From Mobula hypostoma (lineage: Eukaryota), in assembly GCF_963921235.1 (NCBI RefSeq), contig NC_086108.1:56360001-56424000 (forward strand): 64,000 nt of DNA, read 5' to 3'. Each line of letters opens with the position of its first letter. Position 1 is the stretch's first letter. The notes beneath the pieces are model-generated. The model saw only the letters and a program-made list of their open reading frames with translations. It searched no databases and was not told the origin of the DNA. A program made the translations under genes and the position numbers. This document shows, in pieces, positions 1 through 64,000 of the stretch.

Positions 1-1292
1 ATGGACATAGGAGAGCCAGAGGGGGGCATGAGAAGGCTTGGCGAATAATATTAAGGAAAACCTCAACGCATTCTACGTAGTGTATATGTGAAGAAGAGGA
101 AGATGACAAGAGTGCGGGTAGGACCAATCAGGGATAGAAGAGAACCATATGCCTGGAGTCAGCGGAGGTAGGGGAAGTCCTTATTGAAGACTTTGCTTCA
201 GTATTCATTAGTGAGAGGATATTGATGACTGTGAGGACGGCTTAAACTGACTGAGATGCTAGAACATGTCAACATTAAAAAAGAGGGTATGCTGGAATTT
301 TTGAGAAATATTAGGATAGATATGTCTCCAGGACCAGGATATACCTAAGGGATTGCTGCGCCTTTGGCAATGATCATTGTATTCTCAGTCAACACAGCAG
401 TAGTACCAGATGATTGAGGGGAGTAAATTTTATTCCGTTGTTCAGGAATGGGAGTAAGGATAACCCAACATTATAGACTAGTGAATCTCACAACAATGGT
501 AGGAAAATTATTGCAGAAGATTTTTGGAAACAGGATTTATGAACATTTGGGGAAGCATACTGTGATTAAGGATGGTCAGCATGGCTTAGTAAAGGACAGG
601 TCATGTCTCATAAGCCTGACTGAATTCTTTGGGTATGTAACAAAACACAGTTATGAAGGTGGAACACAATGGATATGGTGTGTATGAATTTTAGTAAGAC
701 ATTTAGTAAGGTTCCCCATGGTAGGCTCATTCAGAATGTCAGGAGGCATGGGATTCAGGGACATTTGACTGTGTGGATTCAAAATTGCCTTGCCCATATA
801 AGGTAATTGTAGATGGAGCGTATTCTGCCTGGAAGTCAGTGACGAGTAGTTTTTCACAGGGATCTGTTCTGGTACCCCTGCTCTTTGAGATTTTTATAAA
901 TAACTTTGATGAGGAAGTAGAAAGGTGGGTTAGTAAACTTACAGAAGACACGATTGTTGACATTGTTGTGGATAGTGTAGAAGTTTGTTGAGGGTTACAA
1001 AGGACATTGATAGGATGCATTGCTGGGCTGAGAAGTGGTAGATGGAGTTCACTGCCGAAAAGTGTGAAATGATTCACTCTGGAAGGTTGAATTTGAAGAT
1101 AGAGTACAGGATTAATGGCAGATTCGTAGAAGTGTGGAGGAACGGAGGGATCTTGGAGTCCATGTCCATAGATCCCACAAAGTTGCCACGCAGGTTGATG
1201 TGGTTGTTAAGAAGGCATATTGTATGCTGGCCTTCATTAGTCACGGGATTGAGTTGAAGAGCTGCAAGCTAACGTTGCAGCTCTATAAAACT
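1..1292 (+). mobile_element. Degenerate CR1 LINE ORF2 (RT) fragment, 3' end missing
   Basis: Frameshifted RT motifs (YRLVNLTT, QHGLVK, QGSVL.PLLF.IFIN, RDLGVHV). Ends abruptly at the junction with the opposite-strand CR1. Confidence 0.9.
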
Positions 1293-3340
1293 CACTCACC
1301 CAACCTATCCAAGTCACCCTGCATCCTCTTAGCATCCTCCTCACAGCTAACACTGCCGCCCAGCTTCGTGTCATCCGCAAACTTGGAGAAGCTGCATTTA
1401 ATTCCCTCATCTAAGTCATTAATAGATATTGTAAATAACTGGGGTCCCAGCACTGAGCCTTGCGGTACCCCACTAGTCACTGCCTGCCATTCTGAAAAGG
1501 TCCCGTTTATTCCCACTCTTTGCTTCCTGTCTGCCAACCAATTCTCTATCCACATCAATACCATACCCCCAATACCGTATGCTTTAAGTTTGCACACTAA
1601 TCTCCTGTGTGGGACCTTGTCAAAAGCCTTTTGAAAATCCAAATATACCACATCCACTGGTTCTCCCCTATCCACTCTACTAGTTACATCCTCAAAAAAT
1701 TCTGTGAGATTTGTCAGACATGATTTTCCTTTCACAAATCCATGCTGACTTTGTCCGATGATTTCACCACTTTCCAAATGTGCTGTTATCACATCTTTGA
1801 TAACTGACTCTAGCATTTTCCCCACCACCGATGTTAGGCTAACTGGTCTATAATTCCCCGGTTTCTCTCTCCCTCCTTTTTTAAAAAGTGGGGTTACATT
1901 AGCCACCCTCCAATCCTCAGGAACTAGTCCAGAATCTAAAGAGTTTTGAAAAATTATCACTAATGCATCCACTATTTCTTGGGCTACTTCCTTAAGCACT
2001 CTTAGATGCAGACCATCTGGCCCTGTGGATTTATCTGCCTTTAATCCCTTCAATTTACCTAACACCACTTCCCTACTAACATGTATTTCCCTCAGTTCCT
2101 CCATCTCGCTAGACCCTCTGTCCCCTACTATTTCCAGAAGATTATTTATGTCCTCCTTAGTGAAGACAGAACCAAAGTAGTTATTCAATTGGTCTGCCAT
2201 GTCCTTGTTCCCCATGATCAATTCACCTGTTTCTGACTGTAAGGGACCTACATTTGTCTTAACCAATCTTTTTCTTTTCACATATCTGTAAAGGCTTTTA
2301 CAGTTAGTTTTTATGTTCCCTGCCAGTTTTCTCTCATAATCATTTTTCCCTTTCCTAATTAAGCCCTTTGTCCTCCTCTGCTGGACTCTGAATTTCTCCC
2401 AGGCCTTAGGTGAGCCGCCTTTCCTGGCTAATTTGTATGCTTCTTCTTTGGAATTGATACTATTCCTAATTTCCCTTGTCAGCCACGGGTGCACTACCTT
2501 CCCTGGTTTATTCTTTTGCCAAACTGGAATGAACAATTGTTGTAGTTCATCCATGCGATCTTTAAATGCTTGCCATTGCATATCCACCGTCAACCCTTTA
2601 AGTATCATCTGCCAGTCTATCTTAGCTAATTCACGTCTCATACTTTCAAAGTTACCCTTCTTTAAGTTCAGAACCGTTGTTTCTGAAATCACTATGTCAC
2701 TCTCCATCTTAATGAAGAATTCCACCATATTATGGTCACTCTTACCCAAGGGGTCTCTCACGACAAGATTGCTAATTAACCCTTCCTCATTGCTCAATAC
2801 CCACTCTAGAATGGCCTGCTCTCTAGTTGGTTCCTCGACATGTTGGTTCGAAAAACCATCTCGCATACGTTCCAAGAAATCCTCTTCCTCAGCACCCTTA
2901 CCAGTTTGGTTCACCCAATCTATATGTAGCTTGAAGTCACCCATTATAACTGCTGTTTCTTTATTGCACACATTTCTAATTTCCTGTTTAATGCCATCCC
3001 CAACCTCACTACTACTGTCAGGTGGCCTGTACATAACTCCCACCAGCGTTTTCTGCCCCTTAGTGTTATGCAGCTCTACCCATATTGATTCCACATCCTC
3101 CCGGCTAATGTCCTTCCTTTCTATTGCGTTAATCTCCTCTCTAACCAGCAATGCTACCCTACCTCCTTTTCTTTCATGTCTATCCCTCCTGAATATTGAA
3201 TATCCCTGAATGTTGAGCTCCCATCCTTGGTCACCCTGGAGCCATGTCTCTGTGATCCCAACTATATCATATTCATTAATAACAATCTGCACTTTTAATT
3301 CATCCACCTTGTTACGAATGCTCCTTGCATTGACAGACAA
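1292..3340 (-). CDS. CR1 ORF2: APE endonuclease + reverse transcriptase, uninterrupted 682 codons but C-terminally truncated
   Basis: Endonuclease motifs NARS, ITETWL, YRPP, MGDF, SDH. RT motifs [41 protein letters not shown]. Confidence 0.93.
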
Positions 3341-4750
3341 AGCCTTCAGGCTTGCTTATACAATTACGTCGAAAAGTGGCCCTTTTTGATTTTTGCCCTG
3401 GATTTGCCGGCCTGCCACTTTTACTTTTCACCTTACTACTTTTTGCTTCCACCCTCATTTTACACCCCTCTGTCTCTCTGCACTTGTTCCCATCCCCCTG
3501 TTGTGAACTAACCTCCTCTCTCCCAGTCTCTTTAATTTGATTCCCACCCCCCCAACCATTCTAGTTTAAAGTCACCTCAGTAGCCCTCACAAATCTCCCA
3601 GCCAGGATATTGGTCCCCCTAGGATTCAAGTGTAACCCGTCCTTTTTGTACAGGTCACACCTGCGCCAAAAGAGGTCCCAATGATTCAAAAACTTAAATC
3701 CCTGCCCCCTGCTCCAATCCCTCAGCCACGCATTTATCCTCCACCTCATTGCATTCTCACTGTCGCGTAGCACAGGCAGTAATCTTGAGATTACTACCTT
3801 TGCAGTCCTTTTCCTCAACTCCCTTCCTAACTCCCTATATTCTCCTTTCAGGACCTCTCCCCTTTTCCTACCTATGTCATTGGTACCCATATGTACCACA
3901 ACCTCTGGCTCCTCACCCTCCCACTTCAGGATCTCTTGGACGTGATCAGAAATATCCCGGACCCAGGCACCAGGGATGCAAACTACCATCCGGGTCTCCG
4001 GACTGCGTCCACAGAATTGCCTATCTGACCCCCTTACTATCAAGTCCCCTATTACTACTGCCCTCCTCTTCCCTTCTCTACCCTTCTGAGCTACAGGGCC
4101 AGACTCTGTGCTAGAGGCACGGCCACTGTCACTTCCCCCAGGTAAGCTGTACCCCCCCCCAACAGTACTCCTATTGTCAAGGGGTACAGCCACTGTGGTA
4201 CTCTCTATTACCTGACTCTTCCTCTTCCCCCTCCTAGCTGTGACCTACTTGTCTGCCTCCCGTGGCACCGGTGTGACCACCTGCCTGTAACTCCTCTCTA
4301 TCAACTCCTCACTCTCCCTGACAAGACAATGGTCATTGAGCTGCAGCTCCGGTTCCTTAGCGCAGTCTCCTAGGAGCTGCATCTTGGCGCACCTGGCGCA
4401 GATGTGGACGTGCGGGTGGCCTGGAGACTCCAGGACCTCCCACATCTGGCACCGAGAACAACAATCTGCTCTATAATACACTCATACTTCCCCCTCCTCA
4501 AATAACAACAAAAAATGAATACCAAACCCTCGTCGCCTCGCCCATTTCCGCCTAAGCCCGTTGAGCTGAAGCCCTTAAGCCTTCACTCTGCTCCCGGCTC
4601 ACTCCACAGCTCGCAAACTACGCTGCCCACTGTATAAGGCTCTGTTCCTTTTAAATCTTCCACGCTTCACTGCCTGACGTCACACGCCTGCGCAGCCCCG
4701 CCTCTCTGAACACCGATGAAAAAAAAACCGAAGAATTCAAAAATGGCTTG
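1293..4750 (-). mobile_element. Young CR1 LINE with 5'UTR, ORF1 and most of ORF2; 3' truncated
   Basis: CpG-rich 5'UTR, Cys-rich plus SGNH esterase ORF1, and APE-RT ORF2. The 5' boundary is approximate. Confidence 0.93.
3561..4481 (-). pseudogene. CR1 ORF1 (Cys-rich finger/coiled coil + SGNH esterase), split by a stop at 4245 and a frameshift
   Basis: CSRCQMW...ICARC, then VIGD(L)IVRG, GTNDI and DGLHLN esterase blocks. Confidence 0.85.
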
Positions 4751-4758
4751 CTCCGCAT

Positions 4759-4920
4759 GTGTCTAGATAGGCACATGGATGATGGAAAAATGGAGGGATA
4801 TGTGGAAAAATGGAGAGATATGTGGAAGGAAAGGGTTAGATTGATTTTAGATTAGGTTAAAAGGTCAGCACAACATTGTGGGCCAAAGGACCAGTACCAT
4901 GCTGAAATGCTCTATGTTCC
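4759..4920 (+). mobile_element. CR1 3'-end fragment
   Basis: ctagataggcacatggat...cacaacattgtgggccaaaggacc...tctatgttc matches the 3' ends of other CR1 copies in the window. Confidence 0.7.
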
Positions 4921-5217
4921 AAAAGTTTAGATTTTATTAAACATACCTTTGGGTGGAAATCAAAACACATTCCTGGCGCTTGGCGAGATATGGATGCTTC
5001 ACTCTTCTTTTCTTTATCAGTAATAATTTTTTTAGATGTCTGTACACTTGTTCGTTTTATCCTCATTAAATCTGGGGTATAAAATGAATGTTACACAATG
5101 AAACATCATGAGTTCACATTCCTGTGATAACAGCACAAGTGAGGATTTATTTATTTATTTGCCTGAAACTTATTCAGCCTCAGCCAAATAAATAAATAAG
5201 AAATTGTAATGAATTAT

Positions 5218-5433
5218 GGGCTGTCTGGAGGTGTAGTGACATCAGCAAGGGACTTCAAGGCAGATGACCCTGAGTTCAAACCCAGCCGGGTCCCAGCCTG
5301 GGCAGCAGCAGTATCTGCGTGGGAGAAAGACCTGGCAATCTACTTCTGTATCTTGTCATGAAAACTCTATGAACCCTATGGTCCACGAGGTCACAAAGAG
5401 TTGGACTCGACTAAACAACTGAACAACAACAAC
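5218..5433 (+). mobile_element. tRNA-derived SINE with RTE/BovB-like tail
   Basis: tRNA-like head with B box (GAGTTCAAACC). Tail GGTCACAAAGAGTTGGACTCGACTAAACAACTGAAC(AAC)n. 10-bp TSD AATGAATTAT at 5208-5217 and 5434-5443. Confidence 0.85.
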
Positions 5434-5616
5434 AATGAATTATAATGTACAAATACTTGTTTTAAGTGAAATTTAACCTTGGAACTGAAGCTGCAAAATT
5501 GAAGCCTCAATTCCTTATTCAGTTGTACTTTACAGACAACTTAAGAGTAGCAAAATAAACAGTAATTTACTGCTTCTTCCCATCTCCAACACTCTATGAT
5601 TGGATTCAAGGCTTAC

Positions 5617-5774
5617 CGGATGATTCCAGTCCTTTTGCAAGAGTCCATTTGGCAATCCTACCATCTGCAGCAATAGAGAACAATGTCCCTTCCTTTTCAT
5701 CCCCTTTGGAATTTCTATCCTGTTCAGTCCACTTCAGTTGCCAGACAGGGCCAATGTGCTTATTCATATCATTA
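5617..5774 (-). CDS. DNAI4: DNAI4/WDR78 coding exon (last in window; gene continues past position 1)
   Basis: Encodes NDMNKHIGPVWQLKWTEQDRNSKGDEKEGTLFSIAADGRIAKWTLAKGLESS. tttgtAG/GTAAGC sites, 158 nt. Confidence 0.96.
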
Positions 5775-6682
5775 CTACAAATGATAAAAATGACAATTTT
5801 TTTCTAAAGTCCCCAATTGAAATATGATTTTCAACTTTTTAAGAGTACTTGTCCATGAACAACAAACAAGGTGTTGCTGACATTCATCACCACCACCCAC
5901 ATTTCACATCCTGGAGTCACCCCATACCCAAACTTGCCAGGTCCACTATCCTGCACAGTCAAAGTGTCCCAGATCCCAGTATTTGGACCTAATGCACTAA
6001 GGAAGAACTGCTACCAAGGTTTCCCTGAAACCCTTGACAAATGCAACTGCCGTGGCCCTGACTTGTCTAGATGCGAAAAATTAAAAATAAAGAAATTCAA
6101 AATCACTATTGAAATTAATGGAATTGAATATATGGTGTACTTAACCATACACCACTAAATATTGACAAGTGAGTTTGGGATTTCCAATGTGGGGAAGTTT
6201 GAAAATATGGATTTGCTGCCATTTAAACTGGTAAATGCCAGTGGTTCTATATCACTGCAAATAACTTAATACAGGTTCCAGCTTATTAAAGGGCTAATAG
6301 TTACAAAGATAGCTGGTGATCATTCAACTGAGAGGCAAATAAACACTTGGTTAAAATTATTTCAGTGCTCTAAAAACAACAGAATGAATCTTAACTTTGG
6401 CTGATAGATCCAAATGGAATTGCCAACATTCAAACAATTCCGCAGTGGTAAATCCTTGAGTTAGATGGAGACACTGTATGCCCAAATGCATTAAATAGTA
6501 TTTAGCGCCTTATTTCTTACTACAATCTGTTACTGGAACCAAGTCTTGTGGAGTGCATCTCTCTTTTGACTTAGCAGTCAGAACTGCATAAGTTCAGGAA
6601 CTCAACCAATTCAGGAAAAAAGATAAAAGATGATGCTCAGCACCGCATTGTCATGGTAACCAAAATAATTTGGTGATCTCAC

Positions 6683-6834
6683 CTGCTGTCCAGAAGCAAT
6701 CCATTTTCAGAGTTGCGTACATTGTAGATAGCCACAAGTCCATTGTAGAAGCCAACTGCCAGCAGATTGGGGCTATCCGAAGAGAAATCCAATGCTGTAA
6801 CACCACTTTCACAGTGATAGACGCGCTCAGGCCA
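6683..6834 (-). CDS. DNAI4: DNAI4/WDR78 coding exon
   Basis: Encodes WPERVYHCESGVTALDFSSDSPNLLAVGFYNGLVAIYNVRNSENGLLLDS. AG/GTGAGA sites, 152 nt. Confidence 0.96.
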
Positions 6835-7314
6835 CTAGTACAAATGCAAATGTACATTTTTTGAGGGTGGAAGTAGTAGTACATCAATTATCACATTCTG
6901 ATTGAAAAACATTGTTCTTCTAAAGAAATGGAATTTCCCCGAATAATAATTGAGAGATGTAAAATGGGTTGCTAAATTACCCTCAACTCATACACTATCA
7001 CACAAAATCAAAACCTGCACTAGTACTTGGAACGTGAAAAAAGGGAACTATGGAATGCATTTGTGTACCACAGGATGGTAGGGATTCCTGCCTGATTACC
7101 AGCACAGTTGCAGATTTTTTTTATATATAAATGCAGGAGAAATGCAGATATGACATTTTGGACTGGAGGACCAAGAGGACTATAACAAATCATTACTCTG
7201 CAGAGCAGTGCTAAGTTGTGCACAAGTGTATTCCTAAAGAATTCAACTAATTCAGTAGATTTTTGGAAATGTAGAGTCATAGAACACTACAGCACAAAAG
7301 TAAGAGTAAGGGGA

Positions 7315-9405
7315 AATATGAAGCTATCAGGCAGGAACTTGGAAGCATAAATTGGGAACAGATGTCCTCAGGGAAATGTACGGCAGAAATGTGGCAAATG
7401 TTCAGGGGATATTTACGTGGTGTTCTGCATAGGTATGTTCCAATGAGACAGGGAAAGGATGGTAGGGTACAGGAACAGTGATATACAAGGCTGTTGAAAA
7501 TCTAGTCAAGAAGAAAAGCTTATGAAAGGTACAAAAAAACTAGGTAATGATACAGATCTAGAAAATTATAAGCCTAGCAAGAAGGAGTTTAAGAATGAAA
7601 TTAGGAGCCAGAAGGGGCCATGAGAAGGCCTTGGCAAGCAGAATTAAGGAAAACCCCAAGGCATTCTACAAGTATGTGAAGAGCAAGAGGATAATACATG
7701 AGAGAATAGGACCAATCAAGTGTGACAGTAGAAAAGTGTGCATGGAACCGGAGGAGATAGCAGAGGTACTTAATGAATACTTTTGCTTCAGTATTCACTA
7801 TAGAAAAGGACCTTGGCGATTTAGGGACGACTTACAGTGGACTGAAAAGCTTGAGCATCTGGACATTAAAGAGGATGTGCTGGAGCTTTTGGAAAGCATC
7901 AAGTTGGATAAGTCACCAGGACCATACGAGATATACCCCAGGCTACTGTGAGAGGCGAGGGAGAAGATTGCTGAGCCTCTGGCAATGATCTGGGAGAAGT
8001 TCAGGAGGATTGGAGGGCTGCAGATGTTGTTCCCTGATTCAAGAAAGGGAGTAGAGATAGCGTAGGAAATTATAGACCACTGAGTCTTACTTCTGTGGTT
8101 GGTAAGTTGATGGAGAAGATCCTGAGAGGCAGGATTTATGAACATTTGGAGAGGTATAATACGATTAGGAATAGTCAGCATGGCTTTGTCAAAGGCCTTA
8201 GCAGCCTGATTGAAATTTTTGAGGATGTGACTAAACACGTTGATGAAAGTAGAGCAGTAGATGTAGTGTATATGGATTTCAGCAAGGCATTTGATAAGGT
8301 ATACCATGCAAGGCCTATTGAGAAAGTAAAGAGGCATGGGATCCAAGGGGACCTGGCTTTGTGGATCCAGAATTGGCTTGCCCACAGAAGGCAAAGAGTG
8401 GTTGTAGACAAGTCATATTCTGCATGGAGGTCAGTGACCAGTGGTGTGCCTCAGGGATCTGTTTTGGGATCCCTTCTCTTTGTGACATTTATAAATGATC
8501 TGGATCAGGAAGTGGAGGGATCGGTTAGTAAATTTGCTGTGGACACAAAGGTTGGGGGTGTTGTGGATAGTGTGGAGGGCCGTCAGAGGTTACAGCGGGA
8601 CATTGATAGGATGCAAAACTGGGCTGAGAAGTGGCAGATGGAGTTCAACCTAGATAAGTGTGAGGTGGTTCATTTTGGTAGGTCAAATATGATGGAAGAA
8701 TATAGTATTAATGGTAAGACTCTTGGCAGTGTGGAGGATCAGAGGGATCTTGGAGTTCAAGTCCATAGGACACTCAAAGCTGCTGTGTGGTTATGAAGGC
8801 ATACAGAGTATTGGCCTTCATCAACCATTGGATTGAGTTCATTGAAAGGTAATGTTACAGCTATATAGAACACTGGTCAGAAACCACTTGGAGTATTGTG
8901 TTCAGTTCTAGTCACCTCGCTACAGGAAGGATGTGGAAACTTTCAAAAAGGTGCAGAGGAGATTTACAAGGATGTTGCCTGGATTGGGGAGCATGCTTTA
9001 TGAGAATAGGTTGAGTGAACTTGGCCTTTTCTCCTTGAAGCGGCAAAGGATGAGAGGTGACCCTCTAAAGGCGTATAAGATGATGGAAGGCATTGATCGT
9101 GTGGATAGTCAGAGGCTTTTTCCCAGGGCTGAAATGGCTAACTCGAGAGGGCACAGTTTTAGGGTGCTTGGAAGGAGATGTCAGGGGTAAGTTTTTTATG
9201 CAGAGAGTGTTGAGTGTGTGGAATGGGCTGCCCGTGGCGGTGGTGGAGGCAGATACAATAGTGGCTTTTAAGAGTCTCTTGGATAGGTCCATGGACCTTA
9301 AAAAATAGAGGGCTATGGGTAACCCTAGGTAATTTCTAAAGTAAGTACATATTCGGCACAGTATTGTGGGCCGAAGGGCCTATATTGTGCTGTAGGTTTT
9401 TTATG
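7315..9405 (+). mobile_element. 5'-truncated CR1 LINE (ORF2 RT to 3'UTR)
   Basis: ORF pieces [42 protein letters not shown], followed by a CR1 3' end. Confidence 0.9.
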
Positions 9406-11155
9406 TTTTCGAAACAGGGCCTTCAGTCCAAGTGGTCTCTGTCGAACCATTAGCCATATGAAAAAACGTAACTGAAAGAATGTCAGTGTAGGTGTGTAGA
9501 TCTGCATAAAGGCCTCAAAAAGCATCGATCTAATATTCACCTTTTTTTTTATATATATTGTACATATTAATAGATTGCAACTCTGTCAAATAGACTTATT
9601 TCTTGAAGCTCATCTTAAATTGGAGACAAGTGCTTCTAAAAAGGTAGAGACTGCTGCAGGGAAACAAGATAGCTGATGATAAGTTGGGTAGAAGTTTTCA
9701 GGTTGACAAGCAGTGATCTAAATAAACATATCCTTCTTCATAGTAAGCCATTATAAAAATACAGTATTCATCTGAAATGTGGGGAAGTTGCTCACCCTAG
9801 TTTTATGATTATGTGAAGTAAGCTGCATGTATTCTGTAAATAGTGTTTGTAGCACAAAAGAAATTGATCTAAATAAAATCAAATAGTTTTCACTAGTTTT
9901 CACTGCTAGCAACATTTTATACATCCCATGGGCAAATTGGAGTCCCCATGTGCCACCTAGGCACTAAGGGTTCAGACGATGATGACGGTGGGTACCAATT
10001 GGAACCAATGCTTCAAAACCATGCACCATGTAGTTACCATGGTTACTTTAACAGAATCTTCTGCCAAGAAGGACAAAAGCAACAAGTTCATCAGAAAACA
10101 ACCAACAGCAGGTTCCTCTCAGAGATACACACCTCCCTTGCTTGGAAATATACATCTATTCCTTCCACGTTAACAGGCCCCAGTCCTATAACTCCCCACT
10201 CAACAGCAGTGAGGGAAGACAGCAGAAAGGCTGTATAAGTTCAGGAACCTTGCCGTAATCTTTTCAAGGATGATGAAGGATGGGTAATGTGCTGTCTTGC
10301 CCACATTACAATAAACTGGTTAAATACAAAATTGCATTCTTCTGATCCTACTTATTTTCTTAAACAATAAAATTTGGTCACGCAATACAATCTATTCTTA
10401 TTATCTCATCCTGCAGGAATAACTAGAAGCAACATGGTAAACTAGGTAGCAAATGTAGTCACAGTTAGCAGTAGTTCATTAAGTTCGGTCTGCTTAAAGA
10501 AATCTAGATTTAAACATGATGGCATCAGCTACCATGCTGCCCCTAAAGCCTGCTCATCCATTCAATAAAATCATGGATGACCTGACTGTACCCGAACTCC
10601 AAATGACTAACTGTCCCTAGTAACCCCATGTTTTTCAATAATTAATCTAACTTCAGCTTAAAATTACTCTATGATACTGTTTCCACCACCCTTGAGGAAA
10701 GAGAATTCCAAGGACCCTCAACCCTCTGAGAATAACTTTGCTTCATAAGTTTAAAAAAAACAACAAAATGTTGAAAATAAAGGGGACATTAGACAGCATC
10801 TGTGGAAAAATGAACAGAAGTGAGGAAAATGAACAGAAGTGACACTTCAGGTCAAAAATTCTTCATTATTCACTTCATCTCCATCTTAAGTGGGCAATAC
10901 GCTTATTCTGAAGCAGTATCCCATAGTTATAAATTTTCCATAAGAGGAAACATTCTCCCCAAACTCATCATGTCAAGAGCCCTCAGGATATTTTCAATCA
11001 AATCAATTTGCACTCTTATGACCTCCAGTGGTTACGAGTCTAGCCTAGATCCCAATATTTTCCCACAAGACAACATGCCTATTCCATGTATCAGTCTACA
11101 AAGTTTCTTTAAGAAGTAATTACATCCTCCCTTAAATAAGGGGATCAATATCATA

Positions 11156-11922
11156 TAGTCATAGTAGGCAGCCATCAATCTCAGGGGATCATAGGTTTGT
11201 GCCTCTGGTGGACTGTGTCCTCTCCAGGGCACAAGCCTGTTGGGGGTGGGGGGGGTGAAGAACCGGCTGTTGCCCATACAGCGAGTTCCCCTCTCCACAC
11301 CACTGATGTAGTCCAAGGGAAGGGCATGCACTGATACAGCTTGGCACCAGTGTCGTCACAGAGGCTGCCAGAGTGAAATTGTAAACAACATCAAACTGCC
11401 TTTATGGAAATGAACAGTCAACATTTCAGGCCAAGACCCTTCGTCAGGATGAAGGGTCTCGGCCCAAAACGTTGACTGTTCGCTTCCACAAATGCTGCCC
11501 GACCTGCTGAGTTCCTCCAGCGTGTTATGTGTGTTGCTTTGACCCCAGCGTCTGCAGAGTATTTTGTGTTTACGATCGAACTGCCTTGGGACTCTGGCTC
11601 CTCAGGGTTTACTCCTGAAGCCTTTCCCATGAGTGGGTATGGCCACAATGCAGCGGAAGTTTAAAATCAGAGTTTTCCTTCTCCTAGGCAGGCTTCCATC
11701 CAAGGCTAACGAGCCCCACCTTCCCGAGGCACCTAGTTTTGAGGTGCCAATGGTCAACCTTTGCCACTTCTCTTGTCCGTAGAAACAGTTCTTCTGGGCC
11801 TGGTAGCTAAGCCACACATGTAGGCCAAGAGTTGGACTTGGTTGTCAGAAGCTGTTAAGAGTCTTACACCATTTGGAGCTCTCTATACCCACTACCACCC
11901 CCAGCTATGACAACATTAAACA
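11156..11922 (-). mobile_element. Non-autonomous RTE-like element (5'UTR-like part + 3' tail), interrupted by a Penelope-like insert
   Basis: Minus-strand 3' end gattgatggctgcctac(tatgac)-type tail. Block AGAAGGAAAACTCTGAT..AAAC.TCCGCTGC shared with 26255-26620. Imperfect TSD aatatcata/aacatcata. Confidence 0.6.
11403..11574 (+). mobile_element. Short Penelope-like terminal insertion with inverted 5' segment
   Basis: Inverted repeat at 11412-11481 of the hammerhead-like motif. 13-bp TSD ATCAAACTGCCTT/ATCGAACTGCCTT (11390-11402, 11575-11587). Confidence 0.8.
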
Positions 11923-12075
11923 AACATCATACGCTGTACGTTATTTTAGATGTGACATCACCAATGTTCTATACAACTTAAACATAAACTTAACCTTATA
12001 ACTTAAACTTATATTCAAACACCTGGCAATAAATTATAATATTCTATTTACTCTTCTAATTACTTGTTGTGCCTA

Positions 12076-12659
12076 TGTAAGGGTTTCTCTTTTATGTTAA
12101 CTGGCTAATAAAATGGCTTCTCTGTAATGTTAACTGCTGAGGTAATGGGTTTTCTGTAGCAGCATGTTTGGGTTATAACTAGTGATTACGGGACTTTTAT
12201 CCAATGGGAGACATGTTATTTCTTTCTTGTCTGTCTAAAGCTGTTAGTTTGCGCGGGCCTTGGGGAGAAGGCACAAGGAGGATGAAGAAAAAGGATTTGA
12301 CTTGAGGAGTCGGTGGGTTGCCCGACCCCCTGGGCTCTGGGCGGGAGGTTGACGACGATCGAAGGAGGATCAGCGAAGGAAAATCTGTGAGCTCCAACGA
12401 TTTGTGCACTGGACTGTTTAATAAGATTATTGGCGCCTTTTGTTTTATATTTTATTTTCCTATTAGTCTCATAGTCAAATTAAGAGTTAAAAAATCTTAC
12501 TTGTCTAACCGCATATTGTGTACTGTTTGTTATTTCGGGGTACTGATCTGACACAGGGGACACTTCACGCAGCATCCACCCAAACGGGAGTTCGAAAGTT
12601 TGGCCGGGCAGGAGGTTAACACTCCTGAGATCATGCCGCTAGGCAGAGCAAGTATTACA
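12076..12659 (+). mobile_element. Solo LTR related to the LTRs of the Gypsy at 52720-59595
   Basis: TGTAA...TTACA termini, 4-bp TSD CCTA on both sides, long blocks shared with the LTR at 52720-53314. Confidence 0.92.
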
Positions 12660-13942
12660 CCTATACACTAGTTTTTTGTGAATCATGCTGCTCAGAATTC
12701 TGGAAACTCTCACTACCTAAAGAATATACTTATCTTTAATTTTCCTGCCAAAATGGATGCCACATTTTCCCATATCAAACCATTTTTGCTACATCTTTGC
12801 CCACTCAGTTGCTTACATAAATCCCTTTGTACCATCCTTGTGTCCATGTGTCAAGTTACTTCCTGGTTTAGTTTTGCATCACAGCAAAATTAGCAACCAT
12901 ACCCTCAGCACCTTCACCCAAACCTTTTACATGAATTGTAAAATATTAAGGATTCATTTAAGAATACTCTCTGCGGTACATCACCACCTATACATTGCCA
13001 ACCAGAAAATAATCCATTTATGCTCTCCTCTATTTCTTGTCAGCCAAATAATCTCTTATCTAAACCATTATCTTACCTCTGTGATTATGCTAATCACAAG
13101 CTTTAACTTCCACTTCAGACTTATGGAACAAACATTACAAAACGCCTACCAAAAATATAGTACATCCATCTTTTATATACTGCACATCTTCTTCAAAGAG
13201 TTCCAATAACTTGGTCAAAAATGAGACATAATTATGTTAACTTTGCTAGGTTACCTTGAATATATTTTTTTGTTTGAAGGCCCTGCTACAACATCGTTAA
13301 TAACATCTTCACACATTGAAGGGATAGTGGATAAATTAGCTATGATCTTTCAAAATTCTCTAGGTTTAAGCAAAGTCCCTGTGCATTGAAAAAGCATTAA
13401 TGTAATATCCCTGTACATTGGGAAACAAATCAGACGAAGAATAAATGTAGAGGTTTGGTTACAACTGTACAATATGCTGGTTAGACCACACCTGGAAACA
13501 CTACATAAGAGTCTTACGTATGTTTCTTTTTTGAGGAAGCATATATTTGCATTGGAGGTAGTTCAGAGAAGGCTCCACATGTTGATTCCTGAGATGAAGG
13601 GGTTGATGTACAAGGCAAAATTCAACAGGTTTGGCCTGTGGAGTTTAGAGATATGAGAAATTTTTGAAATATACATGATTCCAAAGGGTGCAACAGGATC
13701 AAACAGGTTGTTTAAAATAGAGAATTCAGTTTCAGAATAAAGGGGTGCCAATCTAAGATGAAAAGAAAGAAGATTTTTTTCTCTTAAAGGATCATGAATC
13801 TCCAGCAGAAATGAAGGATGAAAGACAAGAAAATCTGCAGATGCAGAAGGATGAAAGAAATATTAAATACATTCAAGACCAAGATATAATTTGATCTACA
13901 GGGATTCAGTCAATTTTCATTGGAACTGGCAGGGGAGTATAT

Positions 13943-14436
13943 AGAACATAGAATAGTACAGCACAGTACAGGCCCTTCAGCCCACAATGTTGTGCCGACC
14001 CTCAAACCCTGCCTCCTATATAAGCCCCCACCTTAAATTCCTCCATATACCTGTCTAGTAGTCTCTTAAACTTCACTAGTGTATCTGCCTCCACCACTGA
14101 CTCAGGCAGTGCATTCCACGCACCAACCACTCTCTGAGTAAAAAACCTTCCTCTAATATCCCCCTTGAACTTCCCACCTCTTACCTTAAAGCCATGTCCT
14201 CTTGTATTGAGCAGTGGTGCCCTGGGGAAGAGGCGCTGGCTATCCACTCTATCTATTCTTCTTATTATCTTGTACACCTCTATCATGTCTCCTCTCATCC
14301 TCCTTCTCTCCAAAGAGTAAAGCCCTAGCTCCCTTAACCTCTGATCATAATGCATACTTTCTAAACCAGGCAGCATCCTGGTAAATCTCCTCTGTACCCT
14401 TTCCAATGCTTCCACATCCTTCCTATAGTGAGGTGT
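13943..14436 (-). mobile_element. Young CR1 3' fragment
   Basis: Clean ORF2 C-terminus (LERVQRRFTRMLPG...RGHGFK...FFTQRVVGAWNALP), 3'UTR and (TTCTATG)-like tail. Confidence 0.92.
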
Positions 14437-14854
14437 ATAGGAACCTATATTTGGAACCAGGTTCAGAATATCTAGGATCTCATTAAAACAGGGTCAAGTG
14501 GACATTTGACCTACTCTTGCTGCTAAGGTAGCGTTGTTAAAATTACATAAAGGTTGTCAATAGCTAAACCTTGCTCTTACATAATTTATAACTGCATTAA
14601 AAAGTAAACCACCAAAAGATGTAGAGCACCACACAGAAAGCTTGATGAACTTAACAAATCAGGAAGGAAACTGTGGAGGGAAATGGACAGTTGCTATTTC
14701 AGGCCAAGACCATTCATCTGGATTGGAAAGAAAGAGGGGATACAGCCAGTATAAAAAAGGTGAAGGTGGGAAGGGGCTGAGCAAAACCTAGTGAGTGACA
14801 GCTGGATCCAGGTACGGGTGGTATGTGTGGTAGGCAGGTGGGGGTGGGAGTGGG

Positions 14855-15125
14855 AATTTTTATTTGTATTTAGAGATACAGCATGAAATAGGCCACATTG
14901 GCCATTCAAGCTGTGCCGCCAGCAAGCTGCCAATTTAACCCTAGCCTAATCATACATCAATTTACAATAACCAGTTGACCTACTAACTGGTAAGTCTTTG
15001 GACTGTGGGAACAAACCAGAACACGCGGGGAGGATTTACAAACTCCTTACAGAGGATGCCAGGATTGAACTCCGACACTCCGAGTTATAATAATGTAATG
15101 CTAACCACTACACTTCTGTGGTGCT
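14855..15125 (-). mobile_element. tRNA-derived V-SINE-like element
   Basis: Head gtagtggttagc...ggagttcaatcc; body similar to 46380-46672. Confidence 0.7.
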
Positions 15126-15287
15126 AAGAAGCTAGTAGGTGATGAGTGGAAATGACAAAGGGCTAAAAATGGAATTTGATAAAGAGGACAATGGACCTCT
15201 CAGAGAAGGTAAGGTGGGGGGGGCGGGGGAAACCAGTGTGAAGACTGGATGATCAGCAAATTGAGAGTGTAGGGGAGGGAAATAAGA

Positions 15288-16130
15288 TTGAATTGACTAT
15301 TTCTTACATCCTTCACATACACGAGGAGTAAAAATCTTTACGTTATGTCTCCATCTAAATGTGCAATGTGAAATCATAGCAATTTACAATAATTTATAAT
15401 AAATAGAACAGCCAATGTAATATAGAGTACACTTAAGTCAGCGTGAGTTTATCAGTCTGAAGGCCTGGTGGAAGAAGCTGTCCCGGAGCCTGTTGGTCCT
15501 GGCTTTTATGCTGCAGTACCACTTCCCGGATGGTAGCAGCTGGAGTAGATTGTGATTGGGATGGCTCGGGTCCCCAATGATCCTATGGGCCCTTTTTACA
15601 CACCTGTCTTTGTAAATGTCCTGAATCATGGGAAGTTCACAACTACAGATGTGCTGGGCTGTCCGCACTACTCTCTGCAGAGTCCTGCAGTTAAGGGAGG
15701 TACAGTTCCCATACCAGGCAGTGATGCAGTCAGTCAGGATGCTCTCAATTGTTCCCCTGTAGAAGGTTCTTAGGATTTGGGGGCCCATAACAAACTTACT
15801 CAACTGTCTGAGGTGAAAGAAGCGCTGTAGTGCCTTTTCCACCACACAGCTGGTGTGTACAGACCATGTGAAGTCCTCGGTGATGTGGATGCCGAGGAAC
15901 TTGAAGCAGTTCACGCTCTCAACCCCCAGATCCATTGATGTCAATAGGGGTTAGCCTGTCTCCATTCCTCCTGTAATCCACAACCATCTCCTTTGTTCTT
16001 GCGACATTGTGGAACAGGTTGTTTTCTTGACACCACTGTGTCAGAGATGACTTCTTCTCTGTAGGCCACCCCATTATTGTTTGAGATAAGGCCCATCAAT
16101 ATAGTGTCGTCAGCAAATTTAATTAGCAGA
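15288..16130 (-). mobile_element. Rex1/Babar-type LINE 3' portion
   Basis: FADDT remnant, then FKFLGIHITEDFTW...FYRGTIESILT.CITAWYG...RTNRLRDSFF (DUF1891-type C-terminus), with a (TTCAA)-like tail. Confidence 0.82.
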
Positions 16131-16658
16131 TGGAGTGATGGGATGGTGCAATAAGGGGAAAAAAACTGGGATAGATGGGAGTGGTTAACAGAATTTAAAG
16201 AAATCTGTGTTCATGCCATCAGGTTGGAGACTACTAAGGTAGAGTCTGTTCCTCCCATCTTCATCTAGCTTCAACTTGACATTGGTAGAGGCCAGGACTG
16301 TCACGTTAGTGTGGGAATGGGGAAGAGAATTAGAATGGCTGGCCACTGGGAGGTCCTGGCTGAAGGCACTCCACGGTGGTCCCCAAATCTGATTTGGGTC
16401 TCACTGATGTTGATGAGGTTGTGCCAGTCACCTGTACATTTCCCTCCATAAGTTCTGCCTGACCTGCTGAATTCCTGCTGAAATGCTCCAGCTTTTTGGG
16501 TTTTGCATCTGAGTTCTAACATCTGCAGTCTCTTGTGTTCAACCAAGAGATGAAAAAGATCTAGAAGTTAAAACTCTACTGTAAATCATTTGGAGGAAAC
16601 CAGAGGCACAATTAAAATATTGCATGAGTTATGAATGTTTCAACAACTTACAACTTAC

Positions 16659-16745
16659 CATTGGATTTTTCAGTGACCAGCAGCAAATCAATCCTCCATT
16701 TTGTTCCTTATATCCAAAGCTTCCATAACCTACTGCTAGTAGGTC
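16659..16745 (-). CDS. DNAI4: DNAI4/WDR78 coding exon
   Basis: Encodes DLLAVGYGSFGYKEQNGGLICCWSLKNPM, a dynein intermediate chain WD motif. ttcAG/GTAAGT sites, 87 nt. Confidence 0.96.
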
Positions 16746-18429
16746 CTGAATGTCAACAAAACACAATTTTTATGTGACATAAAAATATAATCCTAGACTA
16801 TAATCTGGGTTTCTTCCAGAATTCTAGCAATTGTAATTATTTCTTAACATTTTACTCAACTGATCATGAAATATCATCTTATTAGGAACTTCTCTGCAAA
16901 CAGAGAATCCATTTAATAAAAACTCCCCATCATTAAAACTTAAATCCAATACAAAGGTATATGTGCAACATCCACAAAATGGCTATGAAGTATTTTTTTA
17001 AATTTCATTTTGAGATCAGTTTGATACACTGCCTACCATTTTAAAAAAACTATTCTGGCATTCATTCCAAACTTTGCTTTTATCCATATTAATTAACTTT
17101 TCATCCTTAGACCCAGCAGTTTAGTATGGAATAAGTAGATGATAACACAGTGGACTATTATGAATGGATGAACTACAAAAACCTGGAAAATTCATTGCAC
17201 CACACTATTTAGCAGGCATATGATACATGCTTAAGAGTCTAATATGGAACAGAAGAACATAAGTATCAGTCTACAAGACTTCTTAAGCCTATCCAGCCAG
17301 TCAGCAAAATTTAAGGTTGATATGATCATGGCCTCATTTCCACATTCTTACCCTTCTTCAAAATCCTTGCCATATAATCCAAAGATCTGCTTCAGCTTTG
17401 AATATGTTTAATAACTGAGCCTTCACTGTGCCTTGGGATAGAGAATTACCAACATTTATTTGCTCAAAAAATCCTCCTCCTTTCTATCTTAAGTGGGAGA
17501 TTCCTTACTCTGAAACAATGCCACCCAATTCTAGATTCTTTTATGAAGAAAAACATCCACCCAGCATCTGTCCTGGCAAAAGTACATTTATTATCAGAGT
17601 ATGTACACTACACTACACGCAACTTTAAGATTTGTCTTCTTGCAGACAGTCATAAGACAAAGAAACACATTAAAACCCATTAAAAATCCACACAACAAAG
17701 ACCGTCAAACCCCCAAATTGTGAAAAAGAAGAAATTGTGCAAGCAATTGAAAAAAGTAAACAAGTAACGTCAAGAACATGAACAGCAGAGTCCCCAAAAG
17801 TGAGTCCACAGCCACGGAACCGGTTCAGTGCTGAGGCAAGTGAAGCCGGTCCAGGAGCCTATTAGCTGCAGAGCCAGTTCAGTACTGAGGTGAGTGCTGA
17901 TGGTTGCAGGCCACAGCTGTAGTCAGTTCAGTGCTAAAGCAAGTAAACTTCAGCTCCCATAGAACCTTAAATGGTTCAATAATATCAATTTTCATTATTC
18001 TAAAATCAAACAAGCAGAGACTGAACTTCACCACCTAAGTCAACACCATCACACCAGAAATCAACTTTGTGAATGTTCTAAAGGAAACTAAAACTGCACG
18101 ACTTTCTAGAATTGTAGCAAGACTTTCTACTTTTGTATTCCTTTTCCTTGCAATATATGCCTTATGATTACCTAATTTATCTACATGTTAATTTTGTATT
18201 TAGCATTTGAGTACCCCTGCACTCATCTGTTAAGCAAACTCTGAAGACTTTTTCCATTTAAACAGAATTCTGCATTCTCATTCTTCTACCAAAGTGGATA
18301 ACCTCACATAACCATCTGCTAGATTCTTGCCCACCCACCAAATTCAAATACATCTGCATAAGGTTAGTGCCCTCTTAACATCTTGCTTTCTCAGCAATTT
18401 TTAGTAACTTAGCTTGCCTACAGAAGGCA

Positions 18430-19665
18430 GAGGATAGTTAAAGATGGAGTGATCAGGTGGGTGATCAGTGGTGTTAGTAAGGCTGCAGATGACATGAAAG
18501 TTGATGGAGTTGTTGATAGTGTAGAAGGTTATCGTATGTTACAGTGGGATACTGACAGGATGCAGAGATGCCTGAAAAGTGGCAGATGGAATTCAACACA
18601 GAAAAGTGTGAAATGATTCACTTTGGAAAGTCAAATTTGAAGGTAGAATACGAGGTTAATGGCAAGATTTCTTAGCAGTGTGGAGGAATCACAAATAAGA
18701 GAAAACGTGCAGATTCTGGAAATCCAAGCAATACACACAAAATGCTGGAGGAACTCAGCAGGCCAGGCAACATCTATGAAAAAGAGTAAACAGTTGATGC
18801 CTTGGGCCAAGATTCTTCATCAGCTCTTCATCTCTTTCACCAATTGACTTCCCAGCTCTTTACTTCACCTCTTTCCCTCTCCCAGTTGCACCTATCACCT
18901 ACTATCACCTGGTATTTCTTTCTCCCCTCTCCGCGTACCTTTTTACTCTGACTTCTTATCTTTTTTTCTCCAGTCCTGATGAAGAGTCTCAGGCCGAAAC
19001 AACTGTTTACTCTTTTCCATAGATGCTGCCTGGCCTACTGAGTTCCTCCAACATTTTGTGTGTGTGGTGTGGAAGAATAAAGGATTTGGGAGTCCATGTC
19101 CATAGATCCCTCAAAGTTGCTGTGCAAGTTCATAGAGTTGTTAAGAAGGAATGTGTTGGCCTTCATTAGTCAGCAGGTTGAGTTCAAGAACTATGAGGGA
19201 ATTTGCAACTCTACAAAACTCTGGTTTGACCACACTTGGAATATTGTGTTCAGTTCTCCTCGCCTCATAGGAAGGATGTGGAAGCTTTAGGAAGGGCGCA
19301 GAAGAGATTTACCGTAATTCTGCCTGGACTAGATGGCATGTCTTATGATAAAAGATCGAGTGAGTTAGGGTTTGTTTCTTTGGAGCAGAGGATGAGAGGT
19401 CATTTAATAGAGGTGTACAAAATGATAAGAGGCATAGGGTGGATAGCCAGATACGCTTGCGCAGGACAGAGATGGCTAATATGAAGGGGCATCATTTTAA
19501 GGTGATTGGTGGAAAACATGGGGGAAAAATAAGAGGTAAGTTTTTTTTGTTTGTTTGGTTTTTTTACACAGAAAATGGCGAGTGTGTGGAATGCCCTGCC
19601 AGGGATGGTAGAAGAGGCAGATACATTAGGGCCATTAAAGAAAGTATTAGATAGGCACATGGATG
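18430..19665 (+). mobile_element. CR1 3' fragment carrying a Penelope-like insertion
   Basis: CR1 RT C-terminal remnants (EYCVQFSSP, QKRFT..LPGL) on both sides of 18690-19066. Confidence 0.85.
18690..19066 (+). mobile_element. Penelope-like terminal fragment with inverted partial pLTR
   Basis: 18730-18823 is the reverse complement of about 18975-19065. TSD GTGTGGAGGAAT/GTGTGGAAGAAT (18678-18689, 19067-19078). CAGTCCTGATGA...GAAAC motif at 18971. Confidence 0.82.
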
Positions 19666-20725
19666 TTACAAACAGCTGAGGTGCCAACAATGATCCCATG
19701 GTAACCCAATGCTTACAGCTTGTCAACCTAAAAATAACTTGTTTATCCATACTTCCTATTTTCTGTTAATTAGCCTGTCCTCTGCATGTACCAATATATT
19801 ATCAACAACCTGAACTCTAACCCAGTACCTTCATTTGATTATGCTTTTCTAAATATCCTGTACTACTTCCTTAGTAAAGAATTACAATACTTTTACAATA
19901 AGAGATTTTAAATTGACCTATGTTATTGTTACAAGAATCACTCCTTGTGTTTCGCTAGCTCTCTCCTTTTTTTGAACAGAGATGTTACATTTGAGGATTT
20001 TCATTTCAGAATTTGGGGTAGTTTGGAAAATCATAAATAAATCAACTACTTTCTCCTCAGTCATTTTCTCTTTAACATCCCAAGATTCAGGATATTTTGT
20101 CCTGGGACCATGTCAGTTGATGATGTTTGGTTAATTTGTGCCTAACTGGTATCATTCACCATGTTTAATTAGGTAGTTTTGTAGATGTCTGGACACACAC
20201 TGGAATGATTCAAGTAGCTAATTTTTAATTGTTAAATAAAGGTCCTTATTTAAAATCTTTTTATGGAACTAATCTGCCACAAACACTACAGATCTGTTTC
20301 ATCCCAAGGAACATGATCTCTCTTCTCTACCATCTAGTTGTGGTCTTCAAGCCAAAGTTAAAAAAATGTGGAAGCCCTTCCTAAAAATGGGCTTGCAGCC
20401 ATTTCCGTCTAAACAATAATTTTCATCCCTAATTTTAAATGATGCAAGCTGCCTTTAAGTAGCATTGGTTTCCTACATCAGCTAATTTCCCACTGAATCC
20501 CAAATGGTACATTGTCGATATGCAGTCTGAGTAGTGTTAGCAGAATGATTGCCACACTATATTCAGCTGCCAGCACCAGTTTCATACAGCCCATGTTAAT
20601 AATCACAATTTCAAGCAGGATTAAATTTCAAAGTCGCCACATTAACGAAGTTATGCCTTTAATTGTACACTGTTACTCTGATGGTTAGGAATAACATATT
20701 TTGGCATCCCCATAAGATTCCTCAC

Positions 20726-20880
20726 CAAATTGTGTTTGTTCCAGACCATGCAGCTAACGTTATGTCCCTTGGTGAGCCTACATGTAAAGGCCCAGAGTGG
20801 CTGCAATCTTGGACTCGTCATATCCAACATCGTTATGGTGTCTACCACCTCTTCTTCAGCATTAGGTGTTGCATCTGGAT
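20726..20880 (-). CDS. DNAI4: DNAI4/WDR78 coding exon (start of WD40 region)
   Basis: Encodes PDATPNAEEE...PRLQPLWAFTCRLTKGHNVSCMVWNKHNL. AG/GTGAGG sites, 155 nt. Confidence 0.94.
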
Positions 20881-22014
20881 CTAGGTAATATCAAGGATTA
20901 AATATTAAGACATAGAAGACATTACCTAATGAGGAAATAAAAAGAAAAATATGTAAATATCAGTCACCTAACTGTTGAAAAGTTTTGGAAATATGTACTA
21001 AAGATCACTTGATATCTTGGAAGCCTTCATCAAAGAAGCTCTGAGGGATCGCACGTAAAATATTAATCTGATTTAAGGTGCTTCATTGAGAGGAATCTCT
21101 GTATTTAATTGAGCCTGATCAAACTGATGATTAGCTATGGTTCTGCAGATGCAGGCACAACTCCTCTGTTCTTGGGTGTATTTATTAAATTTGCAGGAAT
21201 TTGGTAATCACCTGAGCCAAGTGGTTGGATACACTTCTTCGCTGCCCTCTTAACTTTATTTCAACTATGTGCAGCATAATTCATTTGAATGAAATCAGCA
21301 ACCTCTAATTAAGTTGTAAGTTTAGCTAAGCTTGTTTCAAACTTTACTTTGTGATATATTTATATTTCAATCATTTAACAGTAGTTTAAAGTGATTTTAA
21401 ATTAAATTTTCTTTCTATGTACTTAAATCATGTCTCTCAGTGTTTTTAAATGTCTCTGAGAAGCACTGAAATATCCCCTCTGAAAACATAAGCTATCAAG
21501 GTACTGCTGAAGACAGAACCTCCAGATACATTATTAAGAGATCTGCTTAGTACTTGCTACCTGATATGCTTAGGGGATAATGTTGAACCGTGACTTAAAG
21601 TTTGTTCAGCAGGGTATAGAGAAGATGCCCCAATGTGAGACTTGGCATCAAATTTTGTTTTGCTGCATTAAAGATTCTGTATAATTGCAAGTTGTTTTAT
21701 ATATTTTGCAAGTGCACATCCTGTCACTTGGTGAGAAGGTACAAGCTACATTTTTAAAAAGGTGTCAATGATTATTCTTCATCCAGATTCATTATAAAAT
21801 GAATCTATGGATGCTGTTTTTACAACAATTATATCGAGGATACAACTGTTTCTGACTCAATGATGAAGGGTCAATTTTAAATTGTAACCAAGAGACTGGA
21901 GAAAACAGTCGATGCAAAAACTAAGATATTGTCACTGGGAATACTTAAGGCCAAGATCTAAGCATCTTTTAAAAGAAAGAATACATACTTCAAACATAAA
22001 ATAGCGAAAGCAGC

Positions 22015-22640
22015 AGGTGGGAGGAGAAGATGGCGGTGCGACGCAGTGCGCGCAGCTCTCCGGTGAAATGATATCGTATTTGTTAAATAGGGTACTGTGC
22101 ACAATTCTGATCTGATGGAGACAGATGTGAGAAGGCACAGAGGAACATCTGGAAATTTCTGAAATGCCCAGTTCGCTGCCACTGCTACTGTGCGATGGAG
22201 AATCTCAGGAGGGAAGGCCCCAAAATCCCCGGCTTTGCCTGCTGCTGGCAACCAAGGCTGAGGTCGAACCGTTCAGCAGAGATGGCACTCGGTACTCGGT
22301 GTCGGAGGGCTGATCAGAGCTCGAAGTTTTCGGACGACTCAGAGTCGGACTGTGGTCAGGCATGGCAGGGAGAGTTTTCTTCTTTCTCCCGTCTGCGTGA
22401 GATGTGGGACTTTCGAGAGACTTTGAACGTTTTTTACTGTGCCATGGCCTGTTCTTCATCAAGTTATGGTGTTGTTGCACTGTTGTAACTATATGTTATA
22501 ATTATGTGGTTTTTGTTAGTTTTTCAGTCTTGGTCTGTCCTGTGTTTCTGTGATATCACACTGGAGGAATATTGTATCATTTCTTAATGCATGCATTACT
22601 TAATGACAGTAAAAGAGGACTCCGTATCCTCATTATCTAA
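22015..22640 (+). repeat. Unclassified CpG-rich interspersed element (non-autonomous retroelement-like)
   Basis: GC/CpG-rich island in an AT-rich intron. Starts with AAGATGGCG (YY1-like) and ends with a LINE-like 3' end (ATGACAGTAAAAG...). Confidence 0.5.
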
Positions 22641-22743
22641 AAATTTTGGATTACATGAACAAGACACTGGGAGAATGGATGTGAGGCACTTTTTCTGTTT
22701 ACAAAGTTGTAAGATATAATGTTTCTTAAATGTTAAATTTTAC

Positions 22744-22938
22744 CAGGTATTATAGGTAGCTGTCGATAAGCAGCAAGCTTAGGCTGGAAAATATTCTCCA
22801 TAATGACACGCTCCATAATAAATAAATCTTGTTTCAATTTCTCATTCTTAAAAATTTCTTCCAGGTCCTGCTCCGTTTCTTCCACGGCTTGGACTGTGAC
22901 AAAACTTTCTGAGTCCCCAGATGAAGTGGATCTGCTTT
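22744..22938 (-). CDS. DNAI4: DNAI4/WDR78 coding exon
   Basis: Encodes ...EKLKQDLFIMERVIMENIFQPKLAAYRQLPIIP, a hallmark WDR78 segment. cttacAG acceptor, GTAAAA donor, 195 nt. Confidence 0.95.
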
Positions 22939-23254
22939 CTGTAAGCACAGCAGATACTCTAGATGTCAAAATGTTAATTTTGATTTACTGCAAAGTTTAG
23001 TAGCCAGCTTGGTTCAGTCATCAAGTCACAAAGCCTCAAGAAATGCACACACTTTCTTAACTTTGTCAGGTCATCCATAACATTTAAAAACATATTATTA
23101 TCCACTGCTTTCTATAATAAAACCAGCAAAGGTTAATAAAATAACAGACAAATGGGAAACAAGACACTTAAGAGCAGTTTCTAGATTATTACAATGATCT
23201 TTTTGTCATACTGTATCATGAAATTTATGACTTACAAAAATAAAGTGAAATTAA

Positions 23255-23430
23255 AGGGAGCCGGGGTCATCTACTGTATCCAGTGCTCCCATTGTGACCT
23301 CCTCTACATTGGTGACAGCTGTTGTAAAATGGGGGACTGCTTCATCAAGCAACTCCATTCCATCTACCAAAAGTGGAACTCCCTGGTGGCACAACATTTT
23401 AATTCTAATTCCTATTCCTGCTCTAACCTT
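23255..23430 (+). mobile_element. Penelope-like GIY-YIG endonuclease fragment
   Basis: GVIYCIQCSHCDLLYIG...VAQHFNS. Confidence 0.8.
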
Positions 23431-24950
23431 AGAGTATTACAAATGCACAGAGCTGCACACTGATGCCCTTTACCAAAGTTCCACCTAGTGCTTTTATTGG
23501 AGGTAGTGCAAGTCAACAGCTAGGTATTCCAGACAGGAAATTACTTGGAACTTCACCATTAGAAGTGACTTTCCTACATAAGCATAATCAGTGCCTGAAA
23601 CCCTCTGTATATGCTAAGGAATCCTTATGTCTGATCTGTCTCATCCACTGAGTTACAGAGAAAGTAGGTGAAGTCTTCCCTTCCTGAGTTTACAGCTTGG
23701 GAGTCTTTCCGTGATGAAACAGTGACCTCAAACAGAGAAGAGGCATAGATCAGCAGCAGTGGCCTGGAATGATTCCAAGGCTGGGATCTGGCCTGGATTT
23801 TAACTGTGAGAAAATCCACATATGTGAGCTTTTACTTGAAATTGCAAAAAGTCACAGATCGTAATGAGGATCACATTGGTAAAGCTTATCCTGCATAGAC
23901 ATTGGCCCTAAATAACCACATTTAGGAACAATGATAGATTAGATTAGGAGTGATGAACCCTACAACGCCTTCTTTAAAGTGGTCTCCCTAACTGCAAGTT
24001 ATCCCTATGTCATGCCATCCACTGGACAAATACCCATTGGAAATAGGTTTTGATTGCAGAAAAACAGTTAAGATGCAAGAAAAGATCAAATCATAATTAT
24101 GTGATTAATGTTTTGACTTATCATTGAAATCAAGGAGTGCTATGGAATATCCTGACAGAAAAGTTGTTTGAGTGTGACTGGCCCTTTAAATAGTGCAGTT
24201 TCAGGGGAATTGGTTACTATTCTGAGTAAATTAAGACAGTCAAATTCTGATCAGTGAAGCTGAAAATCATGCCAGAAGGCAAGAAACAAATATTACACTA
24301 ATGCAAAATCTCATGTTAAAATCCTAATCGCTTCAGCAGTAGAGCGACCATCAAATGACATCAACAAGTCTGAAGCCGGCTTCTTTTTAAACTGCCCAGA
24401 ATGGACTCTTCAGATTTTCCAAGTGGCAAGCGAACTTCAATAGAGTTCTCTATTCAGTAGACACATGTACCATCAGCCAAGTTCAAACAGTACAGAAAAT
24501 GAAAATGAACAAATGCCAATTAGTATAATTTTTTAAAGTGGTCACTTTCCAGTACAATGTGAGTTTGCACATTCTCCCCAGTGACAACATGGGTATCTTC
24601 TGGATGCTTCAGTTTCATCCAACAACTTTAATTGGCTACTGCAGATGAAGCTTAAACAGAGATAAATGGCATAATAATTTAGTGAGGTAATATTGGACAT
24701 TGTGGGGAAAAAAGTAGAAAGGCTATAGTAAAATAAAGAGAGCAGAAATGCGACTAATAGAATTCTTGTACATGAAGCTAGCAGGGGACCTATGGACCAA
24801 ACTGCATCCTTCTACATTGTATTAACCAAGTAAACAAACAAGAAGGTAGGAAATCACGATGACCTGGTGCGTAAATCCAGGAAACTTTACTGAGGAATAC
24901 CAGTTGAAATTATCTCTATTCAGTAGACAGTTTAATAACTGCATACTTAC

Positions 24951-25118
24951 CTAATCCTAAAGTACTTAGAGCTGATAAAGTTCGAGTGAGTGTTTTGTCT
25001 AAATTAATCTGTGGTTTTGACAAATTCTTTTTCAGTTTCATTTTACTGAAGGAAGAGTCTTCATGTGGTTCTCTTTCTTTAACGCTATCATATAGGTCCC
25101 ATGTTGTTGCCATAACAG
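24951..25118 (-). CDS. DNAI4: DNAI4/WDR78 coding exon
   Basis: Encodes VMATTWDLYDSVKERE...STLGL. Strong polypyrimidine acceptor ccctttactttccAG, donor G|GTAAGT, 168 nt. Confidence 0.93.
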
Positions 25119-25359
25119 CTGGAAAGTAAAGGGAACAAGCGGTGTAGTTTATCAAATCATCATTTAGACACCACAACTGGCTTTTCAAACATAGAAAGAA
25201 ATTATGCTGATATAAACAACTGGGAGCAGGCTTTGGCATGACTGGGAGGATGTGGGGTGAGTAAGAAATGCATGTAATCTCAAGAGTTGAAATTCACGAT
25301 ATTTAAACTCCCCAGCCCCTTCTCCACATGATTGATTAATTTGCATCTTATCATATATT

Positions 25360-25890
25360 TGAGGTGTATGGGTTGTCCAGGGAGGGGTAACACCTATGGA
25401 GAAGGACTTGTTGTGTCCAATCTGGGGGAAGCTCACTCACCTTTGGTCCCCACTGGACACTCAACTCTCACCTGTGGCTTCATGGAAATGCTTGCATACA
25501 ACAGTGGCCACACCGTGGTACACTGCTTTGACAGGCGGGCTAAACCAGGCGAGGGTAGCCGGTGGGTCTCATACCCTAGTGAGATAGAGACATACCTGTT
25601 CTAGCATGTGAAGTCACCTCCAGCAGACTGGGTGTTTAAGATCAACAGTGAGATCCAATGACCTGGAAGCTGGTTCTGCAATGCTTTGTGGAGAGCAAAG
25701 GGCATGACAAGGCACAGAAGAAATCATGGTTATCCACTACAATCAGTTTGTGACAACTACACATACCACTGGACACGGACTTCCAAGGTCGAGAGGGTGG
25801 AACTGCGCCAGTGCAATGCCTTTTTCACTTTAAAAACTCTCCCGAACAGGTTTCTGTCATTGTCAGACATAATGGACAACTATTATATTA
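25360..25890 (+). mobile_element. Non-autonomous RTE-like element
   Basis: RTE-like 5'UTR motif (GGGCTAAACCAGGCGAGGGTAGCC) and a 3' end ...ggacaac(tat)n. Confidence 0.5.
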
Positions 25891-26254
25891 TATTAAGATC
25901 ACGCACATTTCCTTGATGATTTTCAAATGATATATCAGGTCAATGTGAAGTGTAACTATACCTCATAAAGGAAGTTACACTCATTTCTAGGAGATGCATT
26001 TTGTGAATAAAGAAAACCTGTATCCTATTAGGTATAAGCGGTTAATATTGCTGGTAAACAATTTGAGTAGGATCTAACTATTGCTTGTAGCATTTCACAC
26101 ATTGTTAGGTTTATTTTTGTTTATTCTGTTGTGAAAATAATTTATCTTATTTAAAGTTTAAGTTTTATTTTAAGTTTTGTTCTTTATGTTTGTCATCATG
26201 TAATGTATTGCTTCTGCAAAAAGCTAATTTTCATAGCTATTATACCCAGGGTTT

Positions 26255-26620
26255 CAGTCAGATGGGGCTCATCAGCTGTGGTTGACAGCTCAACTAGAAG
26301 AAGGAAAACTCTGATCTCAAACCTCCGCTGCCTTGTGGCTATTCCCAGCCCATGGGGAAGGCTTCGGGAGTAAAATACAGAGCTGGGGTTCCTAAGGCAG
26401 CCCTACGCTGAGACCAACGCTGACTGACAACTCCTGCAACGCTGCTGGATCCAGACAGTATTGGTTTCTGCTGTTCCTTTGGGTTCATCCGACGCATGGA
26501 GACGGGGAGCTTGCTACAACGGCAACAGCTTGCTCCCATATCATACTGCCCAGGCTTGCATACCTAGACAGCTAAGAGGCAACATTCATGGTTGACCCTG
26601 ACTGACAGAGGCCTCACTCA
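26255..26620 (+). mobile_element. Non-autonomous RTE-like fragment
   Basis: Shares an approximately 90-nt block with the minus strand of 11600-11700. Confidence 0.5.
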
Positions 26621-26675
26621 TTCAACCAGGATATGCATATTGCCAAAACAATAAACTTTAACCAGAACTTGCCTT

Positions 26676-26679
<4 letters not shown>

Positions 26680-26706
<27 letters not shown>
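26680..26706 (+). repeat. (CA)n microsatellite followed by a short tandem duplication (to about 26765)
   Basis: About 13 CA units, then AACCAACTTAAACACCT.AACCTACCA twice. Confidence 0.9.
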
Positions 26707-26857
26707 ACCAACTTAAACACCTCAACCTACCACACTGAACCAACTTAAACACCTTAACCTACCATTGTGAAGACTTAAACCGACTGCTGTTAAGACCATA
26801 AGACAAAGGAACAGAAATAGGCCATTCAGCCCAGCAAGATTTCTCTGCAATTTCATC

Positions 26858-28195
26858 ATGGCTGATATTATTAAGGATGAAGTTTCGAGGTACTTGAAGA
26901 CTAACGATATAATAAGTCAAAGTCAGCATGGTTTCTGTAAAGGGAAATCCTGCCTGACAAATCTGTTGGGACTTCTTCGAGGAAGTTACAAGCAGGGTGG
27001 ACAAAGGAGAGGCTGTGGATTTCATTTACTTGAATTTTCAGAAGGCATTTGATAAGGTGCAACACAAAAAGTTGCTTAACAAGATAAAATCCAGAGGCGT
27101 TACAGGAAAGATACTGACGCGGATAGTGGAATGGCTAACAGGCAGGAGGCAGCTAGTGGAAATAAAAGGGGCCTTTTCTGGTTGGCTGCCTGTGACTAGT
27201 GTTCCTCAGGGGTCAGTATTAGGACTGGTGCTTTTCACATTTTTGTCAATGATTTGGATAATAGAATTGATAGCTTTGTGGCAAAGTTTGCAGATGATAT
27301 GAAGATAGGTGCAGGGGTAGGTAGTGCTGAGGAAGCAATGCAATTGCAGCAAGACAGACAAATTAGAAGAAAGGGCAAAAACGTGGCAGATGGAATGCAG
27401 TGTTGGGAAATGTATAATACATTTTGGTAAAAGGAACAATAGTGTGGACTATTATCTAAATGGGGAGAAGGTTCAAACATCAGAGATGCAGAGGGACTTA
27501 GGAGTCCTCATGCAAGACTCCCAAAAGGTTAATTTACAGGTTGAGTCTGTGGTAAAGGAGGCAAATGCAATGTTGGCATTTATTTCAAGGGGAATAGAAT
27601 ATAAAAGCAAGAAGATAATGCTGAGCCTTTATAAGACATTAGTCAGGCTGCACTTGGAGTAATGTCAACAGTTTTAGGCCCCATATCTCAGAAAAGATGT
27701 GTTGTCATTAGAAAGAGTCCAGAGGAGGTTCACGAGGATGATTCCTACGATGAAGGGGTTAACATATGAGGAGCGATTGGCAGCCTTGAGCCTGTACTCA
27801 CTGGAATTTAGAAGAATGCCGGGGGATCTCATTGAAACCTACCGAATGTTGAAATGACTAGATAGGGTGGATGTGGAGAGGATGTTTCCTATGGTGGGGG
27901 TGTCCAGAACTAGAGGGCACAGCCTCAAAATTGAGGGGTGATCCTTTAGAACAGAAGTAAGGAGGGTTTTTTTTTAGCCAGAGAGTTATAAATCTGTGAA
28001 TGCTTTGCCATAGACTGCAGTGGAGTCCATGTGTATATTTAAGGTGAAAGTTTCCTGATCAGTCAGGGTATCAAAGGATATGGCGAGAAGGCAGGTGTAT
28101 GGGGTTGAGTAGATCCGGAATCAGTCATGATGGAATGGTGGAGCAGACTCAGTGGGATGAATGGCCTAATTCTGCTCCTATGTCTTATGATCCTA
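26858..28195 (+). mobile_element. 5'-truncated CR1 LINE with a short inverted 3'-type segment upstream (26795-26860)
   Basis: [37 protein letters not shown]; 3' end gaatggcctaattctgctcctatgtcttatg. Confidence 0.9.
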
Positions 28196-31189
28196 CATTA
28201 TTGCTCTCAACCCTATTCTTCTGACATCTCCCCATAACCTTTGATGTCTTGACTAATCAAAAACCTATCAACCTCCACTTTAAGTATACTCGGTGACTTT
28301 GCCTCCGCAATTGCCTGAGGCATTGAATTCCACAGATTCACTACCCTCTGGCCAAAGAAATTCCTCTTCATCTCTGTTCTAAATGGACACCCTGCTAGTC
28401 TGAAGCTGTGCCCTCTGGTCCTATAGAGGAAACATCCTCCATGTTCAGCCTGAGAGTCTCATAAGTTCTCAACTAACCTTTACTCTTTCCTCTACAAACC
28501 TCTAGCACTAAATGCTAGAGAGGATTTATTACTATATTGCATGCAAAACACTGCAGATCCTCAAGATCTTATAAAAAGTAATCTAGCTGAGAATACAGAA
28601 TTAAGTTAACAACTTTCCCTTTCTCAGGAAGTTGTTAAGAATATGTGTACAAGTAGGCAACGTGTGAATCACTGTACTGCCTCATCATGCAATTGCATAA
28701 CCAAAGTTACTAAATGTAACGGTTAAGAATGATCTTAAACTTTAGTATAACCATTTCCATTTATGGAGTATATTTGAAATAGCAAAACAAAAATCACAAA
28801 AATTATTGCCAAGTCACAGAAGGGGATATTAGAGTAGATAACCAAAAGCTTAGTCAAGGAGGTAGGATTTAAGAAGCACTTTAATGGAGGAATAAGTAGT
28901 GGAGAGATAAAGCAGGAATTCTAGCATTTAGGAATTTGGCAGCTGAAGGTACAGAATTAAAAGTGTAAATATGTCAGGAGTTGTAGGACTGCTGAAACTA
29001 AGTAGATATAGGAAAGTGCAAACAATAGAAGGAATTAAAATGGGTGTTAATTTTTTTTAGATGTTGCTTAAGCAGATCCTATTGTAGCAGTAAGCACAAG
29101 ACTGAAAACTGAATGGGACTTGGTGGAGTTTAGAACAAAAACAAGTTTTGGATAGCTTTAAATTTACACAGGTCATCCAAAATTCACAAGATATGTGCTT
29201 AGAATCTGCCAAGGTTACATCTTTGTTATTCATGGCTTTCCATAGTAAAATTTAAAAGGTCAATCTTACAATTTTGAATATTCCTTTTCATCAATTTTAT
29301 AGCTTGGTGTCACAAAAGAGGAATTAACTTGTAAAGTGCACTTCACAATGTTTTTCATGGCATCCATATTTGAGTTCTTATAGTAATTTCTAGCTTAATT
29401 ATCCAGAAGTAAGAAACACGAGTCTAACATACTGCGGTAGAGGTTCCACTTTTGCATTGATTAGGATACATATTATAACCACAATTATACTAATTTTGAA
29501 TTTATGTTTTCTTTTTCTCTTAAACATTTGCTAGTCAGCAACAGCAAAATTCCTCATGAATTGACATAACTGGACAGTGTTTCAGAATATAATTTCTTCT
29601 AGATTTACTATTCCTCCTCACTGCCCTCTAATTTAGATAAATGGATACTAAAAAGCAAAATGATGCAGATTCTGGAAAGCTGAACTTGAGGTGTATTCAG
29701 CATGTCAGGTCACATTTGGCGAGAAATGTTTCAATTTTTAAAAATGGTTCATGGATCTATAACATTAATTTTGTTTCTTTCTCCAAAACAGTGAGTTTGA
29801 GATGATCTGAATAAATTTGAAGTTATCCACAGTTTTTGTCTATGCTCTAACCCACAGCAAATCTCATTCATCTTTCAGTCTTGTGCCTATTAACTTACAC
29901 TGGCTCCTGCTTAAGCAACATATCACTTCTAAAAGTTACAACCTGCAGAATATTTGAATATTGTTTATTGTTTTATATGATAATAAACTGCTGTCAATTA
30001 TGTCTCAAACATTCACTCTAAGGGCATCTATACATCCACATAGACCTAACATTCTTATGTTCAGCCATGCAAATAAATCCTGCAATCACAGAATCATACA
30101 GGTTCCAAATTCCTTATTTGCATTGTCCAAGCGCCCAAAATCTACTTCGTGGGCAGTCCAGTTTTTTTTTATTGTTACCTAGCTGATAGGGGTGAATATT
30201 CTGCTTGTGATATGTAGTGTTGGTTTACTTGTCAATCGAAAACCACTTTCACATTGCTAATTGTCGGGATGCAGTAGCTCTTTCCTGGTGGTTGCTTTGT
30301 GCACAATAGCACCAGTGCCCGGTTCTGGGCGCTTCAGGGGTATAAGAATAGCACGTGCAAGAGACTCACTGGCTTTCTTTCATCTCCGAGGACTCCTCTT
30401 CACACTGAGGCCGCAAGCAGTGCTGAAAAATCATTGGGAAAGTATGCTGCAAATATAGGAGGGCCCACACACACACTTAGATAAATATCTATTGAATGTT
30501 TAGTTGTGTAACTTGGGAAGACTTAATGAAATGCCTGTTGAGTTTGAGTGTTACTGAATGTTTAGTGTTGTAGTTTATGCAACTTGGGGTGGCTTAGGCG
30601 AGTACTTGTTTGAATCAAATGTTTGGTTGAATGTTTTACTGTTTGTAATTAAATGGTTAATGCACTCATCTGTAATCAGTGTCTTCTGTCTCACTCACTA
30701 AACCAGTGAATGTGCTTACCTGTAACAGAGTATCCCATCTCCCCACCATATTATTAGAACTTTGAGGGCCTAGCTAACATTGATAAGTGTCCACAGTTCT
30801 TAATACATTGTCAGATGAACATCCCCTCCTCATGGTCTCTCCTTCGAAAAGTCAATTCAAGTAGAAACAATTCTGAATTTACAAGACAGTATAATATTCG
30901 TTAGGGAAAATCAGTATCCAGTTTTCATATTCTCTGAATTTTTAATTGTATCTAAAATTAGGAGAGATGTAAGCTATGCTGAAGATTCAAAATCATCTAC
31001 ACTATCCCACAATATAAAAGTTACCAAACACCTTTACATTTTTTCCTTGTTTAGTACAGTTTCAAACCAGAAGTCTGGCTTAATTCATATCATTTTTTAT
31101 GTTCTTCAAATTTGGAGGTATCCTGCATCAAGCAACAAAATATTTTAACTAGAGTTTTAAGTGAAAATGGCTAGTTTGTTTTAATTTAC

Positions 31190-31329
31190 CTTTCTCTTTG
31201 GTGTTAATTTTGTCACACTGAACATCTTTAGCTTTTTGTGCTCCAGTGAATGTTTGTGCCATCCTTTCAATGTAGCGATCATTGCCAACTCGCTCTTTGC
31301 AGATTTCAATATATAATGCATTTCTTTTC
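31190..31329 (-). CDS. DNAI4: DNAI4/WDR78 coding exon
   Basis: Encodes KRNALYIEICKERVGNDRYIERMAQTFTGAQKAKDVQCDKINTKEK (conserved GND.Y.ER..QTF..A.K.KDVQCD). AG/GTAAAT sites, 140 nt. Confidence 0.95.
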
Positions 31330-31544
31330 CTTAAAATTAAAAGAGGGCCAAAGTTTGCATTAACTTTTGCAACAAAAGGAGATAATCACACTCATTCTGC
31401 TTCCGGTGTTCCCACAACCCATGGTCTCACTTTTAGGACTTCTTATCTTGTTACTTATTGCTATTTATTTATACGTTTGTATTTGCAGAGTCTGTTGTCC
31501 ATTGACCCTGTTTAGTTACTGTTAAGTATGCCCAGAGATAAAGA

Positions 31545-32500
31545 ATCAGAGTCAAGAGAAAATCTGCAGTTGCTGGAAATCAAAGCAGCACAGACAAAAT
31601 ACTGGAGGCACTCAGCAGGCCATACAGCATCTATAGAAAAAAGTACAGTCGATCTTTCGGGCCGAGACCTTTTGGCAGGACTGGAGAGAAAAAAAAAGAT
31701 GAGTAGATTTAAATGGTGGGAAGAGGGGAGAGAGAAAAACACAAGGTGATGGGTGAAACCGAGAAGGGAGGGATGAAGTAAAGAGATGGGAAGTTGATTG
31801 GTAAAAAAGATACAGGGCTGGAGAATGGGGAATCTAATAGGAGAGGACAGCAGGCCATGGAAGAAAGAAAGAAAAGGGGGGAGGAGCACCAGAGGGAGGC
31901 AATGGGCAGGCAAAGAGATAAGGTGAGAGAACAAAAAGAGGATGGAGAATGGTGAAGGAGGGGCAACATTACCGGAAGTTTGAGAAATCGATGTTCATGC
32001 CATCAGGCTGGAGGCTACCCAGATGAAATACAAGGTGTTGTTCCTCCAAACTGAGTGTGGCCTAATTGCGACAGTAGAGGAGGCCATGGATAGACACATC
32101 AGAACAGGAATTGGAAATGGAACTAAAGTGGGTAACCACTGGGAGACCCCTCTTCTTCTGGCAGACAGAGCATAGGTGTTCAGTGAAGTGGTCCCCCAAT
32201 CTATGTCAGGCCTCACCGATATACAGGACCCACACCAGAAGCACCAGACATAGTATATGGCCCCAACATACTCACAGGCCAAGTGTTGCCTCACCTGGAA
32301 GGACTGTTTGGGGCCCTGAATGGTAGTGAGGGAGGAGGTGTAGGGGCAGGTGTAGCACTTGTTCCGCTTACAAGGATAAGTGTCAGGAGGGAGATCAGTG
32401 GGAGGGACGAATGGACAAGGGAGTCGGGTCGGGAGTGATCCCTGCAGAAAGCAAAAAGTGGGGGGCAGGGAAAGACACGCTTGATGGTGGGATCCAGTTT
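31545..32500 (-). mobile_element. Penelope-like element 3' part (GIY-YIG endonuclease + terminal repeat)
   Basis: FPCPPLFAFCRDHS..DSLVHS linker and RQHLACEYVGAIYYVWC..CG GIY-YIG remnant. Pyrimidine-rich UTR. Hammerhead-like motif at 31646-31683. Confidence 0.85.
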
Positions 32501-33254
32501 GAGACAGGATTTCAGGGTTGTATGTGATGACATGTATGTACTCTGATAATAAATTTTACTTTGAAATGTTGTGAGGAGCGGTGATGAAATGGAAAAAAAA
32601 GAGGAATAAAGAGAGACATCAGCTACAACTTTACCCATTTTCTCCTGAAAGTAGAATTTTACGATTACCAGCTTCTCTTCTGTGAGGGTCATAAATTCTG
32701 TGCCTCAGAGTTCTGAAGATGGAGTTACTGAACAGAATCATGGTAGGGACTGACCAACATTAAAACTACAAAGGATCAAAGGCATTCTGGGCAAACAGTG
32801 GAAAAGTGATGTTAAAGCCAACACTGGATCTGCCATAATCTTACTGCATAATGGGGCTGTATTATTGCTCAACATCCTGAATTAAGGGCCTTAAATGGCA
32901 ATTGGATAGACAGTTAAGGGAAGATAGTTTTCTAGGTCATGGGAGGAAAAAACAAGGAATAGTGCCATGTAGATTGGTCAAGAGGGAACCAGATGAATTT
33001 GAATGGCAACTGACTTCTGCAGCAGTGAAGTTTCTATGAGCATATTAAAATTTAAGGCGGCTTTTGCAATTAATTTCTACTGAGGCATGTTTCTCTACAG
33101 ATACTCCATTTGGACCATCAGCTGCAATGAGATGGTCTGTCAATGTAACTTTTTAAAATGTATTTATTTGTATTGAGGATTTGGCCATCAATGCATAACA
33201 ATGTTTTGATATGATCTGTTGGCTATAGGATAGCTTAGCTGTACCTATGCATGG

Positions 33255-36200
33255 TGTAGTCGCGCGCAAACGAGCTACTAAAGAAACACACGGAGGCAGA
33301 GAGAGCTGAACGCAGAATGCCTTTACTGATTCAAAATCGCGCGCTTAAATCTCCCCTCCCATGGGCCCCGCGACCCACAGGGCGGACGTGATGTCAGACT
33401 GTCCCGAGCGGATAGTTCCAAACGCGCTACCGCATGTCTGCCCACGGCTCCCGATGGCGGTTCGAGTCCCGCGTGTGCGGGCCGCCACACCAACCCCCCA
33501 AGAAACATCCATCGGGGGAGTGGAGCCCCCTGTCTGTGTGGCCGGCCTCGCCAGCGCGGTGCGGGTACCCTCAATGGTTGCTCAATGTCCAAGCGCGCCG
33601 GCTTGAGGTGGTCCACTGTAAAAGTCTCTTCCTGGCCACCCACCTCCATGACACACGTGGGTCCATTGTGCCGGATCACCTTGAAGGGTCCCTCGTACGG
33701 CCGCTGTAGAGGTGACCTGTGCATGCCCCTGCGAATAAAAACATACTCACAGTCTCGGAGGTCTTTAGGGGTGAAGGAAGGCGTGGGACCATGCCTGGAG
33801 GTCGGAACCGGTGCCAGGGTCCCTACCTTGTCCCGCAGCCTCGTTAGTACCGCTGCTGGAGTTTCTTCCAAACCTCGGGCCTCTGGTACGAACTCGCCTG
33901 GGACTGTCAGAGGGGCGCCATAGACCAATTCCGCCGAGGTGTCCAGGTCCTCCTTGGGGGCTGTGCAGATGCCCAGCAGGACCCAGGGAAACTCATCTGT
34001 CCAGTTGGGTCCCTGAGGCGTGCATCAGGGCTGACTTGAGGTGCCGGTGGAAACGGTCTACCAAACCGTTGGACTGGGGATGGTACACTGTGGTGTGATG
34101 CAGCTGGGTGCCCAGGAGCTGCGCCAGTCTGTCCACAAACCCGACGTGAACTGCGCCCCTCTGTCGGAGGTGATGTCCGTTGGGAGGCCGAACCTGGCGG
34201 TTCAGTTTGCAATGAGCGTCCTGGCGCAGGACTCAGTGGAAGTGTCTGCGAGCGGTACAGCTTCTGACCATCTGGTGAACCTGTCTACAATGGTAAAGAT
34301 ATACCTGGCACCCCAGGAGACTGGCAAGGGGCTGATGATGTCCACGTGAATGTGTGGGAACCTCCTGTGCATCGGCTGGAACTGCTGGAGGGGAGCCTTC
34401 ACGTGCTGCTGGACTTTGGCGGTCTGGCAGTGTACGCAGGTCCTGGCCCAGTGTCCGCCCTATTTGCGCAAACCGTGCCAGACGAATCTGTCCGCTACCA
34501 CCTTGATGGACGCCAGATGGACGGGTGGGCCAGGTTGTGCAGCCTGTCGACCACCCGGCGCCTCCATGCTGCTGGTACCATGGGTCGGGGTTTGCCGGTA
34601 TCACGTCGCACAGCAGTCGATCCGCTGCCCGGCCGATGGAGACGTCCTCCAACTGGCGTCCTGAAACGGTGGTGCAGTAAGCCGGGATCTCGGTGTCGGA
34701 CCATTGTGCTTCTGCCAGTGTTGCGTAGTCTATTCCTGAGGACGATATGCCTACTGAATGGAGGCAGGGGTAAGACAGTGTGTTGGCGACGATGTTGTTC
34801 TTCCCTGCGATGTGGCGGATGTCCATGGTGAATTCTGAAATAAAGGACAGGTGCCTCTGCTGCCGAGCCGACCATGGGTCTGATATCTTGGCCAGTGCGA
34901 AGGTGAGGGGCTTGTGGTCCATATACACGGTGAACTCCCTTCCCTCAAGGAAGTACCGGAAATGCTGGACAGCCAGGTAGAGCGCTAGCAACTCTCTGTC
35001 GAAAGCACTGTACTTCACCTCTGGTGGCCGTAGGTGCCGGCTGAAGAAAGCGGGTGGTCGCCACTGGTCCTCGATGAGCTGCTCCAGGACTCTGCCAAAT
35101 GCCGTCTCGGAAGCATCGACTGTGAGTGCCGTGGGTACATCGACTCTCGGGTGCACTAGGAGGGCCGCCTTTGCCAGCACCTCCTTGGCCTGCTCGAACG
35201 CCTCCGTGGACTCTGCGTCCCGTGCCACTTCTTTGGCCTCACCGGCCATCAGGCTGAACAAGGGTCTCATGATGCGTGCCGCCGCCGGCACGAACCGATG
35301 ATAAAGGTTGACCATCCCTACGAACTCCTGCAGGCCCTTGACCGTGCTGGGCTTGGGGAACTGGCAGATGGCCTGGACCTTGTCCGGTAGGGGAACTGCG
35401 CCATGTCGGTTGACTCTGTGGCCCAAGAAGTCGATCTCCATCAGCCCGAACTGGCACTTCGCCGGATTGATTGCCAGTCCATGGTCGCTCAGGCGTTGGC
35501 AGAGCTGGCGCAAATGTGCCACGTGCTCTTGGTGCGAACTGCTGGCCACCAGGATATCATCCAAGTAAATGAAAATGAAATCCAGGCCGCGTCCCACTGA
35601 GTCCATGAGCCTTTGGAAAGTTTGGGCTGCATCCTTGAGACCGAGAGGCTTCCTCAGGACTTCGAACAAGCCGAACGGGGTGATGACGGCTGTCTTGGGC
35701 ACGTCGTCGGGGTGCACTGGGATCTGATGGTATCTCCTGACCAGGTCGATTTTCGAGAAGATGGTCACTCCGTGCAGGCTCGCCGGGAAGTCCTGGATGT
35801 GGGGTACCGGGTATCTGTCGGCGGTTGTGGCGTCGTTGAGCCTTCTGTAGTCTCCACAGGGCCTCCATCCTCCTGCGGACTTGGGCACCATGTGCAGCGG
35901 GGATGTCTACGGGCTGTCTGAGCGGCGTACGATTCCCATCCCTTCCATTTTACAGAACTCCTCCTTGGCCAGGTGGAGCTTGTCAGGTGGGAGCCTGCGA
36001 GCTCGGGCATGCAGCGGCGGTCCTTGCGTGGGGATATGGTGCTGCACGCCGTGCTTGGGGTCGGCCGTGGAGAACTGCAGGGTGACTATGGAGGGGAATT
36101 CCGCCAACATTCTTGCGAATCCGTTACCCGAGAGGGTCACGGAACCCAGGTGGAGGGCCAGTATCTTGGCTTCTCCGAGCTGGAAAGTCTGGAACGTCTT

Positions 36201-37301
36201 GGCGTGGACCAGACGCCGGCCTTTTAGGTCGACCAGGAGGCAGTTGGCTCGTAGGAAATCTGCCCCTAGTAGTGGCTGTGACACCGCTGCCAACATGAAA
36301 GTCCAAGTGAAATGGCTGGACCCGAAATGCAGTGAGATAGTTCGCGGGCTGTACGTCCGAATACTGGTGGCATTTGCAGCGGTGAGTTCGGGGCCTGTGA
36401 CCACATTACGAGTGTCCATGTTCGAGGGGGGGAGTATGCTGATATTGGCCCGTGTCTACTAGGAAATGCTGCCAGAGGTACAGGAGCCTGTCTCGGTGGC
36501 CAGCCGTCGTAGCCATTAGTGATGGTTGGCCCCAGCGTTTCCCGGAAAAGCACATGGTGGACGGCAGCGGCGCACGCCTGAGTCCCATCTTTAGTGATAG
36601 AAACACCATTGTTCCAAACTTTCGTCCTCTTTCCCCAATGAGTCTCGAGGGCTTCAGTTGCGGGACCTGGGCTTTGGGGCGCGTGATCGTGGCTAGGCCA
36701 ATGGAGGCTGCTCCACGTTGCTCACTCTGCCAAAGGACGTCTGCTTTAGCCGCGACCCTGCGTGGGTCGCTGAAATCCTCACTCGCGAGGAGGAGGCGAA
36801 TGTCCTCTGGCATTTGCTCGAGGAACAACTGTTCAAATAAAAGGCACGGCTTATGGCCATCCACGAGCGCCAGCATATCATTCATGAGCTTGGATGGCGT
36901 GCGGTCGTCCAAGCCTGCTCGAACCAAACGTGGGGCTGAGTGGCCAAGAAAGTCGGGAGCTTCAGAGAGACCGCGCTGTGTGAGTTGCTCGAACTCATGG
37001 CTGGTTGCTGAGTCGCCGGCTTCAGATGTCGTCTGAAACGTTGGGGTCACCAATGTAGTCGCTTGCAAACGCGCTACTAAAGAAACACATGGAGGTAGAG
37101 AGAGCTGAACACAGAATGCCTTTACTGATTCAAAATCGTGTGCTTAAATCTCCCCTCCCATGGGCCCCTGCAACCCGCGGGGCAGACGTGACGTCAGACT
37201 GTCCCCAGAAGGTCCGCGAGCAGGTAGTTCCAAACGCACTACCGCGTGTCTGCCCGTGGCAACCAATGGCGGTTCGAGTCACGCGTGTGTGGGCCGCCAC
37301 A
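33255..37301 (-). mobile_element. Ty3/Gypsy LTR retrotransposon, CsRn1-like, two LTRs, degenerate
   Basis: LTRs at 33255-33489 and 37054-37301 (TG...CA), 4-bp TSD ATGG. PBS TGGTGACCCCAACG (tRNA-Trp-like); PPT next to the 3' LTR. Domain order PR (FLVDTG), RT (YLDDIL), RNase H, integrase (HVDI, GPF/Y). Confidence 0.95.
33490..36540 (-). pseudogene. Gypsy pol (PR-RT-RH-INT), frameshifted
   Basis: ORFs 35907-36419, 34233-35891 ([33 protein letters not shown]), 34202-34402 and 33323-33928. Confidence 0.92.
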
Positions 37302-38699
37302 ATGGTGCCTTTGTCGCCTAGCATGTAATGGTTCTGTCTTGCAGTTCAACCAACCTGGCACTTCATCACTGATAGATATTACTGGAGCAGCTCCTGTAAT
37401 ATCTGCACTTCTGCATTCTTCACTAAACTAGAGGTAATCCTCTGGGGACAGTAATAATATTATGAGATTATAGATTGTGGTAATGTATATTTTTTTCTGC
37501 TACTATTGGTCTCCAGCAGGTCATGGATGTTTTAAACTGCCAGACCTGTTCATATTTTATTACATTTAACATGCTTGTTGTGCCACATTAAAGTACTTAG
37601 TGTGAAAACTGAACGGTGTGATGGTCACTTCTACTAATATTGTCAATGAACAGGCAACTTGAAACAAGGTGATTTCTGTTTCACCCTTAGATTCATAAGG
37701 TTTTGGAACTGTCTTCCTCAAAAGAGAGCAAGGTCTTTGAATAATGTTTTAAGGCAGACGTAATAAATTATTGATAAATAAGGAGATGAAATAAGGTTAC
37801 TGCAGATGGACATGAATGAACAAGAGCTTTGGTTTCAATCAGGTCATCCATGATTGAATTTGTCAATGGAGCATAGTCGAGGGGCAAGAGGCCTACACCT
37901 GCTCCTAATTGATATGTCCGTATGCAAGTTTATAATATAAATCTGATGCACAAAGGACAGCAGTTTTTGACAGCAAACATGGAGAAAATGTGTCCAGTGT
38001 CCTGACTTAGGAAAATGGGAAATATTTGCCCTTTAAGATTCTCATGATTACATTTTTTTCATATTGTCTTAGGATCTAGGGCTCCATTTAGCCTGTTGAG
38101 TCTTCAGTGACTCTCAAAGCAATTGCATCTAGTTCATTCCCCCATTAGTTCGATATTTCATATCACCCGTTGTTATTTGGTAAGTAGCTTTGTGCTGCTG
38201 AGGGATCTTCTGTTTTACAGTGGAACTTGTGGTCCCACCCACAAACTATACCTTACTGTTGGCAATTCTAGTGGAATATGTGGAGACTAGGAGCACAGAC
38301 TTTGGCAAAGCAGTAGCAAAATGCTGCTGGTAGCATATGTAATTGCAAGAGCAAAACAGAACAGGATACCATCACTAGCATCATATGGTGCCCTAATAAA
38401 ATTTAGAAAGGAACATGAATATGAAGAGAATGGGGAGATATCGATGATACACAGGAATATGATATTGAGGATAAATTGATATCAAGATCAGCACATGGGC
38501 CAATTGGCCTGTCCAATGCTACACTTTTGTATGTTCTAAGGTGGTCTGAATACATATAAAAAGAGATCAGACCAACCATAGAGCTACACGGGCAATATTT
38601 CATAAACTCTGGATTGCTCGGCAAAATAGACAGCAACCAAACTACTTAGTAAAACTGATTCCAATAGAATAAGCCAAGCTATACAAATGGTAGATTACT

Positions 38700-39320
38700 T
38701 AATTCATTGGTGGAAATTTATGATAAAGCTCAGGCTTTATAAGGCATTTGTCTGACAGCACTTGCAATATTTTGAACAATTTTAGGCTACTTACCCAAGG
38801 AAGGATGCACTTGCATTGGAGAGGGTTCAGAGGAGGTTCACGAGAATGATCCCAGAAATGAAAGGGTTCACATATGAAAGTGTTTGATGGCTCTGGGCTT
38901 GTACTTGCTAGAGTTTGGAAGAATGAGGGAGAATCTTATTGAAACCTATCAAAAATCGAAAGGCCTAGACAGAGTAGGTGTGTAGAGGATGTTTCCTATA
39001 GTGGGAGGGAGTCTAGGACCGGAGGGCACAGCCTCAGAAAACAGGGATGTCCATTCAGAACAGAAATGAGGAGGAACATCTTCAGCTAGAGGACAGTGAA
39101 TCTGTGAAATTTATCGCTAGAGACAGCTGCGGAGGCCAAGTTAGTGGGTATATTTAAAGCAGAGATTGATAGGTTCTTGATTGGTAAGGGCAAAAAAGGT
39201 TACAGAGAGAAAGCAGGAAATGGGGTTGAAAGAAATAATAAATCAGCCATGATGCAATGGCAGAGCAGACTTCATAAGCTGAATGCCTAATTCTTATGGA
39301 CGTTTAAATCTTATGGACTT
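38700..39320 (+). mobile_element. CR1 3' fragment ending about 25 nt from an exon donor
   Basis: gagggttcagaggaggttcacgagaatgat... through a CR1 3' end, similar to 27700-28190. Confidence 0.85.
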
Positions 39321-39343
39321 ATGACCTTATTAAAAACTCTTAC

Positions 39344-39500
39344 ATGACAGCTTCTGCTTCCTTTGAATCCACTGAAATCATTTCAGCTGGAAGCTCCAGG
39401 AAGTTATACATTTCCGTCGCTGTCAGGTGCACATCAACAATCTTATTAAGGTCATCATCTGTCAGTTGCTCTCTTACGTTCTCTCTCCACATTTGGTCAT
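39344..39500 (-). CDS. DNAI4: DNAI4/WDR78 coding exon
   Basis: Encodes DQMWRENVREQLTDDDLNKIVDVHLTATEMYNFLELPAEMISVDSKEAEAV. tttcAG acceptor, GTAAGA donor, 157 nt, phases consistent. Confidence 0.92.
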
Positions 39501-40384
39501 CTGAAATCATAAGCATTTATGAAGGCTGCAGAATAGTAATCAGGATTATTATCTAAAGTTGATAGGCTTTATTAAACTTAAAATTATGAAATATTTTATT
39601 TGATGGGAGAAAAGTAGTTTCCATGGGTCGATAACTAAAGGACATCAATTTAATACTTTCAACGAAAGAATAAAGGGAGCAGCTAGAATAAGTTTTCCAA
39701 GACAGATCATGTTAGGAAAATAAATGCCCCTCCATAGCCATTACAGCTTCAAAAAGGAAAATGGCAAAGTAACAGTTAAAATATCTTGGAATGATAGAGT
39801 AAAAGTGACAAATTAACTTGCTTTTTCAGAAAACTTACATAGATGCAACAAGGGATCAAACGGGAACATTGCCTGCCCCAGTATTTCATCTTTTTTTAAA
39901 TTTTCTCACTCAAAACACTTGCTAACACTTTAGCTACAGTCATTTGATTAGATAGTAATCTTCAGGTGATAAATAGATCTCATACCGAACACAAGATCTG
40001 ACATGATTAATATAATTAGCAATATATAAAATCCGCTTTAAGTCCCTTCAAGCACCATTAGTGAAAACTTTTGAACTGCTTCCATAAATAATAATATACG
40101 CCATTAGTAATGATAGTTTAAATAGCAACAGATAATACAGCCATCAATCAAAATTTGCAGTGACATTAAATGTGGTTATAGAATTTTGTGTATTTCCATC
40201 TCTATACAGGAACAAATTAAGTAACTAAAATAATAAACTTTTTGAATCAGTAGCAAGGGACTTAATGAACTTGATATTGGCAAAGAAATTTGTCCCAGCT
40301 ATATCTCTATTGTGAACTTACATTTGTAAATCTGTACAGAGTGTTAAGCTATAACAATATGGTAACAAATATTACATTGTACAC

Positions 40385-40482
40385 CTGTAGCGTCATGCTG
40401 AACACTATTGTCACCAATATCATCCATTGAATCTGAAATTGTACGACTTGATCGGGAGACACTACCACTGTCAAAAGTAGAC
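40385..40482 (-). CDS. DNAI4: DNAI4/WDR78 coding exon (Ser-rich)
   Basis: catacAG acceptor. Encodes STFDSGSVSRSSRTISDSMDDIGDNSVQHDAT. Phase 2 to phase 1 bridges both neighbours. Donor is at 40385 or the in-frame alternative at 40376. Confidence 0.82.
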
Positions 40483-40808
40483 CTGTATGTCACAGAGAAA
40501 ACAACATACATCTTATTATCAGTCTATTGATACATAGGAAATGCACGCAAGTACCGCCCATTTGATCTGAAATTTATCTCTTCTTTTGAATGCACTTCTT
40601 TTTTCTCATATGATACATGCCAAATTTTGGGAGTTTCATAACAATTTTGAAAAAAAAAATGGCCCAAAAAGCAATAACAACCAAAACAGCTTAATTCATG
40701 TTAAGACAACACAGTGAAGCCCATGTTTCCAGAAATGTACAGCTAGGATGCCAACTTATTCCAAAACACTGTTTTCAATAAAATGTGTTTTAAGATAAAA
40801 TGAGTTAC

Positions 40809-40990
40809 CTGGTAAAGGGTCCACCATAACTAACATTTGCTGCCGTCTGGTAAACAGTACCACTGAAGGCATAGTCAGAAGATGAAAGTTCTTGCGAGGA
40901 GAAAGCTTTACTTTGCTTGGTTTGTATAAAATTGGGATCCAAGAGGATGAGAGGACGAGGAGTGACATCTTTTCCATTCTCATCAAATAT
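40809..40990 (-). CDS. DNAI4: DNAI4/WDR78 coding exon
   Basis: Encodes IFDENGKDVTPRPL...YGGPFT(R), the recognisable WDR78 N-terminal motif. ttccAG acceptor, AG|GTAACT donor, 182 nt. Confidence 0.93.
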
Positions 40991-41134
40991 CTGGAAATGA
41001 GATACAAACATCAATATCATTTGAGCATAATTAATAGCATTCTTGGTAAGAACTCATTTAAACCATAAAGTATTCTTTGTAGGTTCTAGCCTTCAAAGTA
41101 CCCAGGACATCTTTAGGGAGTGGTGTCTCAGAAA

Positions 41135-41470
41135 AGTATTAAGGACCTCCAGCACCCAGGGCATGCCCTTCTCTTACGGTTACCATCAGGTAGGAGGTAC
41201 AGAAGCCTGGAGGCACACACTCAGCAATTCAGGAACAGCTTCTTTCCCTCTGCCATTCGATTCCTAAATGGAGATTGGATCTTTGGACACTACCTCACAT
41301 TTTTAAAAATCTATTCAATATACGTAACTGGTTTACTTGTTTATTTATTATTATTATTATTTTTATTTATCATTATTATTTCTCTGCTAGATTATGTATT
41401 GCATTGAACTGCTGCTGCTAAATTAACAAATTTCACGTACATGCCAGTGATAATAAACCTGATTCTCATA
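41135..41470 (+). mobile_element. Rex/Babar-type LINE 3' end
   Basis: HPGHALL..LPSGRRYRSL...FRNSFFPSAIR, then a 3'UTR ending gataataaacctgattct. Confidence 0.8.
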
Positions 41471-43637
41471 ATCGATATTAGATTTCTTCCTGTTTTTGTA
41501 CCCCGTATTCCAAGACCTTAGTAGGATTTACTATATTGGGTGGGGTAAACAGATGAAGGACAAAATAATGAGACCAAAAGACAGAATAGGCAATAGACAA
41601 TAGGTGCAGGAGTAGGCCATTCGGCCCTTCGAGCCAGCACCGCCATTCACTGTGATCATGGCTGATCATCCACAACCAGTATCCAGTTTCTGCCTTATCC
41701 CCATAACCTTTGATTCCAAATGAAGAAAAACACTTGATAAGTAATTTCATCTACTTATAAAGTGGACCTTGCATCTTACTATTATCGAATTAAGTTCCAT
41801 CCAAAAGCCCAATTATTCTACCTTTCCAGATTTTATAAAGATCAGTTGGTTTATCACAGCAGCGAATATCATTCTTAAACAACTTTACATACGTATCTAT
41901 TCCAAATAAATATAATTCTTGTATATCTATTAGTTTACCATCTTCATTTTACCTAAACAAGATTATTGGTTAAAAACAGAAAAGGCTTGGAAAATTAAGA
42001 GAATCATAAAGTCAGTTGTACAGCAGAGAAACATGCCCCTTAGCCCAACTTGTCTATGCCAACCAAGATTTCTATCTAAGCTAGTCCCCTATTTGCCTCC
42101 ATTTGGCTCATATCCCGCTATACTTTTTGCATCCATGTATCTGTCTAAATCGTTTTTAGATATTTGAATTATATCCGACCCTACAGCTTCCTCTGGTAGC
42201 TTGTTCCACATATCCACCACCTTCTGTGAAATAAGCCCTTATTAAGACTTTCTCCTCATCTTAAATCTATGTCCTCTGGTTTTAAACTTCTCTACTCTGG
42301 GAAAAAGACAGTGACCTCCAACTTGTATACACCCCTTGATTTTATATACCTCTGTAAAGCCACCCTTCAGCATCCTATTCTCTAGGGAAAAAGGTATCAA
42401 CCTATCCAGCCTCTTTTCATAAATCCCAGCAATGCCTTCATGAATCGTTTCTGCACCATTTCTCACTTTAACAGAAAATTTTGGCCTCCCCGTTCTATTT
42501 CCTTTCACCATTTTGTGTAATAATCTAGTTTTAGTAAATAGTATATAGAAATTCAGTCATAAAACTTAGTTTATACCAGTGATACACAACTGAAAGGTTG
42601 ATTCCCCACAACTCCCCCTTTAGACTGAGAAATGAAAATGAACATTTCTGAGTTTCTTTCCCATCACTCCAGAAATTCAACTAAGCGCATCTTGTGTGAG
42701 CCAAGTTTGCATGTTTGAAGCAACTTCTGTTTTGTTGTGCCTCAAATTATGTCATAATTCCATGGAAATCTCCATTTGGATTGTTGCTTAAGAAATCAGT
42801 CAATGATGCCCTGCAACAGCTGGCACTTCCAGGATAGCTAGTTTTTACAAAGCAATTCTATGATTTAGGCTATTTTCCTTCACACCTGTCCAAATTAATG
42901 ACCCTAGCCACTCACTATTCCAGACACCCCACCCTGCAAAAACTCATTCAGGTAGGTAGCACCCCCGCCCCCCACAACCCCATATCTCTCACCCCCCCTA
43001 CCCCCCCCCACCCCCCCAGTCGACCTCCAAGGATGTATGTAATACCTTGTTTAGTGATTTTGTCTAATCTGTAAACCAAGTTGGGTATATGCAGAAAATG
43101 TGACATTAAAATATGTACTTATATTATATTATCTATTACAACTTTAAGCAAGTCTACAGGGAGTTTGGCCTCATCATGTAGGACATCAATAGGGTAGCTC
43201 CTTAGCAGCTAGCCAGCTAGTTTAAAGAACATTAGCTATGCTAATGAACAAATGACACCTGTTAAACTCACCTCAACATGCCTTTTACATTTTAACCCAC
43301 CATGGGCAATAGAAAAGTCACTGTTGCAAACAGTGCAGCGAGCAACACTGTCATTATTTTTGAGGTCCACTGTAAAGCCCGCGCACAGAAAAAACTGATA
43401 GGTCTACTCGCAGAGGTCCCCAACCTTTTTTGCACTGTGGACTGGTTTAATATTGACAATATTCTTGCGGACCGGCCAACCGTTCGGGGGTGGGGGGTGG
43501 TGGTGGCGGTGTTAATCACGATCGGACGATCGGGATACAGGTGATAAGTCAACTGTAAGTCACTTATAAGTGGCTAATACACTGAATTTCGTTTCTAAAA
43601 AGGTTTATCTAACGAATTTAATATTAAACACACAGCA

Positions 43638-43771
43638 ACACACATAAAAGTTGCTGGTGAACGCAGCAGGCCAGGCAGCCTCTCTAGGAAGAGGTGCAGT
43701 CGACGTTTCAGGCCGAGACCCTTCGTCAGGACTCTGATCCCAGCTCTCATCCAAAGTACTTGGTGTCCCTA
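43638..43771 (-). mobile_element. 134-bp Penelope-like terminal insertion
   Basis: Perfect 15-bp TSD ATTAAACACACAGCA (43623-43637, 43772-43786). Same terminal sequence as the other Penelope-like ends. Confidence 0.85.
43698..43733 (-). ncRNA. Minimal type I hammerhead ribozyme motif (intact core)
   Basis: Minus strand reads AGUC-CUGACGA-AGGGUCUCGGCCU-GAAA-C-GUC-GACU: stem I AGUC/GACU, core CUGANGA and GAAA, stem II AGG/CCU, palindromic ACGU stem III, GUC cleavage triplet. Confidence 0.75.
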
Positions 43772-44984
43772 ATTAAACACACAGCACATATTTTCCTCGC
43801 ATGAATATAGTGATAAATCAATTATAAGTCACTTATAAGTCAATAGCATCATAATATTTTAAGTAACGTTTGGATATTAAACACACAGTGCATATTTTCC
43901 TCGAATGAACGTATAAAATCATTGCAACACACCAATATCACTGAATAAGTGGGAGCCCTGGGCTTGTTTCCCTGCAACAAGACGGTCCCATCGAGGGCTG
44001 ATGGGAGACAGCGATACTCGAAGGGGGTTCCTTATGTCCAGTCTATTCCGCAATTTAGTTTTCGTTGCATTCATTGCAGAAAACCCTGCTTCGCAGAGAT
44101 ATGATGTTGGAAATAGAAGCAACGCTTTCAGTGCTTTCGTGGCTATCTCAGGATATTCAGCCTCGACTTTGATCCAGAATGCCAGCAGAGATGTTATGTC
44201 AAACATACTTTTCAGCCCATCGTCATTTGCAAGCTCGAGGAGTTGATCTTCTTCCCGCGCTGAGATGGAAGACGCGTGGGTAATGACCTCGCGTGCGTAA
44301 TAACCTCATGTGCGTTCAAGTTCAACAGTGGGTGTGACAAGGAATGAGGAAAGGTGCAGCTGACTCATATCATTTCATATCGCCAAATCATATGGGTTCC
44401 TCATGGCCCAGTGGTTGGGGACCACTCTTAGCACGAAGAGAGACCAATCAGGATGCTCGCTCTCGTTCTCCCTCTCCCTCTCAAAAAAAATTGATTTCCG
44501 GGATATTGTATATAATTTCCAGGTGTCAGGGAGCTGCTATCAATATGCGGGAGACTCCCAGAACTTCCGGGAGAGGTGGGAAGTCTGCTATTCTCACTTC
44601 TATCCCTCTGCCATGCACATTCTTATTTACAACTGCCGAGCATCCTTGACCCCAACTTCTATGAAATTCCAAACTTCACAATCACTAACTCATTGGTAGT
44701 TTGAAGTCCCCAATCCTTTAAACTTCACAAAGGGGTATCAAACTACATCAACCCCACAGTGCATCAACTTAGAGTCAGCTGATCTCTGCCCAATACCGAG
44801 GACCTGAATGGACCTCCCTCTATCTCCCAATTCACCCTCATTCTCGTCCTTGTGGGAAGGAAAAAGTGTAATTGCTATTCAGTAACATTTGCTGCCATAG
44901 ATCTAAGGTGTCTCTGATGTTTTTTGCGACAGACTCACGATAAGAATGTTAGATGCTCAGTCATACAATACTCATGCATGCAAT

Positions 44985-46375
44985 GCAGAAACAAAAGACT
45001 ACAGATGCTTGAATCTGGAACAATAATCTGCTGGAGGCACTCCGAGGATCGAGCACCATCTGGGGAGGGAAAAGATTATCAATATTTCAGGTAAAACCCT
45101 GCATTAGGGCTGAATGGAGAGCTGAGATGGCCAAGACAAAGAGGAGAAGGGGAACCCAAGGTGATGGGTGGACAGAGAAGTGGGGGGGGGGGGTAAGATG
45201 ACTGGGTGGAGTTGGAAGCCGGTGACAGGTGAATGATAGATGGACCAACACACAAACTGCTGTAGGAACTCAGTGGGTCAGGCAGCATTTATGGAGGGAA
45301 GTAAACAGATAATGTTTTGGGCTGAGACTCTTCATCTGGCCTAAAAGGTATAGGGAAAGAACCAGCATAAAAAAGTGAAGAAGCAGCTCACAGGTGTTAG
45401 GTGAATCCAGGTGAAGGGGTGGGGGCTGACAGTTGAATAAGGAAGGGAAGAAGCTGGGAAGTAATAGGTGGAAGAAACAAAGAGCTGAATATGATGGAAT
45501 CTGACAGAGGAAGCTGGAGCATGGAATAAAGGGAAGGAGATGGGGGAGAGCATAAGGTGAGGAACCAGTGGGTGAAGTGTTGGGCAAATAGAGAGGGAAG
45601 AGACATGATGAATGATGCAGGTAGAACAGGAAGAGAGAGCAAAGAGACAGACAGAGAGCAGTTACCAGAAGTTTGAGAAAACAATGTTCATGACACCAGG
45701 TTGTAAACTACCTGGGCAGAAAACTAATCCTCCAGTTTGCGTTTAGCCCAAACTTATCAGAGGAGGAAGCGCAGGACAGACACGTTGGTGTGACAATGGG
45801 CAGGAGAATTTAAAAGGCTGGCAACTGGGAGATCCAGACAGCCACAGTGGATGAAGTGAAGGTGCAATAGATAACAATGGGGAATTTGCATGTAAAACAC
45901 TGTGCCCACTGGAAGGGCTACTTAGGGCACTGGATGGTGATCAGATGTAGAAGAAGTATGTTACACCTCTTGTGCTCACAAGGGAGAATGCCTCAGCAGC
46001 AACCATTAGACCAGGGAATCACAGAGAGAGTGATCCCTGAAGAAACCAGAAAGAGGAGAGAGAAAGACATCACGGATATGGATTGATATGCAGGATACAT
46101 AGGCTGGGGGGGGGTGATAGGTGAAGACCAAGGAAACTCTAACTCCCTTCTGACTGGGAGGGGTGAGGCGGAACAGGGCAAAGGCAGAAGTGTGGGAAAT
46201 AGGGGATATGCAAGTGAAGGTTCCATCAATGGGGCAGGGAGCCTGGCTTAATGAAAAATAGGATATCATGGAGTAGAAGACATCATTTCAAGTACAGATG
46301 CACCAGAGATGGAGGAACTAATAAAAAAAGTCTGGCATCCTTACAAGTTGACAGGGTGGGAGGAATTGTAGTAGG
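44985..46375 (-). mobile_element. Old Penelope-like element with two tandem degenerate terminal repeats
   Basis: Two decayed terminal units (about 44990-45105 and 45245-45345), purine-rich UTR on the + strand, and GIY-YIG/linker remnants (GFFRDHSLCDSLV; RVSLVFTYHP). Confidence 0.65.
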
Positions 46376-46379
46376 AGAA

Positions 46380-46672
46380 ATGTTTATTTATTTATTGGGA
46401 TACAGCACGGAATAGACCCTTCTAGCTCTTTGAGCCATGCTGCCTAGCGACCCCCAACTTAACCCTAGCCTGATCATGGAACAATTGGCAATGACCAATT
46501 AGCTTATTAACTGGTACATCTTTGGACTGTGGGAGAAAACTGGAGCACCTGGAGGAAACCCACACAGTCACAGAGAGAACATACAAACTCTTTACAGGCA
46601 GCGGGAAGAATTGAACCCAGGTTGCAGATACTGTAAAGCATTGTGCTAACCACTACGCCACCATGCTGCCTC
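46380..46672 (-). mobile_element. tRNA-derived V-SINE
   Basis: A box GGCGTAGTGG, B box GGTTCAATTC, V-core GGGTTTCCTCCAGGTGCTCCAGTTTTCTCCCACA, (TAAA)n tail. Confidence 0.85.
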
Positions 46673-47671
46673 AGTGAATAATCTGTATCCTGACATGGAG
46701 ACAAAAAGGACAAGAAAGGGAGAAAGGTGTCAGAAATGGACTAAGTGAATTTAAAGGTGGGGTGGCAATTGGAGGCAAAGAGAGAGAGCGAGAGGAAAAA
46801 AAGAGGCAGATGGAATGAGATGGGGTAGAGAAGTGTGAATTTTGGACTCAGCTGCTGGAGGAAGATAAGCTGAAACACAAAGATCTACCGGAGCTGGAAT
46901 CTGATAAGTAAAGAAGATAATGGGAACTATTAGGGGAGGGGTGAATGGCAGGTGAAACCAGAACTAAAGCCAGATTTTTAACCTGGATCTGACAAGTACT
47001 GTACAAGACACCGTGTCATAAAGCAATAGAGTATGGATACAGGCCCTTCAGCCCACTGAGTCCATGCCGACCACAGTGTTGAGATTCATTATTTGTTCCA
47101 GTCACCTTCTCAACTTCTCATCATGCAACATGCCACTTAAATAGATACGAGTGGATAGTCAGAATTGGTGTTGTTCCTGGAAATCAACAGCATTGTTGAA
47201 TTTCAAATGTCATTGCTTAACAATGCCATTGAGCTATTAACACCGAACTGTTACGTTTGACATCCAGTCTCAGCCTCACTGGAATAAGGAGAAGGAGTGC
47301 AGAAAAGTGCCCTCAATATATTGCGGGTTCCCAAAGCCCTTCCCAGTCAGAACAAAGGAATCTGGGATTGTACCCCATTGGGCTCTATTAAGGCAATTAA
47401 ATAATTGTATTTATTTGTATCTCAACTTCATTTAGTCACCATTTCTTTATCTTCATCAAGCACACAAATACACTTAAGGTGCTTTGTTGAAAATTTCATT
47501 TGATTAAAAAAGCCTTCCAGATCTTCAGCAATCCTACTTTGAAGCCAACATCAATGGCTGAAACCATTTTCTTTCTTTTTCATGATGATGCATCGGAGAG
47601 GGGAGCAAAAAAATGCCTACCAATGGTTTAAAGTCCCTTTTGTGGCAAAGTTGAGTTTGATAACCTTATTG

Positions 47672-47887
47672 CAGCGGTCCCCAACCACCAGGCCATGGAC
47701 CGGTACCGGCCGCAAGGAAACAATATGATTTGGTGATATGAAATGATATGAGTCAGCTGCACCTTTCCTCATTCCCCGTCACGCACTGTTGAACTTGAAC
47801 ACCCCCCCCCGCCCCCCATCAGCCGGTCCACAAGAATATTGTCGATATTAAACCGGTCCGCGCTGCAAAAAAGGTTGGGGACCCCTG
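47672..47887. mobile_element. hAT MITE (216 bp), same family as 43411-44427
   Basis: TIRs CAGCGGTCCCCAACC / GGTTGGGGACCCCTG, perfect 8-bp TSD CCTTATTG. Internal sequence matches both ends of the longer element in reverse orientation. Confidence 0.93.
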
Positions 47888-47956
47888 CCTTATTGGATGG
47901 AAAATTCTTTCCACAAATGCTAAATGTTCACTTTAAACATGATGATCAAAGCCTAC

Positions 47957-48143
47957 CTGTGTTACATGCCATCCACCTGCACTATAACCTTTATCTATGA
48001 ATTTGTCTGCTTGTAGACTTATCCTTGGGCGACCACTTGATCCCAGAAAGCTCAATGAGTTCTTTTGGCTGTGCTTACTGCCTATGTTTCCGATGCTGCC
48101 ATGTATAGACTGTTGCTTCGTACTTCCTCCAACTTTAGATAAC
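47957..48143 (-). CDS. DNAI4: DNAI4/WDR78 coding exon (most 5' exon found; probably exon 2)
   Basis: Acceptor ttttacaccctAG and donor CAG|GTAGGC. 187 nt open frame (LSKVGGSTKQQ...WHVTQ), phase 2 to phase 0, joining in frame to IFDENGKDVTPRPL. The N-terminus is weakly conserved, so support is mainly splice signals and phase. Confidence 0.75.
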
Positions 48144-50927
48144 CTAGGGTGTAAAATCAAAACACGGTATTAATTGTTCTGGTAACAAAATTTGTAGTAG
48201 AAAAAAGACATTTAAAGTTCAAATTTCACAGTAAATTGTATTACCAAAGTACATATATGACAACATATACAACCCTGAGATTCATTTTCCTGTGGGCATA
48301 CTCAGCTAATCTATAGAATAGTAACTATAACAGGATTAATGGCAGATCAACCAGAATGCATAAGTTAACAACTGTGCAAATGCAAATATAAATAAATAGC
48401 ATTAAATAACGAGAACATGAGATGATAAGATAAAGAGTCCTTAAAGTGAGATCATTGGCTGTGGAAACATCTCAATGATGGGGCAAGTAAGTGTAATTAT
48501 CCCCTTTTATTCAAGAGCCTGATGGTTGAAGGGTGGTTACTGTTCTTGAACCTGGTGGTGTGAGTCCTAAGACTATTGTACCTTCTACCTGATGACAGCA
48601 GTAAGAAGAGAGCATGGCCTGGGTGGTTGGGATCTCTGATGATGGATGCCAAATTACTTAGATGTGCACCATACTACTTGCCCAATACATTTGTCTTCAC
48701 TGTTTTTAATCAGGAGCAACAAACCTGTAGCCACAAGCACTACATCTTATTATGACATTCTTTAAAATGTTTCCCCTAAAAGTCAGGTTTTCCAAAGAAA
48801 AACTATATCGCCTGCTATTTCACAAAGCAAAGTACAGTGGATTGAAATAAAACATAAAATACTGGAAATATTCAGCAGACAAGGTAGCATCTGTGAAGAC
48901 AAATAATGTTAACACTTTATGTCAGAAGTGTTTCTTCCGGTGCTCCAGTTTCCTCCCACATTCCAAAGATATACAGGTTCATAGGTCAATTGGTCACTTG
49001 GGTATAAATGGGCATTGCAGGCTTGATGGGCTAGAAAGGCTTTTTACCGTGCCATATTAAATAAATGTGTTAAAGTGTTTATTTTTATTCTCCATACAAT
49101 GTGCAGTGGTGGAGTGTACTGCAAGGTATGAATAGGCCAGAAGTTTAGATTCCAAACCCAATGAATCTGGTATCATTCGCATTTTTATACTTGAAAGGAC
49201 TTCCATGCAATAGGGGCAAACATTAGGAAAGCACTATTTGAGAGAAGAGAGAACCCAAAGTTACTACAAATTTTGCTAAAATTTGAAGCAGTTGTTAAAT
49301 ATTAAGAGTATTTTCAGGAAAAAAAAAGCTTAAGCATCATGCGAAAAAATGGAACAGTCTGACCAGACCACCATAGAATCAAACTCACTTCACTGATCCT
49401 ATTGAAGTGAGGGTGGCAGTGGAGGGTGGATTGGAATGCAAGAATACATGTTTCAGAGTACATAAATGGAGAAATTGTTACAAGGTTACTTTAACCAAAG
49501 GATGTATTAATAAGCTATGGAATATTAATTACTCATGTTTATGCTTCTTCCTTCACGTGACTAGGGCAAATAATGGCACAAAAAGTGCACATTAAAATTG
49601 TGAATTAAGATTTAATAACATTAAACAAATTCACAATGTAGAAGCTTGTGGCAGAAATTTGCAATGTACAGTGCCTTATTGATAATACCTCAGAGCACTG
49701 TAGTTTGAGAAGTTTTGCATCTTCTTCAGTAGTAAAATATTTATTGTATAGTACAGGTGGAAACTAGAAAACTTGATGGTTGAATCTTCATACAAATTTT
49801 AGTGAACATTGATTCTTGCAGACTAGATTTTACAGTATCAGCACACAGCATCAAGACTGTTTGATAAAAGTTATAATGCAAATGCTGTGAAATATTTCTT
49901 TGAATTAGAAAGTGTAAGAGATACTGCTCGGTCATCCACTAAAATCAGAACTGATCCTGTGTGCAAAAGGATTGTTTTCTCATTCTCTTATGTCCTATGG
50001 CTAATAAATCTATCCATCTCAACCTTAAATATGCTACATTAACATTCTTGTAATTTTACCCACGTATAACCCTTCTGGATGAGAACTCATAGACCCACAG
50101 ACCTATAGATCAGCACAGCATGGCTATTCATTCCAAGAAACTGTGCAACTCCATTCAGTAAACTACCAAATCTTTGGAAATTGCCAGCTCAAATAGCACC
50201 TAGTTCAGCAAGCGTCTAAAGACAATTACTAAAATCAAGAGAGCACACTGACATACGACACTGCATTAAGCCAGATAGTAGCATTAAAGCCACAGCCACT
50301 TTATGATATGTATATTAAAAAGAAAAAGGCAAATATTATTTACAGCATGTATCAACACCTACAGAGTTTAACTATATCATGTGTCTTCTTCAAAGTTCAA
50401 AAGTTCAAAGTACATATACAGTATGTCACTATATGAGATGTATTTTCTTGTAGGCATACTCAATAAATCCAATAGCCGTAATGGAATCAATGAAAGATCA
50501 CAACAGGGTGGGCAACCAGTGTGCAAAAGACAACAAACTGTGAATACAAAAAGAGAGTGAGTGAGTAAATAAATCAATCAATCAATCAATCAGTAGATTA
50601 ATTGATTAATTAATTTAGAGGACCTGGGATGGAGTCCTTGAAAGTGAGTCCATAGGTTGTGGGAAAAGTTCAGCGATAGGCAAATGAATCTGAGTGAAGT
50701 TATACCCTTTGGTTCAAGAGCCTGTTGAGAGATAACCGTTCCTGAACCTGGCTGTGCGAGACCTGAGGCTCCTGAACCTTCTTTCTAATGGCAGCAGCAA
50801 GAACAGAGCATGGCCTAGGTGGAGGGGGTCCCTGACGATGGATGCTTCTTTCCTGCAACAATGCTCCATGTCGATGTGCTCAATGGTGGGGAGGACTTAA
50901 TCCATGATGGATTGGACTGTACCCACC

Positions 50928-51208
50928 ATTTATTTATTAAGATACAGTGCAGAATAGCCCCTTCTGGCCCTTCAAGCAACGTCGCCCAGCAATCTTCAGA
51001 TTCAATCTTACCCTAATCATGGGACAATTTACAAAGACCAATTAACCTACTAACTGCTATGTTTTTGCACTGTGGGAGAAACTCGGAGCACCTGGACAAA
51101 ACCTACGCTGTCTCAGAGAGAACGTACAAACTCCTTACAGGCAGTGGCAGGAATTAAACCCTGGTGGCCAGTAGTGTAAAGTGTTGTGCTAACCACTATA
51201 CTCCCGTG
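50928..51208 (-). mobile_element. V-SINE inserted in a decayed Rex/Babar-type 3' fragment (about 50390-51360)
   Basis: Similar to 46380-46672. Flanks show TLTNFYRCVVESILT remnants and a (TTTGAAC)n tail on the minus strand. Confidence 0.7.
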
Positions 51209-51889
51209 CTGTTCTTTTTTCGTAAGATTTTCCATTCAAAGACATTGACGTTTCCATACCAGGTTGTAATGTCAATATACTCTCAACTACACATCTATAA
51301 AAGTTTGTCAAAGTTTTAGATGTCATGCCTAATCTCATTAGGAATTTGAGGAGATTTGGTATGTCATCAAAGACTAGCAAATTGCTACAGATATACTGTT
51401 GAGACAGGTTGCATTATAGTCTACTGCAAAGACACTTTCAAGGAACCATATATTTCAATTTCTAGGTATCTCAACACTGCTTAGGGCCTTACCATTCACT
51501 GTGAAATCCTTACCCTCATTTACCTTCTTAAAATGCAACATCTTGCACTTAACAAAACCTACACAGTTCAGGAACAGTTATTACCCTTCAAAAATCAGGC
51601 TCTTGAACCTAAGGGTTCACTCAACTTCACTTGTCCCATCACTGAGTTGCTCCCACAACCTATGGACTTAATTTCAAGGACTCTTCATCTCATGTTCTCA
51701 ATATTATTTATTTATTTTCCCCCCCTTTCTCTTTGTATATGCACACTGGTTGTCTGCCCTGTTTATGTGGTATTTCATTTCATTGATTGCATCATGGTTA
51801 TGGAAATTATTGAATATGCCCAGAAGAAAATGAGTCTTGGTTGTATAGGGTGACATATGTGCTTTGATAATAAATTTACTTTGAACTTT

Positions 51890-52335
51890 ATTTGATATTC
51901 CTCAGCCCACTCACCCAGCTGTTCAAGATCCTTCTGTAAATTCTGATAATCATTTTCACTGCCCTGGATAACATCTATTTTAGTGTCATCTGGACACTTA
52001 CTAACCATGCTTTGTACAGTCTCAGCCGAATCACTGATATAGATGACAAACGGTAATGAGCCTAGCATCAACCCCTAAGGAACCCACCAGTCATCAGCTT
52101 CAGTCCAAAAAAACAACCCTCTAATTCCTACCATCAAGCCAATTGTGTAAACAATTAACCAGCTCTCCATGTACGCCATGCATTCTGACTTTCTATTGCA
52201 GCCTTCCATGCAGAATCTTAAAGGCCTTACTTAAATCCATATAGACTAGGTTTGCTTCGTTGACTTCCTTTGTTAAAAAAACTCAACATAATTCATGAGA
52301 AGTGATCTCCCACCAAAGCTGTGCTAACTATCCCG
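51890..52335 (-). mobile_element. Old CR1 RT fragment
   Basis: LGSLPFVIYISD...SKCPDDTK...LQKDLEQLGEWA. Confidence 0.75.
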
Positions 52336-53689
52336 ACCAGGTAAATGGGTAACTGTCATGAGAGGAAAGGGAAATGGGCAGACAGTACAGAGTACCCCAG
52401 TGACCAATCCCCTTAATAATGTACTTAGAATACTGTTGAGGAGGACAACCTACCCGGGGGAGAGGTTATCCACAGTGACCGGGTATCTGTCTGGTGCTGT
52501 GGCTCAGAAGGGAAGGAGAGAGAGGAAGCCTGCAGTAGTTACAGGGGTTCTCAAACTTACAGGAGTGGACACAAGATTCTGTGGACATAACAGATACAAC
52601 TGGATGGTATGTTGTCTCCCAGCTGTCAAAGTCAGGGACATCTCAAATCAGGACCATGACATTTTAAAGGGGATGGTGAGCAGACTGAAGTCTTGGTACA
52701 TATTGGCACCAATGACATATGTAACACACTGTAAGGGTTCACTGCTAATGTAATGGTTTTTTGTAATGTTCACTGCTGAAATAATGGTTTCTCTGTAGCA
52801 GCAATGTTTAGGTTATGGCTGGAGATAACAGGACTATAGCTGCATGTTAGCCAATCAGAATTTTGTTGCCCTGTCTTGTGATTCTGGAAGCAGTTGATTT
52901 TGCAGGCTTTTGCCAGGGGGAGGAGAGAGATAAAGAGAGAAGCCGTGAATGGAGAGATTTGGTAGACCGCCGGACAGGGTGGACTCGGCGCGGGGGTCCG
53001 AAGGTCGGCGACGCTCGGAGACCGATGGTGGAAGAAGGACTACTGACTGAGGTCCAACTTTGTGCACAGACTGCTTAATAAGATTTGGGCACTTTCTCTT
53101 TTATATTTTGTTTCTCTACTCACCATATAGTCACAGTAAGAGTTATAAAGCTTGATCGTTTAATCACATATTGTGTACTGTTTGTTATTTCAGGGTACTG
53201 ATTTGTAACAGGGGACACATCACGCAGCACCCACCCAAACGAGAATTCTTAAGTTTGGCTGGGCAGGGGGTTATCACCCCCTATATTAAGCTGCTAGGCG
53301 AAGTGAGTGTTACAATTGTGGGGGCTACGTTCAGGATTGATTCCATTGGATACTGTATGATTACCCTGAGTAATGAACCAGTGGGGTAGATATTTGTACT
53401 CTGGATGAATTGTTAATTGCACTATTAAGCACTGTTAAAGTTGCAATTGTGAGTGGAGGTTTGATAAAATGGTGGGCACAGCTCTCATTTTAATGCAGAC
53501 CAGGGCTGAGGTAGCTAGGGGCGGGGATTTCAAAGACAGGATTCTATCATTTGAGGAGTGAGGGGAAAGAGTGGTCGGATTTGGAATGTCTAATTAGTCC
53601 ACGTCCCCCAGTGAAGAGTGAGAATTCTGAGGTAGTACCGCCCTTACTTCTCTGGCAAATAAATGGAAAAATCAGAGTCAAAGTCCCAG

Positions 53690-54535
53690 CTACGGCAGGC
53701 TCCGCCGATTCTCTGGAATAACGCCCACCCCTAAAGGGGAGGAGGAGTATGAGACGTGGGCGGAACAAACCTCTCCGTTGTTAGGTGAGTGGCAGTGTTC
53801 AGATGATGAAATGCGACAGAGATTGGTTGAGAGTGTGAATGGGTGGGCCGCTGACATTATCAGAACTGTTAGGTTAAATTATCCCATACTGACAGCTACC
53901 AATTATCTGCAAGCACTGGACAATGCTTTTGGTCCGACTGGAAGCCCAAGGGAGCTCCTGGTAGGGTTTCAAAACATGCATCAGGAGAGGGGGGAGAAGC
54001 CTTCTGCCTTATTTTTCGGCTAGAGAGGTAGCTAAATTGCTTACGGTGCAGAGGGGTCATTCAGGCGGCTGAGGTGGATCAGTGAAGAATGGACCAGATA
54101 GCCAGGGGTGCCCAGTCCCATGACCGGATTACGTGGGGTCTCCGACAGTCTCGTAAGACACGCCCTCCTCCATTTTTTGTTGAGCTGATCAGAGAGGTAT
54201 GGGAAGAGGAGAACATGGCGGAAGCGTGGGAGGACTCAGTCAGCAGGGTACAGTCCTCGGTAGTAGTCCCCTGTGGTGAAGTGACCACAGATAGCCTACC
54301 CCGGGGAGCGGTAGAGGAGATTGTGATTGTGGCAGAGCTGAGAACAGAGATACGTCGGCTGTTATCAGCGGGTGTGACCCCCCCCATATGATGGAGCTGA
54401 TGGGGGGGGCGGATTCCCCAAGGGGACGAACAATGCGGAGGGCTGCTGGCAACAGGTGTCACAGCAGAAGGAGAGTGAGCCCCCTGGGTACCTCAGCAGG
54501 GAGAGTCGTTGGGAAAACTTAGAGGGGACCCAGTG
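53690..54535 (+). pseudogene. PNMA/Ma-like gag remnant
   Basis: GEEEYETWAEQ...EWQCSDDEMRQRLVESV.G.A.DII...YLQALDNAFG...F....QERGEKPS, resembling the PNMA capsid-domain pattern. Confidence 0.75.
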
Positions 54536-54666
54536 AGGAAACGGCCTGATGTCTCTGGGGGAGCATGTTCCCAGCAATGTACCAAGGAACTCCCGAAAGT
54601 GAAAGACCTTATTCCTGAAGGCTTAGTGGGACCGCGCTCCAGTGTGTCGCTACGGATAGAGGATAT

Positions 54667-57600
54667 TTGGGTATTTACGCTAAAGCCATACTCGACACCG
54701 GGTCACAGGTCACATTACTGTACCATTCGTTTTACAACTGGTATCTGAAGCATTTACCCTTGACACCATTCAGTGCACTGGAGATTTGGGGTCCCGGTGC
54801 TGGTGATTATCCATACGACGGTTATTTGTCGGTGAAACTGGAGTTCTCGGAGGCCAATGTGGGAGTGTCTGAGGTCCTTGATACAGTGGTGCTGGTTTGT
54901 CCGGACCCTGTTGAGACGGGTAGCGTTTCAAATCTGGTGGGGACCAACACCCCTCTTGTGAGGAGTCTCATGGGGGCCTGCAAGGAGAAGGCGGGTGAGA
55001 GCTTTTTGGGGACATTCTCCGTGCACCCAGTGTTTCAAGCTACGTTTGAGGAAATACGTGGCAGCATTGGGCCAGATACCGAATTTAAATGAGGGACTGT
55101 GTGGTGCACCCAGTCAAAGCCAATGGTGGTACGGCCCGGGGAAGTAGCGAGAGTGATGGGGACCCCCAAATTTCCCAGAGTGCCTGAGGGCGAAGCCCTC
55201 TTAGTAGACGCTCCGGAAGACCATGAGGGGGAGTTGGGATTTCCTGCTGGGCTACTGGTGAGGCCCGAATTGCAGAAGCCCTCGGTTGTACAGGTAAGCA
55301 GGATGGCAGTGATCATCAGGAACATTATGAAGAGGGAGGTCGCCTTCAAGCCCCTGGTGCATTTGTTCCTGGTGACGATAATGTGTAGTGCCCCCGTGAA
55401 GCATGCTGGGGAGAAACTATTGGAAAAGGGGGGAAAGTTGACTGCTGAGTCATTCGACTTTGGGGACTCCCCGGTACTCCCAGGTTGAAAAAGCAGGCTG
55501 GTAGAGAAGATGTTGAAGCTGGAAGATGTCTTTTCCATTGGCGAGTTTGATGCAGGTTGTTCCAAGAGTACTCATCACACTATCCGGGTAACCGAGGACA
55601 CCCTGGTTAGAGAGAGGTCGCAGCGACTGGCCCCTGCAGACGTGGAAGACATGCGGCAGCATTTGTGTAAGTTGAAGGAAGCTGGGATCATCACTGAGTC
55701 CCAAAGTCCCTATGCGTCCCCAATAGTAGTGGCCCGGAAGAAGAAGGGGAAAGTGCGCATGTGTCTATAGGACTCTGAACAGGCGCACCGTCCCTGACCA
55801 GTATATGGTCGAAGACGTGCGGGACTGTCTGAGTGGTGTGAAGTGGTTTAGTGTGCTGGATTTGAGGAGTGGATATTACCAGATCCCGATGAGTGAGGCC
55901 AACAAAGAGAAAATGATGTTTACATGTCCCCAGGGATTCTTCCAGTTCTAAAGGATGCCCCAGGGCATATCGGCAGCCCCTGCAACCTTCCAGCGGGTCA
56001 TGGAGAAGACGGTGGGGGACATGAACTTGCTTGAGGTGTTGGTGTATTTGGATGACCTCATAGTATTTGGATCCACCTTGGAAGAACATGAAGCGAGGAC
56101 ACCGAAGGTGCTCGGCCGCCTGAAAGCTGAAGGGTTAAAACTTTCCCTGGACAAGTGCCAGTTCTGCCAAACGTCTGTTAGCTATGTCGGACACATAATC
56201 TCATGGGATGGACCCAGCAAAGATAGAAGTGGTGACCACTTGGCCGAGGCCCCAGACTGGGAGCGCTCTGCGCTCGTTCCTTGGGTTCTGTGGTTATTAT
56301 CGGAGATTTGTGAAGGGCTACGCCAAAGTGAGTCACCCCTTGAACCAGCTTCTGTGCAGTTACCCTCCCTTGAGGAAGAAAGGGAGGGGGAAAAGGACAG
56401 GAGGGTGGAGAATATCTAAACCCGTTGGAGCCCTTTAGACAGAGGTGGGATGTAAAATGTGAGGAGGCATTTCAGTCGCTGAAGGAGTTGCTGACCCAGG
56501 CCCCGGTGCTGGCTTTTGCGGACCCCTGATTGCCGTATGAACTGCACACAGATACCAGCCGAGAGGGTTTAGGGGACGTCCTGTATCAGGATTAGGGCAC
56601 CGGGTTGAGGCCTGTGGCGTTTGTCAGCCAGAGTTTGTCACCCTCCGAAAGAAACTATCCCACACACAAGTTGGAATCCCTGGCGTTGAAATGGGTGGTG
56701 GTGGATAAGCTGAGTGACTATCTCTACGGGGCCAAGTTTGAGGTGAGGATGGACAACAACCCCCTAACTTATATCCTGACCTCGGCGAAACTGGATGCCA
56801 TAGGCCATCGGTGGTTGGCAGCGTTGTCCACCTATGATTTCAGCCTGAAGTACCGGCGGGAAGCCGGAACATTGATGCAGATGCTTTGTCCCGACAGGCG
56901 TATGAGGGACTGGACATGGACAAGGAGTGGGAGAGCGTTCCTGCCCCTGGGGTGAAGGCCATGTGTCAGTTTGCCATCATCGTGAAGGCAGAGGAAAAGG
57001 AGAGGTCGGATCGAGCAGTGGATCAATTGGGGGCTTCTGATGATGCCATACCCCAAGTTTACTGTAACCTGACTGCCCTGAAGACAAATCAGCTGCCGGA
57101 ATTGAGTTCTGGGGAAGTGGCAGCTGCTCAGCAAGATGATCTGGGCATTGGCACTATTTGGTCAGCAGATGAAAAGGGAGACATGGCTCAGGTGGAGAAG
57201 ACAAAACACGCTTCAGTGCCTCCATTACTGAAAGAATGGCCTCAGTTGGAGTTGAAGAACCAGATCTTATACCAGGTCATGTCACCCCCGGACTGACCTT
57301 GGCGTTGCCAGCTGGTTCTGCCCAAGAAGTATCGGAGGATTGCATTGAAGTCACTTCATGATGATTCTGGACATCTGGGGGTGGAAAAGACCTATGGATT
57401 GCTCAGAGACCGGTTTTACTGGCCCCAAATGAAGTTGGAGGTTGAAGAATACTGAAAGTCATGCATTTGCTGCATACGGCGGAAGACACTGCCTACACGG
57501 GCAGCTCCTTTGTCCCACTTGCAGAGTGCAGGGCCCCTGAACCCGGTGTGTATGGATTTCCTATCCATAGAACCCAATACCAGCAATACAGCAAATGTCT

Positions 57601-58572
57601 TAGTCATCACGGACCACTACACCAGATTTGCTCAGGTTTTTCCCACCAAGGACCAGAGGGCAACTACGGTGGCAAAAGTGTTATGGGAGAAGTATTTAGT
57701 TTAGTGTGGCCTTCCCAGGCGGATACATAGTGACCAGGGATGGGACTTCGAGAGCAGACTCATGTATGTGTTACTAGGCGTGCTTGGAGTTGAGAAGTTG
57801 AGGACCACGCCCTATCACCCACAGGGCGACCCCCAGCCTGAGAGATTTAATTGGACCTTGCTAGACATGCTCTGGACTCTGGAGATCAGCAAGGAGAGCA
57901 GGTGGAGTCAACATATTGGGCATCTGGTTCACTGTTAAACTGTACACGAAATAAAGCTACTGGATACTCGCCATATTATCTGATGTTTGGGCGCGAGGCG
58001 AGGCGAGGTTGCCCATTGACCTTTGTTTTAGGACTGACAAGGGTGACTTACCACCGAAGTCTTATCTGAAGTATGTGTCTGATATGAGGAGGGAGATGAA
58101 AAGGGCTTATGAATTGGCTGGGGTTGCGGGCGCCAAGCAGAATCAAGGAAATAGGAGGAGGTACGATCAAAAAGTGAGGTTCTCCCAACTCCTGCCGGGA
58201 GACCGAATCCTCATAAGGAATTTGGGGCTACCTGGAAAGCACAAGTTGGTTGACTGCTCGGTGGCCACACCCTATGTGATGGAGAGTCAGATGCCAAACC
58301 TACCGGTTTTCTGGGTGAGACCAGAGGTGGGGAAGGGGCCTGTCAACATTCTCCATCCGAACCACCTGTTGCCCCTGGGAAAAGAGGTGCAGGTAGACCC
58401 AGAGCCTGACTTGGAGCCAACACCTAGTAAGAGGACTCCGCGAAAACGCAGGGCAACTGTAGGGCCCACAGCAAGAGAGGCTGGGCCAGACCCTGCCATG
58501 AGAAGGATACTGATTCGGAGGATGATGATCTGGATGTGTGGTACATGCTGCCATTCACTAACTCCCCATTGA
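54667..58572 (+). pseudogene. Gypsy pol (PR-RT-RH-INT), multiple stops and frameshifts
   Basis: Fragment ORFs 54667-55092, 55510-55770, 55955-56419, 56605-56955, 57510-57704 and 58009-58572. Confidence 0.9.
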
Positions 58573-61500
58573 TTGAGGCAGAGACTCCTGGCCCTTCTCC
58601 ACTGAGTCAGGTGAGGTGGGGGGGGGGGCTATCTGTGGGCAGCCTGGGTTACAGCAGGACCCTGAAGGAGAGAAAGCGGTGCCTGGACACGGGACAGAGG
58701 GCTCCGAGTTGCCGGGGGGCATGAGTGATAGATCGAGGGAGGATTCGCCAAGTAGGCCCGAAGTATCCCCAGTAGCGTCTGAGCTTGAAGAGTTAGGTGA
58801 GGCGGTATGGAGGTCTCAAAGAATTAGGAGACTACCTGATAAATTGGCCTATGTAGAGCCTGGGGAACAGGGCATGATCTCTACTGCTTCAGGGAGCTAT
58901 GTCACTGTCTTTTGCACCTGGATTGGGCTTTGTGTTTTGCAGGAAGGGTTGGCAAACTATCTCAACGTCATGAGGACGACTAAATTTGGTGGGGGAAGAG
59001 TGAAATGCGCTGTAAGGGTTCACTGCTAATGTAATGGTTTCTTGTAATGTTCACTGCTGAAGTAACGGGTTCTCTGTAGCAGCAATGTTTGGGTTATGGC
59101 TGGAGATAACAGGACTATGGATGCATGTTAGTCAATCAGGATTTTGTTGCCCTGTCTTGTGATTCTGAAAGCAGTTGATTTCGCGGGCTTTTGCCAGAGG
59201 GAGACAGAGAGAGAGAGATGAAGAGAGAAGACACGAATGGAGAGATTTGGTAGACCGCCAGACGGGGTGAACTCAGAGCGGGGGTCTGAAGGTTGGCGAC
59301 GCTCGGAGGAGACCAATAGTGGAAGAAGGACTACTGAGTGAACTCCAACCTTGTGTACAGACTGTTTAATAAGATTTGGGCACTTTCTCTTTTATATTTT
59401 GTTTCTCTACTCACCATATAGTCTCAGTAAGAGTTATAAAGCTTAATTCTTTAAACACATATTGTATACTGTTTGTTATTTCGGGGTACTGATTTGTAAC
59501 AGAGGACAAATCCACCCAAACGAGATTTCTTAAGTTTGGCCAGGCAGGGGGTTATCACCCCCTATGTTAAGCCGCTAGGCGAAACGAGTGTTACACATAG
59601 ATAGAAAAAGCAAGGAGATCTTGAAGAGAGAATTTAGGGAGCTGGGTAGTAAGCTGAAGAACAGGAGGGCCAACAGGAGGAGATGCACCAGTGAGGGTAA
59701 GAATAACATGATCTGGCAGATGAATGTGTGGTTGAGAAACTGGTACAGGGGGCAAGGTTTCAAATTTCTGAATCATTTCTGAAGGTGCTGTATTTGAATG
59801 CACATAGCATGTGGAAAAAGGGAGATGAACTTGCAGTGCAGTTAGAGATAGGCAGGTATGACATCATGTGCATCACTGAGTCGTGGCTAAAAGAAGATTT
59901 TAGTTGGGGACTTAACATCCAAGGATACACATTGTATCAAAATGACAGGCAGATAGGCAGAGTAGGTAGGGTGGTTCTGTTGGTAAAAAATGAAATCAAA
60001 TCCTTAGAAAGAAGTGACATAAGATCAGAAAATGTAGAATCTTTGTAGGTAAAATTAAGAAACTGCAACAGTAAAAAGACTGATGGGAGTTACATACAGG
60101 CCTCCAAACAGAAGCCAGGATGTGGGCTACAAATTACAATGGGAGATGTAAAAGGCATGTTAAAAGGGCAATGTTACAATAGTCATGTGGTATTTCAATA
60201 GGCAGGTAGATGGGAAAATCAGGTTGTTGCTGGATCTCAAGTAGAGAATTTGTAAAGCAGCTTGTAGTTAAGCGCATAAGGGAATCATTATTCTGCATTG
60301 CATGTTGTATAATGAACCGGATTTGATTAGGGAGCTTAAAGAAAAGGAACATTTAGGAGGCAGTGATCATAAAATGTTAGAATTTACCCTGCAAATTAAG
60401 AGGGAGAAACTAAAGTCAGATGTTTCAGTATTACAGTGGAGTAAAGGGACGAGGGAGGAGCCAGCCAAAGTTGGTTGGAAGGGAACACTAACAAGGATGA
60501 CAGCAGAGCTGCAATGGCTGGAATGTCTGGGAGCAATTCGGAAGGTGCAGGAAAGATACATCGTAAAGAATAAGAAGTATCTAAAGGCAGGATGACACGG
60601 CCATGGCTGTCAAAACCAACAAAAAAAAAATCAAAATAGAGGGCATATAATAGAGCAAACAGTAGTGGGAAGTTAGAGGATTGGGAAGCTATTAAAAACC
60701 AACAGAAGGCAACTGGAAAACCACAAGGAGCAAAAAGCTGAAATATGAAGGTAAGCTAGCCAATAAAATCAGTGAGGATACCAAAAGCTTTTTCAGATAT
60801 AAAGAGTAAAAGAAAGGCGCAATTAGATATAGGACTGCTGGAAAATGATGCTGGAGAATTAGTAATGGGGGACAAGGAAATGGTGGACAAAAAGTATTTT
60901 TTCATCAGTCTTCACTATGGAAGGCACTAGCAGTATGCCAAAAGTTTGAGTGTCAGGGGGCAGAAGAGATTGCAGTTTCTACTATTGGGGAGAAGATGCT
61001 TGGGAAACTGAAAGGTCTCAGGGTAGACAAGTCACCTGGATCAGATGGACTACACCTCAGGGTTCGAAAGAGTAGCTGAAGAGATTGTGGAGGCCTTAAG
61101 AATGATTTTTCAAGGATCAATAGATTCTGGCATGGTCCCAGCGGACTGGAAAATTACAAATCTCACTCCACTCTTCAAGAAGGAAGGGAGGCAGAAGAAA
61201 ATAAATTATAGGCCAGTTGGCCTGACCTCAGTGGTTGGGAAGGTGTTGGAGTCAGTTGTTAAGGATATGGTTTTGGAGTACCCCGAGGCACATGACAAAA
61301 TAGGCCGCAGTCAGCATGGTTTCCTTAAGGAAAAATCTCGCCTGATAATTCTTTGAGGAAATAATGAGCAGGATAGACAAAGGAAAATTGGTGAATGTTG
61401 TGTACTTGGGTTTTCAGAGGCCTTTTACAAGGTACCACAGACTTTACAATATAATTGTCCATGGTATTACAGGAAAGATACTAGCATGGGTAGAGCATTG

Positions 61501-64000
61501 GCCAACTGGCAAGAGGCAAAGTGTAGAAATAAAGGGATCCATCTCTGATTGGCTGCTGGTGACCAGATCTTGGTACTGGGACTGCTTCCTTTTACATTGT
61601 ATGTCAACGATGGAATTGATGGTTTTGTGGCCAAGTTTGCAGATGACACGAAGATAGATGGAGGGGCAAGTAATGTTGAGAAAACAGGGAGACTGCATAT
61701 GGACTTAGATTAGGACTCTGGGCAAAGAGGTGGCAGATGGAATAGAGTGACAGGAAATGCGTGGTCATGTACTTTGATAGAAGGAATAAAGGCACAGAGT
61801 ATTTTCTAAATGGAGAGAAAATTCAAAACTCCGAGGTGCTAAGGGACTTGAAAGTCCTTATGCAGTATTCTCTAAAAGTTAATTGGCAGGTTGAGTCTGT
61901 GATAAGGAAGGAAAATCACAATGTTAGCATTCATTTCAAGAGGATCAGAATATAAAAGCAAGGATGTAATGCTGAGACTTTATACGGCACTAGTGAGGCA
62001 TCACTTAGGGTACTGTGAGCAGTTTTAGGCCGCTTATCTAAGAAAGGATGTGCTGACATTGGAGAGAGTGCAGAGGATATTCATGAGAATGATTCCAGGA
62101 ATGAAAGGCTTATCGTATGAGGAGTAATTGATGGCTCTGGTCCTGTACTCACTGGAAGTTAGAAAAATGAGGGGGGATCTCATCGAAACCTATCAGATAT
62201 TGAAAAAGCCTAGATAAGAGTAGATGTTGAGAGGAAGTTTCTTATGGTGGGGGAGTCTTGGGCCAGAGGACACAGCCTCAGAATACAGGGATATTCATTT
62301 AGAACAGAGATCAGGAGGTGGTGAATCTGTGGAATTTGTTACCACAGGTGGCTGTGAAGGCAGTCATTGGCTGTATTTAAGGTGGAGGTTGAAAGGTTTT
62401 TAATTAGTCAGGGTGTGTAACATTACAGGGAGAAGACAGGAGAATGGGGTTGAGAGAGAAATGGATCAACCATGATGAAATGATAGAGCACACAATGGGC
62501 CAAAAAATGCCCTAATTCTGCTCTTACGTCTTATGGTGTTTCAAATGTATGCAGAGCTTATCTCTCAAAATTCCCTTCAGTGACCTATCTATTGTAAGTG
62601 TTAGGCTGAATGTCCTACTTCTGCTTCTATACCTTATGGTCTCATGGAATGCTCATGATCATACTGGTTTTCCAACTACCCCTCTAGATCTGCGTCTGTT
62701 GAGTTACCGCAATGGGTTTTCTTTTACTCACAGCATGTGCACCTCTAGCACTAATTTGAATTTTCTAACTTCTTCCAACATCATTACCGTGCCAGTACCT
62801 CTTCAAATACAAGCTGCAGGATATTTAAGACCTTTGCCAGAAATAGGCTCATTGCAAAGCCCAAGGTGAAATGATTCATATCACAGCAATGAAATATATA
62901 ATGAAATTACCTTTGCTCAATAAATGCTTTAATTCAGCAATAAACTGTTTCTCCAAGCAAATATCTGCAGGTTTCAATATTTTAACTTTACATAATTATT
63001 AGATTAAATGACCCTATAATATTGCATTAACTGCATTGAACAAGAGACTACCGATTCTGCAACCAGAACAAAATACAAAGTGCTGGAATAACTCAGCAGT
63101 TTGAACAGCATCTAGAGGGGGAAAACAATTTTGTCCTTTTGCATAAGTTGCAAGCAGATAGGTTTACAGGACCCAACATTCCAGGCTGGTTTTCCTCAGA
63201 AGAATGATCCATTCTTGGATAGCTTTGTTATCACTATCAATAATTCCAGTTTCCTCTGCAATGTTCTTGGCATGAAAGAGCCACCAGGTTCAGATTCAGG
63301 TTATTATCCCTCAACCATCAGGCTCTTGAACAGGAGGGGATAACTTCACTCATCACAACACTCCTCCACACTTATGGGCTCACTTTTACGGACTCTTCAC
63401 CTCATATTCTTGATGTTTATTACTTCTTTTTTCTTTTTTTATTTGCACCGTTTATTGTCTTTGGTTGTTCCTCTATCATTGTTGTTGTACATTTGTTGTC
63501 GTCTATCTTGTTGTATGCAGTCCTTGTTTGATTCTATTGTATTTCTTTGTATTTACCATGAATGCCTGCAAGAAATGAATTTCAGGGTTGTATATAGTGG
63601 CATACATGGACCTTGATAATAAATTTATTTTGAACTTTGTGAAGTTCTGTGCCTTTCAAATAGATAAAAAACATCTCTCACATTTTCAATTATTCACTGA
63701 GCCGAGCAGACATAAGCACCCTGAATCTGGTTTGCCATGTTTTCTGGAGTTCTGTTTGTTGCTGTGTTTCTCTAAAAATGTACCCTTTGGGATTTGGTAT
63801 GCTTTTCATATATCTCTCTAAGGTTTCCTAATGACTCCATCTCATTTTCTCCTATGCCATCCTTGTCAGAAATCTAATGTCGGAGTTCTTTATGTGATCC
63901 TGTAGATGAGCAACTGATCAGATTCATGAACCAGTAGATCAGCACAGCATGATTGTTTATCCCCAAGTGCTCCAAAGACGTTATTTCAACCAATAGTCGA

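Follow-up and report, generated by a model that had tools for sequence, protein, structure and literature searches.

A minimal hammerhead motif at a truncated Penelope-like terminus in a DNAI4 intron of Mobula hypostoma

On the strand that is transcribed as DNAI4 pre-mRNA, a short intronic insert of Mobula hypostoma carries the letters of a hammerhead ribozyme. The question raised by this locus is whether the motif cuts the pre-mRNA of its host gene, marks a mobile unit of its own, or is carried along as part of a larger element. It is highly likely that the insert carries the 3' end of a high-copy Penelope-like element (PLE) and is a dead, extremely 5'-truncated copy whose hammerhead is a passenger, probably without any consequential cutting of the DNAI4 pre-mRNA. 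All positions refer to the window, the whole stretch of 64,000 nucleotides that was analysed (contig NC_086108.1, positions 56,360,001 to 56,424,000). The features are collected in Table 1. Statements about published systems refer to excerpts of the papers cited.

The hammerhead motif and its insertion

The minus strand from 43733 to 43698 reads AGUC CUGACGA A GGGU CUCG GCCU GAAA CG UC GACU. The initial annotation had described a minimal hammerhead core with stems I and II on this strand and a loopless palindromic stem III (ACGU). These elements are all present, as are all invariant core letters and the GUC triplet. The pairing of AGG with CCU that it had assigned to stem II, however, has a probability of about 2%. 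In the favoured register, A43722 is left unpaired and the stem closes with G·U; the probability per pair is 0.78-0.96 in stem II and 0.65-0.96 for stems I and II overall. The closing G·U pair itself has a folding probability of 0.86-0.94, compared with approximately 0.02 for the A-U register.

The checks proposed for the motif included a descriptor search and a search with the Rfam covariance model. Our own strict descriptor has a single match on both strands of the window, at 43733-43698, and 0 matches in 60 simulated 64-kb windows generated by second-order Markov models of the window, and a chance origin of the motif was rejected on these grounds. The Rfam search gave 0 matches, both over the whole window at the gathering score and over 43500-43900 at E values up to 10. 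We read this silence as due to the loopless helix III, which falls outside the Rfam hammerhead models.

It is important to compare this motif with the minimal hammerheads (min-HHRs) of PLEs (Cervera and De la Pena 2014, PMC4209133). These are found in the fish Xena, Poseidon and Neptune PLEs, mostly as single motifs on truncated PLEs, and the motif in the insert is likewise a single one on a truncated PLE in a fish. It shares with them type I topology, a loopless helix III with palindromic positions 15.2-16.2, an extra base between positions 9 and 10.1, a helix I of 4 bp and the core CUGANGA/GAAA/NUH. In two respects it differs: helix II has 4 bp, while that of the Schistosoma motifs has 7-8 bp, and the G10.1-C11.1 pair, highly conserved in min-HHRs, is replaced by G·U (PMC4209133). 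The excerpts of the main text of that paper name no ray family. The motif in the insert descends from the minimal hammerhead of PLE pseudo-LTRs (pLTRs) and would work like it.

The insert spans 134 nt (43638-43771) and is flanked by two exact copies of the 15-mer ATTAAACACACAGCA. At spacings of 100-200 nt, the window contains no other exact 15-mer repeat (1 of 6,447,335 position-distance pairs). The empty form of the site was also observed, since contigs from all four sequencing runs (X1, X4, X5 and X14) join 43622 directly to 43772 and thereby skip 149 nt, that is, 134 + 15. These runs come from related organisms, possibly of other species, with a best share of sampled window words of 0.59. 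The joints may derive from paralogous copies of the hAT transposon that surrounds the insert or from an orthologous empty allele; in either case, an insertion with target-site duplication (TSD) is confirmed, as the initial annotation had it. The 4 nt at 43634-43637 are, according to contig loose ends before 43634, the own continuation of the PLE family as well, and two readings of the event are equally good: a TSD of 15 bp plus microhomology over 4 nt, or a TSD of 11 bp.

The clean TSD and the empty-site joints make an assembly artefact unlikely. Among the contigs of the four runs, no record bridges both insert junctions. The bins at 43752-43767 are nearly uncovered in the four runs (0, 2.7, 0.3 and 0), a hole that proves neither absence of the insert nor polymorphism. 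The insertion had also been called recent. This holds relative to the older copies in the window (75-79% identity), but the copy already has one private change among the positions counted and, in addition, an inferred CpG change.

Table 1. Positions of the insert, its hammerhead motif and related features in the window
Feature	Position	Strand	Remarks
Left copy of 15-bp target duplication	43623..43637	+	starts ATT, AT-rich site; last 4 nt also match family continuation
Right copy of 15-bp target duplication	43772..43786	+	exact repeat
3' end (96 nt) of high-copy Penelope-like pseudo-LTR	43638..43733	-	hammerhead and 60 nt ending TG-rich, without downstream tail
38 nt joined to first base of stem I	43734..43771		not pLTR sequence; no match elsewhere in window
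Minimal type I hammerhead, no helix III loop	43698..43733	-	sequence, folding, own strict descriptor
Hammerhead stem I, 4 bp	43733-43730 with 43701-43698	-	sequence
Hammerhead core CUGACGA	43729-43723	-	sequence
Hammerhead extra A, unpaired in favoured register	43722	-	folding
Hammerhead stem II, 4 bp	43721-43718 with 43713-43710	-	closing pair G·U
Hammerhead GAAA	43709-43706	-	sequence
Hammerhead palindromic ACGU (15.2-16.2)	43706-43703	-	sequence
Putative scissile bond, GUC triplet	between plus-strand 43702 and 43701	-	predicted from motif
Older family-identifying relative	31560..32576	-	RT-thumb/linker/GIY-YIG ORF remnant, then pLTR; decayed hammerhead 31610-31682
Second old PLE remnant, same intron and orientation	45244..46770	-	RT-EN pieces and pLTR (copy at 45245), broken core
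DNAI4 intron	40991..47956	-	about 7 kb, GT..AG; flanked by the exons that encode residues 10-72 and 71-132 in Mobula birostris DNAI4
Host element, multi-copy hAT-type DNA transposon derivative	43411..44427		14-nt terminal inverted repeats
hAT transposase C-terminal remnant	43919-44305	-	Dimer_Tnp_hAT E=0.0025, under curated cut-off

The Penelope-like family, the host gene and the target transposon

Eight older relatives elsewhere in the window match the repeat part of the insert, 43638-43733, over lengths of 15-100 nt and at 75-93%. A ninth, weak BLAST match inside a Gypsy element at 35635 was discarded as chance. Two of the eight (31610 and 45245) are preceded by remnants of ORFs, and these remnants match ray proteins whose RVT_1 and GIY-YIG hits score slightly below the Pfam cut-offs; the first of these pLTR copies lies about 290 nt behind its ORF remnant. 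These relatives bear out the proposal of a Penelope-like terminus whose minimal hammerhead is of the dimer type. The arrangement of a pLTR behind an RT and GIY-YIG ORF is true of the relatives, but the insert copy itself has no ORF. When one such ray RT/GIY-YIG protein was used as query, thousands of relatives were retrieved. The Cys-rich linker C-x4-C-x2-C is located before the endonuclease in two proteins (P0003 and P0126). Such a linker is a feature of Neptune, shared with Nematis (PMC8557442), and suggests a Neptune-type clade for the family, an assignment that rests on the linker motif rather than on a tree.

Additional GIY-YIG remnants of old PLE copies are found at 16125-16476 and 23254-23460, and at 16.1-16.5 kb an endonuclease piece and a pLTR piece have opposite orientations. 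From their ORF translations, two further segments (33323-37143 and 54619-59029) are what we take to be remnants of decayed Gypsy-type LTR retrotransposons, and those at 739-4244 and 7798-9187 are presumably LINE RT remnants.

The family is plainly very abundant in the organisms of the runs, which possibly do not include the species of the window. On a 451-nt stretch holding PLE and hAT parts together, there are 62,585 contigs in X1, 37,139 in X4, 19,541 in X5 and 3,831 in X14. The summed contig depth over the PLE part is 10^5 to 10^7 in these runs, a depth that does not equal copy number. In the 24 of 858 loose-end entries listed, such ends number in the hundreds both before 43634-43635 and behind 43731-43733, and 43634-43733 is therefore regarded as the shared unit of the family. 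The ends before 43634-43635 are partly heterogeneous, which we read as a common insertion end, and partly share one continuation, which we read as the tail.

Exact motifs of the window have 0 matches in viral, metagenome and prokaryote collections. PLE relatives were found at 29 metagenome loci with 40-63% protein identity, none of which matches the insert at the DNA level or carries a corresponding hammerhead, and none were found in viral contigs. The ESM Atlas returned generic GIY-YIG/HTH_animal clusters only. In the literature searched, which lay outside Repbase, Dfam and most subscription journals, no published description of this ray PLE family was found. The same pLTR end also enters gene models: a Mobula hypostoma STARD3NL isoform model (P0004) ends in its translation as an apparent exon, which may be a real exonisation or an annotation artefact.

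The identity of the host gene is clear. An exon in the window has 100% identity, over the aligned part, to DNAI4 of Mobula birostris and 96% to that of Hypanus sabinus. All DNAI4 exons found by tblastn in the window are on the minus strand, and the insert sits between those at 48142-47954 and 40993-40808. The position initially assigned to the motif, sense to the DNAI4 pre-mRNA and intronic, is thus confirmed; the donor is approximately 4.2 kb and the acceptor approximately 2.7 kb away. The direct target of the insertion is the hAT-type transposon derivative. A short, internally deleted copy with the same hAT ends lies at 47715-47888, in opposite orientation and near the upstream DNAI4 exon.

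The 38 nucleotides at the 5' junction

Similarity to the family extends to the first base of stem I (43733) and stops exactly there. The P0004 model, which carries the same repeat, agrees from the codon at 43733 onward and differs before it. The accumulation of loose ends behind 43731-43733 is confounded, as any subfamily with different upstream sequence must diverge there. In the window, the 38 nt beyond this point match nothing longer than words of 10-11 nt. A comparison with 155 PLE-like proteins, most of which are without the N-terminal region of the family, gave no convincing peptide match. No protein or DNA match to the 38 nt was found in the collections searched. The two halves of the 38 nt may resemble two separate stretches of the 5' region of the family ORF, in opposite orientation, and on balance we lean towards the view that they are short inverted scraps of that region. 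If so, the 38 nt would represent, in its smallest form, the inverted partner that typically accompanies PLE insertions.

The insert has the 5' truncation, TSD, AT-rich target and defined 3' end that are features of EN+ PLEs. It differs from described EN+ PLE insertions of the Neptune type (Craig et al. 2021, PMC8557442; Arkhipova et al. 2013, PMC3846280; Frangieh et al. 2024, PMC11167929) in keeping only 96 nt and in a TSD of 15 bp, compared with 8-10 bp in the rotifer examples. An inverted 5'-truncated partner is often, though not obligatorily, found at the 5' junction of EN+ PLEs, while the extra 5' piece of the insert is no recognisable inverted pLTR.

The junction could also have arisen from a spliced chimeric RNA, in which an upstream exon of the host or of a PLE, ending in AG, was spliced to stem I, the acceptor being at the 5' strand of that stem. 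The PLE machinery would have retro-copied this RNA, and the 38 nt would be the end of the exon. Such a spliced template is improbable in our estimation. The break does fall exactly at stem I, one reading frame is open through the insert, and in older window copies (31680-31720 and 18930-18975) a polypyrimidine tract and CAG immediately precede the stem I/core letters of the hammerhead. However, the sole protein match obtained with the open frame (P0004) is confined to the repeat part, outside the 38 nt, none of the DNAI4 exons matches the 38 nt, and our preference for inverted ORF scraps also speaks against splicing. PLEs are known to retain introns, which is a further point against it, although in D. 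virilis the Penelope intron extends up to the 5' end of helix I (PMC4209133). The likeness of the older copies to that case suggests a pLTR intron that would likewise end at helix I. One older copy also has GT at the ORF stop (~31972).

Another possibility concerns the fold of the hammerhead rather than its cleavage. It is conceivable, though rather unlikely, that the hammerhead acts as a structural stop, its fold setting the 5' boundary and ejecting the reverse transcriptase, which then jumps to another template. This could happen by snap-back of the cDNA through stem I, or at the outer edge of stem I if the RNA has a discrete end or an acceptor for splicing there. Such a process would be independent of cleavage and would mass-produce mini-insertions of about 100 nt with captured scraps. 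In a head-to-head pair of older pLTR ends at 11415-11534, both 5' breakpoints are located within the hammerhead, in stem I and in the core. If the structural stop were true, the present copy, in which similarity to PLEs gives way to 38 foreign nt after the first base of stem I, would be a clean snapshot of it, and if the edge of the ribozyme sets truncation points, minimal PLE hammerheads would have a role other than cleavage.

Decay, folding and the likely fate of the copy

The motif had been called an intact ribozyme, and here the comparison with other copies leads to a different view. The 10.1-11.1 pair is G·U in the insert, while the nine aligned window copies have five G-C, two G·U and two unpaired states. 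Variants at the 11.1 CpG occur in both directions among the window copies, which is the usual decay pattern. Position 11.1 of the insert is most likely CpG-decayed, with the ancestral C resting on these nine copies. Because of the G·U at this conserved pair, we classify the motif as a decayed version of that of the family and not as an intact ribozyme. A lone G10.1-C11.1 pair can replace helix II (PMC544870); the excerpts of that paper give no rate for G·U. Among contig differences, the insert has a private change at 43680, where 98.6-99.2% of the contig depth has another base, and a shared subfamily variant at 43696. None of the 40 of 49 differences listed falls at 43706-43735, probably an edge effect.

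The decay of CpG letters in the family was compared inside and outside the core. For four hammerhead letters, the depth-weighted value is 8-14% in X1, X4 and X5 and 2-4% in X14; for the single non-core letter counted, it is 12-16% and 5%, respectively. This is consistent with mostly neutral decay of the core CpGs after insertion, although the core values are slightly below those of the single control site in all four runs and there may be weak retention. By our arithmetic, one hit is nothing unusual in a copy that has ten CpG letters with about 9% decay at each. In X14, guessed to be an RNA run, family CpG decay is 2-5%, compared with 8-12% in X1, a run of DNA that bears an identical organism label. 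The difference is seen within the ribozyme as well as outside it, and young copies may be preferentially transcribed. Among the nine window copies, few and decayed, 72% of the cells are paired, compared with 17-47% when the alignment is slid, and covariation is no higher than in shuffles (254 of 500).

Folding does not favour an active form. The minimum free energy (MFE) structure of the monomer is a rod in which G5-A6-C7-G8 pair with C15.2-G16.2-U16.1-C17 and the core is sequestered, and the folding z-score is approximately 0. For two copies, the double-hammerhead fold has -9.5 kcal/mol and the best dimer fold -28.3 kcal/mol, and the intermolecular helix of 4 bp (the ACGU duplex) contributes about -1.7 kcal/mol; these nearest-neighbour energies ignore tertiary contacts and stabilisation by protein. 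No second copy in the window passes the strict descriptor. DNAI4 extends past the window, and a distant partner copy may lie there.

These results bear on the suggestion that the insert is a working intronic ribozyme, which by dimerising with PLE transcripts, or with the help of PLE protein, would cut the DNAI4 pre-mRNA and lower or alter its output. Its sense orientation, its complete set of invariant letters and the folding probabilities of stems I and II would agree with this, and the family sequence is abundant in X14. In addition, the hammerhead of the anole PLE cleaves when protein is present, and only then (PMC11167929), and some protein-assisted cleavage by the insert copy is possible, judging from its strictly conserved core letters. 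The G·U pair, the sequestered core of the monomer and a double-hammerhead form about 19 kcal/mol above the dimer MFE all argue against it, and published min-HHRs of PLEs show no cleavage as monomers and low cleavage as dimers (PMC4209133). The cleavage by pairing with other copies that the initial annotation had envisaged thus finds no support. Six of the nine aligned copies are sense to DNAI4, with no sign of purging in this small number. Even an active motif would lie far from both splice sites, and slow intronic cleavage is tolerated: a slow intronic hammerhead did not block splicing, and only a fast ribozyme did (PMC2995048, citing Dye 2006 and Fong 2009). We consider a working ribozyme at this locus very improbable.

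Single-locus contigs in X1, X4 and X5 have joints from 43730-43735 back to 43696-43703 (about 35 nt), that is, head-to-tail duplications of the motif alone. Such duplications would be natural tandem dimers and better candidates for cleavage than the insert copy. The conserved intronic hammerheads of amniotes are canonical, low in copy number and conserved across species. Like these (PMC7229834), the motif of the insert is single, sense and located in a host intron; it differs from them in being minimal, repeat-derived and nested in another transposon.

There is equally little probability that the 134 nt are a non-autonomous, ribozyme-only unit, SINE-like or a retrozyme monomer, spreading as such: the TSD is clean and the size compact, and animal retrozymes are PLE derivatives with consensus lengths of 51-972 bp and dispersed monomers (Li et al. 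2026, bioRxiv 10.64898/2026.07.22.740005), but the insert is a single, non-tandem copy with one descriptor match in 64 kb, its 3' end is the common end point of the family, its 38 nt occur nowhere else in the window, and the family contigs of the related runs match only to 43731-43733 and, in each of the four runs, part from it at 43731-43735 into heterogeneous sequence. It resembles the animal non-LTR retrozymes (Cervera and De la Pena 2020, PMC7229834; Li et al. 2026) in being small, non-coding and PLE-related with a type I hammerhead. However, those are tandem, have mostly canonical hammerheads and yield circular RNAs, while the insert is non-tandem with a minimal one. The retrozyme identity was rejected for lack of tandem units and of a recurring unit, and the tiny mobile unit of the initial annotation is likewise unsupported.

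The reading as a dead, 5'-truncated PLE copy allows us to propose how the insert may have formed, drawing on its anatomy and on the one PLE studied in vitro. The GIY-YIG endonuclease of the element would nick an AT-rich ATT site in the hAT transposon. The 3' end would pair over 4 nt with the usual tail-less start site of the family, and we infer that the letters shared by family and target at 43634-43637 are this priming microhomology. Reverse transcription would proceed over about 96 nt until it reached the outer edge of stem I in the hammerhead. From there the reverse transcriptase would jump to another template for 38 nt, after which repair would leave the 15-bp duplication. The copy would have drifted afterwards, with one private change and one probable CpG change at hammerhead position 11.1. 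In the anole PLE, AT-rich ATT sites are cut, and reverse transcription starts at two internal sites that flank the tail (PMC11167929). In contrast to the microhomology proposed here, the excerpts of that study report that no primer-template homology was found. Cleavage by the hammerhead was dispensable for insertion there, and uncleaved RNA was used.

An effect on DNAI4, which encodes a ciliary dynein component, would be notable; nothing in this analysis supports such an effect. The single locus matters little, since the motif is known and the drifting copy belongs to a very abundant retroelement. The family, however, may serve as a natural library for what minimal PLE hammerheads do and for how the 5' junctions of PLEs form.
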